A DNA stretch of 37,718 bases from IMG/VR virus record IMGVR_UViG_2617270964_000009; one strand, 5' to 3'. Numbering within the stretch: position 1 is the first letter of the stretch; every line of letters starts with the position of its first letter. This DNA comes from a virus (taxonomy: Duplodnaviria > Heunggongvirae > Uroviricota > Caudoviricetes). Under the pieces are notes generated by a model. That model searched no databases. It was not told the origin of the DNA and saw nothing but the letters and a program-made list of their open reading frames with translations. Position numbers and translations under genes: made by a program. Shown one piece after another: positions 1-37,718 of the stretch.

Positions 1-573
1 TTACATTTCAGGTTGCGTTATGACAGTCCCAACAGGGTGGTAGCGGTAGATCGTTGACAGTCCAATATCATAGATAATTGCCAGCCGCTTTCTGTCATAC
101 CCTTTCTGGAGCAATCTTGCGATCTGCTCATGCTGCTCCTTCGTCAGTTTCGGGCGACGTCCTCCAACTCTCCCTTGTGCTCGCGCAGCAGCCAGTCCTG
201 CCAGCGTGCGCTCAACTATCAGTTCACGCTCCATTTCTGCCAGTGCACCCATCATATGAAAAAAGAACCTTCCCATCGGAGTGCTGGTATCGATTGAATC
301 CGTCAGACTGCGAAAATTGACACCTTTTGCGCGTAGCTCTTCTGTGAGAGCAATGAGGTGTTTCATTCTTCTACCCAACCGATCCAGCTTCCAGACCACC
401 AATGTATCCCCTCTTTTAAGGCACTTTAAAGCGCGTTTCAGGCCTGGTCGTTCCGACTTGGTTCCGCTCATTTTGTCCTCAAAAATCTGTTCACATCCTG
501 CGCACATTAATGCATTGCGTTGCAAATCTGTGTTTTGGTCATTTGTTGACACACGTATGTAGCCAATCAGCAT
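1..573 (-). CDS. gin: Serine DNA invertase, Gin/Hin/Pin/Cin family (complete, 190 aa)
   Basis: Translation begins MLIGYIRVSTNDQNTDLQRNAL with the resolvase catalytic-serine N-terminus and an HTH C-terminus; near colinear with Mu Gin as recalled from memory. Sits beside tail-fibre genes as in the Mu G-segment. Confidence 0.9.
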   Translation of the reverse strand: MLIGYIRVSTNDQNTDLQRNALMCAGCEQIFEDKMSGTKSERPGLKRALKCLKRGDTLVVWKLDRLGRRMKHLIALTEELRAKGVNFRSLTDSIDTSTPMGRFFFHMMGALAEMERELIVERTLAGLAAARAQGRVGGRRPKLTKEQHEQIARLLQKGYDRKRLAIIYDIGLSTIYRYHPVGTVITQPEM

Positions 574-627
574 TAAAAATACTCCCTTTTGAGTGGTTAA
601 AGTACTGAGATAATGTGGGGAGGATTT

Positions 628-653
628 GAGAGATAAACGTTGGTTTGGGCGAA
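628..653. promoter_or_regulatory. Candidate invertase crossover (gix/hix-like) site next to the invertase gene
   Basis: Sequence gagagataaacg-tt-ggtttgggcgaa; one half (GGTTTGGGCGAA) matches about 9 of 12 positions of the Gin/Hin half-site as I recall it, the other half is poor. No convincing partner site was found in the fibre gene by eye. Confidence 0.25.
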
Positions 654-1109
654 ACGATAAATAAAGCCTCCGGAGCTATGCAGAAATCGGCTAATGGAGC
701 TGATATTTCTGATGTATCAGCCTTCCGAAATGCGCTCCAGTTAGGGGCCGCCGCAACACGAGATGTTGGAGCAGATAATGCCTCGAAGTTACTGGATTTA
801 GACAGCTTCAGGTCAATGATGTCAGGGAATGGCTACATCTACATTCCATGCATTGCGACGACAGGAAACCCGGTGAAACTTATGTTGCAGTGGGGAACTG
901 TGGCAACACAAAAGGGAGCTGATGCTGGATATGCCTTACCATTTGCTTTTCCCTATGCAGGCTTGTTTGCGACCGGAAACCGTGGAACATCTGGCTACAA
1001 TGCCGCGATGAATGTGCGTATTGCCAGCAGAACGCATATCAGTATTCAGAACTGGTCGCCATCCGGAGAGGGCACCGAAGATTGTTGTTTTATCGCGCTG
1101 GGGTATTAA
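645..1109 (+). CDS. Alternative tail-fibre C-terminal segment (S'v-like), no independent ATG expected
   Basis: ORF opens just after an in-frame TGA at 627-629 and uses TTG in the track. It shares LQLG-AA-RDVG and a terminal ...ALGY motif with the C-terminus of the minus-strand fibre gene (…EAIGY). Position and orientation match Mu S'v. Confidence 0.5.
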   Translation: MGETINKASGAMQKSANGADISDVSAFRNALQLGAAATRDVGADNASKLLDLDSFRSMMSGNGYIYIPCIATTGNPVKLMLQWGTVATQKGADAGYALPFAFPYAGLFATGNRGTSGYNAAMNVRIASRTHISIQNWSPSGEGTEDCCFIALGY

Positions 1110-1111
1110 GA

Positions 1112-1522
1112 ATGAATAAATTTTATAAAGGCTCTTTCTATCCGGAAGCACTAAAAGATGTATATATCAGCGCCGGCTCATGGCCTGAAAACGGCGTTGA
1201 TGTTGATGATGAAACAATGGCAATTTACACGGGTGTCGTACCACAGGGTAAAATGCTAGGTTCCGATAAAAATGGCAACCCTGCTTGGGTGGATATTCCG
1301 CCTCTTTCAACGGAGCAATTAGTTGCCATTATGGAGCAGAAGAAAGGGAAACTTCGTTCGATAGCCGATGCTGAAATTAGCTGGCGACAGGATGCCGTTG
1401 ATGCAGGGATAGCGACGAAAGAGGAAACCGCCGCGTTATCTGAATGGAAAAAATACCGGGTCCTGCTGATGCGCGTTGATACAGCAAAACCCGTATGGCC
1501 TGTCAATCCGCAGGATATTTAA
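1112..1522 (+). CDS. Tail-fibre assembly protein (U'-like, Tfa family)
   Basis: Probable start MNKFYKGSFYP at 1112; C-terminus ...EWKKYRVLLMRVDTAKPVWPVNP is a typical Tfa signature; convergent with the second Tfa gene. Confidence 0.7.
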   Translation: MNKFYKGSFYPEALKDVYISAGSWPENGVDVDDETMAIYTGVVPQGKMLGSDKNGNPAWVDIPPLSTEQLVAIMEQKKGKLRSIADAEISWRQDAVDAGIATKEETAALSEWKKYRVLLMRVDTAKPVWPVNPQDI

Positions 1523-1736
1523 CGGGGGCGTTGTAGGTGGTGACATATTCAAGCAGTTCTGTTGGATATGTCACCGTTGCTGCATCTCGCTCTACGTTAA
1601 ATGTATCCGCTCCCCAGATAACACACTCCCTCAAAAATGCCTCCACCTCTGGCGAGACTTCAACCGCATCATCAGGTCGCTCTTGTTCAGAAACATAAAA
1701 ACCAACGGTCGTTGGGCTGAAATAGATATTCTCCAT
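1503..1736 (-). CDS. Tail-fibre assembly/chaperone protein (U-like, short 77 aa)
   Basis: N-terminus MENIYFSPTTVGFY resembles a Tfa N-terminus; lies immediately downstream of the fibre gene; its 3' end overlaps the U'-like gene by 20 bp. Confidence 0.5.
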   Translation of the reverse strand: MENIYFSPTTVGFYVSEQERPDDAVEVSPEVEAFLRECVIWGADTFNVERDAATVTYPTELLEYVTTYNAPVKYPAD

Positions 1737-1738
1737 AT

Positions 1739-3331
1739 TTAGTATCCTATTGCTTCAAAATGCAGTGTCGGTGTTTCGCCGAGATTGGGTGTCGTATACG
1801 CCACAGTGAATCGCGTTCTTGATACGTCAGTGCCAGAATCAGTATCGCGATGCGTTGCCAGTGATTTTCCGGCCATTGTTGACTGGGTCGGATAGCTGTA
1901 ACTCGCTAGTGTTGCCAGCGTTGCTATTTGTGCATTTGGGAATTGTCTGGGGAAATTAACCCTGTAGTAATGGGTGTAGTACGTCACCCCACCAAGCACC
2001 TGCGAGTTGAAGTTACCAACTGGTGTCAGTGTCACAGTGCCAGCCTGTCGAATCATACCATTTGGGAGAATATCCCAGGCAGTTTGTCCGTTTCGCGACA
2101 TACCAAATGCGGACATGTCCGGGAGTTGATTATTACCGGTTCCGACATCCCGTTTTGCCGCTTCTCCCAATTGAAGGTAATTGAGGACTTCTTTTATACT
2201 GCCCATAGCGATAATAGCGCGACCAATAGCTGTAAGGGTTGTCAGCGCTGCGCGGTCTGCTCCGGTAAAATAAGGCAACCGATCTGCTGCAGTGGCAAGT
2301 CCTGCCAGAGCAGTGAGCGTGGCATCTGCCGGTTGTTTTCCGTTTGCCAGATCGTATGCAGCCTTGACCGCTTTCGGTGTGGCGGCCAGTATTTCAGACG
2401 TGCTGTTGATGTCACTGCTCAATTGTACGGTGCCTTTTGCCGTCAGCGAGGCAGCAGGCACTCCCGTTATCTGACTCCACGGGTGAGTGTGGCTGACGGG
2501 CGCCTTACCGGCTGCAAGGTCGTATGCAGCCTTGACCGCCTTCGGCGTGGCAGCCTCAGTTTCTGATTGACTGTCCGTGGCGCTGCTCAGTTGTACGGTG
2601 CCTTTTGCCGTCAGCGAGGCAGCAGGCACTCCCGTTATCTGACTCCACGGGTGAGTGTGGCTGGCAGGCGCCTTGCCGGCTGCAAGGTCGTATGCAGCCT
2701 TGACCGCTTTCGGTGTGGCGGCCAGTATTTCAGACGTGCTGTTGATGTCACTGCTCAATTGTACGGTGCCTTTTGCCGTCAGCGAGGCAGCAGGCACTCC
2801 CGTTATCTGACTCCACGGGTGAGTGTGGCTGACGGGCGCCTTGCCGGCTGCAAGGTCGTATGCAGCCTTGACCGCCTTCGGCGTGGCAGCCTCAGTTTCT
2901 GATTGACTGTCCGTGGCGCTGCTCAGTTGTACGGTGCCTTTTGCCGTCAGCGAGGCAGCAGGCACTCCCGTTATCTGACTCCACGGGTGAGTATGGCTGA
3001 CGGGGGCCTTGCCGGCAGCCAGGTCATATGCAGCCTTGACGGCCTTTGGTGTGGCGGCCAGCGTTTCAGAGGTGCTGTTGGTGGCACTGCTCAGTTGGGT
3101 GAACCCCTTAGCTGTCAGTGTCGCGTCCGGGTGGTTACGGGAACGTACGTGTTCAGCCAGTGACTGTGCGGCTTCCTCCGTTTTTTTCTTCAGCCATTTC
3201 GTCCTGTTTGCCAGTTGCCGGGGGGCTCGATTTGATATCCCGTCTGCACCACCCAGAACCGGATCTGATGTCTCCAGTTGATAGATATTTTCTTCCCACT
3301 TTTCTGTTTCATTCAGGTTTCCCATAATCAA
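1739..3331 (-). CDS. Tail fibre protein (Mu S / P2 H-like), 530 aa
   Basis: N-terminus NETEKWEENIYQLETSDPVLGG...QLANRTKWL is the conserved fibre attachment region; five 56-aa repeats containing SHTHPW follow; C-terminal 150 aa is the variable receptor-binding part. Confidence 0.85.
   Translation of the reverse strand: MIMGNLNETEKWEENIYQLETSDPVLGGADGISNRAPRQLANRTKWLKKKTEEAAQSLAEHVRSRNHPDATLTAKGFTQLSSATNSTSETLAATPKAVKAAYDLAAGKAPVSHTHPWSQITGVPAASLTAKGTVQLSSATDSQSETEAATPKAVKAAYDLAAGKAPVSHTHPWSQITGVPAASLTAKGTVQLSSDINSTSEILAATPKAVKAAYDLAAGKAPASHTHPWSQITGVPAASLTAKGTVQLSSATDSQSETEAATPKAVKAAYDLAAGKAPVSHTHPWSQITGVPAASLTAKGTVQLSSDINSTSEILAATPKAVKAAYDLANGKQPADATLTALAGLATAADRLPYFTGADRAALTTLTAIGRAIIAMGSIKEVLNYLQLGEAAKRDVGTGNNQLPDMSAFGMSRNGQTAWDILPNGMIRQAGTVTLTPVGNFNSQVLGGVTYYTHYYRVNFPRQFPNAQIATLATLASYSYPTQSTMAGKSLATHRDTDSGTDVSRTRFTVAYTTPNLGETPTLHFEAIGY
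2341..3109 (-). repeat. In-frame 168-bp tandem repeats (about 4.5 copies, two alternating variants) inside the tail fibre gene
   Basis: The motif ttgtacggtgccttttgccgtcagcgaggcagcaggcactcccgttatctgactccacggg recurs at 2423, 2591, 2759 and 2925; it encodes the repeat ATPKAVKAAYDLAAGKAPVSHTHPWSQITGVPAASLTAKGTVQLSS. Confidence 0.85.
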
Positions 3332-3906
3332 CTGCTCCCGTGGTTATAACTGCCATCATGGATGGCGGTATTGTTATAGCGAATGGCCACAGACTGATAC
3401 TCCAGGCTGGCCAGATGGCAGCGGGCCGGTGCAAATGCAGCCAGCGTCTGACGCAGCATCGCGGCCTGATCGTTAGTAATGGGCTGTTTCAGAATAACGC
3501 GATAAACTGCCCAGGCGGCTGCATCTCCATGAACAAACAGTCCGTTATAGCTGCGATTGCCGTCGTAACTGAGACGACCTGTGCCTTCAATCAGATCCAC
3601 TTCACCAAAGCCAAAACGGCGGATAACTTCCCGGATTGACCACGGCGTCCCTTTATACCGGTGCAGTTCGATGGCTGCTTTTATAAGCATGCGGCGAACA
3701 TCGTCCGATTCCGCCAGCTCCCAGCCATCGCCAGACAGTGAGAACTGCTCGCCCAGCCATGGCAGCGCGGAACTGTCGACGATATCGACGAGAAAGACCA
3801 TCAGTACGCTCAGGTCGATGTTATCCAGCCGTCCTGCCAGTCTTCCCAGCGTCCTGAGACTGATATCACCCTCAAGCGGTGGCGGGAGTTGTAATGGCTC
3901 AGTCAT
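3328..3906 (-). CDS. Tail protein, Mu gp48 / P2 gpI-like
   Basis: 192-aa ORF placed between the baseplate J-like gene and the fibre gene, ending 2 bp before the fibre start; assignment is by synteny. Confidence 0.55.
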   Translation of the reverse strand: MTEPLQLPPPLEGDISLRTLGRLAGRLDNIDLSVLMVFLVDIVDSSALPWLGEQFSLSGDGWELAESDDVRRMLIKAAIELHRYKGTPWSIREVIRRFGFGEVDLIEGTGRLSYDGNRSYNGLFVHGDAAAWAVYRVILKQPITNDQAAMLRQTLAAFAPARCHLASLEYQSVAIRYNNTAIHDGSYNHGSS

Positions 3907-5002
3907 CAGACACTCCAGTCATGTTAAGAGTGATTGCCGTACAGTTTGCCCATTCGTTTTCTGCCACCACCCGCAGTGCCGGTGTCACCAGTTCAACCTG
4001 GTACACCCCGGAAACGGACAATGCACTGATAATCTGGCTGGGGACAATATCGCGCCCCAGCGTGGCGGCACGTGATGCCACCCAGTTCTGTATGGCGCTG
4101 TTAGCGACATCTTTTACAGACCTGGCATCCTGATCACGATAGATCGTAATCCTGGCTTCAATGGTGTAATCCACCTTCACTGGTGTTTTAGCCCGCACTG
4201 TATCAGTGAGTGGCCTGACTTTCTCATCAGAGCAGAAACTCTCTACCAGCGTGAGAACACCGCCGTCCGGCAGACCGGTACTGAGCAGCGGATACAGATC
4301 TACGGTCCCGGGAACCGGGGAAAGCACAGCAACATCGACAATGTTGGGATGGGCCTGCATGGCATGAAAGCGGTATGCGCCACGGCTTCCGGCATTGGTG
4401 AATGACTCCGGGGCCAGTCTGATACGCTCCCGGAGCCTGTCATCGTCTTCCTGTTCTGAACCGCCGGAACTGGCCGTCAGATTGCTCACCAGCAGGTCGA
4501 CGTTATCAATCTCATCGAGTAACTGACTGACCTGCGCAGGTTGCCAGCCGTTACCAGCGGTACCGGGTTCGGTACAGGTGGACGTGACATTGACCAGCAG
4601 CAATCCGGCCTTCAGTACCACATCTGTATCGGTGGCAAAAATAACGCTGTCGGAAGCGCTGACGCGGGTGCCTGCCGGGATCAGCACATCAATGGCCAGT
4701 GCCTCATCTACGGAGAACTGGAGCGTGGTAGTGGCAGGCTGCGCGGCAAGACGGTATACACCGACCAGTTCACCGAGGTAATCAATCATCGGCTCACGGG
4801 CAAAGGCGACCAGATTCTGCTTTGCTGCCTCCTGTACCGCAACCCTGACCAGCATTTCGCGATAGGCCCACAGATCAATCAGCAGACGTTCTGCCTGTGC
4901 CGGGTACAGCGTTTTGCCGGTATCCACTTCATACTTCGCAATCATTTCTGCCGTGATTTTGTCGGCATCGCGTTCAATAAAATCGGGTTCTGTCAGCGCC
5001 AT
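3899..5002 (-). CDS. Baseplate J-like protein (Mu gp47 / P2 gpJ-like)
   Basis: 367-aa ORF in the conserved baseplate position; size and synteny fit the J family; overlaps its neighbours by a few bp. Confidence 0.75.
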   Translation of the reverse strand: MALTEPDFIERDADKITAEMIAKYEVDTGKTLYPAQAERLLIDLWAYREMLVRVAVQEAAKQNLVAFAREPMIDYLGELVGVYRLAAQPATTTLQFSVDEALAIDVLIPAGTRVSASDSVIFATDTDVVLKAGLLLVNVTSTCTEPGTAGNGWQPAQVSQLLDEIDNVDLLVSNLTASSGGSEQEDDDRLRERIRLAPESFTNAGSRGAYRFHAMQAHPNIVDVAVLSPVPGTVDLYPLLSTGLPDGGVLTLVESFCSDEKVRPLTDTVRAKTPVKVDYTIEARITIYRDQDARSVKDVANSAIQNWVASRAATLGRDIVPSQIISALSVSGVYQVELVTPALRVVAENEWANCTAITLNMTGVSDD

Positions 5003-5340
5003 AGCAGCTCCTGAGTCCGGGTCTGTCCGTCTGAGCCTTTCCAGCTCACCCGGAGCGTAAGATGTTCGCCGTCGACGGCGGGTTTAACTGACATAAGCTG
5101 GCAGCGGGGCTCCCAGCGCCTGATGGCATCGACGGATTCGCGCACCACATGCGGAATGGCCCGGTCTACAGGCCAGTCGATATAAAGATGCAGATTGCTG
5201 CCGAACTCCGGGCGATGCGGGTCGCTGCCGCGGGGAGTCCGCAGGATAATTTGAATCGCCTGCCGGATATCATCCAGCCCCCGGACAATTTCGCCGGGAG
5301 CCTGCAGGGCTGGTTGCCAGAATACTGAGGTCGTTTTCAT
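4993..5340 (-). CDS. Baseplate protein (Mu gp46 / P2 gpW / T4 gp25-like)
   Basis: 115-aa ORF between the V-like and J-like genes, the conserved position for the W/gp25 wedge protein. Confidence 0.65.
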   Translation of the reverse strand: MKTTSVFWQPALQAPGEIVRGLDDIRQAIQIILRTPRGSDPHRPEFGSNLHLYIDWPVDRAIPHVVRESVDAIRRWEPRCQLMSVKPAVDGEHLTLRVSWKGSDGQTRTQELLWR

Positions 5341-5394
5341 GGGGGCAGTATTGCCCCCGTGCGGGAACGCTGATATTAAAGGCGTTTAAGAAGC

Positions 5395-5991
5395 TCAGTG
5401 GGAGTGGTGGCTGGAGTTTTCGCCATCAGACAGCATACTGCCCGTGACATGGGCATTCCCTTTAATCTCGATATTGCCATGGATGGTCGCGGTAACACCT
5501 TTACCACCAGAACCCGCCATGCCTCCTTCGTAAATCAGCTTTCCCCTGACACGCAGATCTCCGGTAAGTTCGGTTTCCGGTGCGTCAATCGTGGCTTTCT
5601 GTGTTTTCAATACCACATCAGCACCACACTCAATGACAATATGCTCAATGCCGCCCCGGATGGTCAGAGTGTGCGTCTTCCGGTTGTAGCTGTACTCTGC
5701 ACCATCAGCAAACCGGGTTCCCCGGATATTTTTGTCACTGAACGGTGGTTTATCGACGTCTGAATACACCGCGCCCAGAATAACACCATCCTCGCCGTTG
5801 GCATCGAGCAGCACCTCAACCTGCTCCCCCACGTCAGGGAGCCAGTAATCTTTGTTATCCTGGGTATTGCGCTGCAGCACGTTAAGCCAGTTTGTGCGCA
5901 GGTTATCGCATTCAGGCAGACGAACGCGGGCCTGAACCCTGTCGGCATCAACGGCACTGACCGTACCGACCTGACGAGTGACACCAGTCAT
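5395..5991 (-). CDS. Baseplate assembly protein V / spike (Mu gp45-like)
   Basis: 198 aa with a glycine-rich C-terminus (GGMAGSGGKGVTATIHGNIEIKGNAHVTG) typical of gpV spike proteins. Confidence 0.7.
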   Translation of the reverse strand: MTGVTRQVGTVSAVDADRVQARVRLPECDNLRTNWLNVLQRNTQDNKDYWLPDVGEQVEVLLDANGEDGVILGAVYSDVDKPPFSDKNIRGTRFADGAEYSYNRKTHTLTIRGGIEHIVIECGADVVLKTQKATIDAPETELTGDLRVRGKLIYEGGMAGSGGKGVTATIHGNIEIKGNAHVTGSMLSDGENSSHHSH

Positions 5992-7142
5992 TTTTTCTTC
6001 TCCTTAATCACCGTCGATGTACTGCCATCCGGGTGATAAACCGTGAGTTTCTGAGTTTTTTGTTTTTTCCCTCTTGTGACTGGCCCCCGTGCCACTTCCA
6101 GCTCTGTGGTGTAGCCGCTGTTACGGTCAAACGCATGGCGGGCAGTGGTTATGAGCCATGGCCCGGATAACTGCCCAAAACCCACCAGTTCAATTTTGTT
6201 GCCTGCTGTCAGTTGAGGTGTTCCCGTCAGCGTCAGGGAGCCGTTCTGCTGGTATTCGTTATGTCTGGCCAGTGCTGAATCCGCTTTAATCCGGGCACTG
6301 TCCGGGTCGCTGACGCGGCTGTTAACTTTAAGTGAGTCAGCGCTGGTAACCTTACCACCTTTGAGCTTTTTGTCGCTTTCACGGGTACCACCATCAGCTT
6401 CGTAGACGATCAGTTTTTTACTGCTGCTTTTCTGGTGTTTTACCTTTGCAGATTTATAGACCCGATTGATGGTGTCACGCAGGGAAAAGCGGGCCACATC
6501 CTGCGGTTTTAACTGCCTGACCGGCTCCTGACTGCGCAGTGTGGCCAGATGAGAAAAAATCAGCTGGTCACTGACCACTTTCACTGCATAACCATACTCG
6601 CTGGCCAGCCGGCGCAGAAAACCCACGTCGGTTTCAGCATACTGGGTCACCCGGTCGATTCTGATGGACTCAATGCTGCCCACCAGTTTCAGTCGGTGCT
6701 TTCTGGCAATCCGCCCCGCAACAGCTGCCAGCGTGGTGTTCTCAAAACCACGACTGGTTTTAGTCCGCAGGGCACTGTTAACCGAGGTGGCCACCCCACG
6801 GATAGAAACAACGGAAGCGGGCGAACTCACTTCGATCTCGTCTATAGAGAACGTACCGCAGGACAGCAGCTTCTCGCCCTGATAGCCCATTTTCAGCGTC
6901 AGCGTGTCACCCTTGCCCGGATACCACTTATCCAGCCAGCGGCCATCGGTGTCGTCCAGCTCCACCTCAATGGTATCGGACTCATTTTTGATGTTATCGC
7001 TCCAGGTCACACGGGTGACATAAGGCGCGATATCAGAGGTGATGTTTTTCTGCAGATACCACAGAGTGAACACCGGTGTCAGCACATCGCTGACGCCGGT
7101 TAACGCTGATGTGACTTGCGCAGTGCTGTTTATCTCAGCCAT
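5988..7142 (-). CDS. Tail protein, Mu gp44(P) / P2 gpD-like (baseplate hub)
   Basis: 384 aa, close to the Mu P and P2 D sizes; sits between the tape-measure and spike genes. Confidence 0.7.
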   Translation of the reverse strand: MAEINSTAQVTSALTGVSDVLTPVFTLWYLQKNITSDIAPYVTRVTWSDNIKNESDTIEVELDDTDGRWLDKWYPGKGDTLTLKMGYQGEKLLSCGTFSIDEIEVSSPASVVSIRGVATSVNSALRTKTSRGFENTTLAAVAGRIARKHRLKLVGSIESIRIDRVTQYAETDVGFLRRLASEYGYAVKVVSDQLIFSHLATLRSQEPVRQLKPQDVARFSLRDTINRVYKSAKVKHQKSSSKKLIVYEADGGTRESDKKLKGGKVTSADSLKVNSRVSDPDSARIKADSALARHNEYQQNGSLTLTGTPQLTAGNKIELVGFGQLSGPWLITTARHAFDRNSGYTTELEVARGPVTRGKKQKTQKLTVYHPDGSTSTVIKEKKK

Positions 7143-7345
7143 GGGGCAATATCCTCTTCTGTACGGGCTTCTTCAGCCTCAATCACCGGGATCAGTAACA
7201 ACAGCCCGGAGGGCAGCACCGGCGTGATGGCCACGTGCGGATTGGCGGCAATAATCCGGGGATAGCCCAGCGGGTCACCGTAGTACTGCCATGCCAGCGA
7301 ATCCCAGCGCTCTCCGTCACGGGTAACATGTTCAAGAAACATCAC
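7130..7345 (-). CDS. Tail protein X-like (LysM-like small protein)
   Basis: 71 aa; the ...DSLAWQYYGDPLGYPRIIAANPHV...LPSGLLLLIP pattern resembles the P2 gpX family. Confidence 0.45.
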   Translation of the reverse strand: MMFLEHVTRDGERWDSLAWQYYGDPLGYPRIIAANPHVAITPVLPSGLLLLIPVIEAEEARTEEDIAPWLR

Positions 7346-8226
7346 ACACTCCTCGTCAGTATTCTGGCGGCCATTGCACTTAATCCCGGAGACATGCGGT
7401 TGAATGCTGTGCCGGCGGCGTTAAGCTGCCCGGAAACGGTATCCAGAGCACCTGCAATATTTCTTTTGTCCACACCACTCAGCGCAGACTGTGCCTGCTG
7501 TACATACGTGGCTGCTTCGCTGGCTGTTCTGGCCAGACTGATGGCATCGGGCATGGATTCAGAGAGTGCGTTAAACGCCGGAACACTTTTCCCCAGAGCC
7601 CCGGAGATATTACCCAGTCCGCTCATCAGCCCCGGCACACGGGTCAGTGCGACAACGGGGTTATCCTTCATTTTCTGTGTCACCCGAACGGCGCTGATAG
7701 TGGTTTGGAGTACAGACTGCGCCTGTTTCGCATAGTTGACGCCGTTGCGGATGAACTGCGCCCCCCCTGAAGGTGAAGGAATGGCACCGGAGACCGCCCC
7801 GACACCCGGGAGCTTCGTGCGTATTGCCGGTGGTTGCAGAGGATTTTTCGGATCACCGGTGTATTCCCGGAGAGACACGGTGGCACTGACAGCCAGCACG
7901 TTACCGGTGCTGTCTGTCTGCTCGCTGGTTGCGGTCACATCGGTAATCACGAACCAGCCACGATAGTCACCGTTGCCGAAGACCAGCGCCAGTGCCTGAT
8001 GGGCTTTCATGGTTGTTCGCAGTCTCGCCAGCTCCACATCGGGTACACAATAATGCTGATGGAAGACCAGACTTATCTGGATTTCGTCCAGCCTGTCGCC
8101 GACGAACTGCAGGCCAGGCTTACCCCCGATGCGGGCATGCTCCGCATAATCGACGCCGAACGTGGCCTCGAAGCCGTCCCAGTAGGTAATCAGCTCAAAC
8201 TCAATATCACCCAGTACGGCAAACAT
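7342..8226 (-). CDS. Tail/DNA-circulation-like protein (Mu N / P2 U-position)
   Basis: 294-aa ORF directly downstream of the tape-measure gene with a 1-bp overlap; assigned by synteny only. Confidence 0.5.
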   Translation of the reverse strand: MFAVLGDIEFELITYWDGFEATFGVDYAEHARIGGKPGLQFVGDRLDEIQISLVFHQHYCVPDVELARLRTTMKAHQALALVFGNGDYRGWFVITDVTATSEQTDSTGNVLAVSATVSLREYTGDPKNPLQPPAIRTKLPGVGAVSGAIPSPSGGAQFIRNGVNYAKQAQSVLQTTISAVRVTQKMKDNPVVALTRVPGLMSGLGNISGALGKSVPAFNALSESMPDAISLARTASEAATYVQQAQSALSGVDKRNIAGALDTVSGQLNAAGTAFNRMSPGLSAMAARILTRSV

Positions 8227-11200
8227 CAGCGGTACTCCTTACGTTGTTTCTGAGCCAGCAGACGCTCCAGCATTTTTTCCAGCTCATGCAGACTCATATT
8301 CAGGGCACCAGTAAGTCCTGCAGGCGCTGTGGTTTCCCTGCCATTGAGGAAAAACTGAGGATTAAAGCTGACCTGGATACCACCAGACGTTCCACCGCCG
8401 GTTGCAGCTGCACCACGGCCTGAATATCCGGCAGCCAGGATTTCAGGCGAGGGGATACGGGGAACATCCGGTGTCATCTCATTTGCCAGACGTTGCCCTG
8501 GTAAAATCGATGCCCGGGTGGAGAGCGGAATAGCGGGCATGGAAGACAAACTATTGATTACGGCTCCGATCGCATTTTTAGCAGACGACATAAACCCATT
8601 GATATCGGGCAACGGCATACTGAAGCGAACACCTGAAGTGTTATCCCGTATTTCTGGCCCCTGAATGCTCACGGGCATTCTGGGGAGCAGTTCACTGGCC
8701 ATTCGCTGCCCGGCCAGAGCTGCAAGCGGAGTGGTCCGCTGCAGGCCAATGGCGACCCCCTGCGCGATATTGTCACCAAAGCCCATAAACACGCGGCTCG
8801 GCGAATGAATGCCCAGCTTTTCGCTGAACCAGCCACTGATGCTGTCACCCATTCCGGTTACACTGGATTTGAGCGACTCCCATTTGTTTTTGATACCGTT
8901 AATCAGACCATCGACAAGATGTCCACCGAAGTCGGTAAACTTTGCCGGCAGATCAACACCAAGATATTTCAGCGCAGCTGCAAAGGCTTTATAGAGCAGA
9001 CCTGCCGGCGACCAGTTAATCAGCAGCTTACCAGTTCCCGCGATACCGCCGTTAAAGGCTTCCTGAATGTCAGCCCAGCACTGTTTAAACCAGCTACTGA
9101 TGCTGTCACCCATTCCGGTTACACTGGATTTGAGCGACCCCCATTTGTTTTTGATACCGTTAATCAGACCGTCGATAAGATGGCCACCGAAGTCGGTGAA
9201 CTTTGCCGGCAGAGCAACGCCGAAATATTTCAGCGCAGCCGCAAAGGCTTTATAGAGCAGGCCTGCCGGCGACCAGTTAATCAGCAACTTACCGGTTCCC
9301 GCGATACCGCCGTTAAAGGCTTCCTGAATGTCAGCCCAGCACTGTTTAAACGGGCTACTGATGCTGTCACCCATTCCGGTTACACTGGATTTGAGCGACC
9401 CCCATTTGTTTTTGATACCGTTAATCAGACCGTCGACAAGATGGCCACCGAAGTCGGTGAACTTTGCCGGCAGAGCAACGCCGAAATATTTCAGCGCAGC
9501 CGCAAAGGCTTTATAGAGCAGGCCTGCCGGCGACCAGTTAATTAGCAACTTACCAGTTCCCACAATGCCGCCGTTAAAGGCTTCCTGAATGTCAGCCCAG
9601 CGCTGTTTAAACCAGCTACTGACTGCCCCCCAGTTGCGGTAGATAAGGTAAGCTGCTGCCGCGACAGCTGTGATAACGAGACCGATGGGATTCATCATCA
9701 GCGCACGTCCAATCCAGAGAACAGCACGTCCGGCGAGCATAATTCCGCGAACCAGCCCCCCGGAGAGCACGCCACTCAGTGTTCTGGCTCCTCTGGCGAC
9801 GGCGCTAAATCCGGTCACCAGCCAGCGGAGCTTACCGCCTTGCCCCAGTGCGAGCAACAGACGAAGCCAGTTGGTCCGAAGTAAAACAGCATTTTTCCAG
9901 ACACTTACAAAGGGGGAAATAAGAAGATTCAGCCCCAGTTTGAGACCAACAGTCGCTATCTTAATCGCAAGGAGCGCACTGATGAGCTTAAAAGCCCCAC
10001 TGACAAATTGCGGGTGAGTCGCTACCCAGTGTTTTGTCCCCTGAATGAGTGGGAGCAGTTCCTGAGTCAGAGAAATAAAAGATGGAGCTAATTGATCGCC
10101 CAGCGTAATTGCCAGATCGCGACTGCTGACCATAAGTGCTTTAGTGGCTTCAAGGGGAGATTTCAGCCGCTGATCATAAGCACTGGCAAGCAAATCGTTA
10201 TCCGCAGCCCTGAGAGCACCGGCGCGGATCTCGCGATATCTGTCCATGTTGGCCAGCATCGGGCGGATAAATGCCATGACCTGCATATCCGCGAACATAT
10301 CACCCAGACCAAAGTTTTTCGCCAGAGCCTGAAGTGCCTCATCTCTTGCCGTATCATTCTTTATTTTCATGGCGGATTTGAAGCCGGCCAGCGCTTCGGG
10401 GCTTTTGGCATTGAGGTAACGTTCTATAACACTCAACATCCCTTCAATCGGAGAGATCCCCGCAGCTTTATAACTCGCAATAGATCCCTGCAAATCAATA
10501 CCCAGATCAGCAAACTGTTTCTGAGTATCGCGGGCAAAAATTTTGGTAAGAAAGTTTTTAAAATTATTGGCTGCTTCGTCGGTGGAACCTGCACCGATTT
10601 TTGCTATCTGGAGACTGGCCCCGATTTCAGCAACAGCCTCTTTTCCACTGGCAATACCCGCCATCATTGGGGCCAGGGACTGCATCCACTTGACCTGATC
10701 CGGGATTTCAAATGACCCCTGGTCACCGGCATAAGCCATAATATTCTGAACGGCACCAAAATCTCTGGCCGCACCTTTCAGGGAGTTTTGCCAGACTGCG
10801 GCCACTTTTGCCCAGTCCTGAGCAGACGTGCGTGTTGCCGTTGCCGCGCGGGCAATATCCGGCATCAGAAAACCGATATCTGACACATTATCAATATTGT
10901 CGCTGATGAGTGAACCCACCGCCTCCTGCAGCTCATCCTGATACTGATTGTATTTAAGCGCCCAGCCTTTTATCTGTCCGGCAAGTGCATCCCGCGTTTT
11001 ATTGTCATATTTTGCGGTGATCGACATATCAATCATTTTGTCCTGAAAAGACATGGACTGCTGAACGGCAGGGGAAACCGTATGATAAACAGTCTGTGCC
11101 ATGCCATACGCTTCAATCCCCTGACCATACAGCGCCATGCGGTTAGCTTTCAGCGCATCACTGGTAGCGGATGCCGCTGACAGACGGCGCTGCTGGCGCT

Positions 11201-11438
11201 CAATTTGCTCCATGGTGCGGCTTACCCGCAGCAGCTCGCTGTTGAGATGCTGCATCCGGGAAGAACCCAGTTGACCATAACGTTCTGTTGCACGGGTTAA
11301 AGCGTTCTGACGTTCCTGCAGGCGGCGTGAGGTATCGCTCAGGGAATCAAGCGCACGGCGGGTACCGCTCATTGCAGAACGGAATGTGCTGCCAATCATC
11401 CCGCCGATAACAACGCCGACTGAAAACTGTCCCGACAT
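8226..11438 (-). CDS. Tail tape measure protein (1070 aa)
   Basis: Longest ORF in the tail module; has hydrophobic stretches and an internal triplicated 87-aa unit; lies downstream of the tail chaperone and tube genes. Confidence 0.85.
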   Translation of the reverse strand: MSGQFSVGVVIGGMIGSTFRSAMSGTRRALDSLSDTSRRLQERQNALTRATERYGQLGSSRMQHLNSELLRVSRTMEQIERQQRRLSAASATSDALKANRMALYGQGIEAYGMAQTVYHTVSPAVQQSMSFQDKMIDMSITAKYDNKTRDALAGQIKGWALKYNQYQDELQEAVGSLISDNIDNVSDIGFLMPDIARAATATRTSAQDWAKVAAVWQNSLKGAARDFGAVQNIMAYAGDQGSFEIPDQVKWMQSLAPMMAGIASGKEAVAEIGASLQIAKIGAGSTDEAANNFKNFLTKIFARDTQKQFADLGIDLQGSIASYKAAGISPIEGMLSVIERYLNAKSPEALAGFKSAMKIKNDTARDEALQALAKNFGLGDMFADMQVMAFIRPMLANMDRYREIRAGALRAADNDLLASAYDQRLKSPLEATKALMVSSRDLAITLGDQLAPSFISLTQELLPLIQGTKHWVATHPQFVSGAFKLISALLAIKIATVGLKLGLNLLISPFVSVWKNAVLLRTNWLRLLLALGQGGKLRWLVTGFSAVARGARTLSGVLSGGLVRGIMLAGRAVLWIGRALMMNPIGLVITAVAAAAYLIYRNWGAVSSWFKQRWADIQEAFNGGIVGTGKLLINWSPAGLLYKAFAAALKYFGVALPAKFTDFGGHLVDGLINGIKNKWGSLKSSVTGMGDSISSPFKQCWADIQEAFNGGIAGTGKLLINWSPAGLLYKAFAAALKYFGVALPAKFTDFGGHLIDGLINGIKNKWGSLKSSVTGMGDSISSWFKQCWADIQEAFNGGIAGTGKLLINWSPAGLLYKAFAAALKYLGVDLPAKFTDFGGHLVDGLINGIKNKWESLKSSVTGMGDSISGWFSEKLGIHSPSRVFMGFGDNIAQGVAIGLQRTTPLAALAGQRMASELLPRMPVSIQGPEIRDNTSGVRFSMPLPDINGFMSSAKNAIGAVINSLSSMPAIPLSTRASILPGQRLANEMTPDVPRIPSPEILAAGYSGRGAAATGGGTSGGIQVSFNPQFFLNGRETTAPAGLTGALNMSLHELEKMLERLLAQKQRKEYR
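8800..9625 (-). repeat. In-frame 261-bp tandem repeats (3 copies plus a partial) inside the tape measure gene
   Basis: gatgctgtcaccc recurs at 8838, 9099 and 9360 (period exactly 261 bp); the encoded 87-aa unit FKQCWADIQEAFNGGIAGTGKLLINWSPAGLLYKAFAAALKYFGVALPAKFTDFGGHL(V/I)DGLINGIKNKWGSLKSSVTGMGDSIS is repeated three times. Confidence 0.9.
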
Positions 11439-11513
11439 AGTGGTTAACCTCCGGGGAAGGTGAAAAGACGTGAGGGGATAACGCAGAACAGCCGCTACTG
11501 GCGGCTGTCTGTA

Positions 11514-11771
11514 TTATGATTTGTCGCCGTACTCGCTTTTTATTTGCTCTTCAGCCTGCTCCAGCCACATCTCCAGATCGTCAGTATCGAGGGCATCAAT
11601 CTCCCCCGGCTGAAACCGGAACCATCTCGCCAGCAGCCCCTGCGCCTGCGTCAGCGCCTTTGTCGCTCTCACCCATCCCCGTGATGAGCTGAAATCGTTT
11701 CTGTAACTGCAGGTAATCAGCCAGATCCATATTGTCGAGATCTTCCGGGAGAAGACCAGTACTGCGGGCAA
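11514..11771 (-). CDS. Tail assembly chaperone, downstream frame (+1 relative to 11596..11931): candidate frameshift product or frameshifted gene
   Basis: Only the C-terminal ~48 aa (KALTQAQGLLARWFRFQPGEIDALDTDDLEMWLEQAEEQIKSEYGDKS) look protein-like; the frame opens right after a TGA at 11772-11774. Confidence 0.4.
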   Translation of the reverse strand: MPAVLVFSRKISTIWIWLITCSYRNDFSSSRGWVRATKALTQAQGLLARWFRFQPGEIDALDTDDLEMWLEQAEEQIKSEYGDKS

Positions 11772-11931
11772 TCAGCGGTTCGTCCCAGTCTGCCGGGTTT
11801 TTGCTGATTTTGCGCACCTGCTTCAGGTCTTTTACCGTCAGGCGTTTCAGTTCAACCTGCTCAATTCTGGTGCCTGCAGCAGTGGTGAAGGGATAAGACA
11901 ATTTAAAAGTATCGGATGGGGTCTGTGACAT
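11596..11931 (-). CDS. Tail assembly chaperone, upstream frame (111 aa as read)
   Basis: Lies between the tube and tape-measure genes, the conserved chaperone position; N-terminal ~80 aa look protein-like, the last ~30 aa (GADAGAGAAGEMVPVSAGGD) look like out-of-frame readthrough. Confidence 0.5.
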   Translation of the reverse strand: MSQTPSDTFKLSYPFTTAAGTRIEQVELKRLTVKDLKQVRKISKNPADWDEPLIARSTGLLPEDLDNMDLADYLQLQKRFQLITGMGESDKGADAGAGAAGEMVPVSAGGD

Positions 11932-12006
11932 GATTGTGCTCCTGTGTAAGTTCAGGGCAGTATGTCGGGAGAAGCGCGTGACGGATATTAAAGGAGATTA
12001 AGAAGA

Positions 12007-12022
12007 AGGGGCCGGAGCCCCT
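12007..12022 (-). terminator. Short GC hairpin (aggggc-cgga-gcccct) followed by a T-rich tract on the minus strand, downstream of the 93-aa ORF
   Basis: Perfect 6-bp stem with a 4-nt loop; possible attenuator/terminator inside the tail operon. Confidence 0.3.
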
Positions 12023-12028
12023 GTGATG

Positions 12029-12310
12029 TCAGCAAGTGCGAAACCCCTTGCAGTTACGCAGGAAAGCGATGAGAAGCGTCTTTCCCTCAGATTTGCCGGT
12101 GCCGGAGAACCAGTGGTCGGGAGGCTCCCATGCTTCAATCAAATCCGCCAGTTTGCGGGCCTTTGAACGTGTGCAGTCAATCGGGTCATTGGTTTTACGG
12201 GTATTAAAAAGGGTTTCCACCCCCGGAATATCAAGGAGGGTAAACCACGTACCATTTGACATGCCCAGTGCCGCACATCGTCTTCCTTTATCCGTCAGTT
12301 CAACACTCAT
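12029..12310 (-). CDS. Hypothetical protein (93 aa) between tail tube and chaperone
   Basis: ATG lies 2 bp after the tube stop with a GGGGG Shine-Dalgarno about 8 bp upstream; no recognisable motif. Confidence 0.4.
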   Translation of the reverse strand: MSVELTDKGRRCAALGMSNGTWFTLLDIPGVETLFNTRKTNDPIDCTRSKARKLADLIEAWEPPDHWFSGTGKSEGKTLLIAFLRNCKGFRTC

Positions 12311-12312
12311 CG

Positions 12313-12834
12313 TCAGCCCCCGATATTGATACGGTAGTCAGTCAGTTGATCAACACCGCCGACCCGGAAGATGTTGGCCAGATAGTCCAGTTGCAGCAGC
12401 TCTTCACCATCCAGTACCTGTCTGATATACGTGCAGGTGAAGCTACTGGAGAACTCGGCGTTCTCGTGCTGTTTGAACGTCCCCAGCGGGTTCTTCTTGA
12501 ACATAATCGTCAGGAAGGTGACCAGCGGGATTTCGTCAATCAGCCCCTGCGAGCTGTAGCGCTGGACGCTGGAACGACACTGCAGTGCCAGCGACCTGTA
12601 CGGGTTCGCGGCAGACAGCATCGCATCGCGGTAAAAGCTGTTCCATTTGATTTCGCCTTCCAGTTTGTCAAAACCAGCCGGGAGTTCCACCTTACCCACC
12701 ATCCCCAGCGCCTTGTGTTCCTGCATAATCATGGAGACATCGGGGAGTTTAACTTCCTCAGCCCGTCCCAGCAGGTTAGTACCATCCAGATAGATGTTGG
12801 CATTCGTGATGCGGTTTATCTCAATCTTTGACAT
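12313..12834 (-). CDS. Tail tube protein (Mu M / P2 FII-like)
   Basis: 173-aa ORF immediately downstream of the sheath gene; size and position are typical of contractile-tail tube proteins. Confidence 0.8.
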   Translation of the reverse strand: MSKIEINRITNANIYLDGTNLLGRAEEVKLPDVSMIMQEHKALGMVGKVELPAGFDKLEGEIKWNSFYRDAMLSAANPYRSLALQCRSSVQRYSSQGLIDEIPLVTFLTIMFKKNPLGTFKQHENAEFSSSFTCTYIRQVLDGEELLQLDYLANIFRVGGVDQLTDYRINIGG

Positions 12835-14261
12835 CAGTTGCCCCCTTTCAGGGTTAACAGGTATTCCGAGGTGATCTCAGTCTCAAACGTCAGTCGCTCC
12901 AGCGGCGGTGGTGGCGTATATTTGTAGCTCAGCAACAGGTGCCCGGCGGCCAGCTCCGTCTCCGGATTGCGGGCCGGATCAAACCAGCAACGGAAGCCCA
13001 GTACCGCACCATCACCAGTCATTTTGCGACCGTAGGCGTTGACCGACTCCGTCAGTGCATCAATCAGCGCCTGAGTAATCGGCATGTCGATGTACTGCTG
13101 GCTGAAATAACGAATGGACTCGTTGATCACATCACCGGTGCGGCGAACGTTCTCAAAGTTACGCATATGGGTGACCGTTGGCCATGCTGCCGTCCGGTTA
13201 CCCCACAGACGAAGGCCGCTGCCGTAACTGCTGAATACCGTGGTGATCCCCTGTTCGTTAAGCAGGTTTACCTCACTCTGCGGGTCATCAATCATCGCGG
13301 ACAGCTGGCGCTCCACGCCGGTGATCCCCAGAATCTCCTGATTGGAGGATGACCACCAGTAGCCCTTGTCCAGATCGACTCTGGCACGCAGACCTGCTGC
13401 ACGCTGGCTGAGCGGCTCCAGACGCTCTGTGTTTGTCACCGGGTCATATACCTTCACATGCGGATAGCACAGACGGACGCGGTCGGAGCTGGTATTGAAG
13501 TTGATGGTGCCTTCCGGGCCACGACCTGCCAGAGCCTGTGCAAAGGTGGTACCGACAGGCGCATCAATGTAGGTTACCGCGCCCAGCTTCTCTGCCATGG
13601 CGATAAGCTCAACTGCGACACTCTTCTGGGTGCAGAACACCGGCGCAATCAGAATTTTGGCGAAATAGCCGTACAGGTTGAAGCTGTCGTTAAGCAGCTT
13701 CATGCCGGTTCGGTTTCCGGCGCTGTTCACCCCGCCGATGATGTCCGCCGCAGTCACCTTCGACGGGTCCGCGTACTCATAGCTCACCTTCACGCTGCCA
13801 CCGGCCTCAATAGCCTTGCCCAGGTTCGTGAGCACCCCCGCCTGCGCATCAACACGGTAGTCCGTGTTCGCCGTGTGGGTGGTGCTGCCTTCACTGTTTT
13901 TCACCACCACATTAGCGACAACCGGATGCGCCAGTCTGGCCTGCCCTGTCGATTTGTCAAAGGTAACCACCTCATCCTCGATCGCCGTTTTATGTTTCGC
14001 CGGGTCGAGGACGTTAATGACCAGAACGGTGCCTGCACCATGGTCATAAATCGCATCCAGCGCCTGCGGAATGGTAAAGCCGGTGAACTGGCTGCCAAAT
14101 GCCGCTGCGTCTTTCTCAGACAGGCACTGTACCAGCGTATTGACATCCCCCATCGGGGCGGTACCAATCAGGCCAATAACGGCAGATTTCACCGTTTTAA
14201 CCGGGCGGGCTCCGTTTTCCACCTCAATGGTTTCGGGACCATGCAGATAGTTAGCTGCCAT
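12834..14261 (-). CDS. Tail sheath protein (Mu L / P2 FI-like)
   Basis: 475 aa; conserved sheath size and position upstream of the tube gene. Confidence 0.85.
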   Translation of the reverse strand: MAANYLHGPETIEVENGARPVKTVKSAVIGLIGTAPMGDVNTLVQCLSEKDAAAFGSQFTGFTIPQALDAIYDHGAGTVLVINVLDPAKHKTAIEDEVVTFDKSTGQARLAHPVVANVVVKNSEGSTTHTANTDYRVDAQAGVLTNLGKAIEAGGSVKVSYEYADPSKVTAADIIGGVNSAGNRTGMKLLNDSFNLYGYFAKILIAPVFCTQKSVAVELIAMAEKLGAVTYIDAPVGTTFAQALAGRGPEGTINFNTSSDRVRLCYPHVKVYDPVTNTERLEPLSQRAAGLRARVDLDKGYWWSSSNQEILGITGVERQLSAMIDDPQSEVNLLNEQGITTVFSSYGSGLRLWGNRTAAWPTVTHMRNFENVRRTGDVINESIRYFSQQYIDMPITQALIDALTESVNAYGRKMTGDGAVLGFRCWFDPARNPETELAAGHLLLSYKYTPPPPLERLTFETEITSEYLLTLKGGN

Positions 14262-14505
14262 GGGCGTCCTCCGTTTTCACTTCGCTGTCACTGCTGCTTC
14301 TGCGCTTTGGTGACTGCACAGCCGGTGTGACGGCGGGGTTAGTATCTTCTGGTACCGGCGTCAGATGCTTCAGCGCCACCAGTACCTTCACGTAGTCATG
14401 CTCCTCCGGCAGGGAAACCGCCTTCCCCGGCCAGAGCAGGATTTCGGTTCCGTCCGACAGCGTGACGCCGCTGGCCGGGCCGGAATAGCGGTATGCTTTC
14501 ATCAC
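14251..14505 (-). CDS. Mu gp38-like small virion protein
   Basis: 84-aa ORF translationally coupled between the gp37-like and sheath genes; assigned by synteny. Confidence 0.45.
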   Translation of the reverse strand: MMKAYRYSGPASGVTLSDGTEILLWPGKAVSLPEEHDYVKVLVALKHLTPVPEDTNPAVTPAVQSPKRRSSSDSEVKTEDAHGS

Positions 14506-14966
14506 TCGCTTTCCTCATAGTTCACTTCGGTTAACAGCGGGCCGGACGGTAAATCGCTGTCTTCGATAAAGATGCTTTCAGTCGCGAAGTCGAGGGCGTA
14601 TTGCCACAGCCCCCTGACTTCACCGATAAACACCTCGCGGGTCAGCCAGATACGGCGGCGGCAGCCGGGCGGGGTGTGGCCACCGAGAATGCGGCGGACA
14701 GCATCCAGGACATTAATCGCCCCTTTTTTACCGTTGAGCTGGCGGAAGACCACCGTGACGCAGAGCTGGATAGTCTGAGACTGGATCACCGCACCGGTAT
14801 CATCCGGCCTGTCAAAGCGCGAACCGGCATAGCTCAGCAGCAACGCGCCAACCGGATGGTTCAGGCGATATTCAGCCGGTTTCTCCGGGAAGTACTCCAC
14901 CTGCAGTTGCGGCAGCTTCTCGCGTAACCGGGCCAGTACCGCATCAAGGACGGGCAGAACGTTCAT
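14502..14966 (-). CDS. Mu gp37-like protein (head-tail joining/tail completion)
   Basis: 154-aa ORF in conserved order with 4-bp overlaps; assigned by synteny. Confidence 0.55.
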   Translation of the reverse strand: MNVLPVLDAVLARLREKLPQLQVEYFPEKPAEYRLNHPVGALLLSYAGSRFDRPDDTGAVIQSQTIQLCVTVVFRQLNGKKGAINVLDAVRRILGGHTPPGCRRRIWLTREVFIGEVRGLWQYALDFATESIFIEDSDLPSGPLLTEVNYEESE

Positions 14967-15412
14967 CAGTATTTCTCCAGTAAACCGTCACGACCGCCGA
15001 AAGTGGCCGGGCGACTGCGTACACGAAACTCGCCAGGCTCAGGCACATCTTTCTGAGTGGACGGCAGCCCCAGCGTGAGCCTGTTATCACGTAACTCCCT
15101 GAGTTGCCGCAGCGCTTCTTTGTGGTCATCCTTCACCGTATCCGGGAGGTCACCTTCCGGGCGGCGGGCGTAGAGCCGGTATCGGACCAGCGTGATGGCA
15201 ATGTCCCGCAGAACAGTCGGTATCTCTGCCAGTGGCAGGATATAGCGTCCGCGCAGATGGGCATCAATCAGCTCGTCGGCATAGCGGATACAGCTGTCCA
15301 CCACACGGGTATTCACTGTTGCAGGCGAGTCGAAGTCCATCTCTTCACTGGTGAGCTCGATAAGCGTCCGCTCCGGCACCTGCGCAAGCAAATCCTCCAG
15401 GGTGCAGTACAT
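14966..15412 (-). CDS. Mu gp36-like protein (head-tail connector); start taken at the internal ATG at 15412
   Basis: The track ORF (to 15574) overlaps the upstream gene; ATG at 15412 (MYCTLEDLLAQV...) sits 1 nt after the upstream TGA. Confidence 0.55.
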   Translation of the reverse strand: MYCTLEDLLAQVPERTLIELTSEEMDFDSPATVNTRVVDSCIRYADELIDAHLRGRYILPLAEIPTVLRDIAITLVRYRLYARRPEGDLPDTVKDDHKEALRQLRELRDNRLTLGLPSTQKDVPEPGEFRVRSRPATFGGRDGLLEKY

Positions 15413-15413
15413 G

Positions 15414-15752
15414 TCACACCCCGCGCAGGATACGAATGACGTCGCCTTCACCCCCGGCTTCATCAAGTGCAATACCACAGGATTTACCGTCGCCGGACTG
15501 CGGCACGGCTCTGGCCTGAGCATCTGACTGAACAGCCACACCACGGCTGACAGCGGCCCCGGCCTCGACAGCAATAATGCCCAGAACGCTCACCGGCGTG
15601 CTGTCGCCGGTAACAGCATCCACTTCGGCAACCCCGAGCGCTGCGGCACCGGCTTTACAGGGGGTATTATCTGCCCCGACAAAACGCTGCTGTGCCAGTG
15701 CTGCCCCTGCCGTTACGGTTGTGATCAGAATGACCTGCTGAGTGGTTCCCAT
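15414..15752 (-). CDS. Mu gp35-like Gly/Ala-rich virion protein
   Basis: 112-aa ORF immediately downstream of the major head gene; Ala/Gly/Val-rich. Confidence 0.45.
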   Translation of the reverse strand: MGTTQQVILITTVTAGAALAQQRFVGADNTPCKAGAAALGVAEVDAVTGDSTPVSVLGIIAVEAGAAVSRGVAVQSDAQARAVPQSGDGKSCGIALDEAGGEGDVIRILRGV

Positions 15753-15761
15753 AACGCCTCC

Positions 15762-16715
15762 TTATTTACTGATACCGGTAATGAGATACCCGGCATCGCC
15801 ACCAACCACGGCGACTTTGTAGATATCGGTATAACGGCAGTACTTCACCTTGCCACCGGCTCCGTCGTATTTGTCGGCAACAGGCATCCCCTTACGACGC
15901 AGGGTGTAGCCGAAGGACGGCTCGTTCTCGTCCGCGCTGTCCGCCCCCGGCTGCGGTTTGCCGACATAGTGCAGCATCAGATTGTCTCCCCAGATATCCG
16001 CCGGCACGCTGTTCTTATCCATTGCCGCTTTCATGGACGGCAGGGAGACTGGGGCACCGATGACGATCTCTTCGATCTGAAAGAGGTCCTGCAGGATTTC
16101 TGTGGTGATGCGCTTGCGTTCGTTGGCTCCGATGGCGGCCTGAATCGCCGGGTGGAACTTCAGCAGCGCCATCACGCCGGCCCCCATGGTCATCAGGTTA
16201 GGACGCAGCCCCGTGGCCGTACGGACCGCTTCCATACCGGCTTCAATCACCCCGATGGGGTCCCCCTTACCACCGGCCCAGCGATCACTGGCTGTCAGTT
16301 TTTTGACGTGCCCGGTACGGTAGACCTTTTCATCCTGAGCCAGACGGGCAGCGATAAGTTCACGGCGCAGGTTCACGCCATTCGTGGCGCGACGGATGGC
16401 CTTGCTCTCTTCGTTAAACATGGACTCCGCCTGCTCGCGATAGTCCACCGGCGCAGCCAGATCGTGTTCACCCAGCACCAGGTCCAGCGTGCCTGTTTTT
16501 TCACGAACCAGAACATTGCTGTCCGCCCCGACGGCACGCTCGGTGTCATATTCCACAAAGGCGGTTTTCCCGAAGGTCGGTACACGCACGCCTTCCTTGT
16601 CCGTCAGCACGACGGGGAAAATACGTTCGCCGATGAATGCGGCATTTTTATAGCCACGGGCGATACTGGTCAGTACCGGATCAACGACACGTTTACCTTT
16701 TAAGTAATCAGACAT
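15762..16715 (-). CDS. Major head (capsid) protein, Mu T-like
   Basis: 317-aa ORF downstream of the protease/scaffold gene; conserved size and position. Confidence 0.8.
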   Translation of the reverse strand: MSDYLKGKRVVDPVLTSIARGYKNAAFIGERIFPVVLTDKEGVRVPTFGKTAFVEYDTERAVGADSNVLVREKTGTLDLVLGEHDLAAPVDYREQAESMFNEESKAIRRATNGVNLRRELIAARLAQDEKVYRTGHVKKLTASDRWAGGKGDPIGVIEAGMEAVRTATGLRPNLMTMGAGVMALLKFHPAIQAAIGANERKRITTEILQDLFQIEEIVIGAPVSLPSMKAAMDKNSVPADIWGDNLMLHYVGKPQPGADSADENEPSFGYTLRRKGMPVADKYDGAGGKVKYCRYTDIYKVAVVGGDAGYLITGISK

Positions 16716-16729
16716 GCTCTCTCCTTAAA

Positions 16730-17845
16730 TTACAGGCAGCGTGCGACAGCAGCCTCATAGCTGATGCCTTCTTTTTTGGACAGGGCCACTGCTTTCTGAT
16801 GCAGGGCCAGACGCTCAGGATCGGCTTCCGCAAACTCTGCCACATCCACCTTCACCGTGTCGCCGACACGCTCTTTTGTGGCCTGTTCGGCGAAATTCAT
16901 CACCGGCTCCCCGTCGGAGAGCAATGAACGAAAGGCGGTGGCCAGCGGTGTGCGGCTTTCCCCCTCAGCAAACTCCACCGGCTTGTCGCCACCGGCGACG
17001 GCATCCAGCAGGGCAACCACCACGGAGGAGGCGCGGGGAGCCAGACGGCCCTCTGCGACCAGTTTTTCTGCAAAGGCCACATTGTCCTTATGCAGTTGCT
17101 CCTGTCTGACCTGTGCATCACGCGCATCGCGATCAGCAGCCTGCTGCTTCAGGCGGCGGTTCTCCTCCTGAAGGGCTTCAATCTCTTCTTTTGTCATCGA
17201 TGATTCCTCGTTACTTGCGGAAGACGGCACCTGGCCTGTCTCACTGAATTGCGCACCTGCTGCATCCTGCGACGGTGTGTCGCGGTACGCCTCTTCGCGC
17301 AGATTGTTGAGCTGCCATTCCGGCAGGACTTTTTCTGCTTCGTCCAGACTGAAGCGGGCGATCAGAAAATCGCGCAGCTTTCCCCACAGGGAGGCATTCG
17401 TGATGGCCTGCCAGTCGGCGAACTCCACCACACCTTCTTCCTGCTCACTGAAGGACACCTGTTTCAGCCCCTTGACGGAAGGTGGCTGTGCCCCGAGAAA
17501 GCCCACATGGCGCAGGTAGAGCACGCCGGGCTTCGGATTGGACGGTGAATCCGGGAGGTAGAAAGAGGCGGACACTTTTTTGAATCGTCCGTCGGTGACC
17601 ATCTCAGCAAACTGCGGGTCCAGCTGGGCAGGCTCTGCCATCAGATCGACGCCGCTGAGCGACAGGGCTTTCACCCAGCCCCACGCCGGGTCTTCCGTTC
17701 TGGGATGACCAATCACGAGTGGTGCTTCATGGACGGACGGGTCATAGGCTTTCACGCAGGCGGCAAGATCGTCTGGCGTGAACGGCAGTTTTTTGCCGTG
17801 CATATCGGTATGAGTACCGGCTTTAAAAATGTGAATGGCTGACAT
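16730..17845 (-). CDS. Head maturation protease / scaffold, Mu I-like
   Basis: 371 aa; N-terminal protease-like region and a C-terminal charged coiled-coil region (KEEIEALQEENRRLKQQAADRDARD). Confidence 0.75.
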   Translation of the reverse strand: MSAIHIFKAGTHTDMHGKKLPFTPDDLAACVKAYDPSVHEAPLVIGHPRTEDPAWGWVKALSLSGVDLMAEPAQLDPQFAEMVTDGRFKKVSASFYLPDSPSNPKPGVLYLRHVGFLGAQPPSVKGLKQVSFSEQEEGVVEFADWQAITNASLWGKLRDFLIARFSLDEAEKVLPEWQLNNLREEAYRDTPSQDAAGAQFSETGQVPSSASNEESSMTKEEIEALQEENRRLKQQAADRDARDAQVRQEQLHKDNVAFAEKLVAEGRLAPRASSVVVALLDAVAGGDKPVEFAEGESRTPLATAFRSLLSDGEPVMNFAEQATKERVGDTVKVDVAEFAEADPERLALHQKAVALSKKEGISYEAAVARCL

Positions 17846-17981
17846 TTTGCTGTCCCGCGTTATGTTGTCGGAGACAGTTTGTGAGAAATGCAGGCCCGGC
17901 GATTTTAATCTGCTTTAGAAAACATCAGGGGAGAAGGACAGGGAAAGCAATACGGTGAACCGGAGGCGGTTATAAAACAGA

Positions 17982-18013
17982 GGCTGTAAAGCCTTTATAA
18001 AGGTAATACAGCC
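17982..18013. promoter_or_regulatory. Nested palindrome in the 214-bp G-I intergenic gap (candidate late regulatory site or terminator)
   Basis: ggctgta-aagcctttataaaggtaa-tacagcc, with an inner perfect 12-bp palindrome cctttataaagg; a T-rich tract follows on the minus strand. Confidence 0.3.
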
Positions 18014-18059
18014 CCTCATTCGCTGGCAATGATAAATCACCCGCCTGAAGAGAGAAAAC

Positions 18060-18518
18060 TCAGCGACGGGCCGCTGATTCAAGATGGCGGACAATGGTAT
18101 CGAGGATGGGGATTACCACTTCAGGCTGTAGTTCTCCATCCCCCGTCACCGGCAGGAACGGGCGAGCCGGAAGTTCAACAGACTCATTACGCCCCGTTTT
18201 ACCCCCGAACTGGTGAATGGCACCGTAAACAACGTTGGTCCCCACAACAGCCTGCCGGTCGTCATGGTCGGTTGATACTGACCCCATCAGACGCCCGGTA
18301 TCCTGCAGTGTCTGCCCGTCACGCTCTTCCGCTGCCAGCGAGGGCATCCACCCCGGACGCCCCTCATCAAGAAAGTTAAACTGTGTTTCCGCCAGCAGGG
18401 TTCCGGCAATTTTGCGCATCGCGGGCTCCAGGTCTGTGGCAGCAAGATCCAGCGCACGGAGGCTCCGGCGCAGGGATTTATCGTTAATGGTGATACTGAC
18501 CAGGTTATCGGAAGCCAT
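18060..18518 (-). CDS. Virion morphogenesis protein, Mu G-like
   Basis: 152-aa ORF downstream of the F-like gene; conserved size and order. Confidence 0.7.
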   Translation of the reverse strand: MASDNLVSITINDKSLRRSLRALDLAATDLEPAMRKIAGTLLAETQFNFLDEGRPGWMPSLAAEERDGQTLQDTGRLMGSVSTDHDDRQAVVGTNVVYGAIHQFGGKTGRNESVELPARPFLPVTGDGELQPEVVIPILDTIVRHLESAARR

Positions 18519-18520
18519 TG

Positions 18521-19342
18521 TTATCCTCTCAGTTCCTGTTGTGCCAGTGGCTGAAGCGTACCCTGATAGCGGGCCAGGTCGGGACGGTATGCTGCCCCCG
18601 GTGCATAAGACCAGCCGACGTCGGTGGTCACCTTCGTGGTGCCGGTATTAAAGGTGGCCACGTTCCGCATTTCGCCGGTTTTCTCTGAGACCAGTTTCAG
18701 TTCCTGGCCCATGGCAGAGCCGGAGCTGATAACCTTCAGGCCACGGGCACGTACATCCGCCGCACTCAGGGCAATCACACTACAGCGGCAGCGCCAGCCG
18801 TTCGGCGGGTAAAATGCCTGCCAGAACGGGTCATCCCAACGCAGCACCAGACCATGCAGCGCCAGATGGCTCCTGCGGGTATGACTGTCGTTGATGCCGG
18901 TATACATCCAGTACGGCCTGTCGTCGACGTTTTCCATCTGTTCCGCCCAACGACCGGCGCTGTAGAGTACGGACATATTGGTGCGAAAGATGGTATCGAG
19001 CCGCCACGGACTGCCCTGCTGAATGGTGACCGGCTCACCCGTTACCGGGTCAGTCGTGTCACGTGGTCCCCACCATCCCTTACGCTTCAGCACCGGCTCC
19101 AGCTCCTGCCGGAACCAGCGATCGGTTTTTCCTTCATCGACAGCCTGCTGCAGTGCCCCGCGAATATCTTCCAGGATATCCAGGCGGGTCACTTTAGCAA
19201 CGGTAAAGGCGCGGGCATGGGCCTCCTGCCACATTTCTTCCCAGTCCCAGGTAATCTGATACCCTTTGGACTTCAGGTAGTTGATTGCCCGCTTCGGGGG
19301 AAGCGTCATGCAGTACGCCAGTTCAGCCGTTGTCACGCTCAT
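18521..19342 (-). CDS. Head morphogenesis / minor capsid protein, Mu F-like
   Basis: 273-aa ORF immediately downstream of the portal gene with overlapping start. Confidence 0.65.
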   Translation of the reverse strand: MSVTTAELAYCMTLPPKRAINYLKSKGYQITWDWEEMWQEAHARAFTVAKVTRLDILEDIRGALQQAVDEGKTDRWFRQELEPVLKRKGWWGPRDTTDPVTGEPVTIQQGSPWRLDTIFRTNMSVLYSAGRWAEQMENVDDRPYWMYTGINDSHTRRSHLALHGLVLRWDDPFWQAFYPPNGWRCRCSVIALSAADVRARGLKVISSGSAMGQELKLVSEKTGEMRNVATFNTGTTKVTTDVGWSYAPGAAYRPDLARYQGTLQPLAQQELRG

Positions 19343-20819
19343 GCAGACGCCCCCAGATATTTGTCACAAAGAGAATGCGGGCCAGCCGCTCCTGCAGATC
19401 GTCCGTGTTCATCTGAGGGTAGAGCTCCGCCAGTTCGCCCAGCAGCTCAGACGGGTTAACCCCATTTTCGACCCGCCTGAACAGAGGTGCCAGGACGGGT
19501 TCCAGCGTGCCATTTAACGCGCCTCCGTTCATCAGAATGTCCAGCGCGTCGTCAAGCTGCTGCTGAGCCTGAATATCAGCACCAATCGCCTCGGCAAATG
19601 ACAGCGGCAGCATGTTATTCTGGCGTTCCGACGGTGATATCTCGTCAATATCGCCGTCCTGCAGTTGGTACTCACGCATGAAGTACTGCGGGGTCAGACG
19701 CAGACCCGCCCGGGTGAGTTTTTCGTCGCGGGTGGCACGGGTGTCATCAATGGCCTCCTGTTCCCACATGGCCCAGACCGGACACGGCACATCGCCGAAG
19801 TTCAGGGTGACCACCGTTCTGATGACCTGATTCACTGCCGCCTGAATGATGTCCGCATCCGCATCGCGGATATCAGCCGTCACCTCCAGCCCGGCCTGTG
19901 CAGAGGCCTTGTTACTGTTCGCTTCCGTGGTCTGATTCTGACCGAGTAATGCAATGGAGATCTCACTGCGTGACAGTGTGATCAGCTCGCGAAATACCTC
20001 GCTGCTGTCTGCCTTGCCATCCGCTGCCCTGAGCTCAATACTGCTGTCATCGGGGATGGCGGCCACCGCGTCCTCCACCATCTGCTCCATGGAGTCCAGC
20101 AGTTTTTCAATCTCTGCATCATTTGCGCCCCTCGGGTGCTTACCGATCACCCACGGGGAACCAAACTTTTCGGCAAAGCGGAGCCAGAATTTCATCCCGC
20201 CTTTCTTGAAGGCAACCGGCCAGAAGCACATGGACAGGTCAGGGAAACCGTAAGGATTGTCATACGAGGCATCCTGTGCCGGCACCACGAATTTTGACGG
20301 TGACAGCAGCTCACCCTCCACACCCGCATCACGAGCCCGGAAGCGCAGGCAGTTGTCCGTATCAAACTGAAACCACTCTGGCGGTTTGCCGACAATATCC
20401 GTCACCGCCCACGCCCTGACCGAACGGCCCCACATGATTTCACAGGGCTGATACCCGTAGAGCACGGCATCGCTCATCTCACCGATGATACGGGACAGAT
20501 CCAGATCGTCGAGCATGTCGCGGATGAAACGGAAGACCCGGGCAGAAGCGTGACCGCGCTCCAGTCCACGCTCCAGCGATTTGAGCGCTGCTTTACGTCT
20601 GCGGATACAGCCCCCGACCAGCGGGTCGGTGCGCAGTTCCCGGTAGATACGGATATCCCGTCCCTGCGCCTTGAGAATGGGATCAGGATTGGGCAGATAC
20701 ATGCCCAGAGCGTAAAAGTCGATGGCGCGACTGCGCGAGGCAATCTGCGCGGTCAGTGATTTCTGAGGCTCAGAAAACGCAACAAATTCATCGGGTGAAA
20801 CCCAGATACCTTTAGCCAT
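19323..20819 (-). CDS. Portal protein (Mu gp29-like)
   Basis: 498-aa ORF directly downstream of the large terminase with overlapping stop/start. Confidence 0.8.
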   Translation of the reverse strand: MAKGIWVSPDEFVAFSEPQKSLTAQIASRSRAIDFYALGMYLPNPDPILKAQGRDIRIYRELRTDPLVGGCIRRRKAALKSLERGLERGHASARVFRFIRDMLDDLDLSRIIGEMSDAVLYGYQPCEIMWGRSVRAWAVTDIVGKPPEWFQFDTDNCLRFRARDAGVEGELLSPSKFVVPAQDASYDNPYGFPDLSMCFWPVAFKKGGMKFWLRFAEKFGSPWVIGKHPRGANDAEIEKLLDSMEQMVEDAVAAIPDDSSIELRAADGKADSSEVFRELITLSRSEISIALLGQNQTTEANSNKASAQAGLEVTADIRDADADIIQAAVNQVIRTVVTLNFGDVPCPVWAMWEQEAIDDTRATRDEKLTRAGLRLTPQYFMREYQLQDGDIDEISPSERQNNMLPLSFAEAIGADIQAQQQLDDALDILMNGGALNGTLEPVLAPLFRRVENGVNPSELLGELAELYPQMNTDDLQERLARILFVTNIWGRLHERDNG

Positions 20820-22411
20820 CAGTACCCCTCCAGCATGCGGGCCGCCTGACGACGACGGCGTGAGCTTGCCTTCACCGGCCCTTTGTTAATTTCACGGCTG
20901 GCGAAATACGCCAGCGCCAGTGCGATGGCTGAATCCCCGTGACGTTTACCACCATCAGCCTTTGCTTTTGAGCGTTGCTCCGGCACGCGGGGGACACCGT
21001 TCACCACCTGAACGGCCCGCAGGTCATCCAGTGTGTCTTCATCCTTTGGTAAGTCCACCAGGTTACCGTCTTCCAGTGCAGCTTTGACCGGAGGCATATG
21101 CTCCCGGTACCAGCCTTCGGTTGGCATCACCTGCTGAACCCGGCCGGAGCCGTAGCGCTGCATGGCGTATTCAGCCAGATAGGCACCATTACCACGGGCA
21201 TCAAACGCAGCACCCAGCAGACCGGGCAGGCCATCCATCAGATACCAGGTGATTTGCTCCTGCTGCCTGAACGGCACGTTACGCAACTCCAGTACGAATG
21301 GCACGCGTCGTATCAGGTTCTTCTCCTGCAACAACGGGTAGTCCACCGACAAATCCCCGCTGCGACCAAAGTCACGCCCTAGAAAAGAGCGGGCACCAGC
21401 GGGGAGCGCCTCCAGTAATGGTTTCAGATGCTCATCAAGCCAGTCCTGCGTCTCGCGGAAGCGAACTTCATCAGACAGCAGTTCATAACCTTCCTTGCAG
21501 GTCAGACGCAATACCGGCGTATCAGCGGACATGCGGGACTCTATCAGGGCTCGGGACAGCCAGGCACCGCCACCGTTGGCCGGAATACAGTCAAGCTCTT
21601 CGGATGCACCGGCACCGTAGAATTTGTACACCGACGCCATCCAGGCCTGCTCGGATGCCTCCGACCATTCCTTCCCGGTGCGCAGACAAACGCGCCGGAA
21701 CAGCCCCTCAGATACGGCTTCCCGGAAAGTGATGCGATGTACGCTGCCTCCCTGACGTCCGGCACGGATATCCCCGATAAGCGTATTGAACGGATTGTCG
21801 TCACCGTCATGGGTGGAGATAACGCGTACCTTTCCCCCCCAGATAAGCATCGCCAGCGCCGCTTTCAGCAGTTCGTCCAGTTGCTCATGGAACGCCGCTT
21901 CGTCGATAACAATAATACCCTGACGGCCACGCAGGTTAGACGGGCGGCTGGAGAGCGCAACAATACGAAAGCCGGAGTCAGGAAATTTGATGGTGTAAGT
22001 CTTGATGTGTTTGTCGTCGTCCTCTTCCCAGAATCCTTCTTCAATTTCACTGGCCGCATAGTTGAATGCCCGTGCCCACATCGCACACGCCTGAATGTAT
22101 TCGACGGTCATGTCCTGGTTATAAGCGATGTAATACACATTCATCCCGCCTGCTGGCGCAGAAGAGGCGGCGGTCAGTACGTTATCGGATGCCTCAGCCC
22201 ATGTAATACCGGTACGACGGCTCTTTTCTATCACCTTAAGCGGAGAGGTGTCTGCCACCCAGCGCTGCTGGTAAGGCAACAGAACGGGAGGGGCATCCAG
22301 CGCCGAGGTATCAGGCAAAACGGGAGCAAGGTTATTCCTCCCGTCCATGGGACTCATCCCTTCGGGGCCGCCGCCAGCGGCGTTTAAAATCACTCCGGAT
22401 GATTTTGTCAT
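20819..22411 (-). CDS. Terminase large subunit (Mu gp28-like)
   Basis: 530 aa with ATPase and nuclease-sized halves; overlaps the small-subunit gene by 4 bp. Confidence 0.8.
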   Translation of the reverse strand: MTKSSGVILNAAGGGPEGMSPMDGRNNLAPVLPDTSALDAPPVLLPYQQRWVADTSPLKVIEKSRRTGITWAEASDNVLTAASSAPAGGMNVYYIAYNQDMTVEYIQACAMWARAFNYAASEIEEGFWEEDDDKHIKTYTIKFPDSGFRIVALSSRPSNLRGRQGIIVIDEAAFHEQLDELLKAALAMLIWGGKVRVISTHDGDDNPFNTLIGDIRAGRQGGSVHRITFREAVSEGLFRRVCLRTGKEWSEASEQAWMASVYKFYGAGASEELDCIPANGGGAWLSRALIESRMSADTPVLRLTCKEGYELLSDEVRFRETQDWLDEHLKPLLEALPAGARSFLGRDFGRSGDLSVDYPLLQEKNLIRRVPFVLELRNVPFRQQEQITWYLMDGLPGLLGAAFDARGNGAYLAEYAMQRYGSGRVQQVMPTEGWYREHMPPVKAALEDGNLVDLPKDEDTLDDLRAVQVVNGVPRVPEQRSKAKADGGKRHGDSAIALALAYFASREINKGPVKASSRRRRQAARMLEGY

Positions 22412-22953
22412 GTGGCAATCCCCAGAATCTCGCGACGAAGCGCCTGTACTGCGTCGCTTGACAGTCCCCCCTTACGGGCAATTTTCTCGGCGTTGCTGGC
22501 TGCCTGCTGCGCTCTGGCCCGTACTTCAGACTGGAACTTTTTGAGGTTGACGGACGCGCGGGACAGCGTAGCCACATTCTTCGCCACCTTCGACAGCAGG
22601 GCCACGCGTTCTTTAGGATCGACTTCGCCTTCTTCCGCCTCCTGCAACTGGACAATACTCTCGAACAGCTCGGTCTGAATAAGGGCTATCACAGCCTCCG
22701 AACGCGCATCCTGATCGTCTGCTGCGCCTTCGGTCAGCATGCGGGCCGCTTCTGTTGCCGCACGGATAGCACCATAGCGGCGCTCAATCTTCTGTCCATA
22801 GCGATGGATAGCGGATTTGCTGATGACGTACCCCCGCTCACGCAGCAGGGACTCCAGCTCGTTATACCCGCTGAAGCCGGATTCAGTCAGCGCCCGTTCA
22901 AGCCAGCGGCGCACGTCTTCCGGCAGCTTTTCTATTGTGCTGCGTCTGGCCAT
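22408..22953 (-). CDS. Terminase small subunit-like protein (Mu gp27-like)
   Basis: 181-aa basic helical protein immediately upstream of the large terminase. Confidence 0.6.
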   Translation of the reverse strand: MARRSTIEKLPEDVRRWLERALTESGFSGYNELESLLRERGYVISKSAIHRYGQKIERRYGAIRAATEAARMLTEGAADDQDARSEAVIALIQTELFESIVQLQEAEEGEVDPKERVALLSKVAKNVATLSRASVNLKKFQSEVRARAQQAASNAEKIARKGGLSSDAVQALRREILGIAT

Positions 22954-23264
22954 TATTCACTCCAGTACTTTTCCGGGCGGGCAATACCCGGACCACATTC
23001 CACGGTGTATTCCACCAGGTCTACGCCGAGGCGGGTCAGGTCAGCAAACCAGTCGCCAGAAGGTTTTTTCTCCAGATCAACCATTTTACGGTCAGCCAGA
23101 TAATCCAGTTCGCGGCGCAGTTCCAGCGGTGTGGTGTCCGGGTAGATGGCACGGGACACATCCAGCAGCAGCGTCTCGCTGGCGGTGTAAGGGCGGGTCT
23201 TGTTCAGGGCAACCAGCAGACTCCAGCGCAGGGATTCGCGGCGTACCCGGGTAATATCGACCAT
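22953..23264 (-). CDS. Mu gp26-like hypothetical protein
   Basis: 103-aa ORF, translationally coupled to its neighbours; assigned by synteny. Confidence 0.45.
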   Translation of the reverse strand: MVDITRVRRESLRWSLLVALNKTRPYTASETLLLDVSRAIYPDTTPLELRRELDYLADRKMVDLEKKPSGDWFADLTRLGVDLVEYTVECGPGIARPEKYWSE

Positions 23265-23590
23265 TATTGACCTCCGGTATTGCGGTACTGCTGTACCACT
23301 TCCAGTTTGTTATAAAGCGCGTCCAGTTTGGCCTCGATGACTGTCTGGCCACGGATATAATCCTCGCGACGGACATAATTCAGCGGTAAATCCGCTTTAA
23401 ATCGCATAAATTCTTTTTCCAGCTCGCCCCAGTTGGAGGCGGACTGTTGCAGGGCCTGTTCAAGGGAGGCGAATCGTGCCGCCTGGCGTTCTTCTGTTTT
23501 ACTGAACAACCATTTGGCGAGCCCTCCCACAAACCCCATGAAGGTGAGCAGAAAACTCACCACCGTCCAGAATTCAACCTGCAGTGTCAT
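23264..23590 (-). CDS. Mu gp25-like membrane protein
   Basis: 108 aa with an N-terminal TM segment (FWTVVSFLLTFMGFVGGLAKWLF) and a coiled coil; start overlaps the Rz stop. Confidence 0.5.
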   Translation of the reverse strand: MTLQVEFWTVVSFLLTFMGFVGGLAKWLFSKTEERQAARFASLEQALQQSASNWGELEKEFMRFKADLPLNYVRREDYIRGQTVIEAKLDALYNKLEVVQQYRNTGGQ

Positions 23591-24237
23591 TTCTGTAATC
23601 CTTCCCGTTCATCCAGTAACGCGTTTATCTGGTTCCGCCAGCGACGACATTGTCCTGCGTTGTCGATGATGTTGGCGAGAACGTCACGCTGGGAGACACC
23701 CGAATCGCGTAACCGGGTGTCAGTGGTTTCAGGTTGCCCGGTCGCTGTGCCAGAGCGGGTGCCAGCGGCGGCAACTGAGTCTGAATGACCGGTGTCGACG
23801 GATGCGTTGTCATATCCGAGTGCGGCGTTGTACTGGCGCACGAAACCGCGAGTAAACACGCACTCAATGGGATGGCTCTTACCTTTTTCATCAATCCAGC
23901 GCTGTGTGACATCGTTAATTTGCCCCTGTAGTTGTTTATTCCGGCTCTCCAGTTGAGCAATCTGCTCAAGATAACCGGCTTCAGCCCGCTGCCCGGCGGC
24001 CACCTGCTCCTGATACCGTCTGGCCCAGGCCCGCAGCGCAGCATTCTCAAGCGTTGTCTGCTCCGTTTTGTACGCGTCAAATGCTGACTGCAACTGACTG
24101 AGCGCGGTATCACCGTCACGCTTTGCAGAGTCATGACCACTTCTGTATCCCATGGCATACAGGCCGACCAGAAAGGCATTGATAAGAATGGCCAGCAGAA
24201 TGCCGCGCCACGGCAGCTTTTTAACCAGATGCCACAC
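23587..24237 (-). CDS. Rz-like inner-membrane spanin (i-spanin), start taken at GTG 24237
   Basis: The GTG has a GGGGAGG Shine-Dalgarno 8 nt upstream; N-terminal TM (WRGILLAILINAFLVGLYAMGY) then a coiled-coil periplasmic region; an Rz1-like ORF is embedded in the +1 frame. Confidence 0.6.
   Translation of the reverse strand: MWHLVKKLPWRGILLAILINAFLVGLYAMGYRSGHDSAKRDGDTALSQLQSAFDAYKTEQTTLENAALRAWARRYQEQVAAGQRAEAGYLEQIAQLESRNKQLQGQINDVTQRWIDEKGKSHPIECVFTRGFVRQYNAALGYDNASVDTGHSDSVAAAGTRSGTATGQPETTDTRLRDSGVSQRDVLANIIDNAGQCRRWRNQINALLDEREGLQK
23625..23891 (-). CDS. Rz1-like outer-membrane lipoprotein spanin (o-spanin), embedded in Rz
   Basis: MKKVRAIPLSACLLAVSCAS: signal peptide with a lipobox-like AVSC; mature part is proline-rich (TPHSDMTTHPSTPVIQTQLPPLAPALAQRPGNLKPLTPGY). 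Confidence 0.55.
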   Translation of the reverse strand: MKKVRAIPLSACLLAVSCASTTPHSDMTTHPSTPVIQTQLPPLAPALAQRPGNLKPLTPGYAIRVSPSVTFSPTSSTTQDNVVAGGTR

Positions 24238-24961
24238 AACTGCTGCCTCCCCATGTGAGATATCGCGGTGCCAGTTCGCGCAGGATGCGCTGCGGATAAT
24301 GGCGGTTCTCCCGCCAGCTGGCCGCATTGCGTCCGGCATTCACCGTGGCGACATGTCCGAACCAGCGGGTGCTGTCCAGACCTTTCTGTGATGCAAGCCG
24401 CCTGTCCCGTTGTACCCAGCCCAGACCACCGTTATAGCCCGACAGTGTCATGGCCATACGCTCGCAGTCACTGGCGGCGCTGACACGCTGCCACAGCCAG
24501 CGGTCATAGCTGACCAGCGCCCGGATAGCCCATGCCGGATTAAACGGCTCACGACTGCTCAGCATCGGTATCAACTGGCTTATCCAGTCGGCAGTGGCAG
24601 GCATGAACTGCGCCAGTCCCTGAGCGCCAGCCGGCGAGATCGCATCAGGTCGCCAGCCGCTTTCCTGATGCAGTTGCGCGGCGAAATCGGCCACCGGCGC
24701 AGACAGTCCCCATTCAAGCCGGGCATTACGGATCACATCATCGCGATACTGCAGCGCAGCCTGCGGAGGTTGTGCTGCGCATGCCTGGCTGAAAAAGCCG
24801 CCACACCAGAGCAACATTGCGACAAAGAATACCCATGCCATATGAACCAGAAAGGTCCCGGCGCGGACTGACAGGCGTTCGGTTCTGATGAAGACCCGAA
24901 AGGCTTCGAAAGCCAGTTTCAGGGACATGCATACAATCCAGGTGATCTGCGGCCAGTTCAT
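24221..24961 (-). CDS. Endolysin, lytic transglycosylase (SLT-domain) type with N-terminal hydrophobic/SAR-like segment
   Basis: Contains HQESGW...GAQGLAQFMP, the SLT catalytic region with the catalytic Glu; TM-like MAWVFFVAMLLWCGGFF; ATG is 2 nt after the upstream stop. An alternative start at M41 (24841) is possible. Confidence 0.7.
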   Translation of the reverse strand: MNWPQITWIVCMSLKLAFEAFRVFIRTERLSVRAGTFLVHMAWVFFVAMLLWCGGFFSQACAAQPPQAALQYRDDVIRNARLEWGLSAPVADFAAQLHQESGWRPDAISPAGAQGLAQFMPATADWISQLIPMLSSREPFNPAWAIRALVSYDRWLWQRVSAASDCERMAMTLSGYNGGLGWVQRDRRLASQKGLDSTRWFGHVATVNAGRNAASWRENRHYPQRILRELAPRYLTWGGSSCVASG

Positions 24962-24963
24962 GA

Positions 24964-25314
24964 TTAAAGCCCCATCGCAACAGCCAGGCAGACCGCTGCA
25001 ACAATCAGTGCACGGCGGATTAACGCAGCAGAAAACACCAGGTGAAGGCCGGTCTGTACCGGGAAACGCCCTTCAGCCATCAGCCTGTCGTCATGTTTCA
25101 GGTACTGACCGGGACGGGCTTTGGGGAAGAGCGAACGGTCAAGCCAGTAACCCAGCACTGCTGCCAGCGTGATGAGTGCCAGCTTGTAGATCACAACAGG
25201 CAGCTGCTGTGGTGAGACCAGAGCGATGGTGCCCAGCAACAGCACTGAGGTCAGCAGCCAGCCGCTGAGGCGAGGTTTTTTAACAGGGGGAATGAATTTT
25301 TTCAGGTTTTTCAT
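24964..25314 (-). CDS. Holin-like membrane protein (3 predicted TM segments)
   Basis: Start chosen at ATG 25314 (MKNLKKF) with a GAGGAG Shine-Dalgarno 7 nt upstream; three hydrophobic helices; sits first in the lysis cassette. Confidence 0.5.
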   Translation of the reverse strand: MKNLKKFIPPVKKPRLSGWLLTSVLLLGTIALVSPQQLPVVIYKLALITLAAVLGYWLDRSLFPKARPGQYLKHDDRLMAEGRFPVQTGLHLVFSAALIRRALIVAAVCLAVAMGL

Positions 25315-25444
25315 GTGTGTCTCCTCGTTTGGTGGAGACAGCATCACAAATACAGGGCGCAAAGGATTTTAAAGCGCGTTAAGAGAGCCGGGGATACGGG
25401 ATGTGCAGGATAAACGATGAATTATTCACAGAGGAGAATACGAT

Positions 25445-26173
25445 ATGACGCACACACTGAATCCGGTCATCACTGTCACTGTGTCCGATCCTGTGGGCAG
25501 CGGTAAAAGTTACGTACTGGCGCGGATAGAAGAGATGGTGAAACAGGAACTCGGAAACAGCGTCATTGTCGATGCTGCTGACGTGGAGAATGAGCGCCGT
25601 ATGAATGGCGAAGATCTGACGACCTGGCAGAAGCCACGGGGTGGCACAGTGATCAGGCTGGAGGAATACACGGGACAGGGCCTGTTGTCATACGGCGAGG
25701 AGCGTATCTGTCGGACGAATGAGCTGCTGGATGTTATATGCCCCACGGGCCGGCAACCCTGGATACTGCCCGATGCACTGCATGCCACCATTGCGGCACT
25801 GATGACAGTTTACGATCAGGAGCTGCTCATGAAGGAGTTACGTAAACTCACCGGTCAGCCAACAGAATGTTGTTCGTCTCCGAAGTACGGCAAACAGGAA
25901 CACATCCCGATTAACCAGCCTCCCCGGTTCTTCGACGAATACCTTCTGACACCGGAAAATAAAGCTGAGCATGAAGAGATCAAAGCGGCGTTGTTCCGGG
26001 AAATCAGGAAGATTGCTGAAATGCAGTTGGGGGGCGGGCTGGACAGAGTGATGGCGAGAGGAGAATGGGCATCGCTGTTTGAAAGAGTTTCCCCGGAATT
26101 ACTTCCCCTCGCACTGGCTATCGGGATTATGCAGACAGCGGATAAACCTCACTTACGTTCATTAAACACGTAA
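25445..26173 (+). CDS. Hypothetical protein (242 aa) with a degenerate P-loop-like motif
   Basis: Strong RBS (GAGGAG, 7-nt spacing); N-terminal VTVSDPVGSGKSY resembles a Walker-A-like P-loop but is non-canonical; no other recognisable domain. Confidence 0.5.
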   Translation: MTHTLNPVITVTVSDPVGSGKSYVLARIEEMVKQELGNSVIVDAADVENERRMNGEDLTTWQKPRGGTVIRLEEYTGQGLLSYGEERICRTNELLDVICPTGRQPWILPDALHATIAALMTVYDQELLMKELRKLTGQPTECCSSPKYGKQEHIPINQPPRFFDEYLLTPENKAEHEEIKAALFREIRKIAEMQLGGGLDRVMARGEWASLFERVSPELLPLALAIGIMQTADKPHLRSLNT

Positions 26174-26553
26174 CGCATAATCCGGGATACGCATTCAGCG
26201 ATGACTGCATTTTCACCGGTTTTTACTGCATCCAGAAGTGACTCTTTAAATGGTACGGGCCGGGGCTGCAGAAAGGTCGGCATGGCATTGAGCAGACAGA
26301 GCGTTTTTTCCGTGAGGACGACATCAGCCGCTCCCACAGCCAGCAACTGAGAGTAACGAATATAGCTGTTATCCCGAAGCCATATCAGCGTATCAATAAA
26401 ACACCGGCACTTTTTCTGGTCGTGATCAACCTGGTCCGGGATATCGAAAAAACCAGAATAAATCAAAACCTGAGGTGCCGGATGCGTGTTCAGTAATCGG
26501 CAGAATATTTTGCCGGTGAGTACATAAAAATCATCATTTAAGGAGTGCATCAT
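26149..26553 (-). CDS. Hypothetical protein (134 aa)
   Basis: Starts ATGATG with GGGGA upstream; its 3' end overlaps the 242-aa ORF by 25 bp (convergent) and its start codon overlaps the 71-aa ORF start (divergent). Confidence 0.35.
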   Translation of the reverse strand: MMHSLNDDFYVLTGKIFCRLLNTHPAPQVLIYSGFFDIPDQVDHDQKKCRCFIDTLIWLRDNSYIRYSQLLAVGAADVVLTEKTLCLLNAMPTFLQPRPVPFKESLLDAVKTGENAVIAECVSRIMRYVFNERK

Positions 26554-26767
26554 GAATCCCCGATTAACGTTAACAGAACATCAGCGCCGTGCTGAAGCAG
26601 TGAACAATGTTCTGGAAGATATTATCCGGTTATACCGCGGAGAACTGAGTGTCTGTCGTGCCGCTTTTCATTTTCAGGGAATACAAAAGCAGTTTGATAC
26701 TTCTGTTTTTGCAGAAGGTATTACTTATGCCCTGGACCGGATAAGGTCAGAAAATCGCCCCGGATAA
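26552..26767 (+). CDS. Hypothetical small protein (71 aa)
   Basis: AAGGAG Shine-Dalgarno 6 nt upstream of the ATG; no recognisable motif. Confidence 0.4.
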   Translation: MNPRLTLTEHQRRAEAVNNVLEDIIRLYRGELSVCRAAFHFQGIQKQFDTSVFAEGITYALDRIRSENRPG

Positions 26768-26823
26768 TCCCTAAACCACATTAACAGAAATCCCGCCATC
26801 CCTGCCGCATCATGAAAGAACGA

Positions 26824-26851
26824 CCAGCCCGGCACCCGAAAGCCGGGCTGG
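26824..26851. other. GC-rich hairpin (ccagcccggc-acccgaaa-gccgggctgg) between the 71-aa ORF and dam
   Basis: Perfect 10-bp stem, 8-nt loop; no U-tract on the plus strand, so more likely an RNA structure or regulatory element than a canonical terminator. Confidence 0.35.
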
Positions 26852-26957
26852 TCATCGCCCCACAGGAATGCGCTGTGAGCCGACCAAGGTTCAGTCAGTC
26901 TCGCGAGACCTGACCAGACTGCCATATTTTTTAATAATTGTAAAAGGCTTACAGATT

Positions 26958-27725
26958 ATGAAAATGCAGACATTACCCATCGTGCCGTGGATTGGTGGCA
27001 AACGCCGCCTTGCAAAACACATTCTGCCGCTGTTTCCGGCGCATGAATGTTATGTGGAGCCGTTTTGTGGGGCAGCAGCGCTCTATTTTCTTAAGACACC
27101 CGGCAAGATCGAAGTCATCAATGATATCAACGGTGAACTGGTGAATCTGTACCGGGTGGTAAAGCATCACCTGGAAGAATTTGTCCGCCAGTTCAAATGG
27201 GCGCTGGTCAGCCGTCAGATCTACAAATGGCTGCAGATCACCCCGGAAGAAACACTGACGGATATCCAGCGTGCGGCACGGTTCTACTACCTCCAGAAGC
27301 AGGCGTTTGGTGGCAAGGTGGCAGAGCATAGTTTCGGCACCTCCACCACATCCCCGCCACGCTTCAACCTGCTGCGTATTGAGGAAGAGCTCTCAGCGGC
27401 ACACCTGCGACTTTCCAGAACGGTGATAGAACACATGGACTGGCAACAGTGCATTGAGCGTTATGACCGTCCGCACACGCTGTTCTACTGCGACCCACCG
27501 TACCTGGGTACGGAAGGCTATGGTGTGGATTTTCCTGAAGGGAACTACTCGCGGTTGGCAGAGCTGGCCCGTTGCATCAGAGGAAAGATGATTATATCGG
27601 TCAACGATATCCCGGAAATGCGGCAGGTTTTTAACGGTCTGAACATTCACTGTGTGAAGGTCAACTACAGTCTTGCAGGAAAGGGAACACTACGGCGCGA
27701 ACTTATTGTAAGTAATTTAGAGTAG
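26958..27725 (+). CDS. dam: DNA adenine methyltransferase, Dam/D12 class (N6-adenine)
   Basis: N-terminal PIVPWIGGKRRLAKHILPLFP, the AdoMet motif EPFCGAAALYF and the catalytic DPPY tetrapeptide (FYCDPPYLGTEGYG). Confidence 0.85.
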   Translation: MKMQTLPIVPWIGGKRRLAKHILPLFPAHECYVEPFCGAAALYFLKTPGKIEVINDINGELVNLYRVVKHHLEEFVRQFKWALVSRQIYKWLQITPEETLTDIQRAARFYYLQKQAFGGKVAEHSFGTSTTSPPRFNLLRIEEELSAAHLRLSRTVIEHMDWQQCIERYDRPHTLFYCDPPYLGTEGYGVDFPEGNYSRLAELARCIRGKMIISVNDIPEMRQVFNGLNIHCVKVNYSLAGKGTLRRELIVSNLE

Positions 27726-27750
27726 GCTCAGAAGGAGGTAAGTAGTCTTG

Positions 27751-27782
27751 CATAACAATGCACCTGATGGTGCATTGTTATG
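27751..27782. terminator. Perfect 14-bp stem / 4-nt loop hairpin between convergent dam and the RexB-like gene
   Basis: cataacaatgcacc-tgat-ggtgcattgttatg; overlaps the stop codon of the minus-strand gene and is followed by a moderately T-rich stretch on the plus strand. Confidence 0.4.
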
Positions 27783-28215
27783 ATATCACTTTGATTATAT
27801 TGAATAATCGCCTACCTGTTTGTAATAAACACAACATAGACATAACAACAAGCCCAATGAGGATAGCGGCTACAATCTCTTGATGCTTACTTTGCAGCAT
27901 CAACCCAATCAAACATGTCAACACCAACACTAGCAAAACTAAGCAAGTGTAGAATGCATCGGTCATCAGACGCTTGTAATGTCCGGTTTTTTGCATGTTT
28001 TTAAGTAACGGTTTATCAAGCAATGATGCAAGTAGTGCAATTGCTGTAATAATAAAACCTAACAACGTTGCAAAGACACTGGACAATGTAGTCATGAAGT
28101 TTGGGATTGCGGCTACTGGCATATGGGGCAACTTGAACCAGTAGAGAAAACCAATCCCACATCCAATCAATAAACTAAGCAATAGGGCCGAGTTCATCTT
28201 CTCCAATATATGCAT
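27778..28215 (-). CDS. RexB-like four-TM membrane protein (about 145 aa)
   Basis: Start taken at ATG 28215 (GGGAGAG Shine-Dalgarno, 5-nt spacing); four hydrophobic helices; the TLSSVFATLLGFIITAIALL segment resembles lambda RexB TM2 as recalled from memory; last gene of the repressor operon; low GC. Confidence 0.55.
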   Translation of the reverse strand: MHILEKMNSALLLSLLIGCGIGFLYWFKLPHMPVAAIPNFMTTLSSVFATLLGFIITAIALLASLLDKPLLKNMQKTGHYKRLMTDAFYTCLVLLVLVLTCLIGLMLQSKHQEIVAAILIGLVVMSMLCLLQTGRRLFNIIKVIS

Positions 28216-29068
28216 TGATACTCTCCCGGTTTTCAGCATACGCAGTATCGATTAGACGGTACATGGTTTCGGCTGGAGGGAAACGAGCGTCAGTAACTAC
28301 CGATTGATAGGACGAAATACGCTCGGCAATCAAATCCACAGGATGGACAACACCATCAGCATCGAACACATCAATTACAGCCTTTTTCGCCCCAAACTCG
28401 ACTAACTCTTGCATAGCAAATTTTATATTCTGCTTAAGCCTACCATCACTATCGCCACGGCGAGTATTAATCCCCATTACAATTTGCATTGTATCGGCAC
28501 CTGCATCACCAAGCAGTTGTAGTGTCTTTTGACTGAAATCAGTATCAGGGTAAAACTCAGGATTACGGGGGCGAGGAATCGTCAACTGGATTTTTTTCAT
28601 TTTGACATCTCCTCTCATAAGCCTAGCGATTGCATCTTTTTCCAGCAAAGGTGCGGGCTTAACCTTTGAACCAAAGATAGTTGAAAGAAATGCACTAAAA
28701 CGGCTTATACCACAAGCCATATGATTATAGTGCCAACCTATAACATTGATTCGAGGATAGAATACAAAGAAATTGCGCTCAATGATCCCTTCATCCTTGG
28801 CAAGTGGAATAGGGGTAGACTGTTTCCCTGGTGCACCTTTATCCGGAATGTTCGAGTTGCGAAATTTTCTCAACTCTCCACTAAAAGAACCATCCGCGCG
28901 TTTTTTCAACCCCCAAATTTCTCTAGTAAAACCCTCATGGTTTGAAGAGGAAGGGCTCTGTTTATCAATTACAGATTGAAAAGCATCTCCGAGATTTGCC
29001 AGCTGATCTGTGGCCTTAAACGATAGCTGATGAAACTCAATACGATAATTTCTCACATCACCACTCAT
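28175..29068 (-). CDS. RexA-like protein (297 aa), partner of the membrane protein
   Basis: AAGGA Shine-Dalgarno; sits directly downstream of the CI-like repressor in the same orientation; size near lambda RexA (279 aa); low GC. Homology is unverified. Confidence 0.5.
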   Translation of the reverse strand: MSGDVRNYRIEFHQLSFKATDQLANLGDAFQSVIDKQSPSSSNHEGFTREIWGLKKRADGSFSGELRKFRNSNIPDKGAPGKQSTPIPLAKDEGIIERNFFVFYPRINVIGWHYNHMACGISRFSAFLSTIFGSKVKPAPLLEKDAIARLMRGDVKMKKIQLTIPRPRNPEFYPDTDFSQKTLQLLGDAGADTMQIVMGINTRRGDSDGRLKQNIKFAMQELVEFGAKKAVIDVFDADGVVHPVDLIAERISSYQSVVTDARFPPAETMYRLIDTAYAENRESINAYIGEDELGPIA

Positions 29069-29139
29069 ACGATTAATCCTTAACGCGGAAAGTTCAGATG
29101 GTTAGTGCAAACAGCACATCCTACTGTTTAAATCAGCGC

Positions 29140-29170
29140 ATATAACGAAGAGGTTTGATAACCTTGTCAA
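29140..29170 (-). promoter_or_regulatory. Candidate sigma70 promoter for the rexA/rexB-like genes (TTGACA-19 nt-TTATAT on the minus strand)
   Basis: Found in the 122-bp gap between the repressor stop and the rexA-like start; the spacer is 19 nt, which is long. Confidence 0.25.
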
Positions 29171-29190
29171 TTGTTCTCATTGGGAATAGA

Positions 29191-29607
29191 TTAACCCACA
29201 TTTTTTAACCGCTCAATCGTTGCGGATAATTCCTTCAGTTGTTTTTCCATCTCGATCACTCGCTGTTTTTCCGCAGCGCCTCGCAGAAGATCGTTACGAA
29301 CCTCGGGGTCTAGCTGCTTTAAAAGCTCAAGCATAGTAAGGTCAGCTTGGCTAAACTGCACTTGCGTCGGAGTTACGTCTACTTCTTTTGATAAACCTTG
29401 TTTTCTACCTGTTAGCAACCAATCTAAAGAAACCCCCTTTTCTTCTGCGATGTTTATGCAAATTGCATAAGGCACAGAATCACGCTTCCTCCAACTTGCA
29501 AGTGTCTGCCTATTGACGTTAAGCGCTCTTGCCAACTCACTATCATTCTCTGCTTGGAATAGTGACATTAACCGGGAAAGCACAGCGTTAACATCTTTGT
29601 TATTCAT
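29191..29607 (-). CDS. CI-like prophage repressor (HTH; no peptidase domain)
   Basis: SELARALNVNRQTLASWRKRDSVPYAICINIAEEKGVSLDWLLTG is the phage CI-repressor HTH signature; coiled-coil C-terminus; divergent from the ner-like gene. ATG at 29607 preferred over the track's upstream start at 29622. Confidence 0.75.
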   Translation of the reverse strand: MNNKDVNAVLSRLMSLFQAENDSELARALNVNRQTLASWRKRDSVPYAICINIAEEKGVSLDWLLTGRKQGLSKEVDVTPTQVQFSQADLTMLELLKQLDPEVRNDLLRGAAEKQRVIEMEKQLKELSATIERLKNVG

Positions 29608-29637
29608 TTTGCGTAATTCCACTTGATTTATTTATTT

Positions 29638-29657
29638 TGAATAAGTACATTTATTCA
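29638..29657. promoter_or_regulatory. Operator-like palindrome in the repressor/ner divergent control region
   Basis: tgaataa-gtacat-ttattca (perfect 7-bp arms); AGTACAT recurs 19 bp downstream at 29663-29669; the whole region is AT-rich. Confidence 0.3.
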
Positions 29658-29695
29658 TATTGAGTACATGATAACCCAACTGGAACTATCCGCAT

Positions 29696-29920
29696 ATGAA
29701 TAAACAACAAGTTCGGGCACGACTAGTTGAACGAGGCAGTAGCTTGCGCCAGTTCGCGCTTAACGCAGGCTATGAGCCACGAACAGTCACACAGGCAGTC
29801 AGTCGCTGGGCTGGTAAAAGTGAACTACCACGTGGTCGTTTGACTTATCGGATTTTGCGAGATCTATCGGTTGCAATAGGTAAAGAAGTTACCCCCGGTA
29901 TCCTTAAGGAGGTGTCATGA
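29696..29920 (+). CDS. ner: Ner-like DNA-binding protein (Cro analogue of Mu-like phages)
   Basis: 74 aa; SLRQFALNAGYEPRTVTQAVSRWAG matches the Ner family pattern; first gene of the rightward early operon, divergent from the repressor. Confidence 0.65.
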   Translation: MNKQQVRARLVERGSSLRQFALNAGYEPRTVTQAVSRWAGKSELPRGRLTYRILRDLSVAIGKEVTPGILKEVS

Positions 29921-30225
29921 ATAAACCAAATACATCAAGCGCAGGTACCCGTATTTTGCGTGTTCTTAAGGCGTTACGTGGCCACGCTCTGAACGGTATC
30001 TCCAACGGTGAACTGGCGGCAGCACTGCACGAGTCACCAGCAAACATTAATCGGGCACTCAACACCCTCATTGAAGAAGGGCTGGCCCTGAAACTGGAGA
30101 ATGGACGTTTTGCACCGGGCATCCAGTTACTGCAGATCGCCATGGCTCACAGTAACGAGATGGCACGAGCGCAGGATCGTATTAACGAAATCAACCAACG
30201 TGTCATTTCAGGTAGTCGTTTATAA
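29917..30225 (+). CDS. Putative winged-helix DNA-binding protein (102 aa)
   Basis: AAGGAGG Shine-Dalgarno; start overlaps the ner stop; GISNGELAAALHESPANINRALNTLIEEGLA looks like an HTH. Confidence 0.45.
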   Translation: MNKPNTSSAGTRILRVLKALRGHALNGISNGELAAALHESPANINRALNTLIEEGLALKLENGRFAPGIQLLQIAMAHSNEMARAQDRINEINQRVISGSRL

Positions 30226-30235
30226 GGAGTAATCA

Positions 30236-31147
30236 ATGGGACGTACCAAATCACCAATGTCCACTGATCTGAATGCTGAGGTGCCGCTGTCTGATGATCT
30301 CAACATCAGTCTTAATACCATGGCACAACACCGCGTGGAGATCATGCAGCAGTTCGGCGATGGTCTGCCTTATGAACGTGATCGCATTGTTCACGAAGCA
30401 CGCTTTTATATGGCACAAAGTGCTGAGGCCATGCTAGAGGCAGGTAAACGACTGATAATACTGAAAGAAAATGAACCACATGGTGATTTCATAAATATTG
30501 TCGAGTCTGAATTATCAATGTCAAAGCGTACTGCACAGGTAATGATGCAGGCATCAATAAAATATTTATCACCACAACTTGAGTCAAAAGCGCAGACGTT
30601 TGCGCTTTTAGGAAAAGCCAAATTATTCGAGTTAATGACGGAAGACGATGAAAACCTTGCCGAACTGGCTGATGGTGGCACTGTTGCCGGCCTGACGCTT
30701 GACGACGTTGATCGCATGTCAGTACGCGAACTTCGCCAGGCCCTGCGCGAAGCGCGCGAAACCAACGCAGCACAACAGCGCGTACTCGCCGATAAAAATG
30801 AAAAAATTGATTCTCTCTCTACCAGACTGGAAAAGAAATCCCGTATTCAGCCGCCTGAGCCTGATGAGGAGGTTAAGAAGCTGCGGGCGGAAGTGACAGC
30901 ATTAGCGGTTGAGGCGGAATCTGCTATCGCCGTCCGACTGTCCAGCGCTTTTGAGACACTGTGCGCATATTGTGCTGAAAACATGATTGATACCCCCAGA
31001 GACTTCATGGCAGGCCTGGTCTGTCAACTGGAAAGCACAGCGCGTAGCCTGCGCTCCACATTTGACCTGCCGGACGAGCCAACAGGCAATGCAGCGCCTT
31101 CATGGCTGACTGAGCCGACGCCACAGATTAACGGGCTGGAGGCATAA
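30236..31147 (+). CDS. Hypothetical early protein (303 aa), acidic with coiled coil
   Basis: AGGAG Shine-Dalgarno; immediately upstream of the transposase; no recognisable catalytic motif. Confidence 0.45.
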   Translation: MGRTKSPMSTDLNAEVPLSDDLNISLNTMAQHRVEIMQQFGDGLPYERDRIVHEARFYMAQSAEAMLEAGKRLIILKENEPHGDFINIVESELSMSKRTAQVMMQASIKYLSPQLESKAQTFALLGKAKLFELMTEDDENLAELADGGTVAGLTLDDVDRMSVRELRQALREARETNAAQQRVLADKNEKIDSLSTRLEKKSRIQPPEPDEEVKKLRAEVTALAVEAESAIAVRLSSAFETLCAYCAENMIDTPRDFMAGLVCQLESTARSLRSTFDLPDEPTGNAAPSWLTEPTPQINGLEA

Positions 31148-31150
31148 CCA

Positions 31151-32920
31151 ATGAATGCTGCCCTGACTGAACGACTGGTTTATGTCGCCCGCGCGGCACG
31201 TGACGCGGGGCATGGTAAACGCGGTGCAATATACGACGCTGCCTGTGCTGAACTTGGCATGTCCCGCGCCACTCTGCTGCGCAGGCTGAAGGAGGTCTCT
31301 GTGACTGATAAACGCAAAAAACGCGCCGATGCCGGGCGCAGCGCCCTGACCCGCGACGAAGCCGCGCTGATATCTGCCACACTGCGTGAGGCCACCCGCA
31401 AGAACGGTAAGCGTCTCTATTCCATCGCGGATGCAGTGGAAACCCTGCGGGCTAACGGCTTTATCTCCGCAGGCAGAACAGATGAAACCACCGGTGAGTT
31501 TTTCCCGTTGTCCGAAGATGCCATCAGCCGTGCCCTGCGTAACTATGGCCTGCACCCGGAACAACTGGATGCCCCTGCGCCGCATACCGAAGTGGCCAGT
31601 CTGCATCCCAATCATGTCTGGCAGATTGATGCCTCGCTCTGCACGCTTTACTACCTGAGCAATGGACACAAAGGGCTGCAGGTGATGGACAGCGCGAAAT
31701 TCTACAAGAACAAGCCCGCTAACCTTGCCCGTATCGCCAGTGACCGCGTGTGGAGTTATGAGATTACCGACCATGCCAGCGGCTGGATTTACGTTGAGTA
31801 TGTGACGGGTGCGGAATCCGGTGAGAACCTGTGTTCTGTGCTTATCAACGCCATGCAGGAGCGTGGCGGCGCAGACGTGCTGCACGGCGTGCCAAAAATA
31901 CTCTATCTCGACCCCGGCTCGGCAAACACCGCGGGTATGACGAAAAACATGTGCCGCTCACTGGGCATTGACCTGATAGCGCACAAGCCGCATAACGCCC
32001 GCGCCACCGGACAGGTGGAAAAGGCGCGAGACATTATCGAACGCAAGCTGGAGCCGGGTCTGAAGTTCCGGCCGGTTCACAGTCTGGAAGAACTCAACGC
32101 GCTGGCCGCGAAATGGCGCAGCCACTTTAACGCCACGGCTGTTCACAGCCGCCACGGTAAAACCCGCACGGATATCTGGCTGAAGATTACTACTGAGCAG
32201 CTGAAAAAAGCGCCTTCCGTTGAGGTATGTCGTGAACTGGCTGTGGCGGCACCAGAACTCCGCAAAGTCACGCCAAAACTTCGTGTCTCGTTCCGGGGCA
32301 CTGAATTTGACGTATCAACGGTACCGGGCGTACTGGTCGGTGAAAAACTGATGATTACCCGTAACCCGTGGCGCAGCGATGTGGCACAGGTGGTTCTGAC
32401 CGGTGAGGACGGCCACGAGACGTTCTTCCTGGTCGAAGAGGTCAGAAAGAACGAGTTTGGCTTTGCTGAAGGCGCGGCGGTATTTGGCGAAAGTTACAAA
32501 GCCCTGCCGGAAACACCGGCGCAGACGGCGGCAAAAGAAACTGAAGCGCTGGTCACCGGTACAGACAACGCCACAGATGCAGCTGTCGCACGCAAGGCGA
32601 AGGCGCTGCCGTTCGGCGGGCGGCTTGACCCGTATAAACATATTGATGACGCCACACTTCCGGCCTATATGCCGAAGCGCGGTCAGGCCTCTGACGTACG
32701 CGGGCCGCGCACTGAACAACGTCCCATGACTCATGTGGAGGCCGCGAAAGCCCTGCGCGATAAGTTCAGCGCCGACGGCCTTACCTGGACGCCGGAACAT
32801 TACCGCCAGTTAACGGCACAGTACCCGGACGGCGTACCGGAAGCCGCACTGGATGAAGTCATGGCCACGCTGACCACACCGGCCCGCAGCAGTGTTATCA
32901 GCATTGTTAACGGCAACTGA
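31151..32920 (+). CDS. DDE transposase (Mu A / TnsB / rve-superfamily)
   Basis: Candidate DDE triad: D in VWQIDAS, D in ILYLDPGSAN, E about 35 aa later in ATGQVEKARD; followed by an AAA+ ATPase gene as in MuA-MuB; GGAGG Shine-Dalgarno. Confidence 0.75.
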   Translation: MNAALTERLVYVARAARDAGHGKRGAIYDAACAELGMSRATLLRRLKEVSVTDKRKKRADAGRSALTRDEAALISATLREATRKNGKRLYSIADAVETLRANGFISAGRTDETTGEFFPLSEDAISRALRNYGLHPEQLDAPAPHTEVASLHPNHVWQIDASLCTLYYLSNGHKGLQVMDSAKFYKNKPANLARIASDRVWSYEITDHASGWIYVEYVTGAESGENLCSVLINAMQERGGADVLHGVPKILYLDPGSANTAGMTKNMCRSLGIDLIAHKPHNARATGQVEKARDIIERKLEPGLKFRPVHSLEELNALAAKWRSHFNATAVHSRHGKTRTDIWLKITTEQLKKAPSVEVCRELAVAAPELRKVTPKLRVSFRGTEFDVSTVPGVLVGEKLMITRNPWRSDVAQVVLTGEDGHETFFLVEEVRKNEFGFAEGAAVFGESYKALPETPAQTAAKETEALVTGTDNATDAAVARKAKALPFGGRLDPYKHIDDATLPAYMPKRGQASDVRGPRTEQRPMTHVEAAKALRDKFSADGLTWTPEHYRQLTAQYPDGVPEAALDEVMATLTTPARSSVISIVNGN

Positions 32921-32930
32921 GGAGGGAAAC

Positions 32931-34097
32931 ATGCTGGTACTGAAGCAGCAACTGAAAGAGGCCCGTATTCCACAGGCGGTGGTGGCGAGAGCTGTCGATG
33001 TTTCTGAGGCCACGCTGGCCCAGATTGTGAATCATAACGCGTGGCCCCGCACCAGCCCCGGAGAAGTGCGCCGGCGTCTTGCGTCCTGGCTGGAAAGTCA
33101 GGGGATTGATACAACGAAGAGTTTTGATGCTGTACAGGGCGCGGCCACGCCCCGTACAGCGGGTACCACAGATAAAACGAGCCTCAGTGAGGAAGAGAAT
33201 ATGTTACTCAAAAAACAGGTGTTATTTCCAGCAACCAAAAAAGCGTTTGGTCTTTTCCGTGACCCGTTCGCCGACGAAGCCATGCAGGGTTCTGATGATG
33301 TGTTCACCACCCCGGATATTCGCTACGTGCGTGAGGCGTTGTACCAGACAGCCCGTCATGGTGGGTTTATGGCCGTCATCGGTGAGTCCGGTGCGGGTAA
33401 ATCCACGCTGCGCCGCGACCTGACTGAACGTATCAACCGCGAGAATGCGCCGGTAATTGTTATCGAGCCATACATCATCGCTATGGAAGACAACGATGTG
33501 AAAGGGAAAACCCTGAAGGCAGCAGCGATTGCCGAAGCCATTATCAGTACCATCGCACCACTGGAAAGCATCAGACGCAGTCAGGACGCCCGCTTTCGCC
33601 AGTTGCATCGCGTCCTGAAAGACAGCAGCCAGGCGGGGTTCAGCCACGTTCTGGTGATTGAGGAGGCCCACAGTCTGCCCATTCCGACACTGAAACACCT
33701 CAAACGCTTTTTTGAGCTGGAGTCCGGTTTCAAAAAACTGCTGTCCATCGTGCTGATTGGCCAGCCGGAACTGGCGACAAAACTGTCTGAACGCAATATG
33801 GAAGTCCGTGAAGTCGTTCAGCGCTGTGAGGTGGTCGAACTTCTGCCTCTGGACAATAACCTTGAAGAGTTTCTGACGTTCAAACTGCAACGGGCCGGTA
33901 AACAACTGACGGACATTATGGACGCCAGCGCAGTGGATGCCATACGTGCCCGCCTGAGCAATCCGGGAAGTCATCGTAAAAATATGGTCAGCCTGCTGTA
34001 TCCGCTGGCCGTCAGTAACCTGGTAATAGCCGCCATGAATCTGGCCGCTGAAATCGGGGTTCCACAGGTCAACGCTGACGTTGTCAAAGGGGTTTAA
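32931..34097 (+). CDS. Transposition ATPase (Mu B analogue; TniB/ExeA-type AAA+)
   Basis: Walker A in VIGESGAGKSTL and Walker-B-like VLVIEEAH; start at ATG 32931 with a GGAGGG Shine-Dalgarno. Confidence 0.75.
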   Translation: MLVLKQQLKEARIPQAVVARAVDVSEATLAQIVNHNAWPRTSPGEVRRRLASWLESQGIDTTKSFDAVQGAATPRTAGTTDKTSLSEEENMLLKKQVLFPATKKAFGLFRDPFADEAMQGSDDVFTTPDIRYVREALYQTARHGGFMAVIGESGAGKSTLRRDLTERINRENAPVIVIEPYIIAMEDNDVKGKTLKAAAIAEAIISTIAPLESIRRSQDARFRQLHRVLKDSSQAGFSHVLVIEEAHSLPIPTLKHLKRFFELESGFKKLLSIVLIGQPELATKLSERNMEVREVVQRCEVVELLPLDNNLEEFLTFKLQRAGKQLTDIMDASAVDAIRARLSNPGSHRKNMVSLLYPLAVSNLVIAAMNLAAEIGVPQVNADVVKGV

Positions 34098-34099
34098 TA

Positions 34100-34369
34100 A
34101 TGAAATCCACCACAGGTATCAACCAGCAAATCAGCAAAGTGCAGTCAGCCATTATGGCGCTTAAGGCGACGAACACGGATGTACAAAGCATCACCATCAG
34201 GGGTAACAAACCTGTCATCCGCGTTTCCCGGAGTGCGCATTGCATGCGCATGCTTGAGCAGGGAAAGGCCTGTTATCTGTATACCGGTCATGACCACAGG
34301 GGACATTTCCGTCAGGGCGTTTTCGAACTGCACGGCTGTCGCGTCGTGTGGCCGGAATCTTTGTGGTAA
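34100..34369 (+). CDS. Hypothetical early protein (89 aa)
   Basis: Good RBS; translationally coupled to the upstream ATPase; no recognisable motif. Confidence 0.4.
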   Translation: MKSTTGINQQISKVQSAIMALKATNTDVQSITIRGNKPVIRVSRSAHCMRMLEQGKACYLYTGHDHRGHFRQGVFELHGCRVVWPESLW

Positions 34370-34396
34370 TCAGCACAACAGGAGGAGTCATAAAAT

Positions 34397-34927
34397 ATGG
34401 CAAAAAGTACAAAAGGGGCAAAACGTATCAAAGCCGCAGCAGCACTCTGGGTGCCGGGGACACGCGAAGAGGTCATTGAGGGAATCAGACTGCTTGGTGA
34501 CGCGCAACGTGAACTGGTCAGGGCTGAAACAGAAATGAATGACACCATTGGCGACATCACTGCACGTTATGCCCCGCTCACCGAGAGCCTGAAAAAACGC
34601 ATGGCCGAACTGCAGTCCGGTATCCAGACATGGTGTGAGGCGCACCGTGATGAACTGACCGGCAACGGGAAGGTGAAGTTCGCTAACCTCACCACCGGCG
34701 AGGTGCAGTGGCGAAACCGTCCGCCATCAGTCAGTATCCGTGGGGCGGATAATGTTATTGAATTACTGAGACGTCTGGGGCTTGAGCGCTTTATTCGTGT
34801 AAAAGAGGAAATAAATAAAGACGCTATCCTGAATGAAAAAGAGGCCGTGAAAAATATTCCCGGTATTTCCATTAAAAGCGACATTGAGGATTTTTCAATA
34901 ATTCCTTTTGAGCAGGATGTGCAGTAA
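34397..34927 (+). CDS. gam: Host-nuclease inhibitor protein Gam (Mu Gam family)
   Basis: 176 aa; MAKSTKGAKRIKAAAALWVP...NRPPSVSIRGADNVIELLRRLGLERFIRVKEEINKDAIL...IEDFSIIPFEQ is nearly colinear with Mu Gam (174 aa) as recalled from memory. Confidence 0.85.
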   Translation: MAKSTKGAKRIKAAAALWVPGTREEVIEGIRLLGDAQRELVRAETEMNDTIGDITARYAPLTESLKKRMAELQSGIQTWCEAHRDELTGNGKVKFANLTTGEVQWRNRPPSVSIRGADNVIELLRRLGLERFIRVKEEINKDAILNEKEAVKNIPGISIKSDIEDFSIIPFEQDVQ

Positions 34928-35024
34928 ACACACCACGTTAATTATTTAATAAAAACATTTTCTTTTTTATTCCGGCGTCAGCGCCGTGGGCTTCTGCACG
35001 CCGGAAACAGAGGAGAATTAAATT

Positions 35025-35219
35025 ATGATATTTAAATGTATTCAGTGCGAGAGGGATATAACAGCCCTGCGTTTTCACAGCGCCATCGCCGTGATGTCCG
35101 GTAAATACCACATCCCTGCGGTACGCGTCACCCTGGTCTGTCCGTACTGCAGCCAGCATTTTTCGGCGGACGTGCCCGTCATGGAATTCTCCCGCCCTGA
35201 CAGGGAGGACGCGCAATGA
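35025..35219 (+). CDS. Small zinc-ribbon protein (CxxC...CxxC), 64 aa
   Basis: Cysteine pairs C5/C8 and C39/C42; GAGGAG Shine-Dalgarno. Confidence 0.45.
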   Translation: MIFKCIQCERDITALRFHSAIAVMSGKYHIPAVRVTLVCPYCSQHFSADVPVMEFSRPDREDAQ

Positions 35220-35488
35220 TTACCCCACAGGAAGCACGACAGCGCACCCGAACCCTTGTTGAACACTATGTCAACGAGTGTGAATGCCGCGACCTCACCG
35301 ATGTGAAGCACGTCCTGACGGCGTTAATCAGCATGGCCGCTCAGGCCATTGTGGCAACCAACGGAAAGGCGGCTGCCCTGCAGGTACTGATGAACACACT
35401 CACCCACACGGCAGAGCACGAGGTGCCGTACCGGGTGGAAACCACTGCAGAAGGCGGCCTGAACATCACCGTCGACCGGAAACACTGA
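35216..35488 (+). CDS. Hypothetical early protein (90 aa)
   Basis: ATGA start/stop overlap with the upstream gene; no recognisable motif. Confidence 0.4.
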   Translation: MITPQEARQRTRTLVEHYVNECECRDLTDVKHVLTALISMAAQAIVATNGKAAALQVLMNTLTHTAEHEVPYRVETTAEGGLNITVDRKH

Positions 35489-35497
35489 GGGCGCGGC

Positions 35498-35803
35498 ATG
35501 ACACGGAACACCGAACTCACCCGCACCGCCCTCTACCGTCTGGCCCTGCAGCGTTTCGGTCCGGATGCACAGGCCCTGAAACTGACAGAAGAGGCCGCTG
35601 AACTGGCGGCCAGTGCTGCCCGCAACCTGAACGGACAGGGCAGCGAAAGTGACCTCGCGGCAGAGCTGGCAGACGTGGAAATCATGACAGAGCAGCTGCG
35701 CCTTCAGGGGATGGACCGGCTGATTGACTTCCACAAACAGAAAAAACTGGAACGCCTTGCCGCACGGCTGGGCGTCATGTACACCGGAGATACTGAACAA
35801 TGA
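35498..35803 (+). CDS. MazG-like nucleotide pyrophosphohydrolase domain protein (101 aa)
   Basis: TEEAAELAASAAR ... SDLAAELADVEIMTEQL matches the paired EExxE / ExxD metal-binding helices of the MazG/HisE all-alpha NTP-PPase fold; GAGGG Shine-Dalgarno. Confidence 0.5.
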   Translation: MTRNTELTRTALYRLALQRFGPDAQALKLTEEAAELAASAARNLNGQGSESDLAAELADVEIMTEQLRLQGMDRLIDFHKQKKLERLAARLGVMYTGDTEQ

Positions 35804-36483
35804 CAGACCAGGATAAACACATTGAGAAACTGAAAAAGTTGCTGGCGCTGGCCGCATCCGGCAACCCTCACGAGGCCGCTCTGGCACTGCGCCGCGCCCG
35901 TAAACTGATGGATGTTCACGGCATCACACATTCCGACATCGCCATGAGTGATATTGATGAAACCATCAGTCACTACTGGCCGACAGGCAGCCTCCGTCCG
36001 CCGCGCTACATGCAGGGCCTGATGAACATCATCCGCGAGGCATTTGGTGTTAACTCCATCATTCACCCCGGCACATATCCGGGTGTGGGGTTCTACGGCA
36101 ACCGGGAACGGGCCGCACTGGCCGCGTACACCTGGGAAGTGCTGGCCCGTCAGCTGAAAAAGGCGCGTCAGCAGTATATCAGTGCACAGAACAAAAGAAT
36201 AAAAACCGCCACCCGCACCAGCCGTGGAGACCAGTTTGCTGAAGGCTGGGTGCTGGCCGTTATCAGTGAAATACAGTCCTTCGCCTTGACCGATGACGAA
36301 CGTGAACTGATGCAGCAGTGGCTGGAACATAAATACCCGCAGACGCAAACCACCAGGGCGCGTAAACCGGGAAGAAGTCGCAATGGCGACGCCTCGCGCT
36401 ATGCGGGGTTTCGAGAAGGGCAGAACGTCAGACTGCACCGACCGGTCAGTGGGCGGGAACAGCAGAAACTGGAGGCCAGATGA
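35800..36483 (+). CDS. Hypothetical early protein (227 aa), DUF2786-like N-terminus
   Basis: N-terminal HIEKLKKLLALAASGNPHEAALALRRARKLMDVHGI motif; start overlaps the upstream stop; preferred over the antisense ORF 35704..36438. Confidence 0.45.
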   Translation: MTDQDKHIEKLKKLLALAASGNPHEAALALRRARKLMDVHGITHSDIAMSDIDETISHYWPTGSLRPPRYMQGLMNIIREAFGVNSIIHPGTYPGVGFYGNRERAALAAYTWEVLARQLKKARQQYISAQNKRIKTATRTSRGDQFAEGWVLAVISEIQSFALTDDERELMQQWLEHKYPQTQTTRARKPGRSRNGDASRYAGFREGQNVRLHRPVSGREQQKLEAR

Positions 36484-36710
36484 TTACGTTATCAGGTAAC
36501 AGCCGGAAATTAAAAGCCTGCCGAATATCTGCCAGATACCTTTTTGCCCGCGCCTTTTTTAAGAACGTCAGGCCGGGGATCACAATTGGTGTTATTGCCG
36601 GACGCGAACAGGTTGAAAAATACATGTCAGGTGCATGGTGGAATAAAGACCCTGTCATTGCTGCCCGTAATATTCATATCAGTTGGGGGGATATTCAGAA
36701 TGACGGCTGA
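36480..36710 (+). CDS. Hypothetical small protein (76 aa)
   Basis: GGAGG Shine-Dalgarno; translationally coupled. Confidence 0.35.
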   Translation: MITLSGNSRKLKACRISARYLFARAFFKNVRPGITIGVIAGREQVEKYMSGAWWNKDPVIAARNIHISWGDIQNDG

Positions 36711-36915
36711 ATCTGTTGTATGTGCCCTGTTCTGGTATTGTTTTGTCGGTTGGTGTACTGCTGAACTGCACCGCCGTTCAGGGTTTTATTCACGTTACAG
36801 TGGTGCCGGTTACTGGATTAGCTGGTCGGTGATGTTCCTGTGCTGGCCTGTGGCACTTCCTTTATATGTCGATTATATCGGTGATGCAGGCAGAAGGAGC
36901 AACGATGATGACTAA
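36700..36915 (+). CDS. Small membrane protein (71 aa)
   Basis: Start ATG 36700 after a GGGGG Shine-Dalgarno; two hydrophobic helices (VVCALFWYCFVGWCT, ISWSVMFLCWPVALPLYV). Confidence 0.4.
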   Translation: MTAESVVCALFWYCFVGWCTAELHRRSGFYSRYSGAGYWISWSVMFLCWPVALPLYVDYIGDAGRRSNDDD

Positions 36916-37357
36916 ACAACGTCTTATCCAGCTCATTCATATTGCCCGTAATGAACTGGGTATGGATGAAGACAGCTACCGCCAGATGTTACAGGGGCTG
37001 ACCGGTAAAGCCTCAACCAAAGGAATGGATACCACACAACTAAACTGCGTGCTGGAATCCATGAAAAGGAAAGGCTTTCGCGTTAAGCCTGCCGGAAAAG
37101 CCAGCTCCGGTTTACCGCTGGATAACCATCCGCAGTCCAGGAAAATCCGTGCGCTATGGCTTGAAATGGCTGCTGCCGGCATTGTTCGTGACCGTTCAGA
37201 AAATGCATTAGCGCGGTGGATCAAGCGGGAAACGGGCATCAGCGCCCTGCGCTGGCTCAATACTGAACAGGCAAGCAGTGTTATTGAGAAACTGAAGAAG
37301 TGGCAGCGCAGAGCTGCGGGAGTAAAACATGAGCGACCTGAATCAGTTTCGAAGTAA
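36905..37357 (+). CDS. gemA: GemA-like regulatory protein (Mu gp16 family)
   Basis: KQRLIQLIHIARNELGMDEDSYRQMLQGLTGKAS...QLNCVLESMKRKGF follows the GemA N-terminal pattern; AGGAG Shine-Dalgarno; immediately precedes mor. Confidence 0.65.
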   Translation: MMTKQRLIQLIHIARNELGMDEDSYRQMLQGLTGKASTKGMDTTQLNCVLESMKRKGFRVKPAGKASSGLPLDNHPQSRKIRALWLEMAAAGIVRDRSENALARWIKRETGISALRWLNTEQASSVIEKLKKWQRRAAGVKHERPESVSK

Positions 37358-37718
37358 AGGGCCGGAACTCCTGGTGGAACTGGCACAGCATACCTCTGAG
37401 ACCGTTCGCGAGATTATTGATATTGAGCCCGCAATTGCCGACCAGATTGGTCAGGCCGTCGCGAACCGCATGATGCAGGTCTGGGGCGGGCAAAACGTTT
37501 ATTTCCCGATGGGCATGGTATGGAAGGTCAGTCAGCGCGATCGGGAAATCTTCAGGGAGTTTAACGGACGTAACCACCATGAACTGGCCCGCAAATTTGG
37601 TGTTTCGCTTCAGTGGGTCTACAGCGTGGTTAAGCGGGTAAGAAAAGAAGAACTGGATCGGATGCAGGGCAAGCTATTTGCTGATGAACCCGATGTAGAT
37701 ACGGAGAAAAAAGAGTAA
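37329..37718 (+). CDS. mor: Mor-like middle-operon transcriptional activator (Mor/C family)
   Basis: C-terminal GGQNVYFPMG...FNGRNHHELARKFGVSLQWVYSVVKR matches the Mor/C HTH region; GGGAG Shine-Dalgarno; the window ends at its stop codon. Confidence 0.8.
   Translation: MSDLNQFRSKGPELLVELAQHTSETVREIIDIEPAIADQIGQAVANRMMQVWGGQNVYFPMGMVWKVSQRDREIFREFNGRNHHELARKFGVSLQWVYSVVKRVRKEELDRMQGKLFADEPDVDTEKKE

Follow-up and report, generated by a model that had tools for sequence, protein, structure and literature searches.

A candidate Rex-type two-gene module downstream of the immunity repressor in a Mu-like prophage of Escherichia coli

The repressor-proximal genes of the prophage

The stretch of DNA analysed here, referred to as the window, comprises 37,718 nt and carries a transposable BcepMu/Mu-like prophage of Escherichia coli. 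Gene calls were cross-checked with the RefSeq annotation of an identical prophage, which contains Ner-like, DUF3102, DDE transposase, ExeA/MuB-like, Gam and Mor genes and also includes a holin/SLT lysis cassette and Mu-type head genes. Two genes of this element, termed A and B, are encoded on the minus strand together with a CI-type repressor located immediately upstream of A (Table 1). The open reading frames and the RefSeq annotation thus confirm that all elements of the original prediction are present at the coordinates it had given, in the predicted shared orientation. The repressor comprises 138 aa when read from the ATG at 29607, or 143 aa from the GTG at 29622.

Table 1. Features of the repressor-A-B region, in coordinates of the window.
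Feature	Coordinates	Strand	Description
Stem-loop	27751-27782	minus	perfect 14-bp stem, starting at the B stop codon and located between B and the convergent Dam gene
ORF-B	27778-28215	minus	145 aa; RefSeq CDS WP_016238311.1; predicted four-helix inner-membrane protein; proposed RexB-like effector
ORF-A	28175-29068	minus	297 aa; soluble, no predicted TM segment; divergent DUF6731 protein with a predicted RexA-type two-domain fold; proposed sensor/activator
Spacer, repressor stop to A start	29069-29190	minus	122 nt, no terminator-like site
CI-type repressor	29191-29607/29622	minus	Pfam Phage_CI_repr, 1.2e-17; PHROG transcriptional repressor families; RefSeq CDS
Ner/Cro-like gene	29696-29920	plus	74 aa, divergent; weak Pfam HTH_35 (Ner family) match, 0.0071, below cut-off

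Several features of the locus relate to the joint expression of these genes. A consensus scan of the spacer between repressor and A found neither a terminator nor a minus-strand promoter, and the sequence itself displays a perfect TTGACA hexamer with a poor -10 element; transcription of A via read-through from the repressor promoter is therefore plausible, and a weak promoter of its own is possible. B starts 41 nt before the end of A, an overlap that suggests translational coupling. The ATG of B is preceded by a Shine-Dalgarno sequence (GGGAGAG), while a 153-aa reading of B from position 28239 is less likely. The hairpin at the end of B folds as RNA with -22.5 kcal/mol (z -5.96), a stability reached by none of 200 shuffled sequences. 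It is not followed by a U tract and was left uncalled in the terminator scan because the T run is missing; it likely marks the transcript end or stabilises the transcript. On the other side of the repressor, the Ner/Cro-like gene, which has a counterpart among the annotated CDSs of a sibling prophage, constitutes the opposing part of the immunity switch and lies outside the A-B module.

The GC content amounts to 0.42-0.44 over positions 27501-30000, to an intermediate 0.48-0.49 at 30001-31000, and to 0.53-0.60 both from position 31001 onwards and across the late genes (24001-25500). A and B are hence indeed lower in GC than the late genes, as had been predicted, but the low-GC island is not confined to them and also takes in the repressor and the Ner-like gene. 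In comparison with the copies found in Limnobaculum and Serratia, dN/dS is 0.05-0.09 for A and B (0.055-0.086 for B). Because these values are low, the family of A spans more than 1,000 clusters and B is conserved beside A at every locus examined, both are real genes under strong purifying selection and not chance ORFs.

Likeness of A and B to the Rex proteins of phage lambda

Rex was the first abortive-infection system to be described. We know of no settled account of its trigger or of how RexA is coupled to RexB. In direct model searches, A itself matches no Pfam family at E<=1, DUF6731 (PF20505) included, and no PADLOC or NCBIfam model. A word-indexed search identified 17 homologues of A, and PF20505 is carried by those with 73-76% identity as well as by all relatives with 40-47% identity. 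Furthermore, a profile built from the homologues retrieves 1,051 clusters (50% identity clusters, E<=1e-3), whose named members are all designated 'DUF6731 family protein' and come from Enterobacterales, Pseudomonas-like genera, Shewanella, Pseudoalteromonas, Vibrio, Thiococcus and others. By transitive homology, A is therefore assigned to DUF6731 as a divergent member. B likewise has no Pfam match above threshold and fits no PADLOC defence model or NCBIfam model. Among PHROGs, A and B match only 7651 (1.5e-19) and 8552 (3.8e-7), neither of which has a known function. A megablast search of the region against the phage collection and a viral scan with a Metapseudomonas DUF6731 member each returned nothing, and the literature searched contains neither a mention of DUF6731 nor an experiment on a DUF6731 protein.

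The original prediction had likened A to RexA, and this likeness holds at the level of the predicted fold but not at that of sequence families. The RexA models of Pfam (PF15969) and PADLOC (PDLC02339) match lambda RexA with 1e-97 and 9e-110, respectively, and do not match A. Alignments of shallow and deep DUF6731 profiles with RexA by hhalign were not significant (probability 2.5-3.4%, P 0.013-0.018), and each time comprised one co-linear segment, A 88-152 (to 257) against RexA 81-148 (to 238). Among PDB sequences, a profile of 124 DUF6731 sequences did not retrieve the RexA entry 8TWQ, and phmmer with A did not reach RexA at significance; the best profile match there, eIF2-alpha at E 0.017, was taken as chance.

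The structural comparison gives a different picture. The predicted model of A has its best fold match specifically with lambda RexA (8TWQ), and RdgC as well as the kinetochore proteins CHL4/CENP-N and IML3 score lower. RexA consists of a globular domain that is split (positions 1-139 plus 248-279), an inserted domain for dimerisation (143-234) and an alpha-8 helix with a kink. In the model, A starts with an N-terminal sheet and helices, continues with an inserted domain at about 136-235 comprising four strands and three to four helices, and returns to the sheet before ending in a C-terminal helix that is broken in two, so that the order of its elements matches the split globular domain and the inserted dimerisation domain of RexA. 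As modelled, A thus has a RexA-type two-domain fold, which makes common ancestry of the two proteins likely. When A was searched against viral models with Foldseek, the matches comprised an RdgC-like protein and four phage proteins that are uncharacterised (E 5e-14 to 9e-8), and lambda RexA was not among them. Since the same type of fold is also that of RdgC and of kinetochore DNA binders, the fold alone is no proof of a defence function. Conserved positions of A include the motifs RKFR and IDLIADR, both highly conserved, and the invariant basic residues R49, R57, R67, K68, R70, K158, R166, R203, R204, K216 and R250.

For B, the resemblance to its lambda counterpart lies in size and topology, as the original prediction had proposed. 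B comprises 145 aa and lambda RexB 144 aa, and the four hydrophobic segments of B (13-23, 44-63, 91-105 and 115-129) occupy near-identical positions in RexB, with a K/R-rich central loop between TM2 and TM3 that holds five K/R residues in both proteins. Family-averaged hydropathy profiles of the two correlate with r 0.6 at offset 0 to -2. The TLSS resemblance at TM2 is likewise real, as lambda RexB 44-ATLSSYAGTMIAILIAALTFL and B 42-TTLSSVFATLLGFIITAIALL lie at the same position (RexB 44-ATLSS, B 42-TTLSS); TLSS is not conserved in the B family, and the two families share only a conserved (A/G)-T where TM2 begins. The B family is marked by the motif TLLGF..T...L..D(K/R)xLxxNMxKTGH(Y/F).

Sequence and structure comparisons do not carry this resemblance further. 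The RexB models of Pfam (PF15968) and PADLOC (PDLC02340) match lambda RexB with 8.5e-92 and 8.6e-61 and do not match B, which also lacks an NCBIfam match; since the Rex models match the lambda proteins but neither A nor B, both lie outside the RexA and RexB sequence families. BLASTP of B against RexB (E 0.4) was not significant, nor were hhalign comparisons with RexB profiles (probability 3-4%, P about 0.01). The alignment of a 29-sequence B profile with 25 RexB sequences is co-linear (39-84 against 41-85) and scores 20.2 (P 0.014, probability 3%), compared with about 12 in reversed-sequence controls; below significance as it is, this sequence match can be considered suggestive. AF2 modelled B as four long helices at low confidence (pLDDT 59.9, pTM 0.41), and a Foldseek search of this low-confidence model against BFVD yielded no fold match (best E 1.0). 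We know of no solved RexB structure. Given the non-significant hhalign result and a poor model that lacks a fold match, the RexB-likeness of B is architectural only, and homology to RexB is unproven.

A small protein with several TM helices, encoded about 2.4 kb from a lysis cassette, could also be a holin or antiholin of the prophage lysis module. This is very improbable for B, as no holin family is matched in Pfam or PHROG, and a separate operon of the prophage already supplies holin, SLT transglycosylase and spanin-like genes; this cassette remains intact in siblings that lack B (L021-L023). In addition, B goes together with A throughout, also in phages with holins annotated elsewhere.

Pairing of A and B and their genomic contexts

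The pairing of the two genes extends across the family. Thirty-five DUF6731 loci were examined, comprising 12 contig look-ups or genome contigs, 21 viral contigs and two Shewanella-type viral contigs, the latter with a DUF6731 protein that is 24% identical to A. In all 35, down to this identity, a B-like membrane gene lies directly downstream of the DUF6731 gene, usually with an overlap of 17-41 nt, and encodes a four-helix protein of 140-157 aa with the motif GxLxGF...(A/S)xxD(K/R/N)xLxxN..(K/R/L)TG(H/Y). Within the loci examined, the pairing is thus strict.

The position of the pair is variable. It directly follows a LexA-like CI repressor in two loci (L014 and L040, the second with a divergent Cro), a CI repressor and one further gene in a third with a divergent Ner-like gene (L047), and an HTH repressor and two further genes in a fourth (L007). 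Elsewhere, lambdoid prophages (L003-L006) carry the pair in opposite orientation, with the Q antiterminator on one side and methylase/holin genes on the other. It adjoins portal and terminase genes of the P2 type in L041, follows Mu-type late genes in L043 and neighbours a SIR2-like gene in L046. All of the contexts named, those next to a repressor included, represent cargo slots of unrelated temperate phages. Consequently, the lambda-like order of repressor, A and B recurs in five lineages, the present one included, but is not obligatory. The predicted cI-rexA-rexB-like order therefore holds in these five lineages, and the proposed wiring to the immunity repressor is not a property of the family as a whole, as illustrated by the Q-lysis slot and by the portal-adjacent position in a P2-like phage.

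The recurrent position next to a repressor is relevant for a different reading, according to which the main role of the pair is to tune the lysis-lysogeny switch of its own prophage, as lambda RexA does without RexB, with exclusion absent or incidental. For lambda RexA, binding to CI and Cro and a stabilising effect on the lytic state are described (PMC11077077), and the placement of A-B after the repressor in five lineages, with one or two genes in between in two of them, is in line with such a role. Nevertheless, we regard it as having a small chance of being correct, as the pair is missing from the majority of sibling prophages and also occurs in slots distant from repressors (the lambdoid Q-lysis slot, the P2-type portal region and the neighbourhood of the SIR2-like gene). 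It would also leave the strict pairing with a membrane protein unexplained.

The frequency of the pair among siblings was determined in 5,426 complete E. coli genomes. The prophage backbone is present in 637 of them, with the transposase region at >=95% identity in 621, and the A-B module in 23, in essentially identical copies. About 96% of the E. coli prophages with this backbone therefore lack the pair, their slot being empty or occupied by another cassette. Outside E. coli, Limnobaculum and Serratia harbour related Mu-like prophages with the module, at nt identities of 87% and about 72%, respectively. In this lineage, the A-B pair is optional cargo.

The alternative contents of the slot between Dam and the repressor are informative. 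It is empty in three siblings (L021-L023) and holds an 88-aa gene in another (L024), while in a heteroimmune group of 19 genomes (L002) it is occupied by genes for a 335-aa YejK/NA37-like protein and a 401-aa membrane protein. These two proteins have distant NCBIfam DS1_1/DS1_2 matches (1.4e-17 and 3e-21, far below cut-off), and the C-terminus of one of them is weakly matched by PADLOC KwaA. DS-1 is a validated E. coli anti-phage system with a YejK domain (PMC13092281). With empty, A-B or DS-1-like contents among siblings, the slot behaves as a defence hotspot, and the repressor-downstream position of a common E. coli prophage lineage, present in 12% of complete genomes, can thus be viewed as such a site.

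The variable occupancy of the slot also has a bearing on whether the pair serves defence at all. It might instead be a moron without a defence role. Examples would be a cytoplasmic regulator combined with a small membrane channel or transporter, changing host physiology, or an addiction pair resembling a toxin-antitoxin system. No defence family of PADLOC or NCBIfam is matched by A or B, and low GC content combined with patchy distribution would fit any horizontally acquired cargo. We consider this explanation quite unlikely, given that the fold of A is matched best by RexA specifically, that cargo slots of temperate phages and defence-type neighbourhoods are the only settings of the pair, and that siblings carry a DS-1-like cassette in the same slot.

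A putative exclusion module and its relation to known systems

Taken as a whole, A and B probably form a prophage-encoded two-component phage-exclusion module of the Rex type, a defence role that is suggested by fold, architecture and context. The proposed mechanism is as follows. A would be a cytoplasmic protein of the RexA/RdgC fold, probably a dimer, which may bind DNA or a phage protein-DNA intermediate, and B a small inner-membrane protein of four helices whose synthesis the gene overlap would keep in a fixed ratio to that of A. A fixed ratio would matter because Rex activity is sensitive to stoichiometry (PMC12894663). Low-level expression of both proteins in the lysogen would most likely come from the repressor transcript, which would end at the hairpin after B. 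Upon superinfection by another phage, A would be activated and would then switch on B, presumably through direct interaction, and B could compromise membrane potential or integrity, so that the infected cell would arrest growth and the infection would be aborted. We infer exclusion and membrane depolarisation as the outcomes of A-B activity.

The logic between the two proteins might also be reversed, in the manner of Kiwa or of the Butters proteins gp30/gp31. In that case, B would sense or restrain, and the DNA-binding protein A would clamp phage DNA and block replication or transcription, or would become toxic once released from B. The predicted fold of A, of the RdgC/RexA DNA-clamp type, and its many invariant basic residues are in agreement with this, as is the same-slot cassette of the siblings, in which a nucleoid-associated-type protein is combined with a protein whose C-terminus weakly matches KwaA. 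Moreover, the Butters Rex-like pair is reported to work with the soluble protein as effector (PMC12894663), unlike the lambda-type logic proposed here for A and B. Such a reversal appears unlikely to us, and activation of a membrane effector by A remains the preferred reading.

More speculatively, and with a rather low likelihood, DUF6731 and its obligate 4-TM partner could represent the largest, so far unrecognised branch of a Rex superfamily, and thus a widespread defence module of Gammaproteobacterial temperate phages that current defence finders cannot see. The signalling logic of this branch may differ from that of lambda, in that B could sense membrane events while A clamps invading DNA. 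If this were true, the 70-year-old Rex problem would become approachable via a large, diverse and tractable family. Confirmation of the DUF6731/B pair itself as a Rex-type module would assign a function to a DUF with about a thousand sequence clusters, extend Rex-type defence to phages of many Gammaproteobacteria that are transposable, lambdoid or P2-like, and add a missed system to PADLOC and NCBIfam, probably also to other defence finders. The highly conserved motifs in A and B would then be available for mutational study of the RexA-type switching of a membrane effector.

Rex-type exclusion by two genes is already known, with only five Rex-like systems described so far (PMC12894663); what is new is the combination of DUF6731 and its partner, which is unannotated, goes unrecognised by the tested defence-finder models and has no mention in the literature searched. 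Only 19 phage records make up the canonical RexA family, compared with the 1,051 DUF6731 clusters at 50% identity. In both lambda Rex and the present pair, a soluble and a membrane protein are encoded by adjacent, co-oriented genes downstream of the immunity repressor. However, the 41-nt overlap of A and B contrasts with a gap of 15 nt between rexA and rexB, and the host is here a transposable Mu-like phage with a Phage_CI_repr-type repressor.

Among other systems, Kiwa (KwaA/KwaB) likewise consists of two genes for a multi-TM protein and a soluble, DNA-targeting protein; membership in it was rejected, as neither A nor B has a KwaA or KwaB (DUF4868) match in PADLOC or Pfam. DS-1, identified by DefensePredictor as a YejK-like protein with a partner, similarly combines a DNA-binding-type protein with a membrane-associated one, and its distant relative occupies the same repressor-downstream slot in siblings, but its protein families differ from those of A and B, which have no NCBIfam DS match. 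RdgC, CHL4/CENP-N and IML3 act without a membrane partner and have chromosomal housekeeping or eukaryotic roles. In the actinophages, the pairs Sbash gp30/31, CarolAnn gp44/43 and Butters gp30/31 each combine a RexA-like soluble and a RexB-like membrane protein, exclude heterotypic phages and, in several phages, adjoin the immunity repressor (PMC11077077; PMC12894663). Their hosts are Actinobacteria, and they are likened to A-B by description only.

A further known Rex-type system is RexABpp of the Pseudomonas putida prophage P1 (PP_5643/PP_5644). N- and C-terminal peptides deduced from the published PP_5643/PP_5644 primers had no match among the 203 proteins collected, and a 25-nt pattern from these primers was absent from the viral contigs searched. 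RexApp is detectable as RexA by HHpred (98%; PMC12894663), whereas A was not detected with hhalign. Compared by published description only, RexApp-His has 37.5 kDa and RexBpp at least 181 residues, as against about 33 kDa for A and 145 aa for B.

Genes occupying the repressor-downstream slot

The interval between the Dam gene and the CI-type repressor, which in the window holds the soluble DUF6731 protein ORF-A and the membrane protein ORF-B, carries a different gene pair in heteroimmune sibling prophages, encoding a 335-aa YejK/NA37-like protein and a 401-aa protein. In the sibling prophage L002, this two-gene cassette resembles the NCBIfam models of the anti-phage system DS-1 only distantly, scoring 63.7 bits against DS1_1 and 75.9 bits against DS1_2, both below the respective cut-offs of 330 and 315 bits. 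A PADLOC match to KwaA of the Kiwa system (8e-5) is limited to the C-terminal part. Judged from these sequence matches, the cassette is probably a divergent DS-1-type system, and such a reading would mark the repressor-downstream slot as a defence hotspot.

Features of the window, of the sibling prophage L002 and of the marine viral contig L046
Feature	Location	Strand	Remarks
Second variable cargo region	window 25445-26767		between holin and Dam gene
242-aa protein	within window 25445-26767		Walker-A-like GSGKS motif; PHROG 3787
134-aa protein	within window 25445-26767	opposite to the 242-aa protein gene	overlaps the 242-aa protein gene; PHROG 2266
71-aa ORF	within window 25445-26767
Orphan Dam-type N6-adenine methyltransferase	window 26958-27725	+	Pfam MethyltransfD12 1.2e-29; PADLOC MTase_II 1.4e-112
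Perfect 14-bp inverted repeat, 4-nt loop	window 27751-27782		starts at ORF-B stop codon, between convergent ORF-B and Dam
Two-gene cassette	L002 (NZ_CP017220.1) 3734-5949	-	corresponds to window slot 27726-29190
SIR2-like protein	L046 1361-2389		flanks DUF6731/B pair
461-aa protein	L046 4441-5826		flanks DUF6731/B pair

Surroundings of the slot

The Dam gene, which is convergent to the ORF-A/ORF-B module, is kept in all sibling prophages independently of the slot content. On its other side, the genes of the second variable cargo region are absent from L002 and are replaced by a DUF2441 gene in another sibling, L024. The inverted repeat next to ORF-B is highly stable (-22.5 kcal/mol, z -6), and inspection of both its sides revealed no adjacent U tract. 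It may represent a bidirectional transcript-end element, an RNA-stabilising element or a recombination scar from cassette insertion.

Related proteins and gene pairs in other contexts

On L046, a Shewanella-type DUF6731/B pair lies between a SIR2-like protein, whose Pfam SIR2 match (1.6e-4) is below the cut-off, and a 461-aa protein, a neighbourhood which looks like a defence island. When a profile of 124 DUF6731 sequences was compared with PDB sequences, its positions 210-287, approximately ORF-A residues 211-288 in the C-terminal part and including the IDLIADR motif, aligned marginally (E 0.017) with residues about 48-126 of eIF2-alpha; we take this match as chance.

Beside some canonical homologues of rexB, a gene of the phage lambda exclusion pair RexA/RexB, rexA is missing or fragmented. 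These homologues, in a Sodalis sp. and a Logan contig (loci L019 and L020), are 46-56% identical to lambda. No rexA is found among the called genes beside rexB in L019, and in L020 the Pfam RexA domain PF15969 is broken into pieces of 68 and 152 aa; together, the two loci suggest that rexA has decayed while rexB has been kept.

What the first reader, a model, noticed from the sequence alone, without database searches (positions are those of the whole stretch)
34100..36915. Semi-essential-region cluster of small early ORFs, including a zinc ribbon, as anti-defence candidates
Between the transposition ATPase and gemA lie eight tightly coupled small ORFs (64-227 aa). Gam, a known RecBCD inhibitor, is one; the others include a CxxC...CxxC zinc ribbon, a DUF2786-like protein and a small two-helix membrane protein, none with an assigned function. 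In Mu-like phages this region holds non-essential host-interaction genes and is a likely reservoir of anti-defence factors.
Basis: inference. Interest (0 to 1): 0.45.

Follow-up and report, generated by a model that had tools for sequence, protein, structure and literature searches.

The report
Mu-like prophage semi-essential early genes
This is the ordinary "semi-essential" early gene block of a common Mu-like transposable prophage of E. coli; two of its "unknown" genes can now be named, and only two of the eight genes have any support for a role against host defences.

Summary
Eight tightly packed + strand ORFs (64-227 aa) lie between the transposition ATPase and gemA. All eight are annotated in RefSeq and all are under purifying selection.

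The window is a whole BcepMu-like transposable prophage. This cassette occurs at >=95% identity in about 12% of complete E. coli genomes.

What each ORF is:
- o1 is a remote homologue of Mu Kil and sits in the same position after B.
- o2 is Gam, 61% identical to Mu Gam.
- o3 is a zinc ribbon with four conserved cysteines.
- o5 is a MazG-like all-alpha NTP pyrophosphohydrolase with its metal-binding motif intact.
- o6 (DUF2786+DUF7168) belongs to an uncharacterised family found in many kinds of phage.
- o4, o7 and o8 remain unknown.

Across 69 related prophages, o1, o3, o6 and o8 form a backbone. Gam (swapped with DUF3164), o4, o5 and o7 vary, and there is a hot slot between o5 and o6.

No ORF matches a known anti-defence family. 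Only Gam and the MazG-like enzyme have precedents. The anti-defence reading is therefore plausible but only partly supported.

The most interesting by-product is a conserved U-tract and hairpin element after gam. It is shared with Mu and is predicted to mask the next gene's ribosome-binding site.

The parts
32931..34097 (+). Upstream flank: B-type transposition ATPase (ExeA/AAA_22)
   Evidence: Pfam AAA_22 E = 3.8e-20 and phrog_296 'DNA transposition protein' E = 1.5e-93. PGAP start as.
34100..34369 (+). o1, 89 aa, basic (pI 9.9). PGAP calls it 'HI_1482 family'. Remote homologue of Mu Kil.
   Evidence: phrog_2041 E = 1e-36. The Kil families phrog_6381 (E = 0.023) and phrog_2743 (E = 0.21) are the 2nd and 4th best of 38,880 and align almost full length. 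hhalign of a 71-sequence profile against a Mu Kil alignment gives probability 70%, P = 4.1e-5, over 69 columns. It sits directly after B, as kil does in Mu. Distant members sit next to B-type ATPases in other Mu-like elements.
34397..34927 (+). o2, Gam: a Ku-like DNA-end-binding protein and host nuclease (RecBCD) inhibitor
   Evidence: PF07352 E = 1.9e-40 and phrog_491 E = 6.7e-73. 61% identity to Mu Gam over 169 aa.
34957..35016 (+). Conserved non-coding element. It comprises a U-rich tract (34958-34968), a 15-bp imperfect hairpin (stem arms 34970-34978 and 34998-35006, GUG loop), AAACAG, and the Shine-Dalgarno sequence of o3 (35009-35015).
   Evidence: It is nearly invariant where the flanking genes are 30-56% identical, or non-homologous upstream. 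It occurs once per contig in 61 viral contigs. Mu has the homologous element after gam. RNA fold is -29.5 kcal/mol, z = -5.1. 95% of cells are paired and 3 pairs change on both sides. The SD is predicted to be paired with the U-tract. There is no Rfam hit and no U-run after the stem.
35025..35219 (+). o3, 64 aa zinc ribbon (CxxC...CxxC). Backbone gene, function unknown.
   Evidence: phrog_3401 E = 1.2e-40. All four Cys are kept in 33 of 34 distinct homologues down to 28% identity; L046 has lost one. Present in 66 of 69 cassettes. dN/dS 0.21.
35216..35488 (+). o4, 90 aa, unknown. Variable gene with an invariant ISMAxQAIVATNG core.
   Evidence: phrog_3691 E = 3.3e-54. Present in 42 of 69 cassettes. 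It is the most diverged ORF: 41% aa identity and dN/dS 0.42.
35498..35803 (+). o5, 101 aa MazG-like all-alpha NTP pyrophosphohydrolase. Its last 5-6 residues come from a deleted neighbouring gene (junction at 35783/35784).
35800..36483 (+). o6, 227 aa, DUF2786 + DUF7168, very basic (pI 10.1, net charge +12). Backbone gene, function unknown.
36480..36710 (+). o7, 76 aa, basic, unknown. Accessory gene.
   Evidence: phrog_3681 E = 1.9e-53. Present in 34 of 69 cassettes. dN/dS 0.20. No PDB match.
36700..36915 (+). o8, 71 aa, two hydrophobic Trp/Cys-rich segments (probable small membrane protein), unknown.
   Evidence: phrog_6436 E = 2e-15. Conserved WCTAELHR...WP..LPL motifs. Present in 65 of 69 cassettes. 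dN/dS 0.13. Two allelic forms at 40% identity exist within E. coli prophages.
36908..37357 (+). Downstream flank: GemA (gp16 family)
   Evidence: PF06252 E = 2.3e-40. 35% identity to Mu GemA.
37329..37718 (+). Downstream flank: Mor-type transcription activator, the last gene before the prophage end
   Evidence: BLASTP to Mu Mor 1e-14 and to Mu C 1e-13. Host genes follow about 160 nt later in two genomes, at different chromosomal sites.

Best explanation
The block is the semi-essential early region of a BcepMu-like transposable prophage. I infer that it is transcribed with the transposition genes A and B from the early promoter, as one rightward operon ending in gemA and mor.

It is a host-takeover and DNA-protection module, not a dedicated anti-defence island. 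It holds:
- o1, a Kil-type host killing or division-inhibitor protein.
- o2, Gam, which caps linear phage DNA ends against RecBCD.
- o3, a zinc-ribbon protein.
- o5, a MazG-like pyrophosphohydrolase that would hydrolyse a nucleoside triphosphate or alarmone-type nucleotide.
- o6, a strongly basic DUF2786/DUF7168 protein that is probably nucleic-acid-associated.
- o8, a small membrane protein.
- o4 and o7, two accessory ORFs of unknown function.

A conserved U-tract and hairpin element after gam splits the block in two. It probably holds the ribosome-binding site of the next gene in a stem, so that the distal genes are translated, or their mRNA stabilised, under separate control.

Shown here: gene calls, family memberships, conservation pattern and predicted folds. 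Inferred: co-transcription, every biochemical activity, and the role of the hairpin.
For: - **Identity of the element.** The closest phage is Escherichia phage PhiKM, a Bcepmuvirus (96.5% identity over 94% of the region). 640 of 5426 complete E. coli genomes carry the cassette, 619 over at least 80% of its length. Insertion sites differ between genomes.
- **Operon layout.** All genes are on one strand with overlapping or near-abutting boundaries, and there is no terminator-like site beyond chance.
- **Gam**.
- **Kil homology**, with synteny.
- **MazG-like fold and motif**.
- **Backbone versus variable genes.** Among 69 complete cassettes, o1 is present in 68, o3 in 66, o8 in 65, o5 in 58, o4 in 42, Gam in 39 (otherwise DUF3164) and o7 in 34.
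- **Faster divergence inside the block.** Interior ORFs are 41-69% identical where B is 94% and GemA 86%.
- **Hairpin**.
- **Background.** Mu's semi-essential genes are described as largely of unknown function (PMC3820752, read).
Against: - Five of the eight products (o3, o4, o6, o7, o8) still have no assignable activity.
- The Kil link is remote: 19% identity and 70% hhalign probability.
- The KH-like resemblance of o6 is weak and lacks the GXXG motif.
- The hairpin shows little variation, so covariation support is thin. Several E. coli alleles carry single mismatches in the stem.
- No expression data were available.
Confidence: 0.6

Rival explanations
1. One reading: the block is mainly a reservoir of anti-defence genes. 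At least one ORF besides Gam (most likely o5, o4 or o7) directly neutralises a host immune system. For o5 the mechanism would be hydrolysis of an alarmone or signalling nucleotide, as reported for the phage MazG-like protein Atd1.
For: - Gam(Mu) blocks RecBCD, and a Gam homologue was reported to counter Sir2+HerA and DUF4297+HerA (papers read).
- Atd1 is the precedent for MazG-like enzymes.
- o4, o5 and o7 are patchily distributed.
- The slot between o5 and o6 gains and loses small ORFs. In relatives it holds a second all-alpha NTP pyrophosphohydrolase, PF04447.
- Interior genes diverge much faster than the flanks.
Against: - There are no sequence or fold matches to any solved anti-defence protein.
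- dN/dS is below 0.5 everywhere, so there is no sign of positive selection at this resolution.
- Within E. coli the cassette is almost fixed, with 29-31 of 31 cassettes holding each ORF.
- MazG-like phage enzymes have other proposed roles, such as dNTP pool sanitising or recycling.
- No dedicated anti-defence HMM library was available.
Confidence: 0.25
2. The conserved backbone genes (o3, o6, perhaps o8) are auxiliary replication or transposition factors, comparable to the 'arm' (amplified replication of Mu) phenotype mapped to Mu's semi-essential region. They would act on phage DNA or RNA rather than on host immunity.
For: - o6 is strongly basic (+12) with a beta-alpha-beta-beta-alpha core whose nearest solved folds are KH nucleic-acid-binding domains.
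- o6 is kept between Gam/DUF3164 and GemA in Mu-like phages of Escherichia, Pseudomonas and Ralstonia and in an uncultured element.
- o3 is a zinc ribbon, a common nucleic-acid-binding module, with near-invariant cysteines.
Against: - Mu itself has no detectable o3 or o6 counterpart.
- o6 relatives also occur in non-transposable lytic and jumbo phages and in a non-Mu prophage.
- The KH similarity is weak and the GXXG loop is absent.
Confidence: 0.3
3. The conserved block after gam is not a regulatory RNA. It would be a recombination 'linker' whose conservation simply reflects recent module exchange (Gam swapped with DUF3164) at that point, or a DNA-level protein-binding palindrome.
For: - The upstream gene is swapped exactly at this block, Gam in some prophages and DUF3164 in others.
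- The loop sequence is as conserved as the stem.
- Several alleles tolerate a stem mismatch.
Against: - Mu keeps a hairpin at the same place with a partly different stem sequence and the same flanking U-tract and AAACAG.
- There is a C-G to U-A double change between host groups.
- Folding energy is far below shuffles, z = -5.1.
- Predicted anti-SD pairing persists although the SD sequences differ.
Confidence: 0.3

Closest known systems
Semi-essential (SE) early region of Escherichia phage Mu (kil through gemA/mor, Mup05-Mup17)
   Same: - The position and orientation match: the block lies after A and B and ends in GemA and Mor.
- It shares Gam (61% identity), GemA (35%), Mor (31%) and a remote Kil homologue directly after B.
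- It shares a roughly 97-98-nt gap after gam that holds the homologous U-tract/hairpin/AAACAG element.
   Different: - Mu has no detectable counterpart of o3, o4, o5, o6, o7 or o8.
- Conversely, Mu's gp6-gp9 and gp11-gp15 are absent here.
- This prophage has the BcepMu layout: late genes lie on the opposite strand and Mor is at the genome end.
Escherichia phage PhiKM (PQ738613, Bcepmuvirus) and the related E. coli prophages
   Same: 96.5% nucleotide identity over 94% of the region, with the same gene order.
   Different: - PhiKM has an extra 71-aa membrane ORF between o5 and o6. The window lost it through a 220-bp deletion that fused its last codons to o5.
- PhiKM carries a different o8 allele (40% identity).
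- o3 is not annotated in PhiKM; an opposite-strand ORF is called there instead.
MazG / HisE all-alpha NTP pyrophosphohydrolases, including the phage anti-defence protein Atd1
   Different: - o5 is a minimal 101-aa single domain confined to Enterobacterales prophages.
- It falls below Pfam thresholds.
- Its substrate is unknown.
- Its relation to Atd1 beyond the superfamily level was not tested.
Mu Com/mom translational control (a zinc-finger protein opening an mRNA stem that masks a start site)
   Same: A small CxxC...CxxC protein (o3) is encoded next to a conserved stem predicted to mask a ribosome-binding site.
   Different: - o3 is not a Com homologue. There is no PF10122 hit, and hhalign matches only one zinc knuckle at 17% probability.
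- In Mu the gene after the homologous hairpin is not a zinc finger.
- This is an analogy only.

Membership tests
Phage Mu Gam (PF07352) | Profile match above the curated threshold and close similarity to Mu Gam | tested here: met
   138.7 bits against a cut-off of 28.3. 61% identity to Mu Gam over 169 aa.
Phage Mu Gam (PF07352) | Binding of double-stranded DNA ends and protection from RecBCD | not testable with these tools
   Biochemical property. Inferred from homology and from the literature read.
Mu Kil family (phrog_2743 / phrog_6381) | Detectable sequence homology to Mu Kil | tested here: inconclusive
   - hhalign gives 70% probability, P = 4.1e-5, over 69 of 74 Kil residues with a deep profile.
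- PHROG E-values are only 0.023 and 0.21.
- The shared C-terminal motif is GC(R/Q)(V/I)(V/I)W.
- The result is suggestive but below usual family thresholds.
Mu Kil family (phrog_2743 / phrog_6381) | Small early gene located right after the B transposition ATPase | tested here: met
   o1 starts 2 nt after the B stop. Mu kil follows B. Distant o1 relatives lie beside B-type ATPases.
Mu Kil family (phrog_2743 / phrog_6381) | Host killing or septation inhibition on expression | not testable with these tools
   This needs an expression experiment.
MazG-like all-alpha NTP pyrophosphohydrolase superfamily | All-alpha fold shared with MazG, HisE and dimeric dUTPase | tested here: met
MazG-like all-alpha NTP pyrophosphohydrolase superfamily | Metal-binding motif ExxE-(12-28 residues)-ExxD | tested here: met
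   E32-A-A-E35, then 20 residues, then E56-L-A-D59. E32, E56 and D59 are unchanged in all 17 sequences of alignment A3, and E35 is changed or missing in 2 of them. 2 of the 30 locus-derived homologues carry an E-to-K change in the motif. The motif definition is from my own knowledge of the family.
MazG-like all-alpha NTP pyrophosphohydrolase superfamily | Curated Pfam or NCBIfam model hit above threshold | tested here: not met
   The best Pfam hit is PRA-PH at 14.9 bits against a cut-off of 21.3. There is no NCBIfam hit. Only PHROG phrog_2245 is strong.
Atd1-type anti-defence MazG | (p)ppGpp hydrolysis and rescue from TIR-effector toxicity | not testable with these tools
   Functional assays are described in 10.1101/2022.06.09.495361.
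DUF2786 / DUF7168 | Both Pfam models above the gathering score | tested here: met
   43.0 bits against 23.9, and 92.0 bits against 25.5.
KH domain (considered for the o6 core) | beta-alpha-alpha-beta-beta-alpha fold with a GXXG loop | tested here: not met
Mu Com zinc finger (considered for o3) | Homology to Com (PF10122) | tested here: not met
   No Pfam hit at E <= 0.1. hhalign gives 17% probability over 18 columns covering one CxxC knuckle.
Known anti-defence protein families | Sequence or fold match to a characterised anti-defence protein | tested here: not met
   - There were no PDB sequence hits at E <= 1 for o1, o3, o4, o5, o6, o7 or o8 apart from chance-level ones.
- A dedicated library such as AntiDefenseFinder or dbAPIS was not available, so this test is incomplete.
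Intrinsic terminator (considered for the hairpin after gam) | G+C-rich stem followed by a U-run on the transcribed strand | tested here: not met
   The T-run precedes the stem on the + strand and AAACAG follows it. On the - strand an A-run follows. The terminator scan does not report it.
Rfam RNA families (hairpin after gam) | Covariance-model match | tested here: not met
   No match at E <= 1 in 29000-37718.

The most novel reading that the evidence does not exclude
Two readings remain open.

(a) The DUF2786/DUF7168 protein o6 belongs to a family found in temperate, lytic and jumbo phages of Gram-negative and Gram-positive hosts, with no known function. It could be a broadly used factor that binds nucleic acid or a conserved host component to disarm a common host response.

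(b) The U-tract/hairpin/SD element conserved from Mu to BcepMu-like phages could be a gated translational switch, opened by temperature or by a protein. It would time expression of the distal semi-essential genes, in the manner of Com/mom.
Probability: 0.15. Interest if true: 0.55.

Novelty: new member of a known kind. Interest (0 to 1): 0.3.

Why it matters
About one in eight complete E. coli genomes carries this cassette, so its genes are expressed in many clinical and commensal strains on induction. If the Mu precedent holds, they may also be expressed at a low level in lysogens.

This work narrows the candidates worth testing:
- o5 is an enzyme with testable substrates.
- o1 should give a killing or cell-shape phenotype.
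- The variable slot between o5 and o6 is a place to look for exchanged accessory genes.

It also flags backbone genes that are less likely to be defence-specific.

The hairpin after gam is shared with Mu, one of the best-studied phages. It is a cheap target for reporter experiments and could explain how the distal early genes are set apart from A, B, kil and gam.

None of this changes the general picture of Mu-like early regions.

Tried and rejected
- **PADLOC and NCBIfam scans of all eight ORFs.** There were no hits. PADLOC models defence systems, not anti-defence, so this says little.
- **PDB sequence searches.** Searches with single sequences and with profiles for o1 and o3-o8 gave nothing meaningful.
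- **o6 against solved folds.** Only weak KH-like and helical-hairpin similarity was found. I rejected KH membership because there is no GXXG loop and one helix is missing.
- **afdb50 fold library.** It was not available.
- **o3 as a Com-like regulator.** Rejected at the sequence level.
- **o3 against Mu gp6 and gp13.** Only zinc-knuckle matches of 9-17 columns.
- **o4, o5, o6, o7, o8 against all Mu early proteins.** No similarity.
- **Hairpin as an intrinsic terminator, a promoter or an Rfam family.** Not supported.
- **Literature on DUF2786, DUF7168 and phrog_421.** No functional study was found.
- **Single-linkage clustering of locus ORFs.** It merged B with o1 and o3 with o5 because of fused ORF calls in a few loci. 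I re-derived the presence counts by BLAST with a coverage filter.


Full report
**What the window is.** The 37.7-kb window is a complete BcepMu-like transposable prophage.
- A Gin-type invertase (1-573, - strand), tail and head genes, holin and transglycosylase are on the - strand.
- A low-GC cargo stretch (25.4-29 kb) holds an orphan Dam-like methyltransferase (26868-27725).
- A CI-type repressor lies at 29191-29622 on the - strand.
- A rightward early operon follows: Ner-like HTH, DUF3102, transposase A, B-type ATPase, the eight small ORFs, GemA and Mor.
- Mor ends at the last base of the window. In two RefSeq genomes host genes resume about 160 nt later, at different chromosomal sites, as expected for a transposable phage.
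- The closest isolated phage is Escherichia phage PhiKM, a Bcepmuvirus (96.5% identity over 94% of the region).
- The 2.8-kb region is found in 640 of 5426 complete E. coli genomes, mostly at 95-99% identity.

**Checking the observation.** The eight ORFs are real, and their coordinates equal the PGAP calls.
- Their boundaries are typical of translationally coupled genes. There are three ATGA overlaps, an 11-nt overlap, an 8-nt overlap and spacers of 2, 9 and 27 nt. The one 97-nt gap lies after gam.
- All eight match PHROG families (E = 2e-15 for o8, 1e-34 to 1e-76 for the other seven).
- Against relatives at about 65% identity, dN/dS is 0.13-0.42 for the six small ORFs that could be scored. 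o1's synonymous sites are saturated and Gam was not compared.
- The four cysteines of the zinc ribbon are kept in 33 of 34 distinct homologues.
- o8 has two conserved hydrophobic segments, although its hydropathy is borderline.
- One statement needs correcting. o5 does have an assigned family: PGAP and PHROGs call it a nucleoside triphosphate pyrophosphohydrolase.

**Gene by gene.**
- **o2** is Gam (PF07352, E = 1.9e-40; 61% identical to Mu Gam).
- **o1** (PGAP: 'HI_1482 family') occupies the position of Mu kil, directly after B.
  - Its second and fourth best PHROG matches out of 38,880 are the two Mu Kil families, aligned almost end to end (E = 0.023 and 0.21).
  - I built a profile from 71 representatives found by an exhaustive HMM search. 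It aligns to a Mu Kil alignment with hhalign probability 70% and P = 4.1e-5 over 69 of Kil's 74 residues. The two share an (R/K)P-x-I strand and the C-terminal GC(R/Q)(V/I)(V/I)W motif.
  - Distant members of the o1 family sit beside B-type ATPases in other Mu-like elements.
  - I therefore read o1 as a remote Kil homologue. The phenotype is untested.
- **o5** is a minimal MazG-like enzyme.
  - The evidence is phrog_2245 at E = 3.8e-34 and an AF2 model of three helices with pLDDT 82.5.
  - The motif E32xxE35...E56xxD59 is near-invariant: E32, E56 and D59 never change in the 17-sequence alignment, and a few family members carry single changes.
  - It does not reach any Pfam threshold, and the family is confined to Enterobacterales.
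  - Its last residues (…TGDTEQ) come from a neighbouring 71-aa gene still present in PhiKM. A 220-bp deletion with a short microhomology removed that gene and kept the reading frame and the ATGA overlap with o6.
- **o6** carries DUF2786 and DUF7168.
  - Its AF2 model is confident (pLDDT 85.8). It shows an N-terminal helical hairpin, a beta-alpha-beta-beta-alpha core and further helices.
  - The viral structure library returns 30 significant but uncharacterised relatives. They come from Sinorhizobium, Delftia, Serratia, Tenacibaculum, Gordonia, Mycobacterium and Bacillus phages, among others.
  - tBLASTn finds it in 178 phage records, mostly Pseudomonas and Ralstonia Mu-like phages. It also occurs in a non-Mu prophage of Komagataeibacter.
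  - The protein is very basic (+12).
- **o3, o4, o7 and o8** gave no informative match anywhere.

**Comparative genomics of the cassette.** Eighty loci were retrieved through o6, of which 69 hold the whole B-to-GemA interval.
- Presence counts are: o1 68, o3 66, o8 65, o5 58, o4 42, Gam 39 and o7 34. o6 is present by construction.
- Where Gam is missing, a DUF3164 protein (PF11363, E = 7e-80) sits in its place.
- The interval between o5 and o6 is a hot slot. It is empty here, holds one ORF in PhiKM and two in strain MS20655. In other enterics it holds, among others, a PF04447 dATP/dGTP pyrophosphohydrolase.
- Interior genes are far more diverged (41-69% amino-acid identity) than B (94%), o8 (87%) and GemA (86%) in the same pair of elements.
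- Mu itself shares only Kil (remotely), Gam, GemA and Mor.

**A conserved non-coding element.** The 97-nt gap after gam holds a U-rich tract, a 15-bp imperfect hairpin and the sequence AAACAG just before the Shine-Dalgarno sequence of o3 (34957-35016).
- It is nearly invariant in prophages whose o3 is only 30-56% identical and whose upstream gene is not even homologous.
- It occurs once per contig in 61 viral contigs.
- Mu has the homologous element in its own 98-nt gap after gam, with a partly different stem.
- The fold is much more stable than shuffles (z = -5.1).
- 95% of cells pair, and three pairs show changes on both sides. These include a C-G to U-A switch between host groups.
- In most variants, Mu included, the U-tract is predicted to pair with the ribosome-binding site of the next gene.
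- It is not an intrinsic terminator, not a consensus promoter and not in Rfam.
- I read it as a probable translational or mRNA-stability element that sets the distal genes apart. A recombination linker or a DNA palindrome remain possible.
- The idea that o3 acts on it like Com on mom has no sequence support.

**Interpretation.** The block is an ordinary member of a known kind: the semi-essential early region of Mu-like phages, whose genes are described as largely of unknown function (PMC3820752).
- The anti-defence reading is reasonable for Gam. Gam is an end-binding RecBCD antagonist, and it is also reported to license Gabija and to affect other systems.
- The reading has a precedent for MazG-like enzymes in Atd1, reported in a preprint.
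- For the other six ORFs there is no evidence either way.
- The conservation pattern argues that o1, o3, o6 and o8 are backbone functions rather than shuffled counter-defence cargo.
- Direct tests are listed under next steps.

Noticed in passing
window 34957-35016 (+); also Mu NC_000929 about 6345-6405 (L003): A U-tract, 15-bp hairpin and AAACAG element lies in the gap after gam. Its nucleotide sequence is conserved far better than the flanking genes, and phage Mu has the homologous element. It is predicted to sequester the Shine-Dalgarno sequence of the next gene. It is not a terminator and is not in Rfam.
   Followed up: partly
related loci, e.g. L043 4496-5107; L136 5785-6414: In about 30 of 69 related prophages the Gam gene is replaced, at the same position, by a non-homologous DUF3164 protein (PF11363). 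This suggests DUF3164 is a functional stand-in for Gam.
   Followed up: partly
window 35783/35784; PhiKM L001 7686-7904: The window lacks a 71-aa membrane ORF that PhiKM and many E. coli prophages have between o5 and o6. A 220-bp deletion at a short microhomology fused that ORF's last codons onto o5. Other genomes carry one or two extra ORFs in this slot.
   Followed up: yes
window 26868-27725 (+), with unknown ORFs at 25445-26173 (+), 26149-26553 (-), 27778-28239 (-), 28175-29068 (-): The low-GC cargo region between the lysis genes and the repressor holds an orphan Dam-like D12 adenine methyltransferase (PADLOC MTase_II, E = 1e-112). It also holds four ORFs that have only unknown-function PHROG matches. 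This is a more obvious place to look for anti-restriction or defence cargo than the early block.
   Followed up: partly
window 36738-36914 (o8) compared with PhiKM L001 8822-9028: Two allelic forms of the small membrane protein o8, only about 40% identical, circulate among otherwise 95-99% identical E. coli prophages. In a few loci o7 is replaced by an unrelated 135-aa ORF (x19).
   Followed up: no
window 1-573 (-): A Gin/Hin-type serine invertase sits at the left end next to the tail-fibre genes. This implies an invertible host-range segment, as in Mu.
   Followed up: no
related loci L051 5507-5998, L055, L058: Some relatives carry a second all-alpha NTP pyrophosphohydrolase (PF04447, dATP/dGTP pyrophosphohydrolase) in the slot next to the MazG-like gene, or in place of it. 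Nucleotide hydrolases therefore recur at this position.
   Followed up: partly

What the first reader, a model, noticed from the sequence alone, without database searches (positions are those of the whole stretch)
35498..35803. MazG-like nucleotide pyrophosphohydrolase among the early genes
A 101-aa protein with the paired acidic helices of the MazG/HisE fold (EEAAEL ... ELADVEI) is expressed with the early operon. Phage MazG-like enzymes can hydrolyse (d)NTPs or alarmone/signalling nucleotides, so this is a candidate host-takeover or counter-defence factor.
Basis: partly seen in the sequence, partly recalled or inferred. Interest (0 to 1): 0.5.

Follow-up and report, generated by a model that had tools for sequence, protein, structure and literature searches.

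The report
Small MazG-type nucleotide pyrophosphatase, Mu-like prophage
The 101-residue gene is real and is a small MazG-type nucleotide pyrophosphatase in the early region of a Mu-like E. coli prophage, but public databases already label the identical protein this way and its substrate and role are still unknown, so the finding is ordinary.

Summary
The ORF at 35498..35803 (+) exists exactly as described. It has a Shine-Dalgarno site and evolves under purifying selection (dN/dS 0.13-0.26).

The window is a BcepMu-like transposable prophage of E. coli, and 621 of 5426 complete genomes hold this region. The gene lies in the early operon between gam and gemA/mor. That position holds in 76-78 of the 80 closest viral contigs.

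The MazG assignment is supported:
- PHROG 2245 "nucleoside triphosphate pyrophosphohydrolase" matches at E = 3.8e-34.
- The identical RefSeq protein WP_000197789.1 already carries that name.
- The metal-binding residues E31/E32/E35 and E56/D59 are invariant or nearly so across 65 diverse relatives.

The protein belongs to a very large family: 10,609 clusters at 50% identity. Most members are unannotated, Pfam does not capture them, and they occur in phages of many phyla.

The most likely mechanism is a Mg2+-dependent dimer that converts (d)NTP to (d)NMP plus PPi during lytic growth. Substrate and role are untested. The counter-defence idea has no supporting evidence. Hydrolysis of cyclic nucleotides is chemically unlikely for this fold.

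Verdict: already known in kind and by annotation; low interest.

The parts
35487..35491 (+). Shine-Dalgarno-like GAGGG, 6 nt upstream of the ATG; it overlaps the TGA stop (35486-35488) of the upstream 90-aa ORF
   Evidence: Read directly from the sequence
35498..35803 (+). Coding sequence of the 101-aa MazG-like NTP pyrophosphohydrolase family protein, identical to RefSeq WP_000197789.1
35588..35602 (+). Codons for E31-E32-A-A-E35, the first acidic motif (EExxE) on the first long helix; predicted metal ligands
   Evidence: E31 in 65/65, E32 in 63/65, E35 in 64/65 homologues; aligned to the EEMGE of the Bacillus MazG structure 5ie9
35663..35695 (+). Codons for E56-L-A-D59-V-E61-I-M-T-E65-Q66, the second acidic motif (ExxD) plus a family-specific extension (ADVEIMxEQ) on the second long helix
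   Evidence: E56 in 64/65, D59 in 65/65, Q66 in 65/65, E61 in 54/65, E65 in 55/65; aligned to the EELGD of 5ie9
35735..35758 (+). Codons for K80..K83..R86-L87, conserved basic residues on the C-terminal helix segment; inferred phosphate-binding residues
   Evidence: K80 in 58/65, K83 in 63/65, R86 in 64/65, L87 in 65/65. The role is inferred by analogy with the basic residues that act on the substrate in the dimeric dUTPase described in PMC10014863
35800..35803 (+). ATGA overlap of the stop codon with the start of the downstream DUF2786/DUF7168 gene (35800-36483), which suggests translational coupling
29917..37718 (+). Early operon context, in order: Ner-like HTH, DUF3102, transposase, MuB-like AAA+, HI_1482-like, Gam, 64-aa ORF, 90-aa ORF, MazG-like, DUF2786, two small ORFs, GemA, Mor
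   Evidence: No convincing + strand terminator or promoter lies inside the block, and site counts are at chance level

Best explanation
The gene encodes a small single-domain enzyme of the all-alpha NTP pyrophosphohydrolase (MazG/HisE/dimeric dUTPase) superfamily. It is carried as an accessory gene in the early, Mu 'semi-essential'-type region of a BcepMu-like transposable prophage of E. coli. By analogy with solved MazG proteins, two copies should pair their long helices into a four-helix bundle. E31/E32/E35 from one helix and E56/D59 from the next would hold Mg2+ ions that activate water to cleave the alpha-beta phosphoanhydride bond of a (deoxy)nucleoside triphosphate, giving the monophosphate plus pyrophosphate. 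The conserved K80/K83/R86 would hold the phosphates, and Y13 and the aromatic residue at position 20 would probably contact the base. The gene would be transcribed with the early operon after derepression, so it would act during replicative transposition. Its most likely job is to trim or sanitise the nucleotide pool that the host replisome uses to copy the phage, for example by removing dUTP or other non-canonical dNTPs. Shown here: gene reality, family and fold, conserved catalytic residues, conserved genomic position. Inferred: oligomer state, chemistry, time of expression. Unknown: substrate and benefit to the phage.
Confidence: 0.8

Rival explanations
1. Counter-defence enzyme. The protein hydrolyses a nucleotide made by a host immune system, for example a chain-terminating ddhNTP from prokaryotic viperins, ITP/dITP from RADAR-type deaminases, or a signal molecule that contains a pyrophosphate bond. 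This would protect lytic replication.
For: It lies in an early accessory region alongside other host-directed genes such as Gam. The gene is kept in that position across diverged Mu-like phages. The family is widespread in phages of many phyla. NTP pyrophosphohydrolase chemistry would suit triphosphate antiviral nucleotides; that is inference, not a result.
Against: There is no direct evidence. Literature searches found no MazG-type anti-defence protein. PADLOC gives no hits, although it holds defence models rather than anti-defence ones. The gene is not specifically associated with defence or anti-defence neighbours; distant relatives sit in replication and recombination modules. CBASS/Pycsar cyclic nucleotides lack the phosphoanhydride bond this fold cleaves.
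Confidence: 0.1
2. Alarmone control. The protein lowers (p)ppGpp, as proposed for E. coli MazG, so that a starved or stressed host stays permissive for phage replication and late gene expression.
For: This is the classical hypothesis for phage MazG genes (discussed in PMC6850273 and PMC2297514). Temperate Mu-like phages often induce in slow-growing cells; that is general knowledge, not tested here.
Against: The purified cyanophage MazG showed no binding or hydrolysis of (p)ppGpp and preferred dGTP and dCTP. The protein here is only distantly related to E. coli MazG and has one domain, not two.
Confidence: 0.05
3. Non-enzymatic helical protein. The protein is a small coiled-coil regulator or adaptor, in the way dimeric phage dUTPases also act as signalling proteins, and the acidic motif is incidental.
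Confidence: 0.05

Closest known systems
Sulfolobus solfataricus MazG SSO3215 (PDB 1vmg)
   Different: Sequence similarity is marginal (E 0.4). It is an archaeal chromosomal protein, not a phage gene. As far as I know its substrate is also not established.
Integron-cassette iMazG from Vibrio DAT722 (PDB 2q5z, 2q73, 2q9l)
   Different: It lies in an integron cassette rather than a phage early operon. From memory of the published work, it is a tetramer that prefers dCTP and dATP; neither property was tested for the protein here.
Bacillus-conserved MazG (PDB 5ie9)
   Same: 103 residues. It is the only PDB MazG whose alignment was printed residue by residue; EExxEL and EExxDV align in the same register as E31-L36 and A55-V60 of the query, that is E56 and D59.
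   Different: Weak scores (E 0.01; Foldseek TM about 0.4). It lacks the family-specific ADVEIMxEQ extension and the K83/R86 pattern.
Phage MazG-type enzymes studied experimentally: cyanophage S-PM2 MazG (PMC6850273) and cyanophage S-2L MazZ (PDB 7ody, PMC8342488)
   Same: Phage-encoded members of the same superfamily that act on (d)NTP pools. 7ody appears in the Foldseek list.
   Different: These are lytic cyanophages. S-PM2 MazG prefers dGTP and dCTP. From memory, MazZ supplies dGMP for 2-aminoadenine synthesis. The prophage here shows no base-replacement pathway. Similarity is weak (E 2.4, TM 0.35).
E. coli MazG (PDB 3cra) and HisE/PRA-PH (1yvw, 6j22)
   Different: E. coli MazG has two tandem domains (263 aa) and lies in the mazEFG/relA locus. 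HisE acts on phosphoribosyl-ATP in histidine synthesis. hhalign against E. coli MazG was not significant.

Membership tests
All-alpha NTP pyrophosphohydrolase superfamily (MazG / HisE / dimeric dUTPase) | All-helical fold built on a pair of long antiparallel helices | tested here: met
All-alpha NTP pyrophosphohydrolase superfamily (MazG / HisE / dimeric dUTPase) | Conserved acidic metal-binding residues: E-x-x-E on one helix and E-x-x-D on the next (EEXX(E/D) motif, PMC10014863) | tested here: met
   The query has E31-E32-x-x-E35, then 20 residues, then E56-x-x-D59. These are conserved in 63-65 of 65 diverse homologues and align in register with 5ie9.
All-alpha NTP pyrophosphohydrolase superfamily (MazG / HisE / dimeric dUTPase) | Homodimer (or tetramer) that forms the four-helix-bundle active site | not tested
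The extended hairpin of the monomer model is compatible with dimerisation but does not show it.
All-alpha NTP pyrophosphohydrolase superfamily (MazG / HisE / dimeric dUTPase) | Mg2+-dependent hydrolysis of NTP to NMP + PPi | not testable with these tools
   This needs a biochemical assay.
Pfam MazG (PF03819) / PRA-PH (PF01503) / MazG-like (PF12643) | Score at or above the family's gathering threshold | tested here: not met
   The query's only hit is PRA-PH at 14.9 bits against a cutoff of 21.3. None of the listed homologues carries a precomputed Pfam domain. 15 of 65 relatives hit PF03819 only weakly, best E 2.2e-5. The protein therefore belongs to the superfamily but not to a curated Pfam family.
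PHROG 2245 (nucleoside triphosphate pyrophosphohydrolase) | Significant full-length match to the family profile | tested here: met
   E=3.8e-34, 119 bits, residues 1-100 aligned to profile positions 113-214 of 218. The name is an annotation, not a tested function.
Early ('semi-essential') accessory region of Mu-type transposable phages | Same-strand position downstream of transposase, B and gam, and upstream of gemA and mor | tested here: met
   Window gene order. The E. coli and Dickeya prophages show the same order. GemA is downstream in 78 of 80 related viral contigs and Mor in 76 of 80. Co-transcription itself was not tested.
Known anti-phage defence systems (PADLOC) | Match to a model of a known or candidate defence protein | tested here: not met
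   No PADLOC hit at E<=0.01. PADLOC has no anti-defence models, so this says nothing about a counter-defence role.

The most novel reading that the evidence does not exclude
This Pfam-uncaptured branch of small MazG-like proteins comprises about 10,600 clusters at 50% identity and is almost entirely phage-borne. It could be a general phage tool for destroying immune-made nucleotides, such as viperin ddhNTPs, deaminase-derived ITP/dITP/dUTP, or signals that contain a pyrophosphate bond. In that case its fixed position in the early region of Mu-like phages would reflect a counter-defence role rather than housekeeping.
Probability: 0.1. Interest if true: 0.6.

Novelty: already known. Interest (0 to 1): 0.15.

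Why it matters
As it stands this is a routine annotation. The identical protein is already named an NTP pyrophosphohydrolase family protein in RefSeq, and its PHROG family carries the same label.

Two points have modest value. First, the protein belongs to a very large, mostly phage-borne branch of the MazG superfamily that Pfam does not capture and that many records still call 'hypothetical'. Second, this branch is a stable component of the early region of BcepMu-like transposable phages across Enterobacterales, and 621 of 5426 complete E. coli genomes hold this region.

No member appears to have been characterised. A substrate screen on this easily expressed 101-residue protein would therefore assign a function to thousands of phage genes. 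It would also test directly the long-standing and so far poorly supported ideas about why phages carry MazG.

Tried and rejected
- **Single-sequence phmmer against the PDB.** It returned only spurious weak hits (IWS1, EsrB) and no MazG.
- **hhalign of the 65-sequence family profile against E. coli MazG.** Probability 0.6% over an 11-residue alignment. This is uninformative because the template was a single sequence.
- **First AF2 run with 14 close sequences.** Mean pLDDT was 83.6 and the models were inconsistent. A run with 65 diverse sequences replaced it.
- **Search for informative domain fusions in longer homologues.** I found none; most of the extra length has no Pfam match and may reflect gene-calling differences.
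- **Promoter and terminator scan of the early region.** Site counts were at shuffle level. The scan neither supports nor contradicts a single early transcript.
- **PADLOC.** No hits.
- **Literature searches for MazG as an anti-defence factor, MazG in BcepMu-like phages, and MazG with viperin nucleotides.** Nothing relevant to this protein. MazG domains are mentioned only as predicted defence effectors on the bacterial side.
- **Genome-contig scan with alignment A3.** I repeated it with A2.
- **The 187-aa ORF on the opposite strand (35324..35887, -).** I considered it as an alternative gene and rejected it. The codon-level selection and the deep protein family belong to the + frame.

Full report
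**1. The observation**

Both quoted strings are present, EEAAEL at residues 31-36 and ELADVEI at residues 56-62.

A GAGGG Shine-Dalgarno sequence lies 6 nt upstream of the ATG and overlaps the stop codon of the previous ORF. The gene's own stop overlaps the next start codon as ATGA. This is the tight packing typical of a phage operon.

The acidic pattern alone is weak evidence. EE..[ED]-(12-28)-E..D turns up in 0.6% of shuffles of this protein. It also occurs by chance in the neighbouring Gam protein.

Two further results show that the gene is real. Against orthologues of 60-75% protein identity, and against near-identical E. coli copies, the + frame has dN/dS of 0.13-0.26. An exhaustive profile search found 10,609 cluster representatives at E<=0.001 and 2,078 at E<=1e-10.

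**2. The surroundings**

The window is a Mu-type transposable prophage of the BcepMu kind.
- Positions 34000-37718 are 96.7% identical to Escherichia phage PhiKM, which is classified in Bcepmuvirus.
- The segment 35216-36483 is present in 621 of 5,426 complete E. coli genomes, always on the chromosome.
- Late, lysis and cargo genes occupy roughly the first 29 kb, mostly on the - strand.
- A CI-type repressor lies at 29191-29622 (-).
- The early operon runs on the + strand from 29917 to the end of the window. Its order is Ner-like HTH, DUF3102, transposase, MuB-like AAA+ protein, an HI_1482-like protein, Gam, a 64-aa ORF, a 90-aa ORF, the target gene, a DUF2786/DUF7168 protein, two small ORFs, GemA and Mor.

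The target therefore lies in the equivalent of Mu's 'semi-essential' early region. That comparison rests on established knowledge of Mu, not on a test here.

This placement is conserved. Of the 80 closest viral contigs that encode a relative (down to 45% identity), 78 have GemA downstream and 76 have Mor. In 63-66 of them the transposase and MuB-like genes lie upstream within the 4-kb flank. Dickeya prophages show the same order, with the gene directly after gam. The immediate neighbours vary: DUF2786 is present in 54 of 80 contigs and the 90-aa ORF in 38 of 80. The gene thus behaves as an independent accessory module.

A simple promoter and terminator scan gave only chance-level counts inside the operon. 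Co-transcription is inferred from gene order and has not been shown.

**3. What the protein is**

Sequence evidence:
- PHROG 2245, 'nucleoside triphosphate pyrophosphohydrolase', matches at E=3.8e-34, and three other NTP-PPase/MazG PHROGs match weakly.
- The identical protein, WP_000197789.1, is named 'nucleoside triphosphate pyrophosphohydrolase family protein' in current RefSeq annotation. Older records and PhiKM call it hypothetical.
- Curated models do not capture it. The best Pfam hit is PRA-PH at 14.9 bits against a cutoff of 21.3, and the best NCBIfam hit is a HisI-type model at 14.4 bits against 42.7.
- None of the listed homologues carries a precomputed Pfam domain.
- Among 65 diverse relatives, 15 hit Pfam MazG PF03819 at E<0.01.
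- The 65-sequence profile picks up five solved MazG-type proteins (5ie9, 2q73, 2q5z, 2gta, 1vmg) at E 0.01-0.4. In the 5ie9 alignment, the only one printed residue by residue, the EExxE and ExxD motifs align in register.

Structural evidence:
- With the diverse alignment, AlphaFold2 gives a confident model (mean pLDDT 95) of two long helices, residues 9-44 and 50-90.
- Foldseek against the PDB was not significant, although MazG-superfamily entries also head that list.
- Against predicted viral structures, the best matches have TM 0.72-0.79 and E about 1e-4, and are phage proteins annotated as NTP pyrophosphohydrolases.

Active site:
- E31 and D59 are invariant across the 65 relatives, which share 29-67% identity with the query. 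E32, E35 and E56 are kept in 63-64 of 65.
- Q66, K83, R86, L87, G21, Q25, Y13 and an aromatic residue at position 20 are also almost invariant.
- The Glu/Glu/Glu/Asp arrangement is the Mg2+ site described for Mtb MazG (E119, E122, E138, D141) and for C. jejuni dUTPase. The dUTPase also uses basic residues to act on the substrate (PMC10014863).

**4. Mechanism**

My best explanation has a confidence of about 0.8 for the enzyme class and much less for the physiological role.

The protein is probably a Mg2+-dependent (d)NTP pyrophosphohydrolase. It would act as a dimer or tetramer, use the five conserved acidic residues to bind metal, and release (d)NMP plus PPi. It would be made early after derepression, while the phage replicates by transposition on the host replisome.

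The fold, the residues and the genomic position are shown. The oligomer state, the chemistry and the timing are inferred. The substrate is unknown.

I favour a nucleotide-pool role, meaning removal of dUTP or other non-canonical dNTPs. This is the function demonstrated for most characterised relatives. It also fits the distant family members, which sit in the replication and recombination modules of unrelated temperate phages next to SSB, RusA-like, annealing-protein and helicase genes.

**5. Rival readings**

- *Counter-defence (about 0.1).* This is chemically reasonable only for triphosphate molecules or molecules that contain a pyrophosphate bond. Nothing here supports it. Cyclic oligonucleotide signals lack the bond this fold cleaves.
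- *Alarmone control (about 0.05).* The cyanophage MazG result weakens this idea: no binding or hydrolysis of (p)ppGpp, and a preference for dGTP and dCTP (PMC6850273).
- *A purely structural or regulatory helical protein (about 0.05).* This fits poorly with active-site-like conservation.

**6. Comparison and novelty**

[quoted passage not shown] The closest structures are the small single-domain MazG proteins 1vmg, iMazG and 5ie9.

It is not a member of any curated Pfam family at threshold. It represents a large branch that is mostly phage-borne and mostly labelled 'hypothetical'. Annotated phage members exist in Clostridium, Cellulophaga, Xanthomonas, Terrisporobacter and Fusobacterium phages. 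Genomic relatives span Enterobacterales, Bdellovibrionaceae, Methylococcaceae, Clostridia and Bacteroidaceae.

Because the identical sequence already carries this name in RefSeq and the PHROG family is so annotated, I rate the finding as already known. What remains open is the substrate and the benefit to the phage. I found no characterised member of this branch.

**7. Verdict**

The finding is ordinary: interest 0.15.

Noticed in passing
window 25445-29068: Between the lysis genes (holin 24964-25362, SLT transglycosylase 24221-24961, both on the - strand) and the CI-type repressor lies a mixed-strand block. It holds a Dam-like D12 N6-adenine DNA methyltransferase (26868-27725, +; Pfam E=1.2e-29) and four ORFs of unknown function: 242 aa (+), 134 aa (-), 153 aa (-) and 297 aa (-). 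These four match only PHROGs of unknown function and have no PADLOC hits. The position is typical of lysogeny-expressed cargo ('morons'), which could include defence genes.
   Followed up: partly
window 35025-35219 (+): This 64-aa ORF has a CxxC...CPxC pattern (a zinc-ribbon-like pattern) and matches phrog_3401 (unknown function) at E=1.2e-40. The PhiKM GenBank record instead annotates an ORF on the opposite strand here. In some relatives (P0037) this ORF is fused in frame to the MazG-like gene.
   Followed up: partly
window 35780-35803, compared with L001 4001-4527 (PhiKM) and L014-L033: The MazG-like gene has two C-terminal alleles in E. coli prophages. The 101-aa form overlaps the DUF2786 start, as in this window. 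The 98-aa form ends ...VTYTGEII and is followed by an extra 216-bp ORF before DUF2786. This marks a recombination junction at the 3' end of the gene.
   Followed up: partly
proteins P0011, P0030, P0031 (169 aa): Some Mu-like prophages encode the MazG-like domain with a conserved C-terminal extension of about 70 residues (...LPxRELLEDWCGAVPNSAFIGA...). It has no Pfam match. It could be a real fusion partner or a read-through into a neighbouring gene.
   Followed up: no
window 35800-36483 (+): The downstream gene encodes a DUF2786 + DUF7168 protein (phrog_421, unknown function). It may be translationally coupled to the MazG-like gene and is present in 54 of the 80 related contigs. It is a widespread phage and plasmid protein of unknown function.
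   Followed up: partly
L002 8503-9575 (E. coli Ecol_745, NZ_CP015074.2): In this chromosome the prophage ends within about 160 bp downstream of mor. It interrupts a DUF2300-family gene next to an alpha-2-macroglobulin family gene, as expected for insertion by transposition. Several genomes carry 2-3 copies of the region.
   Followed up: no
window 34397-34927 (Gam): Gam also contains a chance match to the EE..[ED]-(12-28)-E..D pattern. This shows that the motif alone does not identify a MazG protein.
   Followed up: yes
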